Positions 1 to 64,000 of a stretch of DNA of 64,000 nucleotides are shown piece after piece. The translations under genes and the position numbers were made by a program. The notes beneath the pieces are model-generated. The model did not search any database, was not told where the DNA came from, and saw nothing but the letters and a program-made list of their open reading frames with translations. Location: positions 34,286-98,285 of the forward strand of contig JADBKO010000005.1 of the NCBI GenBank assembly GCA_014896355.1. The letters are read 5' to 3'. The DNA comes from Bacillota bacterium. Its GTDB lineage: Bacteria > Bacillota > UBA5301 > Bu52. How positions within the stretch are numbered: the stretch's first letter is position 1; the number at the start of each line of letters is the position of its first letter.

Positions 1-1100
<1,100 letters not shown>

Positions 1101-1151
1101 TCACGTTTCTTCCGCTTCTTCGTTTTTTCTGCTTCCTTAAGCTATCATGCG

Positions 1152-2465
1152 CTACTCTGCTTCCTTATGCAGTACCTGCGAAAGAATGGCGGCCATCTTG
1201 CCCGAATCCACCAAGAAGCCATCATGCCCTACAGAGGAGTCCAGCTCGTGGTAATACGCCGGGACTCCGGCTCGTTGCAAGGCGGTGGCCAATTCGCGCA
1301 CCTGGTAGGGCGGGTAGAGGATGTCCGTGCGGATGCCCACCAAGTGAATCTGCGGCGGGGTGGGCGCCGTTTCGGACCGCGGTCCGGGTGCGCCGGCGGG
1401 TTCCTGGGATGCTCCGGGGCGGGAAGCCCACCCTGGCGTTGATGCCGGCTCCTCGGAGCTCCTGCCGGCGGCCAGCTCCCGAAAGGCCCGCTCCCACCCG
1501 CCCCGGCCGGAGCCGAGGTCGTAGCGGTCCATGGCCCGCGTCAGCACCACATAGGTGTTGGCATCGAAGCGTTGCACCAGTTTTCGACCCTGATAATGCA
1601 GGTAGTCGATGACGTTGCGGGCGGAATCCGCGGCGTTCTCGCGAAAGAACTTGCGCCGCATGGAGAGATCATTCTGGTAAGTGATCATCCCCAGCATGCG
1701 GGCCAGGGCCAGGCCGCCTGCAGGCCCTGCGCCCGGGGCATAATGCCCGCCGCGCCATTCCGGGTCCGTCTGGATGGCCAGGCGCATGACCTCGTTGTAG
1801 GCCACGGCCTGCGGATAGCTGCGCCCTGGCGCCCCGATGGCCACCACCTGCTCCACCAGGCCCGGGTACATCAGAGCCCATTCCAGGGCCTGCATCCCGC
1901 CCATGGAGCCGCCGATGACCGCGGCCACCCGGCGCACACCCAAGGCGGCCAGCAGGTGGCGCTGCACCCGCACCATGTCACGGATGGAGATGTCGGGAAA
2001 ATCCGGCCCATAGGGCCGGCCCGTGGCCGGATTGAGGGACAGGGGGCCCGTGCTGCCCCGGCATCCGCCCAGCACGTTGCTGCAGACCACAAAGTGGCGG
2101 CGGGTATCGATGGCCGCCCCTGGCCCCACCAGGCCTTCCCACCAGCCGGCCCGGGGGTCCTCGGCGCCGCAGTCTTCCGGCGGGTGGTGGGCCACGTGGG
2201 CGTCCCCGGTCAAGGCGTGGGCGATGAGAATGCAGTTGCTCCCTTCCGCGTTGAGGCGGCCCCAGGTCTCATACCCCACAGTGACGAACGCCAGCTCCGC
2301 ACCGCTGTCCAGGCGCAGGGTGTGGGGAGGATGGAACAGGGAGATTTGCCGTAGGGTCCGGCGCCAATCTGTCCGGTCGTGATCCCAGGCCAGCAGCTGC
2401 TCAGCGGGGAACGCATCCCTGTTCGAGCGGCGATCCGGAGGGGAATATGGCAGCGGCACGTTCAC
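1152..2465 (-). CDS. metX: Homoserine O-acetyltransferase (alpha/beta hydrolase, MetX family)
   Basis: 437-aa ORF with strong MetX-type similarity (GGSMGGMQALEWA nucleophile elbow, C-terminal HDGFLVD). It lies upstream of metY in the same orientation. Confidence 0.9.
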   Translation of the reverse strand: MNVPLPYSPPDRRSNRDAFPAEQLLAWDHDRTDWRRTLRQISLFHPPHTLRLDSGAELAFVTVGYETWGRLNAEGSNCILIAHALTGDAHVAHHPPEDCGAEDPRAGWWEGLVGPGAAIDTRRHFVVCSNVLGGCRGSTGPLSLNPATGRPYGPDFPDISIRDMVRVQRHLLAALGVRRVAAVIGGSMGGMQALEWALMYPGLVEQVVAIGAPGRSYPQAVAYNEVMRLAIQTDPEWRGGHYAPGAGPAGGLALARMLGMITYQNDLSMRRKFFRENAADSARNVIDYLHYQGRKLVQRFDANTYVVLTRAMDRYDLGSGRGGWERAFRELAAGRSSEEPASTPGWASRPGASQEPAGAPGPRSETAPTPPQIHLVGIRTDILYPPYQVRELATALQRAGVPAYYHELDSSVGHDGFLVDSGKMAAILSQVLHKEAE

Positions 2466-2516
2466 GCATCCTGCCCTCCCTTCGAGTTAACGAAGCGAGC
2501 TACCGAAACAAGGCAT

Positions 2517-2695
2517 CAAAAAACCCTCTCCGAGAGAGGGCAAGATAAGCGAACGCGGCATCCAGCCTCTCTCATCTCTCAGGTGCCGGGTCGCACCTGC
2601 AGGAATTGGCACCACTGCAGCAAATGGGCTGCCGGTTGCCGCGACTTCATCGGGCCAGTCCCTCAGCCGACTCTGGATAAGAGGGTTTATTTATT
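2517..2695 (-). ncRNA. SAM-I (S-box) riboswitch with intrinsic terminator as expression platform, leader of metX-metY
   Basis: On the minus strand the aptamer reads CUCUUAUCCAGAGUCGGCUGAGGGACUGGCCCGAUGAAGUCGCGGCAACC...GGUGCCAAUUCCUGCAGG, matching the SAM-I consensus cores. It is followed by a CCCUCUCUCGGAGAGGG hairpin plus U6 (plus-strand 2517-2541) immediately before the metX start. Confidence 0.8.
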
Positions 2696-2732
2696 CAGTT
2701 TGGTGTATATTACACCGGGTCCACGGCGGGTG

Positions 2733-3119
2733 TCAATGGGTTTCTTTGCGGTCCATCCCCATGTGTCTGTGGGGATGAACCGGGCCGGGAGGGTGTTCGC
2801 CGGCCAGCGGGTGGCGGGGGGCGTCCACCACCGTGATGCTGCTGAGAATAATCTCCTCCCGCCAACCGGCCGGACCACGCCCGCAGCCTTTGCGGATCTC
2901 CACCCGGGGCAGGATGACATGCAGCTCGTGAGGGGTGGGGTCCGCGGTGATGCGGCGCACGCTGACGCGGACGCCGGGAAAAGTGAGTTCAATGCGGTCT
3001 TCCAGGCGTGCCTGCCAGATTTTGCCCCACTTTCCGGCCACAGCCCGCCGCAACGGGGAAAACCAGCCCGTCATCCCCCAGGGCAGGAAGCGCCGGACCA
3101 GGTTCCCGAACGCCTGCAT
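2733..3119 (-). CDS. Hypothetical protein (128 aa)
   Basis: The ORF has the genome-typical high GC3 and a GGGGGA Shine-Dalgarno about 9 nt upstream of its ATG. I recognise no family. Confidence 0.45.
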   Translation of the reverse strand: MQAFGNLVRRFLPWGMTGWFSPLRRAVAGKWGKIWQARLEDRIELTFPGVRVSVRRITADPTPHELHVILPRVEIRKGCGRGPAGWREEIILSSITVVDAPRHPLAGEHPPGPVHPHRHMGMDRKETH

Positions 3120-3302
3120 GCCGCCCCTGTCCCCCTTTCCTTCAGAGCATCTTATGCTCCCGGCGCCTCAGTGGTTTGGACGGCCCCTGGCCGCCGGAAG
3201 AGGAAATTCCGGCCTGAGGGCGAACCTTTTCGCAGTTTCACTTTCTTTGTTCCCGGGACTCTGCCCCAGGGGTTGAATCTCTGCGCAGGGGGGATCCGGC
3301 AA

Positions 3303-4436
3303 GTGCGAGTGTTGGTGACCGGCGGGGCCGGGTTTATCGGCAGCAATTTCATACATTATGCGTTGGCGCAGCACCCAGACTGGCAGATCCTCAACCTGGA
3401 CAAGCTGACCTATGCCGGCAATTTGGAGAACCTCCGGGACGTGGAGGATGACCCGCGCTATGCCTTTGTCCGGGCCGACGTGGCCGACGCGGAGGCCGTG
3501 GAGGACGTGTTCCGCCGGTTCGCCCCGGACTGGGTGGTCCATTTTGCCGCCGAGTCCCACGTGGACCGCAGCATTATGGACGCCGGCCCCTTCGTGGAGA
3601 CCAACGTCAAAGGCACGCAAGTGCTGCTCGACGCGGCCCGGCGTCATGCGGTCCAGCGGTTTGTGCAGATCTCCACCGACGAGGTCTACGGGTCCCTTCC
3701 GCTCCCGGAGCCAGGGGGCGAAGGCGGTGGAGCCGGTACCGCGCACAGGGCCGGCGGCGCGTGCGGGGCCGATGAGAACGCAGGGGACCAGGACGAGCGG
3801 GGCCAGGCCGATACCGGCGCCTTCACCGAGGAGAGCCCCCTGAAGCCCAACAGCCCTTATGCGGCCAGCAAAGCGGCGGCAGATCTGCTGGCCCGCGCCT
3901 ATTATCACACCTATGGCCTGCCGGTGCTGATCACGCGCTGCTCCAACAACTACGGGCCCTATCAGTTTCCCGAGAAGCTCATTCCGCTGATGATCACCAA
4001 CGCCATGGAGGGGCGGCCTTTGCCGGTTTACGGCGACGGCCGCAACGTACGGGATTGGATCCATGTGGAAGACCACTGCCGGGCCATCGACTTGGTCTTG
4101 CAGAAAGGCCGCCCGGGCCAGGTCTACAACATCGGCGCGTCCAGCGAGATGGCCAATCTGGATGTGGTACGCCTGGTGCTCAAGACCCTGGGGAAGCCTG
4201 AATCCCTGATCACGTTTGTGGCGGACCGGCCTGGCCACGACCGGCGCTACGCCATCGATGCCGGCAAGATCCGCCGCGAGCTGGGCTGGACGCCGCAGCA
4301 CCGCTTTGCCGAGGCTCTGCCGGCCTTGGTGCGTTGGTACCAGGACAACGAGGCGTGGTGGCGCCGCATCAAGGCCGGGGAGTACAGGAGCTATTATGAG
4401 AGAATGTACCGGGACCGCGGCGTGGTCCGGTTCTGA
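3303..4436 (+). CDS. rmlB: dTDP-glucose 4,6-dehydratase carrying an internal ~35-aa Gly/Ala/Asp-rich insertion
   Basis: VLVTGGAGFIGSNF Rossmann motif, DEVYG...SPYAASKAA (the YxxxK catalytic region) and a C-terminal RmlB-like tail. I place the start at GTG 3303 with a GGGGGA SD; the track ORF begins upstream at 2379 with non-coding-looking sequence. Confidence 0.88.
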   Translation: MRVLVTGGAGFIGSNFIHYALAQHPDWQILNLDKLTYAGNLENLRDVEDDPRYAFVRADVADAEAVEDVFRRFAPDWVVHFAAESHVDRSIMDAGPFVETNVKGTQVLLDAARRHAVQRFVQISTDEVYGSLPLPEPGGEGGGAGTAHRAGGACGADENAGDQDERGQADTGAFTEESPLKPNSPYAASKAAADLLARAYYHTYGLPVLITRCSNNYGPYQFPEKLIPLMITNAMEGRPLPVYGDGRNVRDWIHVEDHCRAIDLVLQKGRPGQVYNIGASSEMANLDVVRLVLKTLGKPESLITFVADRPGHDRRYAIDAGKIRRELGWTPQHRFAEALPALVRWYQDNEAWWRRIKAGEYRSYYERMYRDRGVVRF

Positions 4437-4505
4437 AGGGGCACGGCAGGCGGGGCGGATCTGGCACAGGTCCGGCGGGAGGCGCCGCCATCGGGAGGCA
4501 TCGGG

Positions 4506-5597
4506 ATGAAAGCGCTGATTTTGTCAGGAGGCAAGGGCACGCGCCTGCGTCCCCTCACCTACACCACGGCCAAACAGCTGTTGCCCGTGGCCAACAAGCC
4601 CATTCTGTTTTTTGTGGCGGATCAGATCGTCCAGGCCGGCATCCGGGAGATCGGCGTCATCATCAGCCCGGAGACCGGAGAGAGCATCCGGGCGGCCCTG
4701 GGGGACGGGCAGCGCTGGGGAGCCAGCATCCGCTACATCCTGCAAGACCGTCCCGGGGGTCTGGCCCACGCAGTGAAGACTGCCCAGCCGTTTTTGGGGG
4801 AGGATCCCTTTTTGATGTTCCTGGGCGACAATCTGATCCAGGGCGGGGTGTCGGATCTGGTGCAGGATTTCGTGGAGGCACGGGCCGGCGGCGGCAGTGC
4901 GGCGCCCGATGCCGCCATTCTGCTGAAACCTGTGCCCGACCCGCGCCAGTTCGGTGTGGCGGTGTTGGATTCCGCCAGCGGCCGGGTGGAGCGTCTGGTG
5001 GAAAAACCGAAAGATCCGCCCAGCAATCTGGCCCTGGTGGGGGTTTATCTGTTTTCGCCCCGGATCCACCAAGCCATCGCCCGCATCCAGCCCTCCTGGC
5101 GCGGGGAGCTGGAGATCACCGACGCCATCCAGGAGCTTCTGGACATGGGGGCCCGGGTGGACGCCCGGGTGTTGGCAGGCTGGTGGCTGGATACCGGCAA
5201 GAAGGACGACATCCTGGAGGCCAACCGGGTGGTCTTGGATGAGTATTGCCGGCAGTCCATCCAGGGCGAGGTGGACGCCGAGAGCCACATCGTGGGCAGG
5301 GTGGAGGTGGCAGCGGGCGCCCGGATCATCCGCAGCACGGTGCGGGGGCCGGCGGTCATCGGTGCCGGCGCCGTGGTGGAGGACTGCTTCGTGGGCCCGT
5401 TCAGCGCCATCGGGGCGGGGACCCACCTGTGCCACCTGTCTCTGGAGCATTCCGTGGTGCTGGAGGACTGTATGCTCTCCGGCGTGGGGCGCATCGAGGA
5501 CAGTCTGATCGGCCGCAATGTGCGGGTCACCCGGGCCGATGACGGGCGCCAGGCCTTGCGGCTGTTTTTGGGTGACGATTCGCAACTGGCGGTCTGA
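4506..5597 (+). CDS. rmlA: Glucose-1-phosphate thymidylyltransferase, long (~360 aa) form
   Basis: [28 protein letters not shown] nucleotidyltransferase signature followed by a C-terminal left-handed beta-helix extension. GGGAGG SD. Confidence 0.9.
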
Positions 5598-5645
5598 GGC
5601 AGGCATGGCTGCGGCCTGAAGCAAGTCTGGAGGCGGAGGATTGCG

Positions 5646-6101
5646 ATGATCGAAGGAGTAAAAGTCAAGAAACTGGTGCGCCATCCCGACGACCGCGGGT
5701 TCTTCCAAGAGATCCTGCGGGATGATGACGGGCTGTTGCAGCGCTTTGGCCAGGCGTCCATGGCCAAGACCTACCCCGGCGTCATCAAGGCATTCCACTA
5801 TCACGAGCGCCAGGATGACCTGTGGTTTTTTCCGGTGGGAAACGCCCAGGTGGTGCTGTACGACCTGCGGCCGCAATCCCCCACGCATGGGCAGACGGAT
5901 GTGTATTACATGGGGGAAGACAACCCGATTCTGCTGTTGATCCCCAAGGGTGTGGCCCACGGCTACCGCACTCTGGGAAACACCCCGGCGGTGATCATCT
6001 ATTTCACCACGCAGTCCTATAACCCCGCTGATCCCGACGAGAAGCGGCTGCCTTATAATGATCCCGGCATCGGTTTCGACTGGACCACCAAGATGCGCTA
6101 G
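5646..6101 (+). CDS. rmlC: dTDP-4-dehydrorhamnose 3,5-epimerase
   Basis: 151-aa cupin with the RHPDDRGFF...KAFHYH motif typical of short RmlC. Confidence 0.88.
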   Translation: MIEGVKVKKLVRHPDDRGFFQEILRDDDGLLQRFGQASMAKTYPGVIKAFHYHERQDDLWFFPVGNAQVVLYDLRPQSPTHGQTDVYYMGEDNPILLLIPKGVAHGYRTLGNTPAVIIYFTTQSYNPADPDEKRLPYNDPGIGFDWTTKMR

Positions 6102-6150
6102 CAATGGATGGGCGCAGAACGTGCCGCAGGCCCGGGCAGGAGATGAACAG

Positions 6151-7029
6151 ATGCACGAGGTCCGGCGGAAAGTGCTGATCACAGGCGCCCAGGGCATGCT
6201 GGGCCAGGACATGGCGGCAGAGTTCGCGGCGCGCGGCTGGGAGGTCCGGGCTGTGGGCCACCGGGACCTGGATGTCACCAATCTGCGGGCGGTGCGGGGG
6301 GCGGTGGCGGCTTACGGCCCGGAGCTGGTGGTGAACTGCGCGGCCTATACCAACGTGGACCGCGCCGAGAGCGAGCCTGCATTGGCCATGGCCGTAAACG
6401 CGCTGGGGCCGCGCAATCTGGCCCTGGCCTGCCTGGACACCGGTGCGGCCCTGCTGCACATCAGCACGGATTACGTGTTCAGCGGTGAGAAGGAGGAACC
6501 TTACGCCATATGGGACCCTGCCGCCCCTGTCAATGTGTACGGCCGCAGCAAGCTGTGGGGCGAGAACTACGTGCGTTCGCTGCTGCCGCGCCATTACGTG
6601 GTGCGCACCAGCTGGCTTTTCGGCCCGGGGGGCCGCAACTTTGTACGCACCCTGTTGAGCCTGGGGCGCCAGGCTGCGCCTTTGCGGGTGGTGGCGGATC
6701 AATGGGGCTGCCCAACCTACACGCCGGATCTGGCCGGGGCCTGCGCCGATCTGGCCGCCAGCGGGGCCTATGGCATCTACCACGTCACCAACCAGGGCCC
6801 CACCACATGGTATGATTTCGCCTGTGCCATCCTGGCCGGAGCCGGCCTGGTGGGCGTGCCTGTGCAGCCCGTGACCGCCTCGGAGTACCGGCGGCCCGCC
6901 CGGCGGCCGCGCAATTCCGTACTGGACCCTTACCCTTTGGCCGAGACCATCGGCCATTTGCTGCCGCCTTGGCCGGACGCCCTGAAGCGCTACCTCGTGC
7001 GGGAGCTCGCCGCGGCTTCGGAAACTTGA
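6151..7029 (+). CDS. rmlD: dTDP-4-dehydrorhamnose reductase
   Basis: KVLITGAQGMLG Rossmann motif and a YGRSK catalytic motif. The ATG at 6151 has an AGGAGA SD; the track ORF is extended upstream to 6058. Confidence 0.85.
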   Translation: MHEVRRKVLITGAQGMLGQDMAAEFAARGWEVRAVGHRDLDVTNLRAVRGAVAAYGPELVVNCAAYTNVDRAESEPALAMAVNALGPRNLALACLDTGAALLHISTDYVFSGEKEEPYAIWDPAAPVNVYGRSKLWGENYVRSLLPRHYVVRTSWLFGPGGRNFVRTLLSLGRQAAPLRVVADQWGCPTYTPDLAGACADLAASGAYGIYHVTNQGPTTWYDFACAILAGAGLVGVPVQPVTASEYRRPARRPRNSVLDPYPLAETIGHLLPPWPDALKRYLVRELAAASET

Positions 7030-7164
7030 TCCGCTCGGAGCGGCAGCCGTGCTCATATGTGGGCCGGTCGGCAGGAAGATCCCCAGTCTGCGACGAAATT
7101 ATTTGTGATGAAACTACTCGCAATGAACGGATGAGATCACCGGGGTACGGCGTGGCGGGACCGG

Positions 7165-7218
7165 AAAAGCCACGGCGGAGGGCGTAGGCGGCCTGCGCCC
7201 GGCCGTGGCTGTTTTCGT
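7165..7218 (+). terminator. Probable rho-independent terminator of the rml operon
   Basis: AGCCACGGC...GCCGTGGCT stem with an inner GGGCG/CGCCC helix, followed by GTTTTCGTC. Confidence 0.45.
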
Positions 7219-7250
7219 CTAACGCCGCCCCGGGGCGGGAGTGGACGGCA

Positions 7251-7955
7251 TTGATACGGCGGCTGAATGCGTACGACCGGGCCTTGCTGCAGATTGGCGA
7301 CCGGCTGCTGAACATGGGGGATCTGGTGGGCCGGCGCCTGGAGGATGCCCTGCGCTCGCTGACCAGGCAGGATCCGGACCTGGCCCGGCGGCTCCTGGCC
7401 AGCGACGAAGAAGTAGACAGCCTGGACGAGTCCCTGGAGATGGATTCCCTGGAGCTCATTTCCCTCCAGCAGCCCATGGATCAGGACCTGCGTTTCCTGG
7501 CGGCGGCCATGCGCATCAGCCGCGACCTGGAGCGCATCGGTGACTACGCCTGCGACATCGCCGAGGCGGCGTTGGCCCTGGCGGGCAGGGGCCCCTACTT
7601 CAAGCCTCTGGAGGACGTCCCACGCATGGGAGAGCTGGTGCAGGCCATGATGCGCAAAAGCCTCCGGGCTCACGTGGAGAAAGACCTGGCAGCTGCGCGC
7701 CAGCTGGACAGCGATGACGAGGCGGTGGACCAGCTGTTTCTGGCGCTTCAGGAGGAGCTGACGGATTACATGAAAAGGGGGCCCCAGTACGTGGACCAGG
7801 CCAGCAATCTGCTGCTGGTCGCCCGCTACCTGGAGCGCATCGGCGATCATGTGGTGAACATTTCCGAGATGACCATTTTCGCCGCCACCGGAGAGCGGCA
7901 TCCTTTTAAAAAGGCCAAGCAGGCCGGGAAGGGACAGGTCCCATGGAGGCAGTGA
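7251..7955 (+). CDS. phoU: Phosphate transport regulator PhoU (two PhoU repeats)
   Basis: Two PhoU-like repeats with the D-x-x-x-E-R-I-G-D motifs (DLERIGDYACDI, YLERIGDHVVNI). TTG start. Confidence 0.85.
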   Translation: MIRRLNAYDRALLQIGDRLLNMGDLVGRRLEDALRSLTRQDPDLARRLLASDEEVDSLDESLEMDSLELISLQQPMDQDLRFLAAAMRISRDLERIGDYACDIAEAALALAGRGPYFKPLEDVPRMGELVQAMMRKSLRAHVEKDLAAARQLDSDDEAVDQLFLALQEELTDYMKRGPQYVDQASNLLLVARYLERIGDHVVNISEMTIFAATGERHPFKKAKQAGKGQVPWRQ

Positions 7956-9556
7956 CCGTCCTGGTGGGGATCGCCGGGGGGCTGGGCCTTCTCGTCTTCG
8001 GGATGCAGGTGTGCTCCGAAGGGCTGCAAAAGATGGCCGCCGGCAGGCTCAAACGCATGGTGAAGGCTTTGACAGGCCGACCGTTGCTGGCTTTGTTGAG
8101 CGGGGCCCTCATCACGTTCGGCCTGCAGGGCAGTAACGCGACGGCCGCCTTGGTGGTGGGTCTTGTCAGCGCCAAGATGATGACTCTGGCCCAGGCATTG
8201 GGGGTGCTGCTGGGTTCCGCCATCGGGGGTTCCCTCACGGCGCAGCTCATCGCTTTCAAGATCACGAAGGTGGCCCTCGTCCTGCTGTTTGTCGGCGCCA
8301 TGCTTCATCTGTTCTCCCGGCGTTCGCGGCAACGCAGCCTGGGGCAGGCGATCCTGGGTTTTGGCCTGCTGTTTTACGGCATGTCGGTGATGTCCGCGGC
8401 AGTGGCGCCGTTGGGTGGATATCCCGCCGTGGCGGAGGCGCTGGTGCGCCTGGAGAGGGTTCCCCTCCTGGAATTCCTGGTGGGCGCCGTGGGGACGGCG
8501 GTGATTCAGTCCAGCACGGCGTTTCTGGCCCTGCTGATGACGTTGGCCTCCGAGGGGCTGCTGGGTCCGTACGCCATCGTGCCGTTCGTCCTTGGCGCCC
8601 ATGTGGGCGGGACCATCGGCGGCGTGCTGTCCAGCCTGGGGGCCCCGGGCCGGGAAGCCAAGCGGGCGGCTCTGGCCAATCTCGCCTTCAAGCTGGCCAA
8701 TGGCCTGGTCTTCCTGCCCCTGTACCGCCCGCTGACAGAGCTGGTGCTGGCCACCTCGGGGGATGTGAGCCGCCAAGTGGCCAACGCCCATACGCTGTTC
8801 TCCCTGGCCATGGCAGTGGCTTTCCTGCCGCTGAGCGGCCGCATTGCCCGTTTTATGGAATGGGCTTTCCCGGACCGCCACGCAGGCCTGGCCGAGGCCC
8901 GCTTCCTGGATGAGAGCCTCCTGGAGGTGCCGGAGCTGGCCGTGGATCAGGCCCACCGGCAGACCGTAGAGATGGGACGCGTCCTTCAGGAGGAAATGTT
9001 GGACCGGGTCCTGCCTGCCGTGCGCCTCGGGAGCGAAGAGGCATGGGACCGCATGGCCGAGGCGGAGCAGGCCATGGATACCTTGTACCGGAAAATCAGC
9101 CGTTATCTGGCCGGCTTGGGGGATACCAGCTTGCCGGATCCGCTTATGGAGCGCAGTATCCAGGTTTTGTATACCGCCAATGACCTGGAGCACGTGGGCG
9201 ATCTCCTCATGAACGTGACGCAGATGGCCCGTAAGATCCAACAGGATGATTTGGAACTCTCGCCGGAGGGCATGGAGGAGATCGAAGGCCTGTTCAACCA
9301 GATCCGGGACAGCCTCCGCCTGGCTCTGCAGGCGTTCGCCACCTTGGATCCGGGCCTGGCCAGCCGGGTCATCAAAGAACACCCGCGGATGCTGCGGTTG
9401 GAGCGGGAGCTGCGCTTCAGCCACTTCGGCCGTATGCAGTCCGGCAACGCCCGCACCATGGCCACCAGTTCCATCCACCTGGATCTGGTGGAGGCGTTCC
9501 TGCGCATCGAAGGCCACGCGGTGAACATCGCCCAGGTGGTGATGGGGATTGTTTGA
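7943..9556 (+). CDS. Na+/phosphate cotransporter (NptA / Na-Pi-II related) with a C-terminal PhoU-like domain
   Basis: Polytopic N-terminal half with duplicated QSSTA-type Na/Pi motifs (GSNATAALVVGL, IQSSTAFLALLM) and a soluble C-terminal PhoU-like domain. It overlaps the phoU stop. Confidence 0.85.
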   Translation: MEAVTVLVGIAGGLGLLVFGMQVCSEGLQKMAAGRLKRMVKALTGRPLLALLSGALITFGLQGSNATAALVVGLVSAKMMTLAQALGVLLGSAIGGSLTAQLIAFKITKVALVLLFVGAMLHLFSRRSRQRSLGQAILGFGLLFYGMSVMSAAVAPLGGYPAVAEALVRLERVPLLEFLVGAVGTAVIQSSTAFLALLMTLASEGLLGPYAIVPFVLGAHVGGTIGGVLSSLGAPGREAKRAALANLAFKLANGLVFLPLYRPLTELVLATSGDVSRQVANAHTLFSLAMAVAFLPLSGRIARFMEWAFPDRHAGLAEARFLDESLLEVPELAVDQAHRQTVEMGRVLQEEMLDRVLPAVRLGSEEAWDRMAEAEQAMDTLYRKISRYLAGLGDTSLPDPLMERSIQVLYTANDLEHVGDLLMNVTQMARKIQQDDLELSPEGMEEIEGLFNQIRDSLRLALQAFATLDPGLASRVIKEHPRMLRLERELRFSHFGRMQSGNARTMATSSIHLDLVEAFLRIEGHAVNIAQVVMGIV

Positions 9557-9664
9557 AACGGCAGGAGCGAGGGGGGGCACGGACTGGTCCAGGACGTACC
9601 CGCACGCACCCGATCCTGCGTGCCGGGAGCGCCCCGGAATCCACCCTTGCGACGGGAACTTTTC

Positions 9665-9687
9665 GCCCCGTTTGCGGGGTTATCTTT
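9665..9687 (+). terminator. Possible weak intrinsic terminator after the nptA-like gene
   Basis: GCCCCG-TTTG-CGGGG hairpin followed by TTATCTTT. Confidence 0.3.
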
Positions 9688-9730
9688 AGTGTTTGGGGAT
9701 GATTTTTGCTTCCAGAAGGGAGGAGCCACA

Positions 9731-10882
9731 TTGGTAGGGGACGATACACACAATCTCACCATTGAAGTCCACAACCTGACCAAGGTGTACGTAGGCGGCA
9801 GGCCTCCGGCGCCGGGGCTACGGCAAAAGGCCGTCCCGGACGGGGAGGAACCCCACACCGGCAGGCCGGCTGCGGCCGCCCGGGGGATCTACGACCTGAC
9901 CTTCTCGGTGCAGAAGGGGGAGATCTTGGGCTTTTTGGGCCCCAACGGCGCCGGGAAGACCACCACGATGCGCATCCTGACGGGGTATATGCCTCCCACG
10001 TCCGGGACGGCGCGGGTGGCGGGCTTCGACATCTTTGAACAGCCGGCGGAGGCCAAACGCCGCATCGGCTACTTGCCCGAGATTCCGCCGTTATATCCGG
10101 AGATGACGGTCAAAGCCCAGCTGTCCTTTGTGGCGGACCTGAAAGGTGTTCCCCGCGCCTCTCGCAAAGCCGCCATCGCCAGAGTGGTGGAAGCCACGAA
10201 CCTGGGGCCGGTGTACAACCGGTTGGTGAAAAACCTCTCCCGGGGCTACAAGCAGCGGGTGGGCTTGGCCCAAGCCCTGCTGGGGGATCCGGAGGTCCTG
10301 ATCTTGGACGAGCCCACCGTGGGCCTGGATCCGAAGCAGATCATCGAGATCCGTCAACTCATCCGCAGCCTGGGAGGGAAGCACACCGTGATCCTGAGCT
10401 CCCATATTTTGCCCGAGGTCAGCATGGTGTGCGAGCGGGTGGCCATCATCAATCACGGCCGGCTGGTGGGCATGGATACGCCTGAGGGGCTGGCCCGTAA
10501 ACTGAGCCATTCCCAGCAGCTGCTGGTGGCCATCAAGGGGCCCCAGGCCCAGGTGGAGGCGCAGATTGCTTCCCTGCCCGGCATGGCTTCCTGGCGCCCA
10601 GCGGAAGGGGAAGGCGCCGCCCAAGGGGCGACAGGGGCGGCGGGGGCGGGAAGCCGCCCGGCGCAGACGGGCCCCGTGCTCCGGTACCACTTGGAGGCCC
10701 AGCCTGACGTGGATCTACGTGAACCCCTCTTCTTCCAGATGGCCCGGGCCGGCTATCCCATCCTGGAGATGCGCCAGGTCAGCCTAAGCCTGGAGGATGT
10801 GTTCCTGCAGCTGACCACGGAGGAGAACACGGAGCCAGGGGATGGACAGGAAGGGCCGAAGGAGGGGGCACAGCATGTCTAA
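9731..10882 (+). CDS. ABC transporter ATP-binding protein (ABC-2 / GldA-like)
   Basis: Walker A GPNGAGKTTT, signature LSRGYKQRV and Walker B ILDEPT. TTG start with a GAAGGGAGGA SD. There is an N-terminal loop insertion and a C-terminal G/A-rich tract. Confidence 0.85.
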   Translation: MVGDDTHNLTIEVHNLTKVYVGGRPPAPGLRQKAVPDGEEPHTGRPAAAARGIYDLTFSVQKGEILGFLGPNGAGKTTTMRILTGYMPPTSGTARVAGFDIFEQPAEAKRRIGYLPEIPPLYPEMTVKAQLSFVADLKGVPRASRKAAIARVVEATNLGPVYNRLVKNLSRGYKQRVGLAQALLGDPEVLILDEPTVGLDPKQIIEIRQLIRSLGGKHTVILSSHILPEVSMVCERVAIINHGRLVGMDTPEGLARKLSHSQQLLVAIKGPQAQVEAQIASLPGMASWRPAEGEGAAQGATGAAGAGSRPAQTGPVLRYHLEAQPDVDLREPLFFQMARAGYPILEMRQVSLSLEDVFLQLTTEENTEPGDGQEGPKEGAQHV

Positions 10883-11585
10883 TGTGGCAGTCATCTTCCG
10901 GCGGGAAGTTTCCGGGTATTTCGTCACTCCCGTGGCGTATGTGGTTTTCGCCGTTTTTCTGGTCTTGTCCGGCTATTTCTTCACCATGTCCCTGTTTGCC
11001 ACGCAGACTGCGGACATGAGCATTACTTTCGGAAACATGTCGGTGACGTTGCTCTTCGTGGCTCCGGTCCTCACCATGAAAATGCTGGCTGAGGAGGGCC
11101 GCCAGGGTACCATGGAGCTTCTGCTGACCAGCCCTGCCAGCCTCACCTCCATCGTGGTGGGCAAGTACCTGGCCGCCGTGTTCACGTTCCTGGTGCTTTT
11201 GCTGGTGACGGCGCTCTATCCGATCAGCCTGTTCTGGGTGAGCAAGCCGGATCTAGGGCCCATCCTCAGCGGGTACCTGGGGATTCTGCTGTTGGGCGCT
11301 GCCTGCCTGGCCGTGGGCATGTTCGCCTCGTCTTTGACGGAGAGCCAGGTGGTGGCAGGCATGCTGGGCTTCGGTCTGCTCCTGCTGTTCTGGGTGCTGG
11401 GATGGGCCAGCGGGAATGTCACCGGCGTGGCGGGAGAGGTCTTGGGCGCCCTGTCGTTGCTGAACCGCCTGGATGGATTCACCCGTGGCATCATCAACGG
11501 GGCCGATGTCCTTTATTATTTGAGTTTTGCCTTTGCCTTCGTCTTTTTGACCGTGCGGGTTGTGGACGCCAGGAGGTGGAGCTGA
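10875..11585 (+). CDS. ABC-2 family transporter permease (GldF-like)
   Basis: Six-TM hydrophobic profile typical of ABC-2 permeases. The ATG at 10875 has a GGAGGGGG SD and overlaps the ATPase stop. Confidence 0.8.
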   Translation: MSNVAVIFRREVSGYFVTPVAYVVFAVFLVLSGYFFTMSLFATQTADMSITFGNMSVTLLFVAPVLTMKMLAEEGRQGTMELLLTSPASLTSIVVGKYLAAVFTFLVLLLVTALYPISLFWVSKPDLGPILSGYLGILLLGAACLAVGMFASSLTESQVVAGMLGFGLLLLFWVLGWASGNVTGVAGEVLGALSLLNRLDGFTRGIINGADVLYYLSFAFAFVFLTVRVVDARRWS

Positions 11586-13228
11586 TGGCAGTGCGCAGAC
11601 AGCTGGACGCCGCTGCCGGCATCGCCGGAGCCCTGCTGGTGCTGGCGGCGCTGTTGTACTACGGGATCATGGCGGCCGCCCCGGTCTGGTTGTATGGAAT
11701 GGCAGCCCTAGGCGTGGTGCTGCTGGTTTACTACGTGGCTGTGAACGGACGGGCGCTGTGGCGGTTTCTGAGCGGACGGACCTTCCGCTATGGCAGTCAC
11801 GCGCTTCTCTTGACCGTGGCGGTTTTGGGCATCGTGGTGCTGGCCAATGTGGTGGTGGCCCGCCATCCCTGGCGGCTGGACACCACCCGCAACAAGCTCT
11901 ACACGCTGAGCCCGCAGACTGTCCAGGTGTTGCGGGGCCTGCAACAGGACGTCACGATCACCGCCTTTTTCAAGAGCGGCACGGATCAGGAGCAGATGGT
12001 ACGCAATCTGCTGAAGGAATACTCGTACCAGACGCGCCATCTCAAGGTCCGCTTCGTCGACCCGGTGAAGGAGCCGGCCTTGGCGCGCCAATACCAAATC
12101 AGCACGGATGGTACGTCGGTAGTGGCCAACGGGCCCCGCACCAAGACCGTGTATCCCTACGACGTCTTCAATTACTCGTACGACGCATATGGGCAGCCAC
12201 AGAGCCAGTTTCAGGGCGAGCAGGCCTTCACCCGGGCCATTCTGGACGTGACGGCGGGGAAACAACGCCTGGCCTACTTCACCTCCGGACACGGCGAGCG
12301 CAGCCCGGATCGGGATTACAGCCGGGCAGAGGGTTTCCTGACCGGTGAAGGGTATACGGTCAAGACGGTCAACATTGCGCAGGACGGCAAAATCCCGGCG
12401 GATGCGGCGCTTTTGATCATCGCCGGGCCCAGCCGCGATTTCACCCCGCAGGAGACGGCGCAGTTGACCGCCTACCTGAACCAGGGTGGCAAAATGCTGG
12501 TGCTGTTGGATCCCACGCTACAGAAAGGCACGCTCAGCAATCTGGACGGCTTCCTGGCCCAGTGGGGGGTGCGGCCCGACCATGACGTGGTGGTGGACCC
12601 GGCCCGCCATTACTTCGTGGATGCGGTGAGCCCCATCCCGGTGTATGAGGATCACGACATCACCCGCAAGCTCATGGAGGACAACCTCGGGATCGTCCTG
12701 CCCCAGAGCCGCAGCCTGAGCCAGGCCAGCCCGGTGCCAGCCGGGCTCAGCGTGGCCGCGCTGCTGAAGACCAGTGACCAGGCCTGGGGTGAGACGAATC
12801 TGCAGCAAAAACAGGCCAAATTCGACGCTGCGGACCTGAAGGGGCCTTTAACGCTGGCCTACGCGGTGACAAAAGACGTGCAGCCCCCATCGAACGCCGG
12901 GTCCAAGGGCGCGCCGAAGGCTCAGAGCCAGGCGAAAGCGCCGGGCGCGGAGACGGCCCAGGCCCGCCTGGTGGTGGTGGGCAATGCCGCGTTCCTGGAT
13001 AACGATGTGCTGACCTTCCAGGGGAACGTGGACTTCTTCATGAATGCCGCCAACTGGCTGACGGGCAAACAGAGTATGATCACCATCCGGCCCAAGACGG
13101 CAGAGTTCGCCCAGGTTTACCTCAGCGGCACCCAGGCCAAGACCCTCTTTTACGGGCTGGTGCTGATCCTGCCGCTGCTGTTCTTGTTGGCAGGCGGGGT
13201 GGTCTTCTGGAGGAGGCGGGCCCTGTGA
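11585..13228 (+). CDS. GldG-like ABC-transport auxiliary component
   Basis: N- and C-terminal TM helices flank a large extracytoplasmic domain, the Gldg-family architecture. TGATG overlap with the upstream permease and an AGGAGG SD. Confidence 0.75.
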   Translation: MAVRRQLDAAAGIAGALLVLAALLYYGIMAAAPVWLYGMAALGVVLLVYYVAVNGRALWRFLSGRTFRYGSHALLLTVAVLGIVVLANVVVARHPWRLDTTRNKLYTLSPQTVQVLRGLQQDVTITAFFKSGTDQEQMVRNLLKEYSYQTRHLKVRFVDPVKEPALARQYQISTDGTSVVANGPRTKTVYPYDVFNYSYDAYGQPQSQFQGEQAFTRAILDVTAGKQRLAYFTSGHGERSPDRDYSRAEGFLTGEGYTVKTVNIAQDGKIPADAALLIIAGPSRDFTPQETAQLTAYLNQGGKMLVLLDPTLQKGTLSNLDGFLAQWGVRPDHDVVVDPARHYFVDAVSPIPVYEDHDITRKLMEDNLGIVLPQSRSLSQASPVPAGLSVAALLKTSDQAWGETNLQQKQAKFDAADLKGPLTLAYAVTKDVQPPSNAGSKGAPKAQSQAKAPGAETAQARLVVVGNAAFLDNDVLTFQGNVDFFMNAANWLTGKQSMITIRPKTAEFAQVYLSGTQAKTLFYGLVLILPLLFLLAGGVVFWRRRAL

Positions 13229-14445
13229 AGAAGTTCTGGCTCACCTACCTTCTGTTGGCCGTGTTCGTGGCGCTGGGGGCGTACGTCTACCTGAGCAGGC
13301 CGGCGACGTCTGAGAACGGTCAAGGTGCGGCAGCCGGGGCGCAGATCCTGAAATTGAAGCAGCAGGACGTGGTGCAGATCAGCCTGGCCTGGGATGGCCA
13401 ATCTGCGGAACTGCGGCGGGCGGCCGGCCGCGGCAAGGCCACGGGCGCGCCGGGAGCCTCGTCCCGGATCCCTGCCGGGGCTGCCGGCGGGGCCTCCGCG
13501 GGGACGGAAACAGGCTGGCGGCTGGTGAAACCCGTCGACGCCCGGGCCGACGAGACGGTGGTCGGGTCCCTGCTCAGCACGTTCACGGATCTGAAAGCCA
13601 GCGACAAGGTGGCGGAGAAGGCCGGCAATCTGGCCCAATATGGGCTGAACGCACCGCAGCGCAGCCTCACGCTGCGCCTGCGCAGCGGGAAGACGTATAC
13701 CCTCTTGGTGGGTGGCCAGAGCCCCCTGGGGACCGACTATTACGTCATGTTGAAGGGGAGCAGCCCGGTGTATACCCTTCCCGGTTCGGACCTGGACGTT
13801 TGGCCCAAGGATACGGCAGGCCTGCGGGACCATCGGGTGGTGATGGCCAACGCGGATCAAGTCACGGCGTTGGATGTCACCTACAACGGCCGGCGCCTGG
13901 TCATGAGTAAGGGCAAGGACGGGGTCTGGGTCGTGAAGGAGCCTTATCCCGGGAAGAAACCTTCGTCCACCGATGTCCAGAGCCTGCTGTGGGACTTGAC
14001 TTGGTTGAACGCCGACGGGTTTGTGAACGATCACCCCAGCGCCGCGGATTTGCATCGCTATGGGCTGGACCAGCCGTGGCTGGCTGCGGACGTAAGCCTG
14101 CCGGGCGGCGGGGCGGCTGCCGGCAGAGTCCGTGTCCTGGTGGGCAAGCAGCTGTCTGCTTCGGCGGCAGCCGCGCTGGGGACAGGCTCCGCCGGGACGG
14201 CAAAATACTACTACGTGAAAAACAGCTCGGACCCGACGGTCTACGCCGTCAGCACCATTTCCTCCATCACGGGGGATCTGGACCGGTTGCTGAAGCCTCC
14301 GGCTCCGGCCACGAAGAAGGAGGCTTCCTCGAAGGAAGCCCCGGCGAAGGGGGCCTCTGGGGCGGCGCCGGGGCAGGCCACGGGGAAGGGCCGCCAGGTA
14401 ACCCAGCAGGGACCGCCGGCGACCGCGGCGAACCCCGCACATTAA
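13225..14445 (+). CDS. DUF4340-like protein, the usual partner of GldG
   Basis: N-terminal signal anchor MKKFWLTYLLLAVFVALGAYVY, and the standard position after GldG in ABC-2/GldG operons. GTGA overlap. Internal G/A-rich tracts. Confidence 0.65.
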   Translation: MKKFWLTYLLLAVFVALGAYVYLSRPATSENGQGAAAGAQILKLKQQDVVQISLAWDGQSAELRRAAGRGKATGAPGASSRIPAGAAGGASAGTETGWRLVKPVDARADETVVGSLLSTFTDLKASDKVAEKAGNLAQYGLNAPQRSLTLRLRSGKTYTLLVGGQSPLGTDYYVMLKGSSPVYTLPGSDLDVWPKDTAGLRDHRVVMANADQVTALDVTYNGRRLVMSKGKDGVWVVKEPYPGKKPSSTDVQSLLWDLTWLNADGFVNDHPSAADLHRYGLDQPWLAADVSLPGGGAAAGRVRVLVGKQLSASAAAALGTGSAGTAKYYYVKNSSDPTVYAVSTISSITGDLDRLLKPPAPATKKEASSKEAPAKGASGAAPGQATGKGRQVTQQGPPATAANPAH

Positions 14446-14545
14446 CCCTGCGGGGGGGACGGTAGGGAATCTGCGGCGCAGAAGGAGCTCAGTGATGGCG
14501 ACTGCTGTAGTGAACGCCGGGGTGTGCGGCTTGAGCGCAGCGGGC

Positions 14546-14586
14546 GGAGCGGGCCGGCCACGGGGCTGACCTGCTCCGTTTTTTGT
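14546..14586 (+). terminator. Possible intrinsic terminator after the ABC-2/GldG/DUF4340 operon
   Basis: GGAGCGGGCCGGCC...GCTCC stem followed by GTTTTTTG. Confidence 0.35.
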
Positions 14587-14622
14587 ATGCATGTGTCTGA
14601 TGTGTGTGATGCCTGTTTTCGG

Positions 14623-14665
14623 AGGATAGATCCTGCTTGTGTATAGCACAGGGAGGATATGTCCA
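14623..14665 (+). promoter_or_regulatory. Operator pair A: two 12-bp imperfect palindromes (AGGATAGATCCT and AGGATATGTCCA), 31 bp centre-to-centre, upstream of the CE7 esterase gene
   Basis: Near-identical architecture and sequence to pair B at 16871-16913 (GGAGGATA..TCCT ... GGAGGATAT.TCCACC ... GCGAAT). The intervening TTGTGT/TTTGTT could be a -35. Confidence 0.45.
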
Positions 14666-14761
14666 CCCAAGAGCGAATAGAGCTTAACAAGATTGCGGGT
14701 TTCAGTGCAAACGTGTACTTGGGAGCACCCTACACCCTGAAAAAAAGGGGGCCTTGCTTTA

Positions 14762-15745
14762 GTGGCTGGAATAGATATGGGGCCGGAACAGCTGCGGCAG
14801 TATAAACCGGCGCTGACGCGCGAGCCCGACTTTGACCAGTTCTGGGCGGACGCCCTGGAGGAGTCGAACCGGGAGCCGCTGGCGGCGGAGCTGACCCCGC
14901 TGCCGTACAGCGTGCCCGGCCCGCGCATCTACCGCCTATCCCTGGCTGGGCTGGGCAGAGTCCGGCTGGCCGGATATTATCTGGTTCCGCCGGGGACCGG
15001 CCCCTTTCCAGCCCTGGTCTTCTATCACGGCTACGGGATGGACAAAGGCGCCATTGCCGATTACTTGATGTGGCTGTGCCAGGGCTATGTCGTGGCAGTG
15101 CTGGATGTGCGCGGCCAGGGCGAAAGCCAGGATTCCGGAACCAGCCCAGTGGGCGGCGGAAATGTGGCGGGCTATATGGCCAAGGGGATCGAGAGCCCAG
15201 CCAGCTACTACTATCGCGGGGTCTATGTGGACACTGTGCGCCTGGTGCGTTTTGTCCAGCAACGCCCGGAGGTGGATCCCGTCCGAATCGGCGTGACCGG
15301 CGGCAGCCAGGGCGGCGGTTTGGCTTTGGTGGCAGCGGCCCTGAGCGGCGCAGCGGCTGTGGCCGTGAGCGAGGAGCCATTTCTGTGTCATTTTCAGCGT
15401 GCCATCGACATCGCCTTGCAGGGGCCGTACCTGGAACTCCAGGAGTACCTGCGCCGCCACCCTGAGCGTACGGAAGCCACCCTGCGGACCCTGAGCTATT
15501 TCGACGTGATGAACTTGGCGGAGCGGGTTCAGTGTCCGGTGCGGATGTGCGTGGGTCAGATGGACGACGTCTGCCCTCCGTCCACCGCTGCTGCCGCTTT
15601 TAACCACTTGGGCGGCGCCGGGGAGAACGTCCTGGATATCTATCCCTTCAACCGGCACGACGTGTGGGGTTACCCCGCCAGCAAGGAGGCAAACATCGTT
15701 TTTCTGCAGCGCCATCTGCATCCACAGGGAGCCTGGGCGCGCTGA
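14762..15745 (+). CDS. Acetyl xylan esterase / cephalosporin-C deacetylase (CE7, Axe1 family)
   Basis: N-terminal FDL-like MAGIDMGPEQLRQYKP, GxSQGG nucleophile (GGSQGGGLAL) and a C-terminal H in FNRHDV, consistent with the CE7 catalytic triad. Confidence 0.85.
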   Translation: MAGIDMGPEQLRQYKPALTREPDFDQFWADALEESNREPLAAELTPLPYSVPGPRIYRLSLAGLGRVRLAGYYLVPPGTGPFPALVFYHGYGMDKGAIADYLMWLCQGYVVAVLDVRGQGESQDSGTSPVGGGNVAGYMAKGIESPASYYYRGVYVDTVRLVRFVQQRPEVDPVRIGVTGGSQGGGLALVAAALSGAAAVAVSEEPFLCHFQRAIDIALQGPYLELQEYLRRHPERTEATLRTLSYFDVMNLAERVQCPVRMCVGQMDDVCPPSTAAAAFNHLGGAGENVLDIYPFNRHDVWGYPASKEANIVFLQRHLHPQGAWAR

Positions 15746-15787
15746 AGTACGGCGCAATGTCACATGACTGCGGAGGGGGCGTTTGGC

Positions 15788-16762
15788 ATGCCTCGAGGGC
15801 GTATATCGACTGAGGACATCCTTGCGGAGGCGGCGGAGAAAACCGTCCGCGCCCGGCCGCTGCTGGCCCGCATCCCTAGCCATTTGGCTGGTTTGACGGG
15901 TTCCGAGCGCAAAGTGGCGCAGGTGGTGATTCGCCAGCCGCAGCAGGTGGTCTATAGTTCCGTTACGGAGTTGGCTGCTCTGGCGGAAGTCGGGGAGACT
16001 ACAGTCTTGCGGTTTGCTCGCAAGCTCGGCTACCGGAACTACCAGGATTTCAAGATGGACCTGGCGCGGGATGTCTTTTCTGAACCCTCCGCCAACGGGA
16101 TCGGCATGTTGGCGGGCGAGTCTGCGGCTGGGGGCCCGGCGCATCAAGGCGGCGAGGCGGTTCCGGGGCAGGGGGGCGCGGCGGAAGCCGGAACGGTGGA
16201 TGTCCTGGCCAAGGCCACGGAACGGAATCAGCGGGTCATCATGGATACTTTCCGCGTCCTGGACCGCGCTGCTTTCAACCGCGCAGTACAGATCCTGGCC
16301 GGTGCCCACCATATCCATTTCTATGGGGTGGGGCATTCCGGGATCACCGCGCACGATGCGCATTACCGGTTTCTCCGTTTGGGCTTCCCGGTGAGCTCCT
16401 TTTCCGACCCTCACTTTCAGACCATGGCCGCGGCCACTCTGGCCGAGGGGGACGCCGCTGTGGGGCTTTCCGTCTCCGGCAGCACGAAAGACACGGTGGA
16501 ATGCCTCCAGATTGCCAGGCGGCATGGAGCCAAGACCATCGCCATCACCGGCTATGCCCAGGCTCCCATTGTGCGGGAAGCGGACGTGGTATTGCTGACC
16601 GCCACGCGGGAGTCGCCCCTGGAATCGGGATCCTTTACCTCCAAGATCGGCCAGCTGCACATGCTGGACCTTCTTTGCGTCGCCCTGGTGGGGCTGCACC
16701 CGGATGCAGTTCGCCGCCAGCAAGAGAACGTGGCAGAGGCCATTTCGTCCAAGCTTTTCTAA
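15788..16762 (+). CDS. RpiR/MurR-family transcriptional regulator (HTH_6 + SIS domain)
   Basis: N-terminal HTH (LTGSERKVAQVV...SVTELAALAEVGETTVLRFARKLGY) and a C-terminal SIS domain (FYGVGHSG). ATG 15788 has a GGAGGGGG SD; an alternative ATG lies at 15764. Confidence 0.85.
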   Translation: MPRGRISTEDILAEAAEKTVRARPLLARIPSHLAGLTGSERKVAQVVIRQPQQVVYSSVTELAALAEVGETTVLRFARKLGYRNYQDFKMDLARDVFSEPSANGIGMLAGESAAGGPAHQGGEAVPGQGGAAEAGTVDVLAKATERNQRVIMDTFRVLDRAAFNRAVQILAGAHHIHFYGVGHSGITAHDAHYRFLRLGFPVSSFSDPHFQTMAAATLAEGDAAVGLSVSGSTKDTVECLQIARRHGAKTIAITGYAQAPIVREADVVLLTATRESPLESGSFTSKIGQLHMLDLLCVALVGLHPDAVRRQQENVAEAISSKLF

Positions 16763-16870
16763 GGCCCCGCTTGGCCGTATAGACCCTGGTTCATAGACGG
16801 CACTGTGTACGCACGGCTGTGGCGGCGGCGGGGGTGGGACCCAGGGGGAAAGCACTCTGTTTGCTGCTGG

Positions 16871-16913
16871 AGGATAACTCCTACATTTGTTAGGAAGCAG
16901 GAGGATATATCCA
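16871..16913 (+). promoter_or_regulatory. Operator pair B: AGGATAACTCCT and AGGATATATCCA (contains the perfect palindrome GGATATATCC), 31 bp centre-to-centre, between rpiR and nanE
   Basis: Same two half-site pairs, spacing and flanking GCGAAT as pair A. It lies in the rpiR-nanE intergenic region. Confidence 0.45.
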
Positions 16914-17000
16914 CCTGGATGGCGAATCTATCTCGCGTAGCGGAGTCTCAAAGCGGATAGGAGGCAGCAGACAACGAACTCAGCTTCCTTCGGCCCAACG

Positions 17001-17849
17001 TTGGGCGGCGGGAAAACACAGCAGACGCTGAAACTCTCCCTTGCGAAATCCTCTGCCGCCGCGGCAGCTTCGTCCCCGGGACAGGGCTCGCCTTTCCCGG
17101 CCGCTCACGTCCGGGTGGCGCCGGGACTGGAGCCGCTTAGGGGCGGGCTCATCGTGTCTTGCCAGGCACTGCCGGACGAGCCCCTGCATAGTTCGGCAAC
17201 CATGGCGCAGATGGCCGTGGCGGCTTGGCAAGGCGGAGCCGCAGGCATCCGGGCCAATTCCGCGGTGGACATCGCGGCCATCCGCCAGGTGATGCCTTTG
17301 CCGGTCATCGGGATCGTGAAGCGCGACTATCCGGATTCGCCGGTGTACATTACTCCCACCTTCGCTGAGGCGCGGGAAGTGGTGGAATCCGGAGCGCACA
17401 TCCTGGCCGTGGATGCCACGCAGCGGCCCCGGCCGGGAGGATTGTCGCTGGCTGACTTGGTGGCCCAGATCCGCCGGCACTTTGCCATCCCTCTGATGGC
17501 GGACGTGAGTTCCGTGAGCGAGGGAATCGCCGCGGCGCAATTAGGGTTTGATGTGGTATCCACCACGCTGGTGGGCTATGCCGGCGATCACGAACCACTC
17601 GGTTACGAGCCGGATTTTGCCCTGATCCGGGAGATGGTGGAAGCGGTCACCGGCCGCTACGGCACTCCGGTCATCGCCGAGGGCCACATCTGGGAGCCGG
17701 TGCAGGCCCGGCGGTGCCTGGAACTGGGCGCCTATGCCGTGGTGGTGGGAAGCGCCATCACGCGGCCGCAATTGATCACGGAGCGGTTTGTCCGGGAGAT
17801 GCAGGGAAAGGCGGGAGCCGGGCGCCCCTCTGAGTGTCGCGAGGCGTGA
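17001..17849 (+). CDS. nanE: N-acylmannosamine-6-phosphate 2-epimerase
   Basis: LEPLRGGLIVSCQALPDEPLH...GIRANS, typical NanE. The first ~38 codons from the TTG at 17001 are low-complexity, so the true start may be near GTG 17115. Confidence 0.8.
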   Translation: MGGGKTQQTLKLSLAKSSAAAAASSPGQGSPFPAAHVRVAPGLEPLRGGLIVSCQALPDEPLHSSATMAQMAVAAWQGGAAGIRANSAVDIAAIRQVMPLPVIGIVKRDYPDSPVYITPTFAEAREVVESGAHILAVDATQRPRPGGLSLADLVAQIRRHFAIPLMADVSSVSEGIAAAQLGFDVVSTTLVGYAGDHEPLGYEPDFALIREMVEAVTGRYGTPVIAEGHIWEPVQARRCLELGAYAVVVGSAITRPQLITERFVREMQGKAGAGRPSECREA

Positions 17850-17959
17850 AGCAGGCGGCGGGCGTTGCGTAGGGCGGTGCGGGTGCGTCCGGGCGGACCA
17901 TCCCGGCTACGGGCGGTGCAGACGCATCCGGAAGCGTTCGGCCAAGGGGGGTTTGACAC

Positions 17960-18970
17960 ATGGGACGCTGTGCTGTGGGGCTGGATATCGGTGGCACGAA
18001 GATCGCTGTTGGAGTGGTGACGTTGGACGGACAGATCTTCTGGCGCAGCCGCCGCGAGACCCCGGTGCGGCTGGGAGCCGAGGCTGTGGCACAGGCTGTC
18101 TGTTCGGCCGCGGAAGAGGCGGTACGGGCCGCCGGCGCTGCCGGCCTGCAGCCTGAGGCCGTGGGAATCGCCACAGGCGGCCAGGTGGACCGGCTCCAGG
18201 GCAGAGTGGTCAGTTCCACCCGCGTCTTGCCGGGATGGGAAGCCATTGACCTGCGCACCCGCGTGGCAGAGGCCGTGGGGCTGCCGGTGCAGATCGACAA
18301 CGACGCCAAGGCCATGGCCCGGGCGGAGCTGGCCTGGGGTGCCGCCCGCGGAGCGCAGACCGCTGTGTTCTTGACGCTGGGCACAGGAGTGGGCGGTGCG
18401 CTGGCGGTGAACGGTCGCGTGGTCGACGGCCAGCGGGGTTTTGCCGGGCATCTTGGGCATATCCCGGTCACTTCGGTCACTTCGGACGGCCCGGTCTGCA
18501 GCTGCGGAAACCGCGGCTGTTTGGAAGCCTACGCCTCCGGCACGGCCATCGCCGCCCTGGCCCGGGCCCGTCTGGCAACCGAACGGCCCCCGGCGGCGGC
18601 GACACCGGAGCCGGCCCCGGACGCCAGCGCGGTTTTCGCCGCGGCGGCGCAGGGGGCCCCCTGGGCCCGTTGGGCGCTGGATCAGGCCCTGGCAGCCCTG
18701 GGCGCGGCTTTGGCCGGACTGGTCCATGCCCTCAATCCCGAAGTGATCGTGATCGGCGGCGGGCTCAGTAGCCAGGGCGAGCCGTGGCGCCGGTCCATAG
18801 AAGACGCCGTCTTTCGCCGCGTCATGCCCGCCTTCCGGAGCGGGCTCTCCATCCGGCTGGCGGCGCTGGGCGGCGACGCAGGCTTGGCCGGGGCGGCACT
18901 GCTGGGAGCTGGGTGGGATCGGGTGGATGCACCGGATCCCGGGAATTCCGGAAAGGAGTGGCGCGGATGA
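17960..18970 (+). CDS. ROK-family sugar kinase (N-acetylmannosamine / N-acetylglucosamine kinase-like)
   Basis: GLDIGGTKIAVGVV ATP motif, and a ROK signature with the zinc motif CSCGNRGCLE. Confidence 0.85.
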   Translation: MGRCAVGLDIGGTKIAVGVVTLDGQIFWRSRRETPVRLGAEAVAQAVCSAAEEAVRAAGAAGLQPEAVGIATGGQVDRLQGRVVSSTRVLPGWEAIDLRTRVAEAVGLPVQIDNDAKAMARAELAWGAARGAQTAVFLTLGTGVGGALAVNGRVVDGQRGFAGHLGHIPVTSVTSDGPVCSCGNRGCLEAYASGTAIAALARARLATERPPAAATPEPAPDASAVFAAAAQGAPWARWALDQALAALGAALAGLVHALNPEVIVIGGGLSSQGEPWRRSIEDAVFRRVMPAFRSGLSIRLAALGGDAGLAGAALLGAGWDRVDAPDPGNSGKEWRG

Positions 18971-20517
18971 AGCCACTGGAACAGGCCGCAGATGGCGGCA
19001 CCTATCCCGTCATCGTGGTGGGCGGCGGGACTGCCGGAGCGATGGCGGCTGTGGCTGCCGCCCGCGGTGGAGCCCGAACTCTACTGATCGAGGAGAACGG
19101 CTATCTCGGCGGGACAGCCACCGGAGGGTTGGTGACGCCGTTCATGTCCAACCGGATCCCGGCGCGATCGTTGCCAGCGGCGGAGCGAGCTGCGCAGAGA
19201 GATGCCGGCGGCTCCGGCCCCTCCCCGGCGGATGACGGCGCGGTCAACCTCAATCGCGGCCTTACCGACGAGCTGAAGGCCAGGTTGGCGGCGATCCAGG
19301 CCGGGGCCGCCACACCCGACAACGATGGCTGGTTCGACCCGGAGGGAATGAAGTTCGTATTGGAGGACATGGCCCTGGAGGCCGGTGTCCAGCTCCTCTA
19401 TTACACGCGCTTTGTGGATGTTTTGACCGCTCCTGCGGCCGCAGAGGCGGGGACCGCCTCCGGAGCGGGGGAGCAGAGGCGTCGTATCACCGGGATCGTG
19501 GCGCACACCCCCGCGGGGTTCGTGCGATTCGGGGCGCAAGTGGTCATCGACGCCAGCGGTGATGCGGACGTGGCCGTGGCTGCCGGTGTTCCTTGGCGTT
19601 GCGGAGGCCCATCCGGGCAGAGACAGGCCCTCTCCGTGCGCTTTATCGCCGGCGGAGTGGATCTAGAGGCGCTGGCCCGGTTCCTGCGAGAATTGGGCGA
19701 TCCTGCTTGGCCTGATGGCTTTCTGGAAATGGCCATGGTCTGGGGGCGCGGCTTCAAACTGGAGCCCCTCTTCCGCCGGGCCGTGGAGGCCGGTGACCTA
19801 CTAGAATCTGATGGGGATTACTTCCAATGTTTTACGCTGCCGGGCCGCCCCGGACAGCTGGCTTTCAACTGCCCCCGCATCGCCACGCAGGTGGATGGCA
19901 CCAACCCCTGGGATCTGACCCACGCCCAGATCGAGGGGCGTCAGGCCATCCGGCGGTTGATGAGCTTTCTGCGCAAGTATCTGCCCGGATGCCAGCAGGC
20001 GCATGTCCTCGAGGTGGCACCCATGGTCGGGGTGCGGGAGAGCCGGCGGATTGTGGGCGATTATGTGCTGACCCTGCAGGATGTGCTGCAGGCTCGTAAG
20101 TTTTCCGATGCAGTGCTGCGCAACCGGTACCCCGTTGACATCCATTGGGTCCAGAATTCGCCAGCGGGGAAAGCCTCGGAGACTGTGGACTCGGCGCTGC
20201 AGACTGCGGGCCGGGTCCCGGAGCCGGAGGAGCCGGAAGTGTTCCACCACCCGGGTTTTCTCCCCGAAGGCGCGTACCACGAGGTACCGTATCGCTGCTT
20301 GCTGCCCCGGGGCATCGAAGGCCTGCTGGTGACAGGGCGGTGCATTTCCGCCACTTTTGCGGCCCAGTCCGCCATTCGTATTCAGCCGAACTGCCATTCC
20401 CTGGGGCAGGCGGCCGGGACAGCGGCCGCGTTGGCCGTAGAGGCCGGCATCACACCGCGGCAAGTGGACGGCGTCCATTTGCGGGAAGTTTTACGGTCAC
20501 AGGGGGCCTGTCTATGA
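18967..20517 (+). CDS. FAD-dependent oxidoreductase (pfam12831-like), copy 1
   Basis: YPVIVVGGGTAGAMAAVAAARGGARTLLIEENGYLGG dinucleotide-binding motif. ATGA overlap with the ROK gene and an AAAGGAG SD. Paralog of 33268-34770. Confidence 0.8.
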   Translation: MKPLEQAADGGTYPVIVVGGGTAGAMAAVAAARGGARTLLIEENGYLGGTATGGLVTPFMSNRIPARSLPAAERAAQRDAGGSGPSPADDGAVNLNRGLTDELKARLAAIQAGAATPDNDGWFDPEGMKFVLEDMALEAGVQLLYYTRFVDVLTAPAAAEAGTASGAGEQRRRITGIVAHTPAGFVRFGAQVVIDASGDADVAVAAGVPWRCGGPSGQRQALSVRFIAGGVDLEALARFLRELGDPAWPDGFLEMAMVWGRGFKLEPLFRRAVEAGDLLESDGDYFQCFTLPGRPGQLAFNCPRIATQVDGTNPWDLTHAQIEGRQAIRRLMSFLRKYLPGCQQAHVLEVAPMVGVRESRRIVGDYVLTLQDVLQARKFSDAVLRNRYPVDIHWVQNSPAGKASETVDSALQTAGRVPEPEEPEVFHHPGFLPEGAYHEVPYRCLLPRGIEGLLVTGRCISATFAAQSAIRIQPNCHSLGQAAGTAAALAVEAGITPRQVDGVHLREVLRSQGACL

Positions 20518-22076
20518 CGGCAGAAATGGTGGTGGCGGAAGCGGGAAAACGGTTCCCGCGCCGCAACATTCTCTGGATCGATGCCACGGCCAATCTGCCC
20601 ACCACTCATCATCGGGACGGTATGGCGGCGCTTTTGGACCGGGCTGCAACAGCCGGCTTTACGACTGTGGTGGTGGATGTCAAGCCGCCCAGCGGCGAAG
20701 TTTTATACGCCAGCCGGCTGGCCCCTCGTCTGGAACAGTGGGAGCCCGGAGTTGAGCTTCCCCGCGGCTATGACCTGCTGGCCGTGGCTGTGGAAGAGGC
20801 GCGGAGCCGTGGACTGGAGGTCCTGGCGAGCCTGAATGTTTTTTCGGAGGGCTATCGGCAGCATGGGCGTCTGCGCGGAGCCCTCGTGGCAGATCCTGCC
20901 CGGGCGGGCTGGGAATGCGTGGCTTACTCTGCTGCCGGTTTGCGGGACGCGGCGGATGCAGGGCTGCCCGGGGCCGTGGACGGCGGTACGCAAGGCGGAA
21001 TCCAGCCGGCAATGGCGCCCGCGTTGGCTCCCATGACCCGGTTCCACGGCAAGGACTGGGCTTTCGTGAATCCTGCCTTGCCCGAAGTCCAGGGGTACGA
21101 GCTGGCGTTGCTGGAGGAAGTGGCCAGGGGCTATCCGGTGGATGGCGTGATTCTGGATCGGGCGCGCTATACCGGACTGGATACGGATTTCAGCCCTGCC
21201 AGCCATGCCGCGTTTTGCCGCTTTGTGGGGACGCACGCGAAGCGCTGGCCGGAAGACGTTTATGAGATTGTGCCGGCACCTCATGCTTTCCACGCCGGGG
21301 CGGGGGACGGCCAAGGGAAGCCGGAACGTGAAACGGAGGAGGGGGCGCTGCTACGCACCTCGGAGGGCGTTTGGATCCGCCCTGGGCCTTTGTTCGGCCC
21401 CTGGCTTCTTTGGCGGGCTCAGGTGATCCATGATTTCGTGGCTGCCGCCCGCCGGCGGGTCAAGGCTGCCCGGGCCGACGCCTTGTTCGGCATCTATGCG
21501 GGCTCTTGGTTCCCCTCCTACTACGAGTTGGGCGTGAACTGGGCCAGCAGCCGTTTCCGCCGGGATGCGGTGGCTTCGCCCGGTCCTGTGCCGCCGGGCT
21601 ACGAGGCCACGGGCTACGCGGAGGAGCTGGACCTGTTCCTATCTGGCAACTACTACCCGGAGGTTTGGGAGGAAGAGGTCACCCAAGGCCTGCCTGAGAC
21701 GGCGCAGCGGGAGCCCGGACAGCCGCCTCAGCGCACCTGGTGGTATTCTGTGGCGGGCGCGGCCCGGATGGTGCGCCACGTGACCGGGCATGTGCGGCCA
21801 ACCTACGGGAGCCTTTATCTGGTGCAGTATGAGGATCATCCTGAGCGCTTGGGCGAGGCCGTCCGGGCTTGCCAGGAAGGCAGCGATGGCGTCATGATCT
21901 TCGATTCCAGCCACCTGGATCGGTTGCAATGGTGGGAGGCTTTAGGTGCCGCGATCCGCGCCGGTCTGGGGGCCGGAGCGCCAGGCGGCAGCGGTGAGGG
22001 TCGGGACGGAGGCTCCCAGGGCAGCCATACGGGCGGTACAGCCCAAGGAGGCGCAGAATATGCCCCAGCGAGATGA
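20514..22076 (+). CDS. Putative glycoside-hydrolase-like protein (GHL10/DUF4015-like TIM barrel) with a Gly-rich C-terminal tail
   Basis: The N-terminal pattern ILWIDATANL...AGFTTVVVDVKPPSGEV resembles the YngK/GHL10 family. ATGA overlap with the upstream FAD gene. The track ORF is extended upstream to 20145 in the same frame. Confidence 0.65.
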   Translation: MTAEMVVAEAGKRFPRRNILWIDATANLPTTHHRDGMAALLDRAATAGFTTVVVDVKPPSGEVLYASRLAPRLEQWEPGVELPRGYDLLAVAVEEARSRGLEVLASLNVFSEGYRQHGRLRGALVADPARAGWECVAYSAAGLRDAADAGLPGAVDGGTQGGIQPAMAPALAPMTRFHGKDWAFVNPALPEVQGYELALLEEVARGYPVDGVILDRARYTGLDTDFSPASHAAFCRFVGTHAKRWPEDVYEIVPAPHAFHAGAGDGQGKPERETEEGALLRTSEGVWIRPGPLFGPWLLWRAQVIHDFVAAARRRVKAARADALFGIYAGSWFPSYYELGVNWASSRFRRDAVASPGPVPPGYEATGYAEELDLFLSGNYYPEVWEEEVTQGLPETAQREPGQPPQRTWWYSVAGAARMVRHVTGHVRPTYGSLYLVQYEDHPERLGEAVRACQEGSDGVMIFDSSHLDRLQWWEALGAAIRAGLGAGAPGGSGEGRDGGSQGSHTGGTAQGGAEYAPAR

Positions 22077-24018
22077 AGGAAGCACAAGGGGCATCTGTGG
22101 GCAGCTCCGGCGCGTGGCGCTGCTGCCGCTGGATGAACGCCCCTGCAACAGCGTCTATCCGGCCTTGGTGGGACGGGTCGCCGGGGTGGAGGTGGTCGTG
22201 CCGCCGCGCTCCCTGCTGGGGCTGAAGAAGCGTGCCGGAGATCCCCGGGCTCTGGGGGAGTGGCTCAAGGAGCAAGCACAGACCGCCGACGCGCTGGTGG
22301 TGGCTGCCGATACTTTGGCGTTCGGCGGCCTGATACCGTCACGGGTCAGCGACCTGACGCAGGAGGAGGCTTTGGCCAATCTACAGGTCCTGCCTGCAAT
22401 CCACGCGGCGCGCCCAGAGCTGCCCATCTATGCGCACAGCGTGATCATGCGTCTGCCGGCGTACAACAGCGCCGACGAGGAGCCCGATTACTGGGACGAT
22501 TTTGGCGCCCGCCTGCATCTGTACTCGACTCTGCTGGATGCCCTGGACCAGGGCTCACAGGCCTGGGACTCCCTGCGCCAGGCAGGGCTGCTGGCCGGCG
22601 TTGAACAGTGGGCCGCGGCAGCCGGTGCGGGTGCAGGAGGTGCGGAGGCCGCCCGCGGCGGGTGCACCTTCGACCAAGCCCGTAATCTGCGCAGCCGGTT
22701 GGAAGCAGAGATCCCGGCGGAGATCCGCAAGGATTGGCAGTGGCGGCGGCAACGCAACCATGCCCTCAACGAAGTGATGGTCCGCTGGGCCGCAGCTGGC
22801 GTCGTGCAGTTTCTGGCCCTCACCCAGGACGATAGTTCCCCAGTGGGGCTGCCTGCGCGGGAGCAGAGAGCCTTGACGCGGCTTATAGCGGAGACCGGGG
22901 CGTATCGGCGCGTTTTGCTCTATCCCGGCGCCGACGAAGTCGGTATGGTGCTGGTGGCGCGCCTTGTGAACCGGGCCGCCGGCTGGAGGCCCCGTTTCTG
23001 GCTGCGCTTTTCCTCGACCCTGGGGCCTACCGTGGTGCCCCGTTACGAAGACCGGCCGCTGCTGGAAGGGATCAAAGGGCAGGTCCTGGCTGTAGGGGGC
23101 CGGCTGGCAGCGGCACCCCAGGACGCGGATATCCACTTGTTTGTCAACAGCCCCGGCCGCTGGCAGGGTGAAGCGCCGGAGCAGGACCAGCCGGGCGCCG
23201 ACCACGGCGGATGGCGAAACCTGCCGGAATTCCTGCAAAGCCTGGCGGATACGTTGGGCGGAAGCACTCTGGGCGGCCACGAAGGCGCGCACCCGGGGCC
23301 GGCGGATGACGGGCATCCCGCCGCGGTTCCAGAACGTCCGGATGGCCCGGGCCGTTGCCCGCTGGTGGCCCTGGCCGACGTGGCCTATGCCAACGGAGCC
23401 GACCGCGCCCTGGTGGAGATGCTGCCCAGCTATATCTGGCCCCTGGACCTGGCGGCCTATGCGGGCTGGAATACCGCCGGCAACACCCTGGGCACCGTGC
23501 TGGCACATTCCTGTCTGCGACGGGCGGGCCTGAACCTGCCTGCAGGGCTCGAACGCGATGCCGCGGATCAGGCCCACAGGGAGTTTCTGCTGCTCCGTTT
23601 TGCTGAAGACTGGGCCTACCAGGCGGATGTCCGCCAAAAGATGGCGGCGGGCCCAGTGGCGCAGCTGGGAATCTCCCCGTATGAGTTGGGTGCGCATGCA
23701 ACCGCCATTGCGCGGCAGGCTATGGATTCCCTCAACGCTGCTTTGCAGCGTTGGGTGGCGCGGTGGCAGGAGGATAGGACTGTGGGGCCGTTAGGCAGCA
23801 CGGCCGAGCTTGGGATTCAAGCAGGCCAGGGTGCATGGAAAGGAGGGGATGCTGCGCCGGAACGGCAGGGGACGCCGGCGCCAGCCAGGCGTTGCGGACC
23901 GTCCGTTTCGGTGACCGTGGAGGATCTGCAGTTTCCCTGGAACCGCCTGTTTGAGGTTCAACTGAGGGTGCGCGTGGATTCTCAGCATGATCAGAATTCA
24001 ACTACTAAGGAGGAGTAA
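22060..24018 (+). CDS. DUF4127-family protein, copy 1
   Basis: N-terminal LPLDERPCN motif as in DUF4127. Paralogous to 30870-32543 (VPLDDRPCT). AGGAG SD 9 nt before the ATG; the track ORF is extended upstream to 21946. Confidence 0.7.
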   Translation: MPQRDEGSTRGICGQLRRVALLPLDERPCNSVYPALVGRVAGVEVVVPPRSLLGLKKRAGDPRALGEWLKEQAQTADALVVAADTLAFGGLIPSRVSDLTQEEALANLQVLPAIHAARPELPIYAHSVIMRLPAYNSADEEPDYWDDFGARLHLYSTLLDALDQGSQAWDSLRQAGLLAGVEQWAAAAGAGAGGAEAARGGCTFDQARNLRSRLEAEIPAEIRKDWQWRRQRNHALNEVMVRWAAAGVVQFLALTQDDSSPVGLPAREQRALTRLIAETGAYRRVLLYPGADEVGMVLVARLVNRAAGWRPRFWLRFSSTLGPTVVPRYEDRPLLEGIKGQVLAVGGRLAAAPQDADIHLFVNSPGRWQGEAPEQDQPGADHGGWRNLPEFLQSLADTLGGSTLGGHEGAHPGPADDGHPAAVPERPDGPGRCPLVALADVAYANGADRALVEMLPSYIWPLDLAAYAGWNTAGNTLGTVLAHSCLRRAGLNLPAGLERDAADQAHREFLLLRFAEDWAYQADVRQKMAAGPVAQLGISPYELGAHATAIARQAMDSLNAALQRWVARWQEDRTVGPLGSTAELGIQAGQGAWKGGDAAPERQGTPAPARRCGPSVSVTVEDLQFPWNRLFEVQLRVRVDSQHDQNSTTKEE

Positions 24019-24021
24019 AGT

Positions 24022-25284
24022 ATGCGTAAGCTCACCGTAAGGGTTCTCTTGTCGGCAGCGTTGGTTCTGGCTCTCCTGGCCGCCATGGTGCCAACGGGGG
24101 TTCTGGCTGCCGGGAAGACACTGGAGTTTTGGACCATCTCGTTAAGCCCGTTTTTTGACACCCAGATGAAGCAGCTGGCTGCAGACTATGAGAAGGCCAA
24201 CCCCGGCGTCACGGTAAAGTGGGTGGATGTGCCCTATGCGGCCATCCAGCAGAAGTTGCTGTCGGCCATTGCGGCCGGCAATCCGCCCGATGTGGTGAAT
24301 CTGAGCTCGGACATGACCGTCCAACTGTACCAGCAAGGAGCCCTCGCCCCCCTGAGTGATTACGCGCCGGCCAGTGCCTTCAAGGTCTATTTCCCGAAGG
24401 CATTGGATACTTTCAAATTCAACGGCAAGATCTATGGGACCCCGTGGTACTGGGCGCCGAAAGTGTTGGCCTACAACACCGACATTTACAAGAAGGCAGG
24501 GCTGGATCCCAATAAGCCGCCCCGCACTGTGGCAGAGATGATTGCCCAGGCCAAGCAGATCAAAGATAAGACGGGCATGTACGGTTTTATGCCCAACGTG
24601 AACGGGATCAACTTCCTCACCATCTTTCAGGAAGCTGGGCTGCCGATCTTTGACAAGAGTGGGAAAAAGGCGGTTTTCAACTCTCCTGCCCATGTGAAGC
24701 TCCTGCAGGAGTATGTGGATCTGTATAAGCACGACTACTTCCCTGAGGACACTCTGCGCCGAGGCTACCTGGGCGCCACGGAGCTTTACAGCGAAGGAAA
24801 GCTTGGGATGCTGCTGACGGGGCCGCAGTTCCTGATCCGGGTGGAGAAGGACAACAAGGCCGTCTATGACGAGACCCGGGTGGCGGCCTATCCTCTGGAC
24901 AAGGGCCAAGTCACGCATACACCCCTGATGGGCCTCTCGGTCCCCGCCAACGTGCGTGACAAGAAAGAAGCCGCGAAGTTCGCGCTGTTTGCCACAAACG
25001 ACGCAAATCAGCTGGCCTTCGCCAAGGCTTCCAACACGTTCCCCAGCACCATCGCAGCGGCCAACGATCCCTTCTTTACCACGGGTGGGCCTACAGCGGC
25101 GGACCAGGCCCGCATCGTAGATGCAAAGCAGTTGAAGCATGCCAAGGATTTGACAGTGGTGGTTCCGGATGCCTCCAACCTGTTCAAAGCCTTCAAGGAC
25201 AACATCGAGGCAGCTTTCTTTGGCTCCAAGTCGCCGAAGCAGGCTCTGGATGACATTGTACGGGTGTGGAATGCCAGTCTGTGA
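24022..25284 (+). CDS. ABC transporter substrate-binding protein (CUT1, extracellular solute-binding family 1)
   Basis: Signal peptide MRKLTVRVLLSAALVLALLAAM, and an SBP_bac_1-like sequence with GTPWYWAPKVLAYN. Confidence 0.9.
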   Translation: MRKLTVRVLLSAALVLALLAAMVPTGVLAAGKTLEFWTISLSPFFDTQMKQLAADYEKANPGVTVKWVDVPYAAIQQKLLSAIAAGNPPDVVNLSSDMTVQLYQQGALAPLSDYAPASAFKVYFPKALDTFKFNGKIYGTPWYWAPKVLAYNTDIYKKAGLDPNKPPRTVAEMIAQAKQIKDKTGMYGFMPNVNGINFLTIFQEAGLPIFDKSGKKAVFNSPAHVKLLQEYVDLYKHDYFPEDTLRRGYLGATELYSEGKLGMLLTGPQFLIRVEKDNKAVYDETRVAAYPLDKGQVTHTPLMGLSVPANVRDKKEAAKFALFATNDANQLAFAKASNTFPSTIAAANDPFFTTGGPTAADQARIVDAKQLKHAKDLTVVVPDASNLFKAFKDNIEAAFFGSKSPKQALDDIVRVWNASL

Positions 25285-25425
25285 CCACCGAGTTAGCGGA
25301 GGGCCCTGAAGCACGGGCGACCCGAAGAAAGGCGTACAAAGGTTTAGGGGCCGGGCACTCGGCTGCCCGCCTTGGGAGCCGGGGGATGCTCCGGCCCCAG
25401 ACACCCCGGTTGGAGGAAGACGGCC

Positions 25426-27642
25426 ATGAAAATGAAAAAGGGGCAGGTCGAGGCCCTTCTGGTATGGCTTGCCATGATGACGGGTCTAGCCTTTTCTGCG
25501 GGCACATCCCTGGCGGCGGCTGGAGGCGCATCAGCGCCGGCCCCCCTAACGTACGTACCGGCGGCTTACCAGATGCTGCCCCAGCCGGATGTTTGGCCTG
25601 TGCCGCAACGGGCCGTCTATCCTTCGGGGATCCTCCCACTGGCGAGCCTGCGCCTGGAAACTGTGGGGAATGCCCCTCAGATCGGCTACGCCGTGCGGGA
25701 TTTGCAGGACGAACTAAAGGTCAGGTTTGGGACCACACTTCCTGTATTCAATGTCACGAGGCTTGCTACTGCTGAGTCCGGTGCGGCGGGAGCGGTAGAC
25801 CTCGGTAGGGAGGAGTCCGGTTCCACCAGGCCAGGCGCTGCAAAGCCTCTTCCACTCATCATCGGAACCCGGGCGGACGCGGCGTTGGCGGCCAAAGCCG
25901 ATGCGGCCGGCCTCAAGGTGACGCATCCGGAAGGCTATGCCCTCCATGTGGGCCCCGACGGTGCCTGGATCGTGGGGGCTGATCCCCAGGGGGCCTACTG
26001 GGGTGTGCAGACTCTGCGGCAGCTTCTGGCCGTGGATCCGGCAGGTTTCCGTTATGCAGATATCGCGGACTGGCCGGCCTTTCCTCTACGCATGGCCATG
26101 ATCTATTTGGATGCCTATTCGCGCGGGATCAATGACCGGCTCATCCCCATACTGGCGCAATACAAGTTCAACACCGTGCTGATCATGTGCGATTACGTGC
26201 AGTGGGATTCGACGCCCAACATTTGGAATCCGCAGGGGGCCAGCAAGGCGGAAGCCCGGCGGGTGGCGGAGCTGATCCGTTCTTATGGCATGGAGCCGGT
26301 GCCGCTTATTGAGCTGTTGGGCCATGTCCAGTGGATGTTCTATAATGGCCAAAACCAGGACCTGTACCAAGACCCGGAGGCCAGCGAGCCCTTTGCCTAT
26401 GACACCCTGAACCCACGGACGTATGCGGTGGTCGAGGCGGTCCTCCAGGAGGCCGTCGACGTCTTCAAGCCCCGCTGGGTGCATATCGGTCACGATGAAG
26501 TGCGCAACGTGAACCGTTTCCCTGCCCGGCCCAACGGGAAGGCCTTAGGGTTTGAGAGACTTTTCTATGACGACGTCGTCAGACTGCATGATTTCCTGAA
26601 ATCCCGGGGTGTAGCGACCATGATGTGGCAGGATGTGGTTTTCAGCGGGGCCACCCTGCCGCTGGCCCGCGAATTACCGAAAGACATCGTGTTCACCGAC
26701 TGGCACTACACGGCGGCTGAGGATTATCCGTCCATCCGGCAAATCCGGAGTTACGGTTTCCAGGTTGTGGGAGCCAGCTGGGACGGAGAAGACAATCCGG
26801 AGACCTTTGCCCGCAGTGCCCTTAGGGACGGCGCTTTGGGCATGCTACAGACCCGTTGGACTGGATATTTCGGTAATCCCAGCATCGTCGATGGACAAGC
26901 TCAGCAGGCCATCGCTTATTTGCGGGCTGGAGCGGCCTTTTGGAATCCGGACGTGGCGCGGGCCCGTGAGGAAGCCATGGCTGTATCGGCACCCGCCCGC
27001 TATTATGATGCTTGGCTGCCTACGCCCTACCGGCCCATTCCCGGCCGCCTGGTGAACCTGAGCGGTTATGCCACCCGGTCCCTGGTGGACCCGGGCGACT
27101 CTGGATGGATCGGCAAAGGCCCAGATTACGACCTGTCCGGCCTGATGCCGCCCAGGGGCACGACCACCGTACGGCTGGGACCCTACCTGTTTCATATTAG
27201 CGGGGCCGTGATGACCCGGGCTGACCGGGGCGTTGCCCGTTCGCTGCCGGCGCGCGTCACAATCCCTTTGCACGCCAAAGCCGCTGCGTTGGCGGCCCTG
27301 AATACGACGGCTTGGGCAGCGCCCGCCGATGGGATGCCGGTTGGGCGGTATGTGCTGACTTATGCAGGCGGCTCGACGCTGGCCGTTCCCCTGACCTATC
27401 AGCGCCAGATCGCAGCCTGGACGGATCCAGTGTTGAAATCCCTGGTACGCTACCCCGCCTGGCGTGGGACGGCCCGAAGCGGTTTGCCCGTGGGAGCCGA
27501 TGTTTTTGTGATCCGGAACCCTCATCCTGAAGAAGAGATTGCATCGTTTACGGTGGAAAGCGCCGGCAATGATGCCAATCCGACGATGCTTGGCTTGACA
27601 CTGCTAGATGCGGCCCCCGTGCCGAAGGAGGTTACACCGTGA
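25426..27642 (+). CDS. GH20-like beta-N-acetylhexosaminidase-family protein (secreted or lipoprotein)
   Basis: Signal peptide MKMKKGQVEALLVWLAMMTGLAFSAG. A GH20b-like N-terminal domain, then a TIM barrel carrying HIGHDEV, a variant of the GH20 H-x-G-G-D-E catalytic motif. ATG 25426 has a GGAGGAAG SD. Confidence 0.6.
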   Translation: MKMKKGQVEALLVWLAMMTGLAFSAGTSLAAAGGASAPAPLTYVPAAYQMLPQPDVWPVPQRAVYPSGILPLASLRLETVGNAPQIGYAVRDLQDELKVRFGTTLPVFNVTRLATAESGAAGAVDLGREESGSTRPGAAKPLPLIIGTRADAALAAKADAAGLKVTHPEGYALHVGPDGAWIVGADPQGAYWGVQTLRQLLAVDPAGFRYADIADWPAFPLRMAMIYLDAYSRGINDRLIPILAQYKFNTVLIMCDYVQWDSTPNIWNPQGASKAEARRVAELIRSYGMEPVPLIELLGHVQWMFYNGQNQDLYQDPEASEPFAYDTLNPRTYAVVEAVLQEAVDVFKPRWVHIGHDEVRNVNRFPARPNGKALGFERLFYDDVVRLHDFLKSRGVATMMWQDVVFSGATLPLARELPKDIVFTDWHYTAAEDYPSIRQIRSYGFQVVGASWDGEDNPETFARSALRDGALGMLQTRWTGYFGNPSIVDGQAQQAIAYLRAGAAFWNPDVARAREEAMAVSAPARYYDAWLPTPYRPIPGRLVNLSGYATRSLVDPGDSGWIGKGPDYDLSGLMPPRGTTTVRLGPYLFHISGAVMTRADRGVARSLPARVTIPLHAKAAALAALNTTAWAAPADGMPVGRYVLTYAGGSTLAVPLTYQRQIAAWTDPVLKSLVRYPAWRGTARSGLPVGADVFVIRNPHPEEEIASFTVESAGNDANPTMLGLTLLDAAPVPKEVTP

Positions 27643-28505
27643 AGCTCCGCAATACCCTGATCGCGTATGGGTTTCTGCTTCCGGCCCTGGTATTGATGGG
27701 GATCTATACGTTTTTCCCCATTGTTTTTGGCACCTATCTCGGCTTTACTGAGTACAACGTCATCACTCCGCCCAGATTTGTGGGCCTGGAGAACTTCCGC
27801 ACCCTTCTTGGCGAAAGCTATTTTTGGTCCGGGCTGTGGAACTCCATCCGCTACATCCTGGTAGTGCCCGTGATTCAGCTGGTATCCATTGCCGTGGCCA
27901 TGCTGGTTAACCGCCAATTACCGGGCATCGGGGGATTTCGGACGGCTTACTACATCCCGGTGGTCAGCAGTTTTGCAGTGGTGGGACTCATGTGGGGATG
28001 GATGTATGACCAGTTCGGTCCGGTGAACTTTGTGCTGAAGACTCTGGGCCTCGTGAAGAATCCAACAAATCTACTGCTTAACCCGGCGCTGGCCTTGTAC
28101 GCGGTCATGTTTGTTACTCTTTGGAAAGGCATTGGGTACTACATGGTTCTGTATCTGGCGGGCCTTCAAAGCATTGACCGGTCGTACGAAGAGGCGGCTC
28201 TGATCGACGGAGCAAACCGCTGGCAGGTGTTCTGGAATGTGACCTTGCCACTGCTGCGCCCCATCATCCTGATCTGCAGCCTGCTTTCTACCATCAGCGC
28301 CATCAAGGTTTTCGAGGAGATCTTCGTGATGACAGGAGGCGGACCGGCAGGCTCTACTTACACCGCCTTGTATTTCATTTATTCTAAGGCCTTCCAGGAC
28401 TTCAAATATGGTGAAGCCGCCGCCGCAGGTTTGGTGGTGGCTGTCGTGAGTTTGTTCTTCAGCATTCTGAACTTCAAGTACACGCGGGGAGGGCAGATAT
28501 CGTGA
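27639..28505 (+). CDS. ABC sugar transporter permease (MalF/UgpA-like)
   Basis: Six TM segments and an EAA-type loop (EAALIDGANRWQVFWNVTLP). Confidence 0.9.
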   Translation: MKLRNTLIAYGFLLPALVLMGIYTFFPIVFGTYLGFTEYNVITPPRFVGLENFRTLLGESYFWSGLWNSIRYILVVPVIQLVSIAVAMLVNRQLPGIGGFRTAYYIPVVSSFAVVGLMWGWMYDQFGPVNFVLKTLGLVKNPTNLLLNPALALYAVMFVTLWKGIGYYMVLYLAGLQSIDRSYEEAALIDGANRWQVFWNVTLPLLRPIILICSLLSTISAIKVFEEIFVMTGGGPAGSTYTALYFIYSKAFQDFKYGEAAAAGLVVAVVSLFFSILNFKYTRGGQIS

Positions 28506-29356
28506 ACGCCAAGGCAATTCGTCGCGCTCGCAAATCCGTACAGACTATCGGCGTATATGCCCTCTTGATCGTTATCGCCGTCATCACGATTTACCCGTTC
28601 TTTTGGACCGTGATCACGAGCTTCAGCGGTTCCGGCGGGATCTTCAAGTTCCCTCCGCCGTTGTGGCCAACGAGTCCAACGCTGGAGAACTATGTCTACG
28701 TAGTGCAAAACGTGCCGTTGGTGCGTTACATTGTCAATAGTGTGATTATTTGCTTCTTCGGGGTCGCTGGCAGTATTTTGGTGGCGACGTTGGGCGGGTA
28801 CCCTTTGGCAAAGATGGAGTTTCCCGGGCGGGATTTCATCTTCGGAGCCATATTGGCTACGCTCATTCTGCCTAACGAGGCGGGTCTGATCGTCAACTAC
28901 ATTACCACCATCAAGCTAGGGCTGTTGAAGTCCGGGCCGGGGCAATATGCGGCCATCATTCTGCCAAGCCTGGCTTCCACCATCGGGATCTTTCTGATGC
29001 GGCAGGCCTACCTGGCCATCCCGAAGGAGCTCCTGGAAGCCGCCCGGGTGGACGGGGCCTCAGAATGGCGGATCTGGTGGCAAATCATGATTCCGCTCAC
29101 AGCTCCCACTGTGGCCGCGTTTGCTATCCTGCAATTCGTGGCCTTTTGGAACTCGTTCCTGTGGCCCATCATTGTCCTGACAGATAAGAGCTACTATCCG
29201 TTGGCCTCCGGCTTGTTGGATCTACAGGGGCAGTTTGCCACCAATACCCGGGCCGTGGCTTCGGGGACCGTCATCGCCATGCTTCCCATCCTGGTCGTCT
29301 TTCTCTTCGGCCAACGCTACTTTATGCGGGGCCTGGAGGGAGCTGTGAAGCAGTAA
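28502..29356 (+). CDS. ABC sugar transporter permease (MalG/UgpE-like)
   Basis: EAA loop EAARVDGASEWRIWWQIMIPL. Confidence 0.9.
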   Translation: MNAKAIRRARKSVQTIGVYALLIVIAVITIYPFFWTVITSFSGSGGIFKFPPPLWPTSPTLENYVYVVQNVPLVRYIVNSVIICFFGVAGSILVATLGGYPLAKMEFPGRDFIFGAILATLILPNEAGLIVNYITTIKLGLLKSGPGQYAAIILPSLASTIGIFLMRQAYLAIPKELLEAARVDGASEWRIWWQIMIPLTAPTVAAFAILQFVAFWNSFLWPIIVLTDKSYYPLASGLLDLQGQFATNTRAVASGTVIAMLPILVVFLFGQRYFMRGLEGAVKQ

Positions 29357-29420
29357 GGCGAGGATCGTGGGGCCTCACGGAGGCTATAAGACCCGGTAAG
29401 GTGGCCTCGAGGCCGAGTTA

Positions 29421-29480
29421 GCCGCAGCCTATCGCCAGGCGCAGCCGTTCGTGCCGGGCATAGGCTGCGGCTTTCTTATT
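29421..29480 (+). terminator. Rho-independent terminator closing the first carbohydrate operon
   Basis: GCCGCAGCCTAT...ATAGGCTGCGGC 12-bp stem followed by TTTCTTATT. Confidence 0.6.
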
Positions 29481-29490
29481 GTCAGGAACC

Positions 29491-29700
29491 GTTGCGTTTC
29501 TGTGCGCAACATGCGCAACGAATTCAGTCTACTTTACGGGCCCAGGAACGCGAGCTTAAATGGCGAAGAAGGAATTACTTCGAGACTGAAGAATATATAC
29601 TGCCGAAGAGACCGGTGGGCGAAGAGTGTTGCTCTGTTGCGCAATAGGTGCATTTGCTTACCCGGGCATGCTTGGGTAGTGCAACAGCCGCGCAACGCAT
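29491..29700 (+). promoter_or_regulatory. Cluster of TTGCGCAA-type palindromic repeats (candidate LacI-family operators) upstream of the LacI regulator gene
   Basis: GTTGCG-N8-CGCAAC at 29491-29510, ATGCGCAAC at 29511-29519, the perfect palindrome TTGCGCAA at 29637-29644, and GCAACAGCCGCGCAACG at 29683-29698. Confidence 0.3.
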
Positions 29701-29729
29701 ACGGCTGGTCTAGGGTTGGAGGTCTGAAG

Positions 29730-30815
29730 GTGCCAAAGCCGAGCCTGCGAAGCATCGCACACGCGATGGGTGTATCTCCCTCTACTGTCAGCCGGGCTCT
29801 ACGGAATAGCCCTCGGATCAGTGAATCCCGCAAGCGACAGGTGCGGGAGATGCTGGCCGTCTACGGTTATCCCCTAGACCCTGCGGCAGGGGAACGTACA
29901 GATGAGCGGGAACGCAGCGCTGTTGCGTTTCTGATCGCCAATCCGCAGGGAAACCTGAATTCGGACAGTTTCTTCACGGAGGTTATCCGAGGGGCGGTTC
30001 GTTTCCTAAACGAAGCAGGCCGATCGCTGTTGGTAGATACGTTGGCCGAGGGGGAGGGGGACCTGACCCGTCAGCTGGAGTCTTTGCTTGCTTCACAGCG
30101 GGTATCGGCGCTGGTGGTCGGCGGCATTCCGCTTCCCGACAGGTGCGTGGAGACCCTGGCCAATGCTTCTGTTCCGGCGGTTTTCATCGGGAAGTACACT
30201 CAGAACCCGTTTCGATTCAACGCCGTTCTTCCCGATAACGTAGAGGGAGGCAGGCTGGTGGGCCTGCACTTGACTGCGTGCGGTTACGAAGAATTCTATT
30301 ATTTCGGCGGCGACCTGCACATCCACACGTTTTCGGACCGGCTAAACGGATACCAACAAGGCTTGAAAGAGTCCGGCGCCCGGCTGCCGGCGGAGAATGT
30401 GCTCATTAGCCCCAGGATCGACCAGGCAGCAGGATACCGGCTGGCCAAGATGCTTCTTAGCCGCCTGACACCGGGCGTGCCTGGGCAGAACCCCGCAAGG
30501 CGCGCCATCTTCGCGGCTACCGACTGGATGGCCGCCGGAGTGCTGCGCGCGTTGGCCGAGGAAGGACGGGCAGTGCCGGAGGAATTTGGGGTCGTCGGAT
30601 ACAGCGACCTGGAGCTGGCTTCGCACATTATCCCTGCCTTAACCACCGTTCGGGTGAACATGGATCAGCTGGGTTACCTAGCGGCTCGGACCGCTGTAGA
30701 CCTGGCCAGCCTGACCCTTGCCGGGCCGATCCAGATCGTCCAGCAACCTGTTTTGGCGATCCGGGAGTCCTCCGCACAGTCCCAGGGCACCGGGAACGTC
30801 CAGGCAGGGGCTTGA
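29730..30815 (+). CDS. LacI-family transcriptional regulator
   Basis: N-terminal HTH (SLRSIAHAMGVSPSTVSRALRN) and a periplasmic-binding-like effector domain. GTG 29730 has a GGAGG SD; the track ORF is extended upstream to 29451. Confidence 0.85.
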   Translation: MPKPSLRSIAHAMGVSPSTVSRALRNSPRISESRKRQVREMLAVYGYPLDPAAGERTDERERSAVAFLIANPQGNLNSDSFFTEVIRGAVRFLNEAGRSLLVDTLAEGEGDLTRQLESLLASQRVSALVVGGIPLPDRCVETLANASVPAVFIGKYTQNPFRFNAVLPDNVEGGRLVGLHLTACGYEEFYYFGGDLHIHTFSDRLNGYQQGLKESGARLPAENVLISPRIDQAAGYRLAKMLLSRLTPGVPGQNPARRAIFAATDWMAAGVLRALAEEGRAVPEEFGVVGYSDLELASHIIPALTTVRVNMDQLGYLAARTAVDLASLTLAGPIQIVQQPVLAIRESSAQSQGTGNVQAGA

Positions 30816-30869
30816 AGACCAGTTGGCTGCTGCGGCCGAAGTGCCACGGCGGGAAGGTGAGATGGGCCT

Positions 30870-32543
30870 TTGCATATCGGCTTTGTTCCCTTAGACGACC
30901 GGCCATGTACAAGCCGGTTCGCTCCGGAGATTGCTGGGTTGGTGGGGGAGCGCCTGTTTCTTCCACCTCGGGAACTACTGGGGCATTTCCAAACTCCTGG
31001 AGACCGTGATGGCGTGATGGAGTGGCTGCATGATGTTTCGCCGCAGCTGGATGCATTGATTGTCAGCTGCGACATGCTGGCGTTCGGCGGGCTGGTTGCT
31101 TCACGGACGCCGGCGGTTCCTCTCGAAGAAGCGCTGGAACGGCTCAGGTGGCTCCACGATCTGAAGCGTGCGAACAGGGGGCTGACAATCCTAGGGTGGA
31201 GTGTGATCACACGGTTGTCCATCACTGCCCAGGACCGTCGCTCGGCACGCTACTGGCAGTACCTCCACGAGTACAACCAACTTCCGGGCGCCCGCACCGC
31301 TGGATGCTTGGACTCGGCCCCGGAGAAAGGCTTGGATTCTGTTGAACCGCTCGGCACCAGCGCGGCAAGCGCCCGCCTTCGGCACCTGGAACAGATAATT
31401 CCGGCAACCATTCTTCAGGCCTACCGGCAAGTCCGGCGGCGCAACCATGCAGTGAATCGGCTCGCCGTCGAATTGGCGGCGGACGGCACTTTCGATTACC
31501 TCTGTCTGTGCCAGGAAGACGCGGCGGTCAATGGCCCCCATAAAGCGGAGCAGGCGGCCCTGCTGAAGTTGGCTGAGGAGACGGGGGCGAGGCCGCGGGT
31601 AAACGTTTATCCGGGCGCGGACGAAGCAGGGATGGTTTTGTTGACCCGGGCTTTGCTTGGAGCCGCTGGCCGAACTCCTCAGGCTCTGTTTTTGTGTCTG
31701 CCTACGGCAGGCGCCGGCATAGTGCCGGAATATGAAGACCGCCCCTTGCGGGAAAACCTGCTCGCTCAGGCTGCCGCCGCCGGGATGAGGGGCAGGATCG
31801 TCTGTTCGGACCAGCTTCAGCGGGGCCTGCCGGAAGAAAGCCTGCTTTTCTGGGTCAACTGTCCGGATCCACCCTGCCTGGGCCCTCCCAGCTCATGCGC
31901 TCCACCCGTAGATCTCCAAACGCAGCGGGAGCAGGAATTCGAAACGCAGCTGGATTTGGTCCGAGGTGTGCTGGGGCGAAGCAGGTACGCGCTGCGTGGC
32001 TTCGGACCAGCCTCCGTTGTGGACGTGCGGGTTGCCAACGGGGGCGAGGATGCTTTCGTACGACGGCTCCTGCAAAAGGGGCTCGCGGGCCAGCTGGCGG
32101 CCTACGCCGGCTGGAATACGGCGGGGAATTCCATTGGCACCGCTCTGGCCATGGCCGGAATTGCGTGGCTGGGGGTCCGGGGCCGGCGCATCCCCGGCCG
32201 GCCTTCTGAATGGGATGGAGCCCTCCTGCATCGGCAGTTGCTGTGGCAACGCTTTACAGACGACTGGCTGTACCAGACAGTGGTGCGCCCGCGCCTTATG
32301 CGGTTCGTGGAGGAGCTCCATGACGATCCTTACCACCTGTCCAGTCGGGGCGCCACTCTGGTCGAAGAAAGATTGGCACGAGAATTGATTCCGTTAAGCC
32401 AGCAATGGTACCGTGTGTTTGCCGGAGAGACGTCGGCTGGTGGGAATGAGGCCGTCTCCGGCGTTCTGCCTCAAATCTGTTGTCGCCTGCCTTGGGGCCG
32501 CCTTTTCGAAGTGGAACTCAGCGTGCGCCTGGCTAGCGGTTAG
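30870..32543 (+). CDS. DUF4127-family protein, copy 2
   Basis: HIGFVPLDDRPCTSRF. Collinear similarity with copy 1 throughout (LAFGGL, NHA(L/V)N, YPGADE, LAAYAGWNTAGN, LFEV). TTG start with a GAAGGTGA SD. Confidence 0.7.
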   Translation: MHIGFVPLDDRPCTSRFAPEIAGLVGERLFLPPRELLGHFQTPGDRDGVMEWLHDVSPQLDALIVSCDMLAFGGLVASRTPAVPLEEALERLRWLHDLKRANRGLTILGWSVITRLSITAQDRRSARYWQYLHEYNQLPGARTAGCLDSAPEKGLDSVEPLGTSAASARLRHLEQIIPATILQAYRQVRRRNHAVNRLAVELAADGTFDYLCLCQEDAAVNGPHKAEQAALLKLAEETGARPRVNVYPGADEAGMVLLTRALLGAAGRTPQALFLCLPTAGAGIVPEYEDRPLRENLLAQAAAAGMRGRIVCSDQLQRGLPEESLLFWVNCPDPPCLGPPSSCAPPVDLQTQREQEFETQLDLVRGVLGRSRYALRGFGPASVVDVRVANGGEDAFVRRLLQKGLAGQLAAYAGWNTAGNSIGTALAMAGIAWLGVRGRRIPGRPSEWDGALLHRQLLWQRFTDDWLYQTVVRPRLMRFVEELHDDPYHLSSRGATLVEERLARELIPLSQQWYRVFAGETSAGGNEAVSGVLPQICCRLPWGRLFEVELSVRLASG

Positions 32544-32553
32544 GGGGATAATC

Positions 32554-33255
32554 ATGGGATCCTACGCTACCGTTTTTTCGCAAAAGGCTTTTGTTCTCAT
32601 TGCTTCGTTGCCTGCCAACGATCCAATCATTGCAAAGGAGGCTTTGAACGCGGGTGCGGATGTGCTGAAGGTGCACATCAACCTACACCACCGTGCCAGC
32701 GGCCAGCAGTTCGGCTCTCTCCACGAAGAGCAGAGCCGTCTGGTGGAGATCCTGCGCCTGGCCAGGGCCAAGGGGGTTCCCGTCGGGATCGTGCCTGGCG
32801 CCGAACCTGTTGTAAACCTTGGCCTGCTGACAGAGCTGCGGGACATGGGATTTTCCTTCATATCCGCTTATGCGCAACATCTTGGGCCCGAGGCTCTAAC
32901 CCTGACTGGAATCGACCGCATGATTGCCCCGGATTATACCTATTCCATACCGGAGGTCACGGCGCTGGGAACTTTGGGATTCGAGGTGCTGGAGGCTTCC
33001 GTGATTCCCCCGGACCGGTACGGGGCTCCCTTGAGCCTTCGTGATCTGGCTAGATACCATGCCATTGCTACGGCTGTCCCCATGCCCGTCGTGGTTCCCA
33101 CGCAGCTGCGGATCCAGCCGGAGGAAGTTTCGTTTCTGCGACAGGCCGGGGTCAGAGGCGTAATGATTGGGGCTGTGGTGACGGGCAGGGACGCGGCGGG
33201 GATGGCCCGGGCTACCCAGGCATTCCGCCGTGCCATCGACGGGTCCAGGCTGTGA
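32554..33255 (+). CDS. NanE-like TIM-barrel protein (putative sugar-phosphate epimerase, distant paralog of nanE)
   Basis: VLIASLPANDPIIAKEALNAGADVLKVHINL parallels the NanE stretch LIVSCQALPDEPLH..MAQMAVAAWQGGAAGIRANS. ATG 32554 has a GGGGGA SD, immediately after the DUF4127 stop. Confidence 0.45.
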   Translation: MGSYATVFSQKAFVLIASLPANDPIIAKEALNAGADVLKVHINLHHRASGQQFGSLHEEQSRLVEILRLARAKGVPVGIVPGAEPVVNLGLLTELRDMGFSFISAYAQHLGPEALTLTGIDRMIAPDYTYSIPEVTALGTLGFEVLEASVIPPDRYGAPLSLRDLARYHAIATAVPMPVVVPTQLRIQPEEVSFLRQAGVRGVMIGAVVTGRDAAGMARATQAFRRAIDGSRL

Positions 33256-33267
33256 CGGAGGAAGATC

Positions 33268-34770
33268 ATGGGCCGAGATATAGCTCCAGTTGCGGGTCAA
33301 TCAGATCATCCAGCCCCATCGAGCGAGGCTTTGCATCCGGACGTCCTTGTGGTAGGCGGAGGCCCAGCGGGCCTGGCTGCCGCTGTAGCCGCCGCCCGCC
33401 AGGGATGTTCCACGATGCTGCTGGAGCGTTATGGATTTGTGGGCGGGACTCCGGTGGCGGCTCTGGTGGGTCCCATGATGACTTTTCATGCAGGTAGCCG
33501 CGCTGTGGTGGGCGGCATCGGCCAGGAAATCGTTGACAAGCTGGTACAGATGGAGGCTTCCCCTGGTCACGTGCCGGACATGATCGGCTTTGTCCCCTCC
33601 TTGACGCCCTTTGACCCGGAAGCGTTAAAAGATGTTGCACTAGATCTCGTACTGGGGTCCGGGGTGCAGCTTTGCCTGCATTGTTGTGCTGCCTCGGTGC
33701 AGGTGGACCGCGGCCGGATCGAATCTGTGCGGGCCTTTGGGCGCTGGGGCGAACTGGAGATTCATCCTGCCTTCGTGGTGGACGCCACCGGCGACGCCGA
33801 CATTGCGGCCCGTGGAGGCTTCTCCTTTGAGATCGGACGCCCAGGCGACGGTCTTGTTCAGCCAGCAACTTTGATCCTTCGCGTGGGTGGAGTGGACCTC
33901 GCGGAGCTGAGGCAGTATGTGGCGGATCATCCGGACGACTTCGTGCTGGGTTGTGCACCTGGCGAGATCATGGAATTTCCATGGCTGTCCGTGGCGGGCT
34001 TTTTCTCCATTGTCAAGAAAGCCCGCGAGCGGGGGGAATTCGGTGTTCCCAGGGACAGGGTGCTGGCATTTCAGGGTATCCACCCTGGGGAGATGCTGAT
34101 CAACATGACGCGGGTCCACGTCCGCCCTGGCTCCCTGCAGGAGCTAACCCGCGCGGAAGTGGAGGGCCGGCGGCAGAGCCAGGAGGTCCTGCGTTTTTTG
34201 CGGCGGTACGTGCCCGGATTCCGGCAAGCGTATCTCATGCAGTCCGGCGTTCAAGTGGGGTTCCGCGAGTCGCGGAGAATTGTGGGGCACTACGTACTCA
34301 CCGCCCGGGATGTGGTGCAGGGAAGCCGCCTGCCCGATGCCGTGGCCATGGGAGGGTTCCCCATCGACATCCATTCGCCGGCGGGTAAGGGCCTGGGGGC
34401 CTACCAGCCGGCGGCACCGCTGGGCTATGAGATTCCCCTGCGGGCCCTGATCCCGGCAGGGGCGAAGAACTTACTGGTGGCGGGGCGATGCATCTCCAGC
34501 ACCCATGAGGCCCATGCCTCAGTGCGGGCGACGCCGACCTGCTTCGCCACAGGCCAGGCGGCAGGGACCGCAGCGGCTGTGGCCGCGAAGGAAGGGATCC
34601 TGGACCTCTCAAGCGTTGCTGACCTGCAGGCAGTACAGGTTGGCACAGCGGCGGCAACGGGAGGAGCGAAGCTGATCCGTCTTGTTCAGGAAGCCTTGCT
34701 TTCCGCCGGCGCCATCTTTAACAGCAGTCTAGTGAGAAAGGAGGACGCGCATATGCGTGCGTCTCGCTAG
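33268..34770 (+). CDS. FAD-dependent oxidoreductase (pfam12831-like), copy 2
   Basis: DVLVVGGGPAGLAAAVAAARQGCSTMLLERYGFVGG. Collinear with copy 1 (VVDATGDADIA, GFRESRRIVG, C-terminal GRCIS..H..A..R..P.C...GQAAGTAAA). Confidence 0.8.
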   Translation: MGRDIAPVAGQSDHPAPSSEALHPDVLVVGGGPAGLAAAVAAARQGCSTMLLERYGFVGGTPVAALVGPMMTFHAGSRAVVGGIGQEIVDKLVQMEASPGHVPDMIGFVPSLTPFDPEALKDVALDLVLGSGVQLCLHCCAASVQVDRGRIESVRAFGRWGELEIHPAFVVDATGDADIAARGGFSFEIGRPGDGLVQPATLILRVGGVDLAELRQYVADHPDDFVLGCAPGEIMEFPWLSVAGFFSIVKKARERGEFGVPRDRVLAFQGIHPGEMLINMTRVHVRPGSLQELTRAEVEGRRQSQEVLRFLRRYVPGFRQAYLMQSGVQVGFRESRRIVGHYVLTARDVVQGSRLPDAVAMGGFPIDIHSPAGKGLGAYQPAAPLGYEIPLRALIPAGAKNLLVAGRCISSTHEAHASVRATPTCFATGQAAGTAAAVAAKEGILDLSSVADLQAVQVGTAAATGGAKLIRLVQEALLSAGAIFNSSLVRKEDAHMRASR

Positions 34771-34855
34771 AGCTCTGGTAACCCTATTGCGGTCCGCGTT
34801 CAGCGCTACGTAGAGATCAACCGGGAAAACTCATTTGATGAGGGAGGCTTTATCC

Positions 34856-36178
34856 ATGTTTCGAAGGATGTTCAATCTAGAACGTGCACAGTCCCGGCTG
34901 GCTACGCCAGGCGGGGGCCTGCGGATGGCCTTGATAATACTCGCCGTAGCCGCCTGTCTTTCTGCCGTTACGCCTTCTGCCTGGGCGGCTTCCCGGACCA
35001 CGGTGACTTTTTGGATGGCTGGCAATGACCAGAAATTCATGGATACCGTCAACACCCAGCTTCTCCCTGCCTTTGAGAAGAAGTATCCCAAAATCGATCT
35101 CCAGATCACGTTCGTGCCGTGGGAAACTCTCTCTGTGAAGCTGGCAACGGCATTCGCCGGAGGCATGGCGCCGGACGTCTTTATGCACGGGGCAGCCGCC
35201 ACTGCTGGCTTTGCCGCAACGGGCCGCGTGGAGCCTTTGGATTCCTTGATCGCCAAGATGCCGGACGCCAGGGACTTCGGCAGCACCCTGGAGCAAGGTA
35301 ACTACTACGGAAAGCATTACATGATCCCCGTCTTCGGCGCCGGCCGGCTTCTGATGTATCGAGCTGACGAATTCAAGGAAGCGGGCCTCAATCCCGATGA
35401 GCCTCCGGCCACATGGGAGGAGTTCCGGAATGCAGCGATAAAACTCGCGATCCGCCGGGGAAATCAGATTGTTCGCGAAGGTATTGATCTCCCCACATCC
35501 GGCATCGATGCCCAGCAGATCTTTGCCTGCTTCCTGTGGCAGGCAGGAGGCAGCTTCTTCAACCGTGATTACACGCGGGTGACATTCAACGATGCCCACG
35601 GCGTGGAGGCCCTACAGTTTCTGGCGAATCTGATCCAAAAGGATAAGGTCGCAGATACTAGCATTAATCTGGGGCAGGGTAACGTGCCGCCTATCGCCAC
35701 CAACCAGGTTGCCATGCTTTTCGCCGTGCCGGGAGATGTGGCCCAAGTGAAAACCTACGCTCCCGGAATTTATAAGGAGATCCGGGTCGCACCGCCGCTA
35801 AAGAACAAAGAACAATGGACTTTCTACAGCTTCTCAGGGATGTTCATGTCCAAGACCAGCAAACATAAAGAAGACGCCTGGAAAGTCATGGAGTTCTTCT
35901 CCAGCCCCGAAGCTTTGGAGAAGATCAACGCATCCATGGGCACCCTTCCGCCGCGCCGTTCGCTGGCCAAGGCTCCGGCCTTCGCATCCGATCCGAACAT
36001 CCGGGCCTTTGTGGAAAGCATGCAATACGCAAGGGGAAACCCAAACATCGCCCAGTGGGTGCAGATCCGAGACATCCTGTCCCGGTACCTGGAGCAGGCG
36101 TTGTATGGCCGAATGACGCCGAAAGCTGCACTGGACCAGGCGGCCAAAGAGGCAGACGCCCTGCTGAGCAACCGCTAA
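34856..36178 (+). CDS. ABC transporter substrate-binding protein (CUT1 family)
   Basis: Signal peptide and SBP_bac_1-like sequence. ATG 34856 has a GAGGGAGG SD; the track ORF starts at 34835. Confidence 0.85.
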   Translation: MFRRMFNLERAQSRLATPGGGLRMALIILAVAACLSAVTPSAWAASRTTVTFWMAGNDQKFMDTVNTQLLPAFEKKYPKIDLQITFVPWETLSVKLATAFAGGMAPDVFMHGAAATAGFAATGRVEPLDSLIAKMPDARDFGSTLEQGNYYGKHYMIPVFGAGRLLMYRADEFKEAGLNPDEPPATWEEFRNAAIKLAIRRGNQIVREGIDLPTSGIDAQQIFACFLWQAGGSFFNRDYTRVTFNDAHGVEALQFLANLIQKDKVADTSINLGQGNVPPIATNQVAMLFAVPGDVAQVKTYAPGIYKEIRVAPPLKNKEQWTFYSFSGMFMSKTSKHKEDAWKVMEFFSSPEALEKINASMGTLPPRRSLAKAPAFASDPNIRAFVESMQYARGNPNIAQWVQIRDILSRYLEQALYGRMTPKAALDQAAKEADALLSNR

Positions 36179-36332
36179 GGGCTGCGCCTCAGGTAAAAGC
36201 CAGTAGTGAGAGTGGGCAAAATGCGGGAGAGGCGGGGCCAGGGGCGTGCGGGCCCCTACCTCTCCTACACGCCGCTCCGGTGCCTCCGAAGTCCCCTGTG
36301 GTTCCAGATCGACGCAGCTGGAGGGTTATTGT

Positions 36333-37229
36333 ATGTCATCATTATCTGCTTATTGGCGCAACAGGACACGCCGTGAACAGATGCTCACAGGGTACGCTTT
36401 TGTGGCACCCATTGTCCTATACACCCTAGTCACCGGGTTCATCCCCGTTGTAAGCTCGCTGTATCTGAGCTTCACAAACTACAACATGATGACGCCCGCG
36501 CGTTGGATTGGCCTCCAGAACTACGTTCAGGTCCTCTTCCACGACTCGCTCTTTTGGAGAGCCATGCTCAATACTGCCCAGTACTCTCTGGAGGTCCTTC
36601 CCCTCAATGTTCTTTTTTCCTTGTGCTTGGCCTTGTTGGTGAACCAAAAGCTGCGGGGAATTACAATCTTCCGTACGCTTTACTACCTGCCCGTGGTCAC
36701 CTCCAGCATTGCTGTGAGTATGATCTGGCTCTGGTTATACAACAAGAACTCAGGGCTGATCAACTTGTTTCTGGGGCTTTTCGGGTTGGGGCCTGTCGAC
36801 TGGCTGGGGACGCCGGGCCTGGCGCTGCATTCGCTCGTCTTGATGCGGGTCTGGAAAGGGATCGGCTGGAACATGGTGATCTATCTGGCGGGCCTCCAGG
36901 GGATTCCGAAATACCTGTACGAAGCCGCGGACATCGACGGGGCCTCCGGCTGGAAGAAATTCTCCCAAGTTACCTGGCCTTCGTTGCGTCCGGTGACCTA
37001 CTATATCGTGGTGATGGGGCTTATCAGCACCTTCCAAACCTTTGCCGAAATCTACGCCATGACCAACGGGGGGCCGCTAGGATCCACCACAACCGTGGCT
37101 TATCTGATCTATCAGCGTGCCTTCGGAGCCTTTGACATGGGCAATGCATCGGCTGTGTCTTTCATTCTGTTCGTGGTGATTTTCGGGCTGTCGCTGGTGA
37201 ACGTGAAGTACTTCCAGCCGCAAGACTAA
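36333..37229 (+). CDS. ABC sugar transporter permease (MalF-like)
   Basis: EAA loop EAADIDGASGWKKFSQVTWP. ATG 36333 has a GGAGGG SD. Confidence 0.85.
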   Translation: MSSLSAYWRNRTRREQMLTGYAFVAPIVLYTLVTGFIPVVSSLYLSFTNYNMMTPARWIGLQNYVQVLFHDSLFWRAMLNTAQYSLEVLPLNVLFSLCLALLVNQKLRGITIFRTLYYLPVVTSSIAVSMIWLWLYNKNSGLINLFLGLFGLGPVDWLGTPGLALHSLVLMRVWKGIGWNMVIYLAGLQGIPKYLYEAADIDGASGWKKFSQVTWPSLRPVTYYIVVMGLISTFQTFAEIYAMTNGGPLGSTTTVAYLIYQRAFGAFDMGNASAVSFILFVVIFGLSLVNVKYFQPQD

Positions 37230-38156
37230 TGGTTACTGGGGGCGAAAATGTGGCACAGACAGTGGTCTACGGACGGCTCGCCGGGCGCGAATTCCGGTTT
37301 GCCGTTCGCAAGCTGGGCACTTACCTGGTTTTGACATGTGTGGCGGTGGTGATGGCGGCGCCGTTCCTCTGGATGCTGCTCAGTTCGTTCAAACCAGACG
37401 CCGAACTCTTTGCCTATCCGCCGGTATGGCTGCCCAGGCACGTGACACTTCAACACTATATCGACGCCTTCTCGCATTCCTTGTTCGCTCGCTATTTCTT
37501 CAATAGCCTGGTGGTGACGGGATTGGCGACTGTGGCAAACCTGTTCTTTTGTGCCCTGGCCGGGTATGCCTTCGCCCGCCTGGACTTTCCCGGGCGAGAT
37601 GTGATCTTTTACGCTCTACTGGGGACCATGATGATCCCGGGTTATGTTACGCTGATCCCCCTGTTCATCATCGTCAAGAGCATTCCTTTCGCCGGGGGGA
37701 ATAACTGGTTAGGGCAGGGCGGGACGGGTTGGGTGAACACCTTGCCGGGCCTCGCGTTTCCTTACCTGATGAGTGTTTTCGGGGTTTTTCTTGTCCGCCA
37801 GTTCTTTCGGACGATACCTACGGATCTTAAACGACGCAGCACGTATTGATGGTGCCTCGGAGTTTACGATTTTCTGGCGTATCTACGTACCGCTGAGCCG
37901 CCCGGCGCTGATGACTCTGGGTATTTTCAGCTTCACCTCCGTGTGGGATGATTTTCTTTGGCCACTGGTCATCACGAATACAGAAGCCATGCGCACAGTC
38001 CAACTGGGGCTTCAGACGTTCCAGAGCCAGTTCTTTACAAATTGGGGAGGGCTGATGGCTGCCACATTGGTGGTGACGGTGCCAACTTTGTTGATTTTCA
38101 TATTCGGCCAGAAGTACTTCATTGAGGGAATTGCTACCGGCGGCATCAAGGGCTAA
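37229..38156 (+). pseudogene. ABC sugar transporter permease (MalG-like) broken by a +1 frameshift near 37829-37831
   Basis: Track ORFs 37229-37849 and 37773-38156 are two halves of one permease. The EAA loop reads ...FFRTIPTDLK|RRSTY* in frame 1 and continues ...LNDAARIDGASEF in the other frame. An extra A in the run cttAAAcgac explains it. Confidence 0.7.
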
Positions 38157-38204
38157 CGAAGAAGTACCAGCCTTCGGCCGTACTGTGCCCCGGAGGTCCC
38201 GGGG

Positions 38205-40043
38205 TTACTTGTCGCTGACCTCCTGCCGTCCAGAAGGAGTGAGCAGCGTCGGTACAAGCTGCACGAACGCTTGCACCAGCTCCGGGTCGAACTGCGTGCC
38301 GGCGTTGGCCAGCAGCTCTGCTTGCGCTTCAGCGAACGTGAGGCCGGGGCGGTACGGCCTGCTGGTGGTCATTGCGTCGAAAGAGTCGGCGATGGCCAGA
38401 ATCCGGGCCACGACCGGTATTTGCCGGCCTTTGAGCCCAGCGGGATAACCCCGGCCGTCAAAACGCTCGTGGTGGTGTCGGATGGCTGGCACCAAAGCTT
38501 GTAGCTCCGCCACATGACCTACGATACTGACACCCCGGTCTGGGTGGGTGCGCACGATCTCCCACTCTTCAGCCGAAAGCCGCCCTGGCTTGCCCAAAAC
38601 ATGGTCCGGGACTGCCAGCTTGCCGATATCATGCAGCAGCCCGGCGGCAAAGACCTGGCGCACGAGCTCCGGTTTCCATCCCAGGGCCTGTGCCAGGCGG
38701 CGGGCGTAACGCGCCACACGCTGAGAGTGGCCGCGGGTGTAAGGGTCGCGAGCATCGATGGCCGCCGCCAGGGCAGCCACGGTCCGGGTGTGCAGACGCC
38801 ATAGATTGTTGCTTAGCAGCGAGGCGCCCAGGGAGGCGCCGCTTAAAATCGCCAGGGACCGCAGGAACCGTTGCTGATTCTCGGAAAACGGCCGCCCGTC
38901 CCGGCGGATGGCTTGAAGCACGCCTAGCCGGCGGGGGCCGGAGGACATGGATATGCTGAGGGCCGCGAAAGAGGGGTCAAGGATTGGTTCGCCCGATTCC
39001 AGCGCCCGCTGAGCCTGAGCCAAGAGCGCATCGCGGGCGGGTGCTTCCGGGAATGAGCCGGGCCGCGCCTCGTCCGGCGTCTTGGATCGTGGGGCGCCCA
39101 TCCCACGCCATGCCTTCAGGGCCACCGTGGTATCCGGCCCATGAAGTGGCCCGGCCGGTCCGCCCGGCCCCTCCACGACAGGCAGTCCCGTTTGCCGGGC
39201 CACCGTTTCGTCCAAATAGATTGCAGCCTCGTCGGCGCCGGCCAAGCCAGCCACCGCATCCACGGTGAATTGTAGAATTTGGGAAGGAGTTAGACCTGTG
39301 ACCGCCTCCGCCAGGCTCTCCAACGCCGCTGCCGTGGCTTCGGATTCCTGGCGCTTCATGCGGTCCCGAAAGTGCGTCCAAAGCCACGCTGCTTCGCGTC
39401 CCACCACAAGAAGGAGCTCCAGCAGAGAGTTTGCCGGGGGTACCGGGTCTTCCGGCCCCTGCAGCACCAGGAACAGACGGGCGGGCGGGGACCCGCCAGG
39501 GCCGTGAAAAGGGACGCTGTACAGCCTGGCCGGCGGTCCGGCTGGCAGCAGCTCCCGCAGCTCTCCCCCAAGGGGTTGCCGGGCCAGCCGCGTACCCGGA
39601 CCAAAATGAGACGGGTTGGCCAGGCTTTGCACCACCGCTGGCGGCAGGTTCCAGACGCTCACCGCCACACCGGCAGGGATTTCCGCCGCGTGGCCTTCTG
39701 CCGCGTAGTCTTCTGCCGCGTGGCCGGTTAAAAAAGGCCCCCCAGCCCGGTCCATTTCATCGGACCACGCTGCTTGGTCCTGGCCGTACAAGGCGAGCAG
39801 CGCGCCGCAGGAACTGGATCTGGGGATGAGTCCGCTTTCCTGTGCAAAGCGACAGAACTGCTCGAGGAGCCATGCGACGGCCCGCTCCCCCATAGACGAG
39901 CGTTGGATTGCAGTGGCGGTCCACTCCTCCAGACGGGGAAGACTCCGGGTCAATCCCACCGTCTCAACCTGAGCTCCAAAGGGGGCTGGAGTTTGCCCGC
40001 CGCCCATGGAACGCTCGTCTCCGCTCGTGGAAGCTCGCAGCAC
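38205..40043 (-). CDS. GAF-domain HD-GYP phosphodiesterase-like signalling protein
   Basis: C-terminal HD-GYP domain (LLHDIGKLAVP, HHERFDGRGYPAGL). The start is uncertain. Confidence 0.8.
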   Translation of the reverse strand: MLRASTSGDERSMGGGQTPAPFGAQVETVGLTRSLPRLEEWTATAIQRSSMGERAVAWLLEQFCRFAQESGLIPRSSSCGALLALYGQDQAAWSDEMDRAGGPFLTGHAAEDYAAEGHAAEIPAGVAVSVWNLPPAVVQSLANPSHFGPGTRLARQPLGGELRELLPAGPPARLYSVPFHGPGGSPPARLFLVLQGPEDPVPPANSLLELLLVVGREAAWLWTHFRDRMKRQESEATAAALESLAEAVTGLTPSQILQFTVDAVAGLAGADEAAIYLDETVARQTGLPVVEGPGGPAGPLHGPDTTVALKAWRGMGAPRSKTPDEARPGSFPEAPARDALLAQAQRALESGEPILDPSFAALSISMSSGPRRLGVLQAIRRDGRPFSENQQRFLRSLAILSGASLGASLLSNNLWRLHTRTVAALAAAIDARDPYTRGHSQRVARYARRLAQALGWKPELVRQVFAAGLLHDIGKLAVPDHVLGKPGRLSAEEWEIVRTHPDRGVSIVGHVAELQALVPAIRHHHERFDGRGYPAGLKGRQIPVVARILAIADSFDAMTTSRPYRPGLTFAEAQAELLANAGTQFDPELVQAFVQLVPTLLTPSGRQEVSDK

Positions 40044-40107
40044 GTTTGTCGAGGCCCCGATCTGCGGGTGGACATTCGCGGTGGAAGGCCTCTTCCTCCC
40101 TTACCGA

Positions 40108-40470
40108 TCAAAGGTGTGGCGAGCCCAGGCTTTGAGCGCCATCCGTTTCTTCGTCCGCGGTTTCGGCCTCCTCCTCGTCGGCGGCAGGCCCGATGGGCTG
40201 CACCACCGGCGGGGAATAACGATAGACCGCACTGCGGCGCGGCGCTGCCTTAGGCAGCCCCTGGCTTTCGCCCTGCTTGGTCAAGATGCCCCGCTCCACC
40301 AGCCTCTGAACCGCCAACGCCACAAGCCCCGGGTCACGGCCCACCCGCGACGCAATGCCAGGCAGAGTGTCGGCCAAGCCCACGTTCCGCTGGAACAGCG
40401 CCATGACCTCCACCTGCACGCGGGTAAGGAGGGCTTCATCCTCCGTGGCCAGGCTCGGTGTCCCCTCCAA
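40108..40470 (-). CDS. Small winged-helix protein (120 aa), hypothetical regulator
   Basis: High-GC3 ORF with an AAGGAG SD. Helix-turn-helix-like TLPGIASRVGRDPGLVALAVQRLVERGIL and an acidic tail. It lies immediately upstream of and co-oriented with the HD-GYP gene. Confidence 0.5.
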   Translation of the reverse strand: MEGTPSLATEDEALLTRVQVEVMALFQRNVGLADTLPGIASRVGRDPGLVALAVQRLVERGILTKQGESQGLPKAAPRRSAVYRYSPPVVQPIGPAADEEEAETADEETDGAQSLGSPHL

Positions 40471-40684
40471 CTCCTGCTCGCTCCTTTCTACGTCGTGGCG
40501 GGATACGCGGCGCTTGCCCTCGCGCTTGCCCTACACGTGCTCTGTAGAAATGATTCCAGCTGTCGATAGCAGAATCCTTCCACGGCAGGAAATCCTTGGA
40601 AATCCCAGAAAATTATCTAGCAGGACGCCGCGGACGGGGGAAGGGACGTCCGGGTGAGGCGAAATCTGGAGGTGCAAGCCCAAA

Positions 40685-42418
40685 GTGTCAGCCAGTGAAC
40701 GTGTGACCACCGGCGTGCCTCAACTGGATGAGGTCCTGGAAGGAGGCATTCCCCGGAACTCTCTCGTTTTGGTGTATGGCGGTCCCGGCACGGGCAAAAC
40801 CACCCTGGGCCTGCAATTCCTGGTGGAGGGCACCCGCCGCGGTGAGCCGGGGTTATTGGTGACCTTCGAGCAAATGCCGGAGCAGCTCTACCGGGATTTC
40901 GCACCCTTCGGATGGGATCTTCCGGGCCTGGTGCGGCAAAAACGCCTACAGATCCTTTGCACTTCCCCGGGCACGCTTTGGGAGGACCTCCTGAGCCCCG
41001 GCGGGATGGTGGAGGAAGCGTTCCGCCAACTGCGCGTGCAGCGCCTGGTCATCGACCCCATCACCTTGTTGGCCTGTGCCGGGGCTGTGGATGCGGGCTG
41101 GGCCCCGGCCGCCGGGGCGGCCCCAGGGTCCCCAGGGCTGGCAGCGGAGGCAGCGGCTGAAATCGCGGCCACGGGGCCTGCGCCAGCGGCGGAGGCCACG
41201 CCGTTGGCAGGAAGGGGCGCAGCCGCGGGGCTGGGCGCACCGTCTCCGGCCGGCGCGCACCCCTGGGCCAGCTCGCGCACGCGTATGTACGCAGTTTTCA
41301 ATGCCCTGCGCCGCCTGGGGGCCACTGCGCTTCTGTTGGCGGAGGCCCCGATGGCCGGCTGGGCCGGCGATGCGGGGCTCTCGGGCAGGAGTGGGCCGGA
41401 CGGGGGAGATCCCGGCGTGGCCGGTTTCCTGGCAGACGGCATCCTGGAACTGAGTTTCCCCTATGTGGATGTAGGCAGGAGCAGCCGTAGCCAGGAGACG
41501 GGCCTGGATGCGCAGGCGGCGGGCGGCGGCGCCATGGCCAGCCTGGCTGCCAACAGACGCAGGTTTGTGGAGGTGTTGAAGATGCGGGGCAGCGGCTTCG
41601 TGCCAGGCCGGCATCTAATGCGGTTTGATATCACTGGCTTGGCGTTGGTGCGGCCCCTGACCCGCATGCAGTCCGGGCGACGGGCGGCGCTGGAGAGCCC
41701 CGCCGCGGCGATCCCAACGGGCCTGCCGCTGTTGGACGACGCTCTGGGCGGGGGATTCCCGCGCGGGGCCACAGTTTTGTTGGACGTGAACGGCAAGGCC
41801 GACTATTATGATCTGGTGGGCCTGCTGATCCATCGCTGGTATGCCGCCGGGGCCAACCTCTACCTGCAGCCGTCCAGCCTGGTGGGCCCCATCGAGATTG
41901 TGGAAAATGTGCGGCGCCAGGGCAGCGATTTGCTGGAAGGCGCAGCCCAGGGGCGGATCCTGCTGGCGGAATACTTCAGGCGCCCGCTGCTGCCGGAACT
42001 GGAGAAATGCCTGATCCGCGGCTGGGAGATGAGCGACCGGGAGGCTTTGTCGTGGGTGCGGCAGTTCTTCGCCGAGTACATGGAGCCCGATGCACAGCGG
42101 GGACGGCCCTGGCTGATCTATCGGGATCTCAACACCCTGGCCGTGGCGCGGGGCAGCAAATACCTGGTGCAGGATTTCGCCGCTGCCACTTCCTGGGTTC
42201 GCGCCTGCCGCGGCGGTTATTTGGCCTTGGTGAACATGGAGGAGATCAGTCCTCATCTGGGGTCGTTTTTGGAGCGTACGGCCTCCGTGGTGGTGCGCAC
42301 GTGGCGGACCCAGCGTTATCAGTTTCTCCAGGTGGTCAAAGCCTTGGACGGACATGTAACGGATGCTCTGGTGGTGGAGCACCAGCCCGACCCGCCATAT
42401 ATCCGGCTCCTGGACTAA
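40685..42418 (+). CDS. KaiC-like RecA-superfamily ATPase with an intact N-terminal KaiC domain and a degenerate second domain
   Basis: Domain 1 has GVPQLDEVLEGGIPRNSLVLVYGGPGTGKTTLGLQF and Walker B LVIDPI. Domain 2 (LPLLDDALGGGFPRGATVLLDVNGKADYY) has lost the P-loop. A long Ala/Gly/Pro-rich linker lies between them. GTG start with a GGAGGTG SD. Confidence 0.8.
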   Translation: MSASERVTTGVPQLDEVLEGGIPRNSLVLVYGGPGTGKTTLGLQFLVEGTRRGEPGLLVTFEQMPEQLYRDFAPFGWDLPGLVRQKRLQILCTSPGTLWEDLLSPGGMVEEAFRQLRVQRLVIDPITLLACAGAVDAGWAPAAGAAPGSPGLAAEAAAEIAATGPAPAAEATPLAGRGAAAGLGAPSPAGAHPWASSRTRMYAVFNALRRLGATALLLAEAPMAGWAGDAGLSGRSGPDGGDPGVAGFLADGILELSFPYVDVGRSSRSQETGLDAQAAGGGAMASLAANRRRFVEVLKMRGSGFVPGRHLMRFDITGLALVRPLTRMQSGRRAALESPAAAIPTGLPLLDDALGGGFPRGATVLLDVNGKADYYDLVGLLIHRWYAAGANLYLQPSSLVGPIEIVENVRRQGSDLLEGAAQGRILLAEYFRRPLLPELEKCLIRGWEMSDREALSWVRQFFAEYMEPDAQRGRPWLIYRDLNTLAVARGSKYLVQDFAAATSWVRACRGGYLALVNMEEISPHLGSFLERTASVVVRTWRTQRYQFLQVVKALDGHVTDALVVEHQPDPPYIRLLD

Positions 42419-42675
42419 GGATTTTGGCCGGACTTTACCCGCGCTGCGAAAAGGGATATGATCCAGGTAGGAACGGAGAACCCCCCGGGGTACATTCTTT
42501 GCAGTGGACTCCCCGGCAGGTACGCCTCCTCCCGGGGGCGGCGGGTGGTCTGTTGATGCTTTGCGGCCGGTGCGTGGGCATACTAGGCCCGGCCAAGCAG
42601 CAGGTCCAAGCAGCCGGCCCGGCGCAGGACCCGGTCCGGCAAGGGGCAGGGAGAGTTTCTTGGAGGGATTGGAGC

Positions 42676-43605
42676 ATGCAAGTGGGTTTGATTGGTCTGG
42701 GGCGGATGGGCTACAATTTGGCGCTGAACATGCGCGATAAGGGCCACCAGGTGGTGGCGTTCAACCGTTCCCCGGAGAAGGTACGCCAGATCGAGGCGGA
42801 AGGGGGCATCACCGGCGCCTACACACTGGAGGAGCTGGTGCAGAAGCTGGCGCCTCCTCGTACAATCTGGATGATGATTCCTGCCGGCGAGGCCGTGGAG
42901 GAGATGATCCGCCGCCTGACCCCCCTGCTTTCGCGCGGCGATCTGCTGATCGACGGGGGCAATTCCTTCTACCAGGATACGCTGCGGCGGGCGGAACAGC
43001 TGCGTCCCACGGGCATCCATTTCATGGACGTGGGTACCAGCGGCGGCATTGAGGGCGCCCGGTACGGGGCGTGCACCATGGCCGGCGGCGACGACGAGGA
43101 CTTCGCGCGCGTCGAGCCACTTTTGCGCGACATCAGCGTGGCGCAGGGGTATATCCACGCGGGCCCGGTGGGCAGCGGCCATTTCGTCAAAATGGTGCAC
43201 AACGGCATTGAGTACGGAATGATGCAGGCCATGGGCGAAGGCTTCGAGGTGCTGGCCAAAGGGCCGTTTTCGCTCAATCTGAAAGAAGTGGCCAGGGTCT
43301 GGAATCACGGCTCCGTGATCCGGGGTTGGCTCATGGAGCTGGCGGAGAGCGCGTTTGCCAAGGATCCCCGGCTGGAGGCCATCCGTGGCGTGATGCACTC
43401 GTCGGGCGAGGGCTTGTGGACGGCGCAGACCGCTTTGAACCTGGGGATCCCGGCGCCGATCATCGCATTGTCGGTCATGATGCGGCACCGCTCGGAGCAG
43501 GACGAGAGTTTTGCCGGCAAGGTGGTGGCCGCCTTGCGCAACGAATTCGGGGGCCACGCCGTGGAGAAAGCGCCGGGGAAAGAGCCAGGGCCTGCGTCCC
43601 ACTGA
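42676..43605 (+). CDS. gnd: 6-phosphogluconate dehydrogenase, short (~300 aa) decarboxylating form
   Basis: MQVGLIGLGRMGYNLALNM Rossmann motif, and a 6PGD C-terminal domain with GHFVKMVHNGIEYGMMQ. The track ORF is extended upstream to 42007. Confidence 0.85.
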   Translation: MQVGLIGLGRMGYNLALNMRDKGHQVVAFNRSPEKVRQIEAEGGITGAYTLEELVQKLAPPRTIWMMIPAGEAVEEMIRRLTPLLSRGDLLIDGGNSFYQDTLRRAEQLRPTGIHFMDVGTSGGIEGARYGACTMAGGDDEDFARVEPLLRDISVAQGYIHAGPVGSGHFVKMVHNGIEYGMMQAMGEGFEVLAKGPFSLNLKEVARVWNHGSVIRGWLMELAESAFAKDPRLEAIRGVMHSSGEGLWTAQTALNLGIPAPIIALSVMMRHRSEQDESFAGKVVAALRNEFGGHAVEKAPGKEPGPASH

Positions 43606-43611
43606 GGGGCT

Positions 43612-45339
43612 GTGTCGAAGACCAAGCCGTGGCAGGATGGAGTCATTGGGATGGGATTGCAGCAAATGGAACAAAGCAGGATCATGCGGGCGGAGGCCGG
43701 CAGGACCGGGCAAGACGCCGGCGCTGCGGCCAATGCTGCGGCCAATGAGGGTCCGGGCGCTGCCGCAGGGGCTGCGCCTCCGTGCACGGTGGTGATTTTC
43801 GGGGCTACCGGAGATTTGGCCCAGCGCAAGTTGTTTCCAGCCTTGTACGGTCTCCATCGGGACGGCCTGCTGGATCCGCGCACGCAGGTCGTGGGCGTAG
43901 GGCGCCGGGAGAAAACCCCTGAGCAGTTCCGCTGTGAATTGCAGGAGTACGTGTGGCGGTTTTCGCGCCTGGCTGCGCCGGCGCGCCAGGCTCAGAGTCC
44001 AGGCGTGGGCGTCCTGCCGCAATGGGAGGATTTCGCCCGCCGCTTCCACTATTTCCGGCTGGAGATGCACGACGCTGAAGGGTATGGCCGGCTGCAGTCC
44101 TTTCTGGAAGAGCTGGAGCAGGCTGCAGGGGTCGGCCGCCGGCGCATCTTTTATTTGGCCGTGATGCCGGATCTCTTCGGCATCGTGACGGGCAACCTGC
44201 GCCAGGCAGGGCTGCTGGAAGCGCCAACACCCGCCCCGGACCCGGCGGCGGCACACGGGGCCGGAAAGGCGAACGGCACCGCAGGTTTGTGGCCGCGGTT
44301 GGTCATCGAGAAACCTTTCGGCTACGACCTGGAATCCGCCGCTCGCCTGAACCGGGAGATCCGCCAGGCTTTCCCGGAGGACGCAATCTATCGCATCGAC
44401 CACTACCTGGGCAAGGAGATGACGCAGAACATCAGCGTCATTCGCTTTGCCAATACCATCTTCGAGCCGGTCTGGAACCGCAACTACATCGACCACATTC
44501 AGATCATGTCCACCGAGACGGTGGGGGTGGAAAACCGGGGTGAGTACTATGATCGCGCCGGCGCACTGCGCGATATGGTGCAGAACCACATGCTCCAGCT
44601 GGTGGCCCTGGTGGCCATGGAGCCGCCCAGCAGCCTGGAATCGGAGGCCGTGCGCGACGAGAAGGTGAAAATCCTCCGTTCCCTGGTTCGTTGGCAGACC
44701 CCACGGGAGGTGGCCCGCAATGCCGTCCGCGGACAGTACGGGCCGGGGCGTGTGGCCGGGCAGGATGTCCCTGGATACCGCTCCGAGCCGGAGGTGCGCC
44801 CCGATTCCCGCACAGAGACTTTCGCCGCCATGCGGCTTTTCGTGGACAACTTCCGTTGGGCGGATGTGCCCTTCTATCTGCGCACCGGCAAACGGCTGGG
44901 GTACAAAGCCACGGAGATCGCCATCCAGTTCAAGCAGCTGCCGCGCATTCTGTATTTCCACGACTACGGCGGCCTGCAGCCCAACCGCCTGGTGATCCGC
45001 ATCCAGCCCGTCGAAGGTGTGTACTTTCAGATCAACGCCAAACAGACCGGCACCCAGACGGAGATGATGCCCGTGGCGATGGATTTCTGCCGCAATTGCG
45101 GCACCACGGCCAACTCTCCGGAGGCGTACGAGCGCCTGCTTTTCGATGTGATGCGGGGCGATGCCACGCTGTTCACCCGCTGGGATGAGGTCTCCCTGGC
45201 CTGGGAATTCGTGGACCCCATTGCCCGGGCTTGGGAGCAGACTACACCGGACTTCCCCAACTACCCGGCGGGATCCTGGGGGCCGGAGGCGGCTCGCAAT
45301 CTGCTGCACCAGGACGGGCGCTCGTGGTGGCCAGAATGA
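43612..45339 (+). CDS. zwf: Glucose-6-phosphate 1-dehydrogenase
   Basis: IFGATGDLAQRKL, RIDHYLGKE, EKPFG and a C-terminal G6PD domain. The real start is probably an internal ATG (43642-43684); the N-terminal ~40 aa are low-complexity. Confidence 0.85.
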   Translation: MSKTKPWQDGVIGMGLQQMEQSRIMRAEAGRTGQDAGAAANAAANEGPGAAAGAAPPCTVVIFGATGDLAQRKLFPALYGLHRDGLLDPRTQVVGVGRREKTPEQFRCELQEYVWRFSRLAAPARQAQSPGVGVLPQWEDFARRFHYFRLEMHDAEGYGRLQSFLEELEQAAGVGRRRIFYLAVMPDLFGIVTGNLRQAGLLEAPTPAPDPAAAHGAGKANGTAGLWPRLVIEKPFGYDLESAARLNREIRQAFPEDAIYRIDHYLGKEMTQNISVIRFANTIFEPVWNRNYIDHIQIMSTETVGVENRGEYYDRAGALRDMVQNHMLQLVALVAMEPPSSLESEAVRDEKVKILRSLVRWQTPREVARNAVRGQYGPGRVAGQDVPGYRSEPEVRPDSRTETFAAMRLFVDNFRWADVPFYLRTGKRLGYKATEIAIQFKQLPRILYFHDYGGLQPNRLVIRIQPVEGVYFQINAKQTGTQTEMMPVAMDFCRNCGTTANSPEAYERLLFDVMRGDATLFTRWDEVSLAWEFVDPIARAWEQTTPDFPNYPAGSWGPEAARNLLHQDGRSWWPE

Positions 45340-45408
45340 CAGCATGCTCCGCTCCGGGCTGGCCGGCCTAGCCGGGGTAGAGCGCGAGACAGGAAGGAAG
45401 GAAGCCTC

Positions 45409-46077
45409 ATGCTCCAGGTGTTCGATATCTCCCTACTCATCTATCCCGGGATGGCAGTATGGAAGGACCGGCAGGAGAAACGTCCCTCTGTGCGGATCAC
45501 GCGGGATTTCGCCGCAGACGGCATTCGGGAGTCCCGGCTGGAGCTGGACTCCCATACGGGCACTCACGTGGATGCGCCCCTGCACATGATGCCTGGCGGA
45601 TCCAGCATTGACCAGCTTTCCGGGCCGCAGCTGGTGGGTCCCGGCCGGGTGCTGGACCTGACGGCTGTGCAAGACCACATCGGCCGGACGGACCTGGAGC
45701 CCTATGCTCGCGTGATTCAGCCGGGTGAATTCGTACTCCTGAAGACCGCCAACTCTCCCGGTCCCCCCTTTGACCCGCACTTTGTCTTCCTGGCGGAGGA
45801 TGGGGCGGCGTTCCTGGCCGGCCTGGGCGTGCGGGGCGTGGGCATTGACGCCCTGGGCATCGAGCGGGATCAGCCCGGACACCCCACCCATCGCATCCTT
45901 TTCCAGCACGGCGTCACCATCCTGGAGGGGCTGCGCCTGCGCCATGTGCCGGCCGGGTCTTACCTGTTGGTGGCTGCGCCCTTGTTGGTGGCTGGAGGAG
46001 ACGCGGCTCCTGCCCGGGTGTTCCTCCTGGGCGAAGGGGCAAAGGAAGGGAGGATTCCCCAGGAAATAGTCGAATAA
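45409..46077 (+). CDS. Cyclase-family protein (kynurenine formamidase-like, pfam04199)
   Basis: HTGTHVDAPLH metal-binding motif. Confidence 0.8.
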   Translation: MLQVFDISLLIYPGMAVWKDRQEKRPSVRITRDFAADGIRESRLELDSHTGTHVDAPLHMMPGGSSIDQLSGPQLVGPGRVLDLTAVQDHIGRTDLEPYARVIQPGEFVLLKTANSPGPPFDPHFVFLAEDGAAFLAGLGVRGVGIDALGIERDQPGHPTHRILFQHGVTILEGLRLRHVPAGSYLLVAAPLLVAGGDAAPARVFLLGEGAKEGRIPQEIVE

Positions 46078-46157
46078 GGGAACTAAAAGACGGATGCCGA
46101 CAGATTACGTCCGGTAGGGTCCAGAGCGAGGGGGTTATCCGGAAAGGCGGGCTAGCC

Positions 46158-47339
46158 TTGCGGGTAGTCATCCGAGTGGATGCGCTGGTCCCCGGCTCCA
46201 GGCTGCTCAGGGATGTATATTCCCAGCACGGAGCCTTGCTCCTGCGTAAAGGGACCATTCTCACCCAGGAGCATGTCCAGACATTGCGGGACCAGCATCT
46301 GGACGAGGTCGTTATCGAACTGGAGGACGGGGGGAACCAGACTCCCCTTTCTGTCGGCGGAGTAGCCCCGGGGGACCCGTCGGCTTCCCTTGCGAGCCTG
46401 GGGCACTCCGGAAGGGTGGCTGTGGCCCGGAGGCCCGGCGGAGCAGCGGCCCCGGCGGCCGACCCGGGCTGGGCGGCGGCACGGTCCAGATCCGAGGCCT
46501 TGCGCCCTTACGAGAATGCCCTGGCTGTGATCCGCCAGGCCACGGAAACCCTGCGGACCAGCGGCGGCCAGGCGTTCCCCGCCCAAGAAGTCGACGCCGT
46601 GGCCGTATTCGTGGTGCAGGAGGCGCGGCGGACCTATCGGGTCCTCTCCCTCTTGGTGCAGTTGCGCCAGGCCAGCGATCCTACTTTTATCCACTCTTTG
46701 AATGTGGCTTTGGTGGCGGGGCTCATTGCCCGCTGGATGGGATGGGGTAAGGACGGCATGCACCAGGCGGTGCAGGCGGGTCTCCTCCATGATGTGGGCA
46801 AGAGCCTGGTGGCACCGGAGATTTTGAACAAACCGGAGCCGCTGACTCCTGCGGAAAGGGCTCAGATGCAGGAGCACGTGCGGGCCGGCTATGAGCTGGT
46901 GCGGAACGCCTCCGAAGTCTCCCAGGACATCGCCCTGGCGGTGCTGCAGCATCACGAGAGGATGGACGGCAGCGGCTATCCCCAGGGCTTGGTGGGCGAG
47001 GAAGCCACCTTTCTCAGCCGGTTGGTGGCAGTGGCGGATGTATACGCCGCCATGATGGCAGACCGGGCCTACCGCAGGCGTCTGGGGCCGTTCCGGGCTG
47101 CAGAGGAGCTGGAAGATGAGTCGTTCAGCCGGCTGGATCCCCAGATCACCCGGGTCTTTCTGGATCGCGTGGCTGCTTTTTATGTGGGTAGTACCGTGGT
47201 ATTGAGCGATGGCCGCGTGGGCCAGGTGGTGTTCATGGATCCGCGCGAGCCCAGCCGGCCGTTGGTCCGGGTCGAAAAGGAGTTCATTGACCTCAGCCGC
47301 CGCCATGAGCTGGAGATCAACGACATCTTGATGCTGTGA
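46158..47339 (+). CDS. HD-GYP domain phosphodiesterase-like protein
   Basis: LLHDVGKSLV, HHERMDGSGYPQGL. Confidence 0.85.
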   Translation: MRVVIRVDALVPGSRLLRDVYSQHGALLLRKGTILTQEHVQTLRDQHLDEVVIELEDGGNQTPLSVGGVAPGDPSASLASLGHSGRVAVARRPGGAAAPAADPGWAAARSRSEALRPYENALAVIRQATETLRTSGGQAFPAQEVDAVAVFVVQEARRTYRVLSLLVQLRQASDPTFIHSLNVALVAGLIARWMGWGKDGMHQAVQAGLLHDVGKSLVAPEILNKPEPLTPAERAQMQEHVRAGYELVRNASEVSQDIALAVLQHHERMDGSGYPQGLVGEEATFLSRLVAVADVYAAMMADRAYRRRLGPFRAAEELEDESFSRLDPQITRVFLDRVAAFYVGSTVVLSDGRVGQVVFMDPREPSRPLVRVEKEFIDLSRRHELEINDILML

Positions 47340-47431
47340 TGCGGCCGGTCGTGACTTATTCTGAGACGGCGGCACGGGGAACAGGAGATATAGCACAGGG
47401 CTTGCACGGGACGGCCAATTGCGGAGGTGAG

Positions 47432-48475
47432 TTAGGGGCGCGTACTGCGGCGTTTCACCAATTTGCAGATGAAAAAGCCTTCCATGAGCCGCGAGGGAAG
47501 AATGCGGATAGCCTGGGCCACCCCCGGCAGAAAGCGGGGATTCGGCTGGCAGGAATCTCGTCCGGCAGCGGGCGCCGGGAGCCTGGGCAGCCAGTCTGTG
47601 GCGGGCGAGGCGCCCGGCAGATCAAGACCCACCGGAACGGCAGCCAGCGCGCCTGGCCACTGGCGTAAGGCCCAGTCCACCACCGCCTCGTTCTCCTCCG
47701 GCGACAGGGTGCAGGTGGAATACACCAGCACCCCGCCGGGCTTGAGGGCCTGGACGGCACTGGCCAGCAGGCGCCTTTGCTCGGAGGCCAGGCGGTGTAC
47801 CCTTGGCAGGGACCAGGGGCGGTAGGTGCGGGGATCGCTCAGGCAAAAAAGCCCTTCACCGCTGCAAGGAGCGTCCAACAGCACCCGGTCGAAGGCTTCC
47901 GGGCGCTCCTCCCCCACGGTTTTCCCATCCCCCACCCGCACCTCGGCCAGTGTGACGCCCTGCAGCCGCAGATTGTATTCCAGCCGTTGGGCCCGGATCG
48001 GGTTCAGTTCATTGGCCAGGAGGCTCCCCGTGTTTTCCATGAGGGCCGCAATCTGGGTGGTTTTGCTGCCCGGCGCGGCAGTGAGATCCAGCACCGCCTC
48101 ACCGGGTTGCGGGTTCAGTACCAAGGGGGGCACCATGCTGGAGAGGCTTTGTAGATAAACCAATCCCCGGGAGTAGAGGGAGGTCTCCTGCATCTCTTTT
48201 TCCCGGGCATCTTTCAGGATCAGGGCGTCCTTGTACCACAACACGCGCTCGAAACGCAAGCCCAGGCGTTTCAGCTCCTCCATAACGGTCCGGACATCGG
48301 CCTTGAGCGTATTCACCCGCAGGGTCACCGGGCGCCGATCCGCCTCGCGCAGCCCAAAAAGGACGCGTTCTCCCCATGGAGCGGCAAACAAGGTACGGAT
48401 CCGCTCAACGAAAACCGCAGGCAGGGCGGATTCCAGTTCCCTCCTGGAGTGAACCGTTGGTCTGGAGCGGGCCAC
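47432..48475 (-). CDS. rRNA cytosine-C5 methyltransferase (RsmB/RsmF, NOL1/NOP2/Sun family)
   Basis: LDLTAAPGSKTTQIA SAM motif, and DAPCSGEG / TCTLSPEENE catalytic-cysteine motifs. I place the start at GTG 48475 with a GAGGAGG SD; the track ORF extends to 48670 with low-complexity sequence. Confidence 0.75.
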   Translation of the reverse strand: MARSRPTVHSRRELESALPAVFVERIRTLFAAPWGERVLFGLREADRRPVTLRVNTLKADVRTVMEELKRLGLRFERVLWYKDALILKDAREKEMQETSLYSRGLVYLQSLSSMVPPLVLNPQPGEAVLDLTAAPGSKTTQIAALMENTGSLLANELNPIRAQRLEYNLRLQGVTLAEVRVGDGKTVGEERPEAFDRVLLDAPCSGEGLFCLSDPRTYRPWSLPRVHRLASEQRRLLASAVQALKPGGVLVYSTCTLSPEENEAVVDWALRQWPGALAAVPVGLDLPGASPATDWLPRLPAPAAGRDSCQPNPRFLPGVAQAIRILPSRLMEGFFICKLVKRRSTRP

Positions 48476-48548
48476 GGGCGGCCTCCTCTCTGGTCGCTGC
48501 TGAAGGCCATTATACCGCAAAGGCCGGATGGGTGCCGGCGCACTTCTT

Positions 48549-48630
48549 GCCGGAAGGATTCCGGCAGAAGATGGCGAAACTACAGACAGTCCAGAGGACG
48601 CCCGCCGGGCGCAGGGCGTCTTTTTTCGAG
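48549..48630 (+). promoter_or_regulatory. Structured leader upstream of treT: a GCCGGAA/TTCCGGC hairpin followed by a terminator-like GACGCCC..GGGCGUC-U6 hairpin
   Basis: gccggaaggattccggc (48549-48565); gacgcccgccgggcgcagggcgtctttttt (48598-48630). No plus-strand gene lies upstream. Confidence 0.3.
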
Positions 48631-48687
48631 GCGGGAATACAACCGGTTGCAAAACATCCGGGAGCGACATGGAGGGAGGACCGCGCC

Positions 48688-49950
48688 ATGCTGCAGGAGG
48701 TCCCTGTGAAGGAGAAACGGCTGAAAGACTATGCCGCTGTGGCGGGGGAGGACGTTGTGGATGAGATCCTGCAATCCGTGCGCCCGTTGAAAGGAGCGCG
48801 GGTGCTGCACGTGAACGCCACCGCCTTCGGCGGCGGCGTGGCGGAGCTTCTGGCGACGCTGGTACCGCTGATGCGCGACGCCGGGCTGGACGCGCATTGG
48901 CAGGTCATCGAGGGGGCGCCGGAGTTCTTTCAGGTCACCAAGGCGTTCCATAACGGGCTGCAGGGAATGGATGTCTCCCTGACCCAGCGGGACTTCGACA
49001 CGTTTTTGCACTATAACCGTCTGAACGCCGAGCGGCTTTCCACAGATTGGGATTTCATCATCTTGCACGACCCCCAGCCTGCCGCCATGGCCCGGCTTGT
49101 GCAGGAGCGGGAACAGCGGCCGGCCGGCGCTGCGGCAGGCAAACCCCGCTGGATCTGGCGTTGTCACATCGACCTCTCCTCCCCCAATCCTGTGGTGCGT
49201 GACTTTCTGCGACCTTGGCTGGAAGCGTACGACGCCGGGATTTTCACTTTGCGCCGCTACGCGGGCACGGGGCTGCAGCTTCCCATCATCGCGGAGATTC
49301 CGCCCTCCATTGATCCGTTGAGTCCCAAGAACGCCGCCATGTCGGAAGAAGAAGCCCGCGGGATTGTGGGCCGCCTGGGTGTCGACACGGGGCGCCCGCT
49401 GATCACCCAGGTCTCCCGTTTCGATCCCTGGAAAGACCCGCTGGGCGTCATCGACGCCTTCCGCCTGGTCCGGGAAAGGGTCCCGGGTGTGCAGCTAGCC
49501 ATGGTGGGGAGCCTGGCCCACGACGATCCGGAAGGCCAGCTCTACTACGACAAAACCAAGGACCATGCCGGCGGTGATCCGGACATTCATCTCTACACCA
49601 ATCTGGATGGCGTGGCAGACCGCGAAGTGAATGCGTTCCAGCGGGTGTCCCAGGTCATCCTGCAGAAATCCTTGCGGGAAGGGTTTGGCCTCACGGTCAG
49701 TGAAGCCCTATGGAAAGGCACGCCGGTGGTCGGCGGCAATGCCGGCGGCATCCCCATCCAGATCGACGACGGGGTATGCGGTTACCTGGTGGAAAGCGTC
49801 CAGGAGGCTGCAGAGCGGGCCACCTACCTGCTGCAGCATCCCGGTGAGGCGGCCGAGATGGGCAGGGCGGGCCAGGAAAAGGTGCGCAGGCGGTTTCTGT
49901 CCACCCGCAACCTGCTGGATTACCTGCACCTGTTTCAGCGGCTGGCCTAG
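48688..49950 (+). CDS. treT: Trehalose glycosyltransferring synthase-like GT4 glycosyltransferase
   Basis: LKDYAAVAGEDV...VLHVNATAFGGGVAELL, WRCHIDLSSPN, ITQVSRFDPWKD and AHDDPEG agree closely with what I recall of archaeal/Thermotoga TreT. GGAGGGAGGA SD. The track ORF is extended upstream to 48376. Confidence 0.7.
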   Translation: MLQEVPVKEKRLKDYAAVAGEDVVDEILQSVRPLKGARVLHVNATAFGGGVAELLATLVPLMRDAGLDAHWQVIEGAPEFFQVTKAFHNGLQGMDVSLTQRDFDTFLHYNRLNAERLSTDWDFIILHDPQPAAMARLVQEREQRPAGAAAGKPRWIWRCHIDLSSPNPVVRDFLRPWLEAYDAGIFTLRRYAGTGLQLPIIAEIPPSIDPLSPKNAAMSEEEARGIVGRLGVDTGRPLITQVSRFDPWKDPLGVIDAFRLVRERVPGVQLAMVGSLAHDDPEGQLYYDKTKDHAGGDPDIHLYTNLDGVADREVNAFQRVSQVILQKSLREGFGLTVSEALWKGTPVVGGNAGGIPIQIDDGVCGYLVESVQEAAERATYLLQHPGEAAEMGRAGQEKVRRRFLSTRNLLDYLHLFQRLA

Positions 49951-50008
49951 GGGCGGCCGGGTGGGTAGCGCGGCCTCAGTCCCTTCAGTCCTTGGCGTCG
50001 CCGGGGTC

Positions 50009-50234
50009 TCAGTCCTTGGTGTCCCCGCCGTCGTGTTCCAGGTGCTCCAAAACCTCGGCGTATTTGTTCCAGTCGGGGGTGGAGCGGTTGCCTTCCCCGA
50101 AGATGCCGCGGGAAACGATACGGTCGCCAGGTTCCAGGCGGGCCACCACCTGGCGCTGTTCCAGCACGTTGACCACCCGGCGCACGGATTCTTCGTCCAG
50201 GCCGCTGGAATGCGAGATTTCGTGGATGGTCACT
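50009..50234 (-). CDS. Small winged-helix protein (~75 aa), hypothetical
   Basis: GTG start with a GGAG SD. High GC3. HTH-like IHEISHSSGLDEESVRRVVNVLEQRQVVARLEPGDRIV. Confidence 0.4.
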
Positions 50235-50583
50235 GCGGGCTCCCGAACGCCCTTCGGGGGCTCGTTGCTTCCTGGGGAGCTGGATGGGCCGCGCCCGCCG
50301 AGGTCCGGCGCAAAGTGTCGGCAGGAAGCCGGCCACAGCGGGGAGAATGGGTGAAAGAGCATCAGAGTGCGCCTCCTCAGGCAGTAGTGTGTCCGGGCCA
50401 GGCTGCCGGCTATTCGGGGGCGGCCAGGCTTGGTGCGTGCTGCCGGGTGTCGGATTCGCCAGGCCGGTCCTTCGGGGCCGGCGTAGAAAGGATGCTGCGA
50501 GGATGGATTCCCCCTCGGTGGATTCGGATCGCGGGGTCTCGGTGCCGGAAGCGGGAGATGGCGGCGCCTGCACAGGAGGATCC

Positions 50584-51558
50584 TTGAATAGGCTCAAGAT
50601 AGAGCCCCGGGGGAAGCGGGTGCTGGCTGTGTGCGCCCATCCGGATGATCTCGAGTTCTACTGCGGCGGAACCATGGCCCGGCTGGCGGCGGCCGGCGCC
50701 GAGATCGTTCTGCTCCTGGCCACAGCCGGGGATAAAGGAAGTTTTGACCCTGGCATGCCAGGAGCGCGTTTGGCTGAGCTACGGCTTGAGGAGGCCCTGC
50801 GGGGGGCGCACGTGATGGGCCTTTCGTCCGTCTACTGCCTGGGGTACCCGGACGGGGAGCTGGCATACGGGGTGTCCGCCGCTGAGCTGCGCTGCCGGAT
50901 TGCCGGCGTCATGCGGGCCGTGCGGCCGAATTTGCTGGTGACCTTCGACCCCTGGAAGCGTTACGAGCTGCACCCGGACCACCGGCGCGTCGGGCAGGTC
51001 ACCCTGGATGCCCGGTTGGCGGCGAAGCTGCCGCTTTACCCAGTGGAGGCCCGGCTGCCGCGGCGGCTGCCTGTGGCCGGTGGGGCCGGCGAGGGGGCTT
51101 CGGACGGTGGGGCGGGTGTCCGCCGCGTGGGAGGCGGCGCGCCGGGCATTGAGCAGCCTGCCGCGGCCCAGCCCTCGCCGGGCTTGCGGCCCTGGGCCAT
51201 TCCGGAAATATGGCTGTTTCAGCCAGAAGAAGCCAACCTACTGGCGGAAATCGGCCCTTTCTTCCCCGCCAAACTGGCGGCGCTGCAGGCCCATGCCAGC
51301 CAATTCCTGGAGGAGAAGGACACCCTGGCCGCCCAGCTGCGCTCGGAGGCGGCGGAAGAGGGCCGGCGCTGGCTGGGAAAGGCGGATGCCTGGAACCTGG
51401 CGCCGCAGGTCCTTTCCGTCCCGGTTTCTGCCGCTGGCCTTGCGCCAGCCGGGGGCCCGGCGGTGGATCCGGCGGGAGGCAGCGCCGGGCTCTATGAGGC
51501 CTTCCGGCGCATCATGATCGTGGGTTCAACAGCTTTCTCGGGGCAGAGTGCCCAGTAG
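50584..51558 (+). CDS. PIG-L / LmbE-family N-acetylglucosaminyl deacetylase (BshB/MshB-like)
   Basis: VLAVCAHPDDLEF hallmark and the HPDH motif (YELHPDHRRVG). TTG 50584 with a perfect AGGAGG SD 5 nt upstream; the track ORF is extended upstream to 50284. Confidence 0.75.
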   Translation: MNRLKIEPRGKRVLAVCAHPDDLEFYCGGTMARLAAAGAEIVLLLATAGDKGSFDPGMPGARLAELRLEEALRGAHVMGLSSVYCLGYPDGELAYGVSAAELRCRIAGVMRAVRPNLLVTFDPWKRYELHPDHRRVGQVTLDARLAAKLPLYPVEARLPRRLPVAGGAGEGASDGGAGVRRVGGGAPGIEQPAAAQPSPGLRPWAIPEIWLFQPEEANLLAEIGPFFPAKLAALQAHASQFLEEKDTLAAQLRSEAAEEGRRWLGKADAWNLAPQVLSVPVSAAGLAPAGGPAVDPAGGSAGLYEAFRRIMIVGSTAFSGQSAQ

Positions 51559-52416
51559 GCGCCGGGCATTGGCTGCGAAAAGCTGCGCCTGCCGGTCTGC
51601 ATCCAGGCCTGCGCTTTGCACGTGGCGGACCGCCCGCGGCCAGGAGACCAGTGGATAGTCCGTGGCAAACAAAAGCTTCTCCCACACCCCTGCCGCCGCC
51701 GCGGCTTCGTAAATGGCCGGTCGGTAGAGCAGCGGGGCTGCGGCGGTGTCGTAGTAAACGTTTTTGAGAGCCTGCTGCAGCTCCGGCATGAGTTCGTAAA
51801 ACAGCAGCCCGCCGCCGAAATGCGCCAGCACGAGCTTCAGGCGGGGAAAGGCCTGGGCCAGCGCCACCGCGGCTTGCAGGGGTGTTGGAACCTTGCCGGG
51901 ATAGAGATGTCCCACAGGCTCGTTGAGGTGCAGGATCAGCGGCCATCCCCATTCCTGGCAGGCCTCCGCCACCGGGCCCATCTGATGCGGGTCCCCAGGA
52001 TCAAATCCCTGCCCATAGGCGAAAAGCTCGCCCACCCCTCGTAGCCCCAGGGACCGGCAGCGTTCCAGCTCTGCCACGGCACCCTCCAGCCTGGGGTTGA
52101 CCACGGCGAAGCCCACCAGTTGGGGATAGCGGCGCACTGCTTCCAGGGTATATTCATTCGCCTCCCGGCACAGCCCCTGGTCCCGGAACGCGAAGCCAAA
52201 GACCACCGCCTGCCGCACCCCGTGGGCCTCCATGTCCGCCACCAGTTCCGGGGCGGTAGCATAGCGGTTGTTGGGTGTATGGGCCAGGAGGGAAAAGTAC
52301 GGGTCACGGTCTGCGTAACGGTCCGCCTGGGCTTTGATGGCTGGTGAGGTCAGGTGGACGTGGAAATCCACCAAGCCTGCGGCATCACGTTCCCAACTAT
52401 CTGCCGGAGTTGCCAT
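51526..52416 (-). CDS. Amidohydrolase-2 family metal-dependent hydrolase (TIM barrel)
   Basis: VDFHVHL metal-binding start, and HxH...H...D-like residues (LVLAHFGGG, ATDYP). Confidence 0.75.
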   Translation of the reverse strand: MATPADSWERDAAGLVDFHVHLTSPAIKAQADRYADRDPYFSLLAHTPNNRYATAPELVADMEAHGVRQAVVFGFAFRDQGLCREANEYTLEAVRRYPQLVGFAVVNPRLEGAVAELERCRSLGLRGVGELFAYGQGFDPGDPHQMGPVAEACQEWGWPLILHLNEPVGHLYPGKVPTPLQAAVALAQAFPRLKLVLAHFGGGLLFYELMPELQQALKNVYYDTAAAPLLYRPAIYEAAAAAGVWEKLLFATDYPLVSWPRAVRHVQSAGLDADRQAQLFAANARRLLGTLPRESC

Positions 52417-52618
52417 TTTGTTGCCTTCTTTCCAGCCTGACTATATCCTGTCTGCCAATTGGTGGCAAGGCTGTGTCCATACCTTGGCGCCCATCAGGCT
52501 GGGGATACTAGGCGCAAAGATGCCCGTTTTCCTCTGGGATGAAGAGCCCTGGTTGGGACGGGAATTCCCCCGGCACGCCGAAGGTGCCGGGAGAGGGAGA
52601 GGCCCGAGCCGACAACCC

Positions 52619-54715
52619 ATGGGAAGCAGCGGCCGGAATCAAGATCATCATCTTCGATCTGTCTGGAAACAGGCCCTGGCCTGGATCGTACTGGCTTTGG
52701 CGCTGACGGCGGCTGCGCTGTTGCTGGCAGGGTGTCCTGAGCGCGGCAAGAAGGGCCAGAAGGCGGCGGCGCCCCCGGGCACCGTGATCGCCGTTTCCCT
52801 GGCCAATGGACAAAGCCTTTGGTCCCAGGAGATTCGCCTGGCCATGGAAAGTGCTGCCAAGGGCGCGGGCGGAGCCGGCAGTGCGGGCGGAGCCGGCGGG
52901 GCCGGCAGGGCCGGGGCTGCGGGCGGCAGTGCGGGTGGAGGCGGACAGGCCGGGGCCGGCGGGGGAGCTGCCGGGCAGGGGAGCCAGGCTGGGCAGGTCA
53001 GGCTCATGTGGCTGGATGCCAAAGGAGACGCCAGCAAGCAGGCTCAGGATTTGCAGCGCCTGACCACCGGTGGGACAAAGCCCAAGGCCGTGGTGGTGGA
53101 CCCCGTCAACAGCGCCTTACTGGCGGGGCCCCTGGCCGCCCTGGAAGGGGTTGGAGTCCATGTGCTGCTGCTGCGGGACATGCCCAAAGGCGCCTGGGTT
53201 GACGGCGTCATTGCGCCGGACTTCCGCTTGGCCGGGGAGCTGGCTGGCGAAGCCATCGGGCGCATCTGGCAAGGGCGGCCGCCGTGGTCCGGCCCGGGCT
53301 TGGCCGGGCCCGGTGCCGGGGGTGCTGGAGGTGGCGTAGCTGCGGCGGGATGGTCCGCATTGCCCCGCAAGGGACGTACTGTGTATTTCGTAGACGGACA
53401 GAGTCTGGCCGTAGCAGGTGTCACCGGCGGTGTGGCCACGGGCGGCGGCGCAGGCAGCACGGGGGGTGGCGGTGCTGGAGGTGCCGCCGGGGGTGCTGCG
53501 GGCGGGGCCGGTGGCCAAGGCGCGGGTGGCGCCGGGGGCGGGGGGAGTACCTCCGCCGGCGCTGCGCCGCCTGCCGTCCCGGCGGGCTCCTGGGCGGTAG
53601 GACGCCTGCTGGAAGGTTTGCAGGCTGCGCTGAGCCCTGCCGCCGGGCAAGCCCGGATAGCTCCGCTGGGAGCCGTGGACCCGGCCAGACTTCCGGCGCT
53701 GGGTGCCCTGGCCGTCTATGGGCCAGAGGCAGCCCAGATGTACCTGCCAGGGGCTGGAACAACGCCCTTGGCGGCCACAGGGGGCGGCGCCGGGGGTGGC
53801 GGTGGCACCAGCGAGGGTGGGGCCGGTGGTGCGGGCGGCGGTGGCGGTGGACCAGGCGGCGGTGGGGCTGCCGGGAGGCCGGGTGGGGCCGGTGGGCAGT
53901 CCACAGCTGCGGGAGCAGCGCCCGCCGGCATGCTTCCCCCGCCTCCGGTGCTGGCGGTCTTTGGCGCGGCGCCGGCAGTCATTTCCGCGGCGCTTGCCGG
54001 CCAACCCGTGGCAGTCATCGATCTGCGCCCGGATCTGGTGGGAGCCCACGCGTTTGCTGCAGCCCGGGATTTGGCGCAGACGGGGCGCTGGGCCTACGGC
54101 GAAATGGCGCGGGTGGACAATGGCTACATCCCTTTGCAGCGGGTTCCTGTGAGCCTGGTCTCCCCTCAGGACGCGCCGGCGGTCACCAACCGTGTCCGCA
54201 AGGTCTGGCAGCGCATTCAGCCCGCCGCAGGGCAGGCGCGCGCAGCCGGGGGCGTCACCCACCCCTTTGGGCGCCAGACAGCGGCCGGCCGTGCAGGGGG
54301 TCAGGGCGGGCAGCAGGGAGGCGGGGGCTCCAGTCAAGGCGGCGGTGGGTCGGGAGGTTCAGGCGCGGGTGGATCCGCCGGCGGCACGTCCCAAGCCGGT
54401 ACCGGCAAGCAGCCGCCGCTGCAGTTGCTGGAGCTGTCTTTGGCCAGCGGCAAGGTGCTGACGCTCAGCATTCCCCATCCTGTGGGGGGCGTCCGTATTG
54501 TGGGGGGATCCCTTCTCATCGAGGCTCCCGACCTGCCTGTACCCATGACCCTGCAGAGCCCCGCTGATCCTGTGCGCAGTGTGCGGCTGCTGCTGGCCCG
54601 CGGCGCTCAGGCGGCGGGCGGTGCGGGCCAGGGCCAGGCTGGAGGAGGAGCCGGCGGGGCAGAAGGCGGCGGTCCGGGCGGTGGAGCCGGCGGGGGTGGA
54701 GGAGGTGGCATGTGA
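52619..54715 (+). CDS. Lipoprotein with a type-I periplasmic-binding-protein (sugar-binding-like) fold interrupted by long Gly/Ala-rich low-complexity tracts
   Basis: Lipobox LLLAGC. PBP-I N-lobe segments (GTVIAVSLANGQS, VRLMWLDAKGDASKQAQDLQRL, KPKAVVVDPVNSALLAGP, VHVLLL) are separated by (G/A)n tracts such as GAGGAGSAGGAGGAGRAGAAGGSAGGGGQAGAGGGAAG. ATG 52619; the track ORF starts at 52334. Confidence 0.6.
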   Translation: MGSSGRNQDHHLRSVWKQALAWIVLALALTAAALLLAGCPERGKKGQKAAAPPGTVIAVSLANGQSLWSQEIRLAMESAAKGAGGAGSAGGAGGAGRAGAAGGSAGGGGQAGAGGGAAGQGSQAGQVRLMWLDAKGDASKQAQDLQRLTTGGTKPKAVVVDPVNSALLAGPLAALEGVGVHVLLLRDMPKGAWVDGVIAPDFRLAGELAGEAIGRIWQGRPPWSGPGLAGPGAGGAGGGVAAAGWSALPRKGRTVYFVDGQSLAVAGVTGGVATGGGAGSTGGGGAGGAAGGAAGGAGGQGAGGAGGGGSTSAGAAPPAVPAGSWAVGRLLEGLQAALSPAAGQARIAPLGAVDPARLPALGALAVYGPEAAQMYLPGAGTTPLAATGGGAGGGGGTSEGGAGGAGGGGGGPGGGGAAGRPGGAGGQSTAAGAAPAGMLPPPPVLAVFGAAPAVISAALAGQPVAVIDLRPDLVGAHAFAAARDLAQTGRWAYGEMARVDNGYIPLQRVPVSLVSPQDAPAVTNRVRKVWQRIQPAAGQARAAGGVTHPFGRQTAAGRAGGQGGQQGGGGSSQGGGGSGGSGAGGSAGGTSQAGTGKQPPLQLLELSLASGKVLTLSIPHPVGGVRIVGGSLLIEAPDLPVPMTLQSPADPVRSVRLLLARGAQAAGGAGQGQAGGGAGGAEGGGPGGGAGGGGGGGM
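52860..54715 (+). repeat. Multiple imperfect GGN/GCN simple-sequence tracts inside the lipoprotein gene
   Basis: Runs such as ggcgcgggcggagccggcagtgcgggcggagccggcggggccggcagggccggggctgcgggcggc recur at least six times along the gene. They also create long spurious ORFs on the opposite strand. Confidence 0.7.
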
Positions 54716-54837
54716 AACCGCCGGCCGTGGCATCCGGTCCGTGGGCGGGCGACCGCCCCGAATTTCCGGCGGCTGCGTCCCGGCGTGATCCTGTTATAAT
54801 AGTTGAGCGGGATCCAGAGGCGCGGGGAGGGAAAATT

Positions 54838-56328
54838 TTGCATTCTGGAAGCGGCCAGCGGGTCATCATCGTGGGAGCGGGCCCTGCCGGCGTTTTTACT
54901 GCATTGCGCCTGGCGGCCACCGGGGGATTTCAGGTCACCATCATGGACAAGGGACGGGATCTTTCCCACCGTTCCTGCCCCTCCATCGAGCGCAACGCGG
55001 GCTGCGTCAACTGCCCCACCTGCTCCGTGATCTCCGGGTGGGGCGGCGCCGGGGCGTTCAGCGACGGCAAGCTTACCCTCTCGCCGGAAATCGGCGGCCA
55101 TCTGGGCGAATACGTGGGTCAGGAGAAACTTGCTGGCCTACTGGAGGAAGCGGACCGGATCTATCTTCAGTTCGGGGCACCGCCCCGCGTTTACGGGGAG
55201 GTTACGCCGGAGGTGGAGGAGCTGATCCGCAAGGCTCGCATGGCGGACCTGACCATGATTCCTACGCGCATTCGCCATCTGGGTACCGGATACAGCAAGC
55301 AGGTGCTGGCTGCCATGGAGTCACATTTGCGCCAGCTTGGCGTCGATATCCGCATGGGGGTGGAGGTGGAATCCATCCTCAGCCGGCCGGCGGAAGGCCA
55401 TGGTGGTTCCGGCCCGGCGAAGGATGCAGGCCAGGTGCCGGCGGAGGAAGTCTGGGGCGTTCGTACAGCCAAAGGGGAAGAGGTCCCTGCAGACTACGTC
55501 GTGGTGGCCCCGGGCCGCGAAGGGGCGGAGTGGTTGCGGGGTGAGGCGGAACGCCTGAAGATTCCTCTGGCCACCAACCCCGTGGATATCGGCGTGCGGG
55601 TGGAAACTGCGGCGGAGGTGCTCGAGCACATCACCAGTAAGGTCTATGAGGCGAAGCTCATATTCTACTCCAAGACGTTCGAGGACAAAGTGCGCACTTT
55701 CTGCATGTGCCCCCACGGGGAAGTGGTAACGGAGAACCTGGATGGCCTCATCACGGTGAACGGGCATAGTCACGCGGAGATCAAGACCGAAAACACGAAT
55801 TTCGCCCTGCTGGTGAGCAAGACCTTCACTCAGCCCTTCAAGGATCCCATTACCTACGGCAAGCATATTGCCGGCTTGGCCAATTTGTTGGGGGGCGGTG
55901 TTTTGGTGCAGCGGCTGGGTGATCTTTTGACGGGACATCGTTCCACGGAGGAACGGATCCACAAGGGCACCATCCGGCCTACCCTGCACGATGCCACGCC
56001 GGGGGATCTGAGTCTGGTCCTTCCCTACCGCTATTTGCAGGCGCTGGTGGAGATGCTGCAGGCTTTGGACCGCATTGCACCGGGAATCTATTCGCGTAAC
56101 ACCCTGCTTTACGGGGTAGAGGTCAAATTCTACTCGTCCCGCCTGCAGCTTTCGGCCGAACTGGAAACCCCCGTACGCAATCTGTTTGCCACCGGGGACG
56201 GAGCGGGGGTTACCCGCGGCTTGATGCAGGCTTCGGCCTCCGGGCTGGTGGTGGCCGAAGCCATTCGAAAGCGCGCGGCTCTGGCCTTGCTCCCTGCCGC
56301 CTGCGGGCACTCACGAGACCGCCAGTGA
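54838..56328 (+). CDS. FAD-dependent dehydrogenase of the COG2509 family (N-terminally short form)
   Basis: VIIVGAGPAGVFTALRLA dinucleotide motif, and a C-terminal FAD-dependent-protein domain with GDGAGVTRG. TTG 54838 with a GGGGAGGG SD; the track ORF starts at 54712. Confidence 0.75.
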   Translation: MHSGSGQRVIIVGAGPAGVFTALRLAATGGFQVTIMDKGRDLSHRSCPSIERNAGCVNCPTCSVISGWGGAGAFSDGKLTLSPEIGGHLGEYVGQEKLAGLLEEADRIYLQFGAPPRVYGEVTPEVEELIRKARMADLTMIPTRIRHLGTGYSKQVLAAMESHLRQLGVDIRMGVEVESILSRPAEGHGGSGPAKDAGQVPAEEVWGVRTAKGEEVPADYVVVAPGREGAEWLRGEAERLKIPLATNPVDIGVRVETAAEVLEHITSKVYEAKLIFYSKTFEDKVRTFCMCPHGEVVTENLDGLITVNGHSHAEIKTENTNFALLVSKTFTQPFKDPITYGKHIAGLANLLGGGVLVQRLGDLLTGHRSTEERIHKGTIRPTLHDATPGDLSLVLPYRYLQALVEMLQALDRIAPGIYSRNTLLYGVEVKFYSSRLQLSAELETPVRNLFATGDGAGVTRGLMQASASGLVVAEAIRKRAALALLPAACGHSRDRQ

Positions 56329-56342
56329 TACTCTGGTGAAGG

Positions 56343-56375
56343 AGGCGGCCCCGGCCGCCTCTTATTCCCGGGAGG
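56343..56375 (+). terminator. Terminator-like hairpin between convergent genes
   Basis: AGGCGGCC-CCG-GCCGCCT followed by CTTATTCCC. Confidence 0.35.
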
Positions 56376-56432
56376 TAGCCGGGGCCGCCGGTTGAGTCAC
56401 TTCCTTGCTTTTTATAACACTTGCTGTTCAGG

Positions 56433-57380
56433 TCATTTCCCGCCCTTGCCGCTGGCACCCTGGCTGGAGGAACCTCCGGCACCAGAGCCTCCGGAGCCGG
56501 CGCCACTGCCGGAGCTGTTCCCGTTCCCGTTGCTGCCCCCGTTGCCGTGGGTGGACTGATGGGTGCGATCGCGGTCACGGTCCTGATTCTGCGTGCGATC
56601 CTGGTTGCGGTCCTGATCCTCGACTTGGTTTCCATCCTGACCCTGCTGGCGGTCCTGAACCTCCTGGCCGTCGCCGGCCTTGCCGCCCGCCGCCGCTTTC
56701 AGCTGCTCCTGGACCCGTTGGCGGATCTGAGCAGCCAGCTTTTCGCCCCGGGCCCCGGAGGCCAGGGCCTCTCGGATGGCGTTCCGCACAGCGTAGCCGT
56801 TGGTCGCCTGCACTTGGGCCGGTTGGCCCGTAGGTTCCGTTTCCTGGCCATACACCATGTCGCGTAGATCATGAAGCAACTTCTCCAAATCTGCCGGGGA
56901 GAGCTTGCCGCTCAAAGCCAGATCCTGCAGCTCACCGCCTAGCCCGGCCGCAGCCAGCTCCGTCAGGGTCAGCGCCAGCTTTTTGGCCTGGCCTGGAGGG
57001 GTTTCTACGCCCGCCACCGTGTCGCTGACGGCCTTCAGATCCGCCAGGGGAATCACCAATTCGCCGGTTTCACTGATTGCCAGCAACTGCTGCAGTCTGG
57101 CGGTGAGCTGCTGCTTGAGGCCGGCGGCCTCCTGCGGAGACAGGTTGGCCGCCACTTGCGCGAGAATGGCATCGACGCTGCTGTCCAGATTATCCATGGT
57201 CACCGTGAGAGCCTCTGGGGGCTCCGTGGATGGCACGGTCCCTTCGTCTGCCGCCAGCGCTGCAGGGGAAACGGTTCCCAGGAGGAGCAAAGCTGCAAAT
57301 ACGATTACGACGGCGAGGGTGGCCGTGATGGCGATCCCAGCTGACGTGGAGGACAGGCGCTTCCATGCACCTTTCATCAT
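56433..57380 (-). CDS. Secreted or membrane-anchored hypothetical protein with a coiled-coil-like middle and a Q/D/R/N/G-rich tail
   Basis: Signal anchor MMKGAWKRLSSTSAGIAITATLAVVIVFAALLLLG. The ATG at 57380 has an AAGGAG SD 6 nt upstream. The C-terminus contains repeated DRNQDRTQNQDRDRDR and GNGGSNGNGNSSGSGAGSGGSG. Confidence 0.55.
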   Translation of the reverse strand: MMKGAWKRLSSTSAGIAITATLAVVIVFAALLLLGTVSPAALAADEGTVPSTEPPEALTVTMDNLDSSVDAILAQVAANLSPQEAAGLKQQLTARLQQLLAISETGELVIPLADLKAVSDTVAGVETPPGQAKKLALTLTELAAAGLGGELQDLALSGKLSPADLEKLLHDLRDMVYGQETEPTGQPAQVQATNGYAVRNAIREALASGARGEKLAAQIRQRVQEQLKAAAGGKAGDGQEVQDRQQGQDGNQVEDQDRNQDRTQNQDRDRDRTHQSTHGNGGSNGNGNSSGSGAGSGGSGAGGSSSQGASGKGGK

Positions 57381-57462
57381 AGGCAACTCCTTTCTGATCT
57401 CTCTAGGTTTTGGGCCCTCTTTGAACCGCTTACGAATGCTTGGGTCATAACGGACCCAAGAG

Positions 57463-57501
57463 CTGTTGCTCCCGACTGACTTCTGTTGCTCCCGACTGAC
57501 T
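57463..57501. repeat. Perfect 19-bp tandem direct repeat (ctgttgctcccgactgact x2, period 20)
   Basis: Seen directly at 57463-57481 and 57483-57501, in the gap between selA and the downstream minus-strand gene. Confidence 0.8.
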
Positions 57502-57873
57502 CAGGTTTCCTTCGCGAAGGGCCGGCCAGTTCAAGTGTTCCACTCGTCGCGGCCCCGCCGGCCATCTTCCAGCCCCTGGCTCCGGGTTACCTGCCCTTCG
57601 GCTTGGTGCCTGCCGTTTGGGGGCACCCCGCGGGCCTCTTCGGCCCTTGGGGCGCCACCCGCGACAGGCAGTGAGGGCGGAAGCCGGGGCCCCGGGTGGG
57701 GGCCGGGGCCCTTGATCGTGGGGATACTGGCTCCGGCACTTTCAGAGTACCAGATCCGGGCGGAGGGTGTCGTGACTGGAGTCACACTTGACGAAATTGG
57801 GATGGAAACGCGGGTCAGGCTGCCACCCGAGAGGAGGATGCCGCCCTGCACCCCGGAACAGGGTTTGTGGCCT

Positions 57874-59409
57874 TTAGTTGTCGGCTTCCGGAGCCGGGCC
57901 GTCATAGGCCTTGCGTGCCAGCGCCTGCAAGGCCTCGGCGATCACTGCGTCATCGCCCGGCAGGAGGGTGCGGACGTCCAGCAAGACCTGATCTCCTTGG
58001 ACTCTGGCGATGACCGGGACATGCCAGTTGCGCAGCCAGTTCTCCAACGCCGCCGCGGAGGTGTTCCGCGGGCTCAGCACCACCAGTTGGGTCGGAAGAT
58101 CCTGGGCGGGCAAGGCCCCACCGCCCACCTGGGAGGAGCCAGGCCGGACCTCCACCGACAGAACCGGCGCTTCCGGCGCCCAGCCGGGCTCGCTCTCTGC
58201 ATCCGCCCGGGCCGCCGGGTCGGGCGGGATCTGGCCCACGGCCTGCCGGAGGCGCTGAGCCAGGTCCGCCGCCCGCCGGCGCAGGTCTTCCGGCGTGAGA
58301 GTCAGCATGCGCAAAGTGGGGATCTCGCTGCGGGCCAGATCCGGGTTGCGGTAGAGGCGGAGAGTGGCTTCCAGGGCAGCCAAGGTCATCTTGTCGATGC
58401 GCACAGCCCGGTTCAGCGGGTGGCGCGCCAGGCGCTCGACGGTTGCCCGTGTACCGACGATGATTCCGGCCTGGGGACCACCCAGGAGTTTATCTCCGCT
58501 GAACGTCACCACGTCCGCGCCGGCGGCTACGGTCTGTTGCACTGTCGGCTCATCGGTGATATGGTATTGCCGCAGATCCAGAAGAAATCCACTGCCCAGA
58601 TCGCTCATGACGGGAAGGTTGTGCCGCCTTCCCAATTGGACGAGCTCCTTCAGGGGTACCGTCTCGCTGAAGCCGATGATCCGGAAATTACTGGTATGGA
58701 CGTGAAGGAGCAGCGCGGTCTCCGGTCCGATGGCTGCCTCATAATCGCGCAGGTGCGTCTTGTTGGTGGTACCCACCTCCACCAGGCGGACGCCGCTCTG
58801 GGCCATGATGTCGGGGATGCGGAAAGACCCGCCGATTTCCACCAGTTGGCCCCGCGATACCACGGCCTCCTTGCCAGCTGCCAGGCTGCTCAGGGCCAGG
58901 AGGACGGCGGCGGCGTTGTTGTTCACCGCCATGGCCGCCTCGGCGCCGGTCAGCTCGCAAAGAAGGCTGGCCACGTGCTCATAGCGCGACCCCCGCTGCC
59001 CGCTGCCCAGGTCGAATTCGAGATTGGAGTAGCCTGTTGCGATGCGCTCCACAGCATCGATGGCGGCTTGGGCCAGGGGCGAGCGACCCAGATTGGTGTG
59101 CAAGACGATCCCCGTGGCGTTCACCACCCGGCGAAGCGAGGGCGCGGCGGCGGAAGCCAGGCGGCCGGTCACCCAGTGAACCAAAGCCTCCGGCGTGCTG
59201 GCCGCCGAAGCGTGCGCCAAGCCCGGCCAGTCCGTGGCGCCCAGGAGGGCGTTACGGGCGGCGTCTGTGGCCTGCTGTACCACGGCGGCCACGTAGGCAT
59301 GGCCCAGCTGCGGCTCAAAGGAGGCAATCTCCGGCACCGCCAGCAACCGGCTTACCGAGGGAAGAGAACGGAGAAGCTCCCGGCGCCGCTCTTCCAACGT
59401 ACCAGGCAT
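57874..59409 (-). CDS. selA: L-seryl-tRNA(Sec) selenium transferase
   Basis: SelA family with FSGDKLLGGPQAGIIVG (PLP lysine). ATG 59409 has an AAGGAGGG SD; the track ORF starts 19 codons further upstream. Confidence 0.88.
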   Translation of the reverse strand: MPGTLEERRRELLRSLPSVSRLLAVPEIASFEPQLGHAYVAAVVQQATDAARNALLGATDWPGLAHASAASTPEALVHWVTGRLASAAAPSLRRVVNATGIVLHTNLGRSPLAQAAIDAVERIATGYSNLEFDLGSGQRGSRYEHVASLLCELTGAEAAMAVNNNAAAVLLALSSLAAGKEAVVSRGQLVEIGGSFRIPDIMAQSGVRLVEVGTTNKTHLRDYEAAIGPETALLLHVHTSNFRIIGFSETVPLKELVQLGRRHNLPVMSDLGSGFLLDLRQYHITDEPTVQQTVAAGADVVTFSGDKLLGGPQAGIIVGTRATVERLARHPLNRAVRIDKMTLAALEATLRLYRNPDLARSEIPTLRMLTLTPEDLRRRAADLAQRLRQAVGQIPPDPAARADAESEPGWAPEAPVLSVEVRPGSSQVGGGALPAQDLPTQLVVLSPRNTSAAALENWLRNWHVPVIARVQGDQVLLDVRTLLPGDDAVIAEALQALARKAYDGPAPEADN

Positions 59410-59683
59410 AGGCCCTCCTTGGAAAGAGAGAGTTTCAAGGGTTTTTTCGTTTGTTGCCAGGCCCATTCCTGCCTGGGCTCTTCACATAAGGAATGCGAGA
59501 AGGGTTATGAGATTGAGACTTTTTCGACCTCCTTCGAGATTTTCTTTGCCCCGGGCTTCTTGGAGCTATTAAGTTTAGCTCCACTTGCGCCGAAACTAGT
59601 AATGGCCGGAGAAAATGCCGGCTAGGCCCGAGGCAAGGCCTACATAACTACCCCTGACGGGGCGCGGAGACAGGAATACACGT

Positions 59684-59995
59684 CTACTGCGCCCCGCCCC
59701 CCAAGAGCCCCGTCTTGAGAATCATCGGAAAAGCTGCGTAGTCCAGGGCCGCCCATGTGACCGGGTACCGGCCCACGATTTGATCCCGTCGCACCTTCCG
59801 GCCTGCACCTGTAGCACGGTTGTCTCCCCAGACATAGTATTCGCCGGGCACGGTCGTATCATCGTGAATCCGGGCCGCATACGCTATGGATACCCATCTG
59901 CGGGCAGGGTGCGTGACGATGCCGGGAGGAAGAGACCAATGCGGAAAGGATCCATGGGAGAAGCGTTCGACATCCGGGCCGCAGGCGTGGACCAA
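59684..59995 (-). pseudogene. Possible remnant of a type-I signal peptidase gene (C-terminal ~55 aa only)
   Basis: VPGEYYVWGDNRATGAGRKVRRDQIVGRYPV aligns with the SPase I C-terminal box (VP..YFVMGDNR...DSR..G......I.GK). The catalytic Ser/Lys region is missing. Local GC3 is lower. Its 5' end is overlapped by the start of the plus-strand gene at 59939. Confidence 0.3.
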
Positions 59996-60739
59996 AAGGG
60001 TGGCGGAGGTGCCCGGCTGGGCCGCGGTTTATGGGTCTGGTACCTTTCCAAGGCGGAAGGTGGAGACTTGGGGCGCATGGTGGAACGGGCGCGGGCTGCT
60101 CACCTGGACTGGGTGGCCATCAAAGGCGGGGACGGAGTGCGCATCTGGAAGCAGTTGACCCCGGCCGTGGTGCAGGCTTTCCGCGCCGCTGGGATCAAAG
60201 TCCTGGGCTGGGTGTTTGTATATGGCAATGCGCCGGCCGGCGAGGCCCGGGTGGCCTCGGCGGTGCTGGCCACCGGCTGCGACGGCCTTATCGTGGATGC
60301 GGAGCAGGCTTACGAAGGCAAGCCGGACCAAGCAACCGCCTACCTGGCCCAAGTGCGGGCCCAGTTTCCGCAAGCCTTTATCGCATACAGCACCTTCCCG
60401 CTGATTTCCCTTCACCCCGGCTTTCCCTACCGGGAATTCGGACGTTACTGCGACGCCGCCATGCCCCAGTGCTATTGGCAGGACATTGGGATGAGCGTGG
60501 CGGCCATGTTCGAGCGCACGCGGCGGGAATGGTCGACGTGGGCCAAGGAGGCCTGCGCCTCCGGCTGGGGAGAGTCGGTCAAACCGGTCCTCCCCGTGGG
60601 GCAAGGCTACGGTGGCGTAGACGGACCGGCCATCCAGGAGTTCTTGCGCCTCACGGCCGAGGAACCGGGCGTCAGCCTGTGGGAATGGTCCCAGCTGAGC
60701 CCGGGCGTGTGGGAGGTCCTGGAGGCCTTTGCGGGCTGA
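59939..60739 (+). CDS. Hypothetical TIM-barrel protein (possible glycoside-hydrolase-like fold)
   Basis: ATG 59939 with a GGGAGGAAG SD. Alternating beta/alpha pattern (GLWVWYL, VAIKGGDG, IKVLGWVFVY, GLIVDAEQ). I recognise no confident family. The track ORF starts at 59780. Confidence 0.5.
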   Translation: MRKGSMGEAFDIRAAGVDQKGGGGARLGRGLWVWYLSKAEGGDLGRMVERARAAHLDWVAIKGGDGVRIWKQLTPAVVQAFRAAGIKVLGWVFVYGNAPAGEARVASAVLATGCDGLIVDAEQAYEGKPDQATAYLAQVRAQFPQAFIAYSTFPLISLHPGFPYREFGRYCDAAMPQCYWQDIGMSVAAMFERTRREWSTWAKEACASGWGESVKPVLPVGQGYGGVDGPAIQEFLRLTAEEPGVSLWEWSQLSPGVWEVLEAFAG

Positions 60740-60779
60740 CGCATGAAGCCAGCGCACGGTACGCCCTTCCTGTGCTGGG

Positions 60780-61562
60780 CTAGAGCTCCTGCCTCCTGAA
60801 GACCACCACGGACAGGGCCACCATGAGGCCTGCCAGAGCCAACGTGATACCCAGCGCCGGCACCGCGTCGGCAAAGGCGCGGGTGGGGGCCAGGTTCGCC
60901 CCACTGGCCAGAAGGGCATTCTCGTATCGGACCAGGGCCCCTGGCGTGTAGCGGGCCAGCCACGGATGCAGCGAGGGCAGCACCGACAGCACGATGAATG
61001 CGCCTACAGCCAGGCCTCCGGCCGCAGCCGAAGAGCGGCAGAGGGTGCTCGCCAGTAATGTGACGGCCGAGATCAGGAGGTAATAGGCCGAGGCCAGCAG
61101 CAATGCCAGGGCGGAGGCTGCAAACAAGGCTTCCCTAAACAGGATTACCGTGTAGTAAAGGCTTGCCAGATATGCGAGAAGGATGGACCCCAAGACCAAC
61201 ACGGCAGTGGCCACGTATTTACTGACGATGAAGGCGGTGCGCGTCAGGGGCTTGACCGTCATCAGCGCCGCCGTGCCCCGCGCTTTTTCCTCGGCCACGA
61301 GGCCCGTGGAAGTGAAAATGACGGCCAGCACCCCCAGCTGGTTAAGGTTTTTGAACAGCTGTAGGTACGCATCGGCGGCCACGGGGGGCGGGATCTGGAT
61401 CGTCAGGCCCTGAGCCATGGATTTCACCAAGTCCGGCGCCAGTTTGGCCAGAATTGGGCTCATCAGGCCAATGAGCAGGAAAAGCCCGGGGATCACGTAG
61501 ATCTTATAGGTTTTGGCGATCTCCAAGAATTCTTTTTCCAGAAAGGCTGTCTGTCCCTTCAC
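60780..61562 (-). CDS. ABC-2 family transporter permease (YxlG-like)
   Basis: Six-TM profile. GTG 61562 has an AGGAGG SD. It overlaps the ATPase stop by 4 nt. Confidence 0.7.
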   Translation of the reverse strand: MKGQTAFLEKEFLEIAKTYKIYVIPGLFLLIGLMSPILAKLAPDLVKSMAQGLTIQIPPPVAADAYLQLFKNLNQLGVLAVIFTSTGLVAEEKARGTAALMTVKPLTRTAFIVSKYVATAVLVLGSILLAYLASLYYTVILFREALFAASALALLLASAYYLLISAVTLLASTLCRSSAAAGGLAVGAFIVLSVLPSLHPWLARYTPGALVRYENALLASGANLAPTRAFADAVPALGITLALAGLMVALSVVVFRRQEL

Positions 61563-62572
61563 CGGCCATCCTCCTGCCTTCCGTTGGCGTCTCTCCCGGC
61601 GGCGTCCGGCTCCGCGACGCCCTGCGGAGAGGGCTTGCCGTGGATGAGTTCCACGAAAATATCCTCCAGCGATGGCTCCCGCAGCTCGAAGCGGCGCAGC
61701 GCCAGATTGTGGGCGGCCAGCAACGCTGGCAGTTGGTGTTGCGCCGTTGCCAGGTCCCGGGGCAGGACGCGCCACCCCTGCTGATAAACCTCCACGCGGT
61801 CCACCCAGGGCTGGGAGCGGATCGCGGCGATGAAATCACGGCCGTCCTGGCCCCCCTCCACTTCCAGATAGGCCCAATGGGAGGCGTGCGATTGCCGGAG
61901 GCTGCGGATGCTCTGCTGGGTGACCAGCCGCCCTTTGTTGAGGATCGCCACCGTATCGCAAACCCGTTCCGCATCACTCAAGATGTGGGTGGAGAAAAAG
62001 ATCGTCGTCTGTCCAGCCAAGGCGGCAATGGCCTCCAGCGTCTCTTTGCGGCCCATGGGGTCCAGGGCCGAGGTGGGCTCGTCCAGGAAGAGAAGCTCCG
62101 GCTTGTTGATGAGGGCCTGGGCTAAGCCGAGACGCTGTTTCATGCCCCGGGAGAAGCCGCCGATCCGGGTCTTGACACCTGCCAGGCCCGTGAGCTGCAG
62201 GACTTCCTCCACGCGCAGCCGGAGGTTCCGGCCGGACAGGCCGAAAATCTGCCCCGCCAGAGTGAGAAACTCGCCGGCCCGCATCCAGCTGTAGAACTCC
62301 GGCACATCCGGCAGGAAGCCAATGCGGCGCAGATAGGACTGGCGGGGATCTGCGGGCGGCCGCAAGATATCCTGCCCCAACACCGTGGCCCGGCCGGACG
62401 TGGGGCGAGCGAGGCCCACCAGCATGCGCAGCGTGGTGGTTTTGCCTGCTCCATTGGGGCCCAGGAAGCCGAAGACCGATCCTTTGGGGACACACAGCGA
62501 CAGTCCATCCACGGCCATGTGGCCGGCGAAGGCTTTGCTCAGCTGCTGGGTTTCGATGGCTGCGTCTGGCAT
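61559..62572 (-). CDS. ABC transporter ATP-binding protein (YxlF-like)
   Basis: Walker A GPNGAGKTTT, signature FSRGMKQRL and Walker B LFLDEPT. ATG 62572 has a GGGAGAAAGGA SD. Confidence 0.85.
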   Translation of the reverse strand: MPDAAIETQQLSKAFAGHMAVDGLSLCVPKGSVFGFLGPNGAGKTTTLRMLVGLARPTSGRATVLGQDILRPPADPRQSYLRRIGFLPDVPEFYSWMRAGEFLTLAGQIFGLSGRNLRLRVEEVLQLTGLAGVKTRIGGFSRGMKQRLGLAQALINKPELLFLDEPTSALDPMGRKETLEAIAALAGQTTIFFSTHILSDAERVCDTVAILNKGRLVTQQSIRSLRQSHASHWAYLEVEGGQDGRDFIAAIRSQPWVDRVEVYQQGWRVLPRDLATAQHQLPALLAAHNLALRRFELREPSLEDIFVELIHGKPSPQGVAEPDAAGRDANGRQEDGR

Positions 62573-62576
62573 GGAG

Positions 62577-62783
62577 TCAGTCCTTTCTCCCGAAGGCAAA
62601 ATAGGCCAGCGGGCCGATAATATTAAGGAAAAGCGCGATGACCCAGGGCCATTTTGCCCCGCCTGTGACCTGCTCCGGCCGGCGCCGCAAAAGGTCCACG
62701 AGACCGGCGGCGAACAGCGCCACCTGCAGCAGGAGGAGCGGAATCAACAACTGCCAGTGTTCGCGAAGAACATCCACAGGCAT
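62577..62783 (-). CDS. PLDc_N-type small membrane protein (YxlE-like, 68 aa)
   Basis: Single TM followed by RRRPEQVTGGAKWPWVIALFLNIIGPLAYFAFGRK, a PLD-nuclease-N-terminal-like pattern. It sits immediately upstream of the ABC ATPase gene. Confidence 0.55.
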   Translation of the reverse strand: MPVDVLREHWQLLIPLLLLQVALFAAGLVDLLRRRPEQVTGGAKWPWVIALFLNIIGPLAYFAFGRKD

Positions 62784-62796
62784 CCCTCCCGTATGT

Positions 62797-62832
62797 TCGG
62801 AGATTCATCTGTAGTCGGAGATCCATCTGTAG
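62797..62832. repeat. Tandem 18-bp direct repeat (tcggagattcatctgtag / tcggagatccatctgtag)
   Basis: Two adjacent copies with one mismatch, in the intergenic space between the two PLDc_N mini-genes. Confidence 0.8.
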
Positions 62833-62875
62833 ATTAAACGGGCGCACCCGTCGTACTCATGGCCTCTTCCCTCCC

Positions 62876-63100
62876 TCATCTCCTTTTCCCTCCCCGCGGC
62901 CTGCGCCGCGTGACCAAAAGGTAGACGATCAGGGAGGACGGCACGTTCAGCAGGCCGAAAGCCCCCCATAGCCAGCGGTTTTCGCCGCGCGCAGCCGCGT
63001 CCCGGAAAATCCAATATGCCTGGCTCACGAGAAGGATACAAAGCACGACCAGCGCCCGTGGATCATGCCCCCAAGCCTCCAGGCTGTCCGGGAATTTCAT
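62876..63100 (-). CDS. Second PLDc_N-type small membrane protein (74 aa)
   Basis: ILLVSQAYWIFRDAAARGENRWLWGAFGLLNVPSSLIVYLL. Confidence 0.5.
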   Translation of the reverse strand: MKFPDSLEAWGHDPRALVVLCILLVSQAYWIFRDAAARGENRWLWGAFGLLNVPSSLIVYLLVTRRRPRGGKRR

Positions 63101-63104
63101 GGGA

Positions 63105-63728
63105 TCACCTCCGCTTCACAGGCGTGGCATCCGGGACAGCGGGCCCGCCCGGTCCATCCGGCCCGTCCGGTCCGTCCGGTCCGCCGGTGCTGAAGAGCAC
63201 CAGCGTCCAGGGCATCAGGGAGTAAAGAAGCATCTGGGCCGCCAAGAGCCCCTGCGAGCCCCAGCGCCACCAGACCAAGGCGTGCAGGCTCAAAACCGCG
63301 GCACAGAGCAAGGCAAAGGACACGTTGTCGAGGATCTGCCGTCTTTTTTGGGCCCGCTGCTGCCGTAGACTCTCCGCCCGGTCCAGAATGGCCAGGATCA
63401 TGGCCTGTTCCGGCGGAGCCAGGCGCGAGAAAGCGCCGGGCCCGCCGGCGGGCCCCCATCCTTGCGCGGCTGCGCCGCTGCCGGCCTGCCTGCCGCCGGC
63501 CCGTCCGCCGCCGGTTTGGCTGCGGGGCGCATCCGGGGCGTGCCTCAAGGCCTGCAGATCCTCCCAGAAGGCCTGGCACTCCGGGCACGCCCGCCAGTGG
63601 GCAGACAGGGCCGGGGCCAACGAATCCATCTCGCCGTACCAGAAGTCCGTCAAGGCAGCCTGGACGGCGGCGCAACGGCGTTTCATTTTCATATGGTTGG
63701 CCTGTGGTCGGAGGGCGTTATTCTTCAT
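63105..63728 (-). CDS. Zinc-dependent (ZAS-type) anti-sigma factor with a C-terminal transmembrane segment
   Basis: HWRACPEC (H-x3-C-x2-C) motif and a hydrophobic C-terminal helix. The start may be ATG 63692 rather than 63728. The tail contains GPDGPDGPDGPGGP. Confidence 0.65.
   Translation of the reverse strand: MKNNALRPQANHMKMKRRCAAVQAALTDFWYGEMDSLAPALSAHWRACPECQAFWEDLQALRHAPDAPRSQTGGGRAGGRQAGSGAAAQGWGPAGGPGAFSRLAPPEQAMILAILDRAESLRQQRAQKRRQILDNVSFALLCAAVLSLHALVWWRWGSQGLLAAQMLLYSLMPWTLVLFSTGGPDGPDGPDGPGGPAVPDATPVKRR
63139..63174. repeat. 9-bp x4 tandem repeat (ccggtccat / ccggcccgt / ccggtccgt / ccggtccgc) inside the anti-sigma gene
   Basis: Seen directly. It encodes the GPDGPDGPDGPGGP tract near the anti-sigma C-terminus. 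Confidence 0.75.
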
Positions 63729-64000
63729 AGGATCGCCTCGTTTTGAGAAAACGCCGGATCTCCTGAACGGCTTGATGCAGCCGTGATTTCACGGTCCCAT
63801 CCGGGCAATGCAGCAAGCCGGCGATTTCCTGGTAGCGCAGGCCGTAGTAGTGTTTCAGGATGAAGACCGCCCGCTTCTCGGGCGCCAGCGTCGCCAGGGC
63901 CTGCAAGACCTCCCCGCATTGGATATGCCGCAGGGCAGCGCCCTCCACATCTGCTGCGGACGAGTCTGCCGGCAGGGAAGCACCTGCGGATCCTACGCCG
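63718..64000 (-). CDS. ECF (sigma-70 family, SigY-like) RNA polymerase sigma factor. Only the C-terminal region-4 part is in the window
   Basis: Region 4.2 HTH LRYQEIAGLLHCPDGTVKSRLHQA. The ORF is open to the window end. It overlaps the anti-sigma start. Confidence 0.75.
   Translation of the reverse strand, partial: GVGSAGASLPADSSAADVEGAALRHIQCGEVLQALATLAPEKRAVFILKHYYGLRYQEIAGLLHCPDGTVKSRLHQAVQEIRRFLKTRRSYEE

Follow-up and report, generated by a model that had tools for sequence, protein, structure and literature searches.

Proteins of the XylF/RbsB type (3ma0, 2dri) are exported and have a two-lobe alpha/beta fold. Folds of the Peripla_BP_4/1 type are used apart from or besides transport in LuxP, XylFII, ChvE, and TorT (PMC8050422). 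In bacterial low-complexity regions Gly and Ala are the commonest residues, and GGC and GCC the commonest codons (PMC6821194). The lipoprotein analysed here is predicted to have the same fold as XylF and RbsB and to be exported as well, and its N-lobe shows significant sequence similarity to these proteins. It differs from them by four presumably disordered inserts in loops of the core and by a linker, a beta module, and a low-complexity tail, and genes for an ABC permease or ATPase adjoin neither its gene nor, in about 25 loci, those of its family. While LuxP, XylFII, ChvE, and TorT are encoded beside a sensor kinase or a transporter (PMC8050422), the neighbourhood of this family has no conserved gene for a kinase, a chemoreceptor, or another signalling protein. 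As in other bacterial Gly/Ala low-complexity regions (PMC6821194), GGC and GCC are the commonest Gly and Ala codons, but here 32% of one protein is accounted for by six tracts (221 aa in total), four of which lie inside a compact single fold and not at the termini or between domains. In the literature we found no description of the family, nor of PBPs with multiple internal low-complexity inserts.

The gene is located in the 64-kb stretch of DNA that was analysed (the window). Its ORF on the plus strand comprises 698 codons without interruption, and the product contains 25.6% Gly and 19.5% Ala. The predicted features of the gene and the gene downstream are as follows:

52619 to 54715, + strand: whole gene, encoding a lipoprotein of 698 aa (PBP type I core, six tracts, C-terminal beta-rich module)
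52619 to 52735, + strand: signal peptide, aa 1-39, ending in lipobox LAGC (from sequence, family conservation, and a helix in the model)
52781 to 52864, + strand: PBP core segment a, aa 55-82, beta1-alpha1, pLDDT ~92
52865 to 52993, + strand: tract 1, aa 83-125, alpha1-to-beta2 loop, residues 88-120 with pLDDT <50
52994 to 53278, + strand: PBP core segment b, aa 126-220, beta2 to alpha4, pLDDT ~94
53300 to 53350, + strand: tract 2, aa 228-244, alpha4-to-beta loop (insert zone aa 221-252, 53279-53374)
53435 to 53566, + strand: tract 3, aa 273-316, beta-to-alpha loop after strand VYFVDG (zone aa 265-320, 53411-53578)
53579 to 53758, + strand: PBP core segment d, aa 321-380, C-lobe helices and strands, pLDDT ~79, aligned with relatives
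53771 to 53917, + strand: tract 4, aa 385-433, alpha-to-beta loop (zone aa 381-442, 53759-53944)
53945 to 54244, + strand: PBP core segment e, aa 443-542, pLDDT ~90
54293 to 54388, + strand: tract 5, aa 559-590, Gly/Gln/Ser linker after the core (linker zone aa 543-598, 54245-54412)
54413 to 54598, + strand: C-terminal beta-rich module, aa 599-660, six predicted strands, pLDDT ~77
54605 to 54712, + strand: tract 6, aa 663-698, low-complexity Gly/Ala tail ending GGGGGGGM
54712 to 56328, + strand: gene for a FAD-dependent protein (PF21688 FAD-depend_C/COG2509-like), downstream and co-oriented, outside the feature under study

Six homologous segments share one frame across five internal tracts, which is expected by chance with a probability of (1/3)^5, or about 0.4%. 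The GC3 of the structured segments (0.74-0.84) resembles that of the neighbouring genes. From frame retention and GC3 we take the gene to be translated. Shadow ORFs overlapping it (406 aa on the minus strand, 427 aa in another plus frame, and others) gave no Pfam match and an Rfam search of the gene region gave no match, and the idea that the region encodes another protein or an RNA was rejected on these grounds. As judged from its sequence, the ORF is a real, unusual gene. An exact-sequence look-up in a collection of 15 billion proteins retrieved neither the lipoprotein nor the products of its neighbours.

The N-terminus reads MGSSGRNQDHHLRSVWKQ-ALAWIVLALALTAAALL-LAGC and fits the pattern used for lipoproteins, [LVI][ASTVI][GAS]C after a positively charged n-region and an uncharged h-region. 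The n-region contains the positive residues R6, R13, and K17 and is followed by a 20-residue h-region without charge and by the lipobox L36-A37-G38-C39 (52724-52735), which had already been recognized in an earlier, sequence-only reading of this DNA. In 51 relatives the Cys at position 39 is invariant and G38 is at least 90% conserved, and the AF2 model has a helix over aa 9-37. The product is predicted to be an extracytoplasmic, lipid-anchored protein.

The sequence-only reading had described a protein with PBP type I fold, the core of which is interrupted by six or more Gly/Ala tracts of 25-60 residues. Six tracts were indeed counted between aa 83 and 698. Four of them interrupt the core, while tract 5 links the core to the C-terminal module and tract 6 forms the tail. 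The lengths have to be corrected, since strictly delimited tracts measure 17-49 aa and insert zones with their non-G/A flanks reach 64-66 aa. Over the six frames of the 64-kb window 18 such tracts were found, 7/18 of them in the reading frame of the lipoprotein gene, and other genes in the window have at most one short tract each. Internal tracts 1, 2, and 4 are placed in helix-to-strand loops that face opposite the binding cleft, whereas tract 3 is in a strand-to-helix loop on the cleft side, and we infer from the fold topology that it faces the inter-lobe cleft. In the model pLDDT was below 50 across aa 265-319 of the tract 3 zone and aa 381-430 of the tract 4 zone. This is consistent with the view that the tracts are intrinsically disordered expansions of loops, linker, and tail, which would presumably also be disordered in vivo.

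Sequence profiles and structure prediction both support a type I core. Segment a aligns to positions 1-25 of Peripla_BP_4 (PF13407) after removal of tract 1, and aa 123-220, with segment b as the best-conserved stretch of the core, correspond to profile positions 26-121. Segment b also matched PDB 4yv7 by sequence (E 4.4e-8). The native protein reached 32.9 bits, which is under the gathering cut-off of Peripla_BP_4 (35.1 bits) because tract 1 splits the match, while deletion of the tracts resulted in 41.7 bits (E 1.3e-10) and a contiguous alignment of aa 57-177 to profile positions 1-121. Segment e contains the last C-lobe strand, the hinge return, the N-lobe beta-hairpin, and the C-terminal helices, and is homologous to the family block GVGA..HDAEVD..PDL..W.YD..VPA..PVRLI, with several conserved residues substituted. 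Structure prediction had been proposed as a check of the sequence-only reading. The AF2 model showed pLDDT values of ~89 for the core and below 50 for the tracts; its input was an alignment of the relatives, and the core geometry therefore partly mirrors the relatives. Foldseek searches of the PDB with this model retrieved XBP (3ma0, E 1.4e-11, TMt 0.76), RBP (2gx6/2dri, TMt 0.79), and 4zjp (TMt 0.80), and the alignments spanned 470-510 columns and covered both lobes. The Pfam, AF2, and Foldseek results bear out the claimed fold, which is predicted to be kept around the Gly/Ala insertions: in the model the 295-residue core (type I, cluster B, XylF/RbsB-like) is complete, with two lobes plus hinge.

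Neither the full protein nor its core without the tracts gave a match in word-indexed homology searches, and a family-profile database search retrieved one protein only. An exhaustive HMMER (phmmer) search yielded 87 matches with E<=1e-3, 44 of them with E<=1e-10. The best match was WP_027717669 (P0001) from Desulfovirgula thermocuniculi (E 8.8e-22, core positions 25-441), and no relative with more than 50% identity was present in the databases searched. The members of this family are lipoproteins of 400-540 aa with cores 25-35% identical to that of the window protein, and are composed of lipobox, PBP core, Gly/Gln-rich linker, C-terminal beta-hairpin, and Gly-rich tail. They stem from thermophilic anaerobic Bacillota (Desulfovirgula, Calderihabitans, Thermincolia) and many from metagenomes; examples are P0042 of Calderihabitans maritimus and MHB8170259 of Thermincolia. 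Peripla_BP_4 was matched by 52/52 aligned members (best relative 1.1e-46). For the canonical member P0006 the model has a pLDDT of 88, with values below 50 for the linker and of 83-86 for the hairpin, and Foldseek gave a TMt of 0.91 to RBP 2dri (0.87-0.91 for structures of the XylF/RbsB type).

Insertions were compared in 75 relatives, 51 in alignment A1 and 24 metagenomic. Low-complexity linkers and tails occur family-wide: almost every relative has a linker of the tract 5 type (median 34 aa), and their tails are rich in Gly/Gln (median 21 aa). The sites of tracts 1 and 2 (T1, T2) are recurrent, T1 with Gly/Gln inserts of 43-65 aa in 12/75 relatives and T2, the commonest hot-spot, with inserts of 28-94 aa in about 22/75. 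Such inserts contain conserved embedded motifs (VPVQ; GAVDYN..AQLP) and are thus inherited rather than rapidly turning over. The insertions T3 and T4 are restricted to the window protein: the loop equivalent to tract 3 has 3-4 aa in 75/75 relatives, and that equivalent to tract 4 measures 11-14 aa across A1 (51 relatives) and 11 aa in 24/24 metagenomic relatives. In the comparison with WP_027717669, P0042, and MHB8170259 the window protein is alike in lipobox, core, linker, beta module, tail, and the T1/T2 inserts. It differs in that it has both hot-spot inserts, whereas relatives have one or none, in that its tracts consist of Gly/Ala and not of Gly/Gln, and in that its C-terminal module is longer and its gene is not located between UDG and uvrB. 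The total low-complexity load of the insert zones is 285 aa, compared to 45-162 aa in relatives. Of the signature residues of the core many are retained (D133, A134, D137, Q141, P189, D201, G206, D468, P471, P505, and P510), but the window protein is the most divergent of all, with 41/72 family-conserved columns retained as compared to 45-69 in 51 relatives, and with changes at near-invariant residues (G447V, R512S, N518D, T608L, and G620H). By sequence comparison it is a divergent copy of this uncharacterised family at a non-canonical genomic position, and appears as an extreme member of a family in which low complexity of linker, tail, and loops is the rule.

The C-terminal module is the positional counterpart of a 27-aa hairpin of the family (KTxLxIxTxDGKTxExxIxGEIxxIE), but is about 33 aa longer. 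A profile of the hairpin motif gave no significant match to the window C-terminus (-1.9 bits), with T608, G620, and E615 replaced. A tandem duplication of the family hairpin was considered as the origin of the module and is unproven in view of this score. Our suspicion that the hairpin resembles a small lipoprotein domain of the YgdI/DUF903 type was dropped, as no Pfam match was obtained at E<=10. One relative, P0008, also ends in GGGGGGGM. This was considered as a sign of coupling to a downstream gene and rejected: the P0008 locus shows the uvrB surroundings typical of the family, without an overlapping gene, and the shared ending is thus a coincidence.

The usual position of the family is between ftsEX-M23-Ctp-PDZ-UDG and uvrB/uvrA, an arrangement shared by Desulfovirgula and at least 17 metagenomic loci. 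None of these genes was found within the 64-kb window, and a few other members (L081, L112) are ectopic as well. The importers encoded in the window belong to the CUT1 type, each is accompanied by an SBP_bac_1 protein of its own, and an ABC-2 system at 60.8-62.6 kb is of the exporter type.

We favour, as the probable explanation, a family lipoprotein with intact core and disordered Gly/Ala expansions, in which the tracts are old and the role is not transport. Most likely, the tracts would have arisen by old in-frame duplications or by slippage of GC-rich GGN/GCN codons, at sites where the fold tolerates insertion in the case of tracts 1, 2, and 4 (helix-to-strand loops). Point mutation may since have scrambled the repeats, and by this scrambling hypermutability would be gone. 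The family may act on its own at the cell surface, as a binding or scaffold module and not as a transporter receptor, as suggested by the lack of neighbouring genes for an ABC importer and by ribose-contact residues that appear not to be kept in an approximate alignment of ~20% identity. Linker and tail would serve as flexible spacers that allow the C-terminal module to reach a partner in the cell envelope. What weighs against this explanation is that the low column retention and the lost near-invariant residues could mean decay and not function. The failure of the C-terminal module to match the hairpin profile also counts against it.

The DNA of the tracts had been described as simple repeats that may slip at present, with lengths that vary between cells or strains, which would make the product a contingency or length-variable surface protein. 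A few observations point in this direction. TRF detected weak tandem arrays (periods 9, 18, 21, and 27; 2-5 copies, 62-90% match), registers of 45 nt are detectable, identical 9-mer pairs number 31 as compared to 13.2+-7.4 in synonymous shuffles (P=0.02), repetitiveness as a whole is faintly above this null (P ~0.02-0.05), and the lengths of the T1 and T2 inserts vary widely among relatives. The simple-repeat description did not hold, however. The longest perfect tandem in the gene is an 18-nt unit with 1.8 copies, followed by other perfect runs such as G x6, a 9-nt unit with 1.8 copies, and the top short unit, TGC with 4 copies, which is outside the tracts; units of 1-9 nt do not exceed 4 copies, and no long perfect homopolymer or short-unit tandem, as expected for simple-sequence contingency, is present inside the gene. 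Furthermore, all four Gly codons are used in the tracts (GGC 47, GGT 29, GGG 28, and GGA 19), the four Ala codons are likewise interspersed, and the conserved motifs in the inserts of relatives also argue against rapid length change. Since perfect tandems are lacking and Gly codons are mixed, ongoing slippage is unlikely, and we consider a length-variable protein very improbable. Mis-assembly of expanded or chimeric low-complexity DNA would be another source of such tracts, considering that a GC content of 0.70-0.78 together with low complexity is hard for short-read assemblers and that T3 and T4 occur in no other assembly. We regard this as extremely improbable. Each tract is in frame and flanked by homologous core segments in the right order, independent assemblies of relatives carry T1/T2 inserts and the same linker and tail, and the tracts are only 70-76% identical to each other and not near-identical copies, which makes repeat collapse or expansion unlikely.

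The gene may be a decaying paralogue, a duplicated or translocated copy under relaxed selection that accumulates GC-driven Gly/Ala expansions, loses conserved residues, and has little or no function left; its place outside the conserved ftsEX to uvrBA position, the lowest column retention and by far the largest low-complexity load of all members, the T3 and T4 insertions seen in no relative, and the degenerate C-terminal motif would fit to this. Nevertheless we consider it unlikely, since the 698-codon frame is intact with all five internal tracts in frame, lipobox and many signature residues are retained, the core is modelled at high confidence, GC by codon position is as in ordinary coding sequence, and L081 and L112 are also found outside the canonical context. 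The protein could also be an ordinary sugar ABC-transporter SBP that serves a CUT2 permease whose gene lies at another place in the genome. Fold and sequence are nearest to XylF and RbsB, NCBI names the relatives 'sugar ABC transporter substrate-binding protein', and orphan SBP genes with distant transporters are known. We rate this as decidedly unlikely: no BPD_transp_2-type (CUT2) permease or importer ATPase gene lies beside the gene in the window, none was found in about 25 family loci, and transporter SBPs lack anything comparable to the conserved linker, hairpin, and tail. NCBIfam scores are far under the equivalog cut-offs (RbsB PRK10653, 15.3 bits for the window protein versus 337; XylF TIGR02634, 50-86 bits with a maximum of 85.8 for family members versus 389.6). 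We take the sugar contacts of E. coli RBP to be N13, F15, F16, D89, R90, R141, F164, N190, D215, and Q235 (numbering verified). In a MAFFT alignment of ~20% identity that may be off by 1-2 residues, family and window protein have other residues at essentially all ten columns; at the D89 column of this approximate alignment 13/19 family members have E, and the window protein has R. Finally, the family might represent unrecognised envelope lipoproteins of thermophilic spore-forming Bacillota, PBPs with disordered Gly-rich 'tentacles', in which the hairpin docks by strand addition onto a partner, for example the neighbouring PDZ protein or Ctp protease, and couples a small-molecule signal to cell-wall remodelling via the ftsEX-M23-Ctp-PDZ cluster. 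The window protein would then be a hyper-expanded paralogue, and the disordered 55-64-residue loop of tract 3 a built-in lid or autoinhibitor over the cleft. We consider this version very unlikely.

If the favoured explanation of an intact core with old expansions is correct, a compact bacterial fold can absorb much disorder, with about 190 residues in four loops of a 295-residue core and the predicted fold unbroken. Insertions are directed to certain loops, and these are used again in other members of the family. The four insertion sites may be natural permissive points in an RBP/XBP-like biosensor scaffold and of use for protein engineers. The analysis also brings to light an uncharacterised family that is widely annotated by default. 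Its conserved position beside cell-division/cell-wall genes and uvrBA, the lack of transporter partners, and the extra C-terminal module suggest that the SBP annotation is wrong.

The downstream gene was confirmed as an adjacent, co-oriented gene for an FAD-dependent protein by its match to PF21688 (FAD-depend_C). A meaningful link between the two genes is not supported, as a homologue of the lipoprotein gene was nearby in 0/80 loci of the FAD gene, and the FAD gene was present in 0/29 loci with relatives of the lipoprotein. The lipoprotein gene ends with GGC ATG TGA, where ATG (54710-54712) is the last sense codon and TGA (54713-54715) the stop. The ATGA overlap proposed earlier has to be revised, since the sequence is ATGTGA and the first codon of the overlapping ORF is GTG (54712) and not ATG. 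The start of the FAD gene is ambiguous. It may be GTG 54712, with a 4-nt overlap (GTGA) and with the Shine-Dalgarno-like sequence GGAGGAGG (54698-54705) formed by the final codons of tract 6, or TTG 54838, which has its own Shine-Dalgarno sequence GGGGAGGG (54824-54831) and fits the N-termini of homologues at least as well.

The window gene comprises 698 open codons on the + strand, from ATG 52619 to TGA 54713-54715 (ORF scan of the window). Its product has an N-terminal signal typical of lipoproteins (MGSSGRNQDHHLRSVWKQ-ALAWIVLALALTAAALL-LAGC), which confirms the lipobox noticed in the sequence-only reading. The protein consists of 25.6% Gly and 19.5% Ala, and six Gly/Ala tracts account for 221 residues or 32% of its length:

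Tract 1: aa 83-125, core loop
Tract 2: aa 228-244, core loop
Tract 3: aa 273-316, core loop
Tract 4: aa 385-433, core loop
Tract 5: aa 559-590, linker after the core
Tract 6: aa 663-698, C-terminal tail

A six-frame scan of the 64-kb window detected 18 Gly/Ala tracts, 7 of them in the frame of the window protein (the strict mask cuts tract 5 in two). Those outside this frame have 15-27 residues and are scattered, and the two ordinary SBP_bac_1 binding proteins of the window have none in the same scan. The clustering is therefore specific to the window gene, and neither genome-wide nor a trait of binding proteins. We counted toward translation that six homologous segments share one frame across the five internal tracts (about 0.4% by chance), and that GC3 (0.74-0.84) and GC2 (0.44-0.58) of the structured segments are like those of neighbouring genes. 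Overlapping ORFs in other frames gave no family matches, and the region gave no Rfam match. Upstream lies a divergent intergenic region of 200 nt with lower G+C.

In the native protein, Pfam Peripla_BP_4 matched only aa 123-220 with 32.9 bits (cut-off 35.1 bits). Upon in silico deletion of the tracts the score was 41.7 bits and the alignment was contiguous over profile positions 1-121, which identifies tract 1 as an insertion between beta1-alpha1 and beta2. The best sequence match in the PDB was 4yv7, a PBP of Mycobacterium smegmatis (E 4.4e-8); proteins that bind ribose or galactose ranked next. The structure prediction proposed in the sequence-only reading was run with AlphaFold2 on the full 698-residue sequence, using an alignment of 51 relatives. 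Mean pLDDT was about 89 across the five core segments (295 residues), below 50 in tracts 1, 3, 4, 5 and 6, in the 50s-60s in tract 2, and about 77 in a C-terminal beta-rich module (aa 599-660). Foldseek against the PDB returned only cluster-B sugar-binding proteins, with closed xylose-binding protein 3ma0 as best match (E 1.4e-11, TMt 0.76); TMt was 0.79 for the ribose-binding proteins 2gx6/2dri and 0.80 for 4zjp. These alignments cover 470-510 query columns, corresponding to both lobes, and are gapped at the tracts. Since the predicted structure contains a PBP core, the view of a PBP-fold lipoprotein stands.

Word-indexed homology searches found no relatives, probably because low-complexity words saturated the candidate list. 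When the tract-deleted core was searched exhaustively with phmmer against 1.84 billion representatives, 87 proteins were retrieved at E<=1e-3, 44 of them at E<=1e-10. The family members are lipoproteins of 400-540 aa with an invariant Cys, and all match Peripla_BP_4. They share a C-lobe/hinge block (GVGA..G.HDAEVD..PDLL..W.YD...NG.Y.VPA..PVRLI..N.YLL..RWG), and the core is followed by a linker rich in Gly/Gln/Ser/Glu (median 34 aa), a 27-residue hairpin motif (KTxLxIxTxDGKTxExxIxGEIxxIE) and a Gly/Gln-rich tail (median 21 aa). As linker and tail are common to the family, tracts 5 and 6 represent a local version of family-wide features. The best match to the window protein is WP_027717669 from Desulfovirgula thermocuniculi (35% identity). 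Other named members are from Calderihabitans maritimus and a Thermincolia MAG, and all named members are called "sugar ABC transporter substrate-binding protein" in the database. The model of the canonical member P0006 has a pLDDT of 88 overall (core 97-98, linker <50, hairpin 83-86) and aligns to ribose-binding protein (RBP) 2dri with TMt 0.91 and 2.1 Å.

The window protein retains 41 of the 72 columns that are at least 70% conserved in the relatives, the lowest value of all (45-69 in relatives), and near-invariant family residues, e.g., G447, R512, N518, T608 and G620, are replaced in it. Its C-terminal module did not match the family hairpin profile. Judged from sequence, both features would count against full function. 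An exact-sequence look-up in a 15-billion-protein collection retrieved neither the window protein nor five neighbouring proteins, and the best genome match of the FAD protein of the window is merely 57-61% identical. The source is thus a high-G+C (64%) Bacillota without a close sequenced relative in the databases searched. Among the metagenome loci, a 649-aa ORF (L106:2492-4441, + strand) combines an N-terminal thioredoxin-like part, not related to the family, with the C-terminal half of a family member, beginning at GVGAD; it represents a genuine fusion/truncation or else a chimeric assembly.

Insert lengths at the four core loops (sites T1-T4, holding tracts 1-4) were compared across 75 relatives, of which the protein search had supplied 51 and metagenome loci 24:

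T1, alpha1 to beta2 loop: Gly/Gln insert of 43-65 aa in 12 relatives; insert present in the window protein
T2, alpha4 to beta loop: insert of 28-94 aa in about 22 relatives; insert present in the window protein
T3, strand to helix loop: always 3-4 aa in relatives; 64 aa in the window protein
T4, helix to strand loop: 11-14 aa in relatives; 66 aa in the window protein

T1 and T2 inserts occur together in none of the 75 relatives, and all four sites are filled in the window protein. The claim that the tracts lie inside the fold holds for T1-T4, while tracts 5 and 6 are linker and tail of the family type. The T1 inserts of relatives (e.g., L093-L105, P0026) contain a conserved VPVQ mid-insert, and their T2 inserts (e.g., L082-L092, P0007, P0011) a terminal GAVDYN..AQLP or PPE.Q..G. 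Conservation of these short motifs argues that the inserts are inherited within subclades and that the T1/T2 loops of relatives carry something under selection. Based on fold topology, model secondary structure and the RBP alignment, T1, T2 and T4 would be helix-to-strand loops facing away from the inter-lobe cleft, and T3, after the strand equivalent to RBP 125-131, would emerge at the cleft side. PBP lipoproteins are commonplace; unusual are the number and size of the predicted disordered insertions within one compact fold, and the reuse of two loops as insertion hot-spots across the family, plus two sites unique to the window protein.

The tracts of the window protein contain 48% Gly, 23% Ala and 5% Gln, those of relatives about 30% Gly, 25% Gln and 4% Ala. 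The higher the G+C of the locus, the more Gly the tracts contain (Spearman 0.66, P=3e-4), which fits a compositional drive in a 64% G+C genome. The commonest low-complexity regions of bacteria are of the Gly/Ala type with GGC/GCC codons (PMC6821194), the same kind of residues as in the window tracts.

The imperfect GGN/GCN repeats had been regarded as a substrate for replication slippage, and at present they would be a poor one. TRF found only short, poor arrays in the gene (2-5 copies, 62-90% match), the longest perfect tandem (periods 1-30) is an 18-nt unit x 1.8, and the sole unit repeated four times, TGC, lies outside the tracts. Gly codons are interspersed (47 GGC, 29 GGT, 28 GGG, 19 GGA), as are all four Ala codons, and tract-to-tract identity (only 70-76%) is as expected from shared composition. 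When synonymous codons were shuffled within the tracts 1000 times, nearby identical 9-mers (31 observed versus 13.2+-7.4, P=0.02) and the longest in-phase run (15 versus 11.1+-1.9, P=0.05) exceeded the null. This faint fossil signal of DNA-level duplication is consistent with an origin of the tracts by slippage or unequal exchange.

The family gene has a strongly conserved position: ftsE-ftsX, an M23 peptidoglycan hydrolase with PcsB coiled coil, an S41 C-terminal processing protease, a PDZ protein, a family-4 UDG, a small divergent ORF, the family gene and uvrB-uvrA-uvrC (L083:1-12240; also L084, L088, L091, L094-L096, L099, L101, L105, L110, L111 and L113). A few members lie elsewhere (L081, L112). 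The divergent ORF directly upstream (96-180 aa; e.g., L083:5487-5840, - strand) is kept in 17 loci and has no Pfam or NCBIfam match. None of these canonical neighbours occurs within the 64-kb window.

An ABC importer permease or ATPase was found beside the family gene in none of the about 25 family loci examined, and the importers of the window are CUT1 systems, each with its own binding protein. It is also unusual that the family, as yet unstudied, extends the core by linker, hairpin and tail and has no transporter partner. In an approximate alignment (~20% identity), the family does not preserve the ten ribose-contact residues of E. coli RBP (numbering verified against the sequence) at the corresponding columns. 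For example, the positions of D89/R90 are occupied by E/x in family members and by R/D in the window protein, that of R141 by a hydrophobic residue and that of Q235 by T/I/L. NCBIfam equivalog scores were far under the cut-offs. Besides serving transporters as receptors, Peripla_BP_4 proteins are known to act as partners in signalling (PMC8050422); no signalling gene near the family gene is conserved across the family loci. From sequence and context, the window protein is best read as a putative stand-alone module for binding or scaffolding, lipid-anchored and with disordered spacers, and the window copy as an extreme, divergent, relocated family member.

Upstream of the window gene are a divergent Amidohydro_2 gene and the gene of a PIG-L/BshB-like deacetylase; downstream follow those of a co-oriented FAD-dependent protein, an unassigned secreted protein and SelA. 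Adjacency to the FAD gene, as described earlier, is correct for the window and is not a conserved arrangement: a relative of the window protein is absent from all 80 loci that carry the FAD gene, and 29 family loci have none of the window gene's neighbours. The gene ends with GGC ATG TGA and the earliest start available to the FAD-protein ORF is GTG 54712, so that the supposed ATGA overlap was a misreading. Seven nt upstream of this GTG is a Shine-Dalgarno-like GGAGGAGG (54698-54705), which is formed by the codons GGA GGA GGT of the poly-Gly tail. A second candidate start, TTG 54838, has its own GGGGAGGG site at 54824-54831, and homology to 80 relatives of the FAD protein begins only at residue 40-51, which makes translational coupling of the two genes uncertain.

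Further features of the window are:

18784-37229, +: seemingly duplicated carbohydrate-utilisation module with pairs of FAD_oxidored (18784-20517, 33268-34770), DUF4127 (21946-24018, 30870-32543) and SBP_bac_1 (24022-25284, 34835-36178), and a GH20 enzyme, BPD_transp_1 permeases, a LacI-type regulator and a GHL10/DUF4985 protein
40685-45339, +: KaiC-like ATPase ORF overlapping a 6-phosphogluconate dehydrogenase ORF, then glucose-6-phosphate dehydrogenase
50284-51558, +: PIG-L/BshB1-like deacetylase with a short Gly/Ala-rich insert (VAGGAGEGASDGGAGV, 51073-51120) and extra C-terminal sequence past the Pfam domain
56433-57386, -: 317-aa ORF just beyond the FAD gene, which has a hydrophobic or signal segment at the N-terminus, a stretch rich in D/Q/N/R and a C-terminal tail rich in Gly/Ser/Asn; neither Pfam nor NCBIfam gave a significant match; predicted second low-complexity exported protein close downstream
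57874-59466, -: SelA (selenocysteine synthase), E 6.5e-155

The presence of SelA implies that the organism makes selenoproteins.
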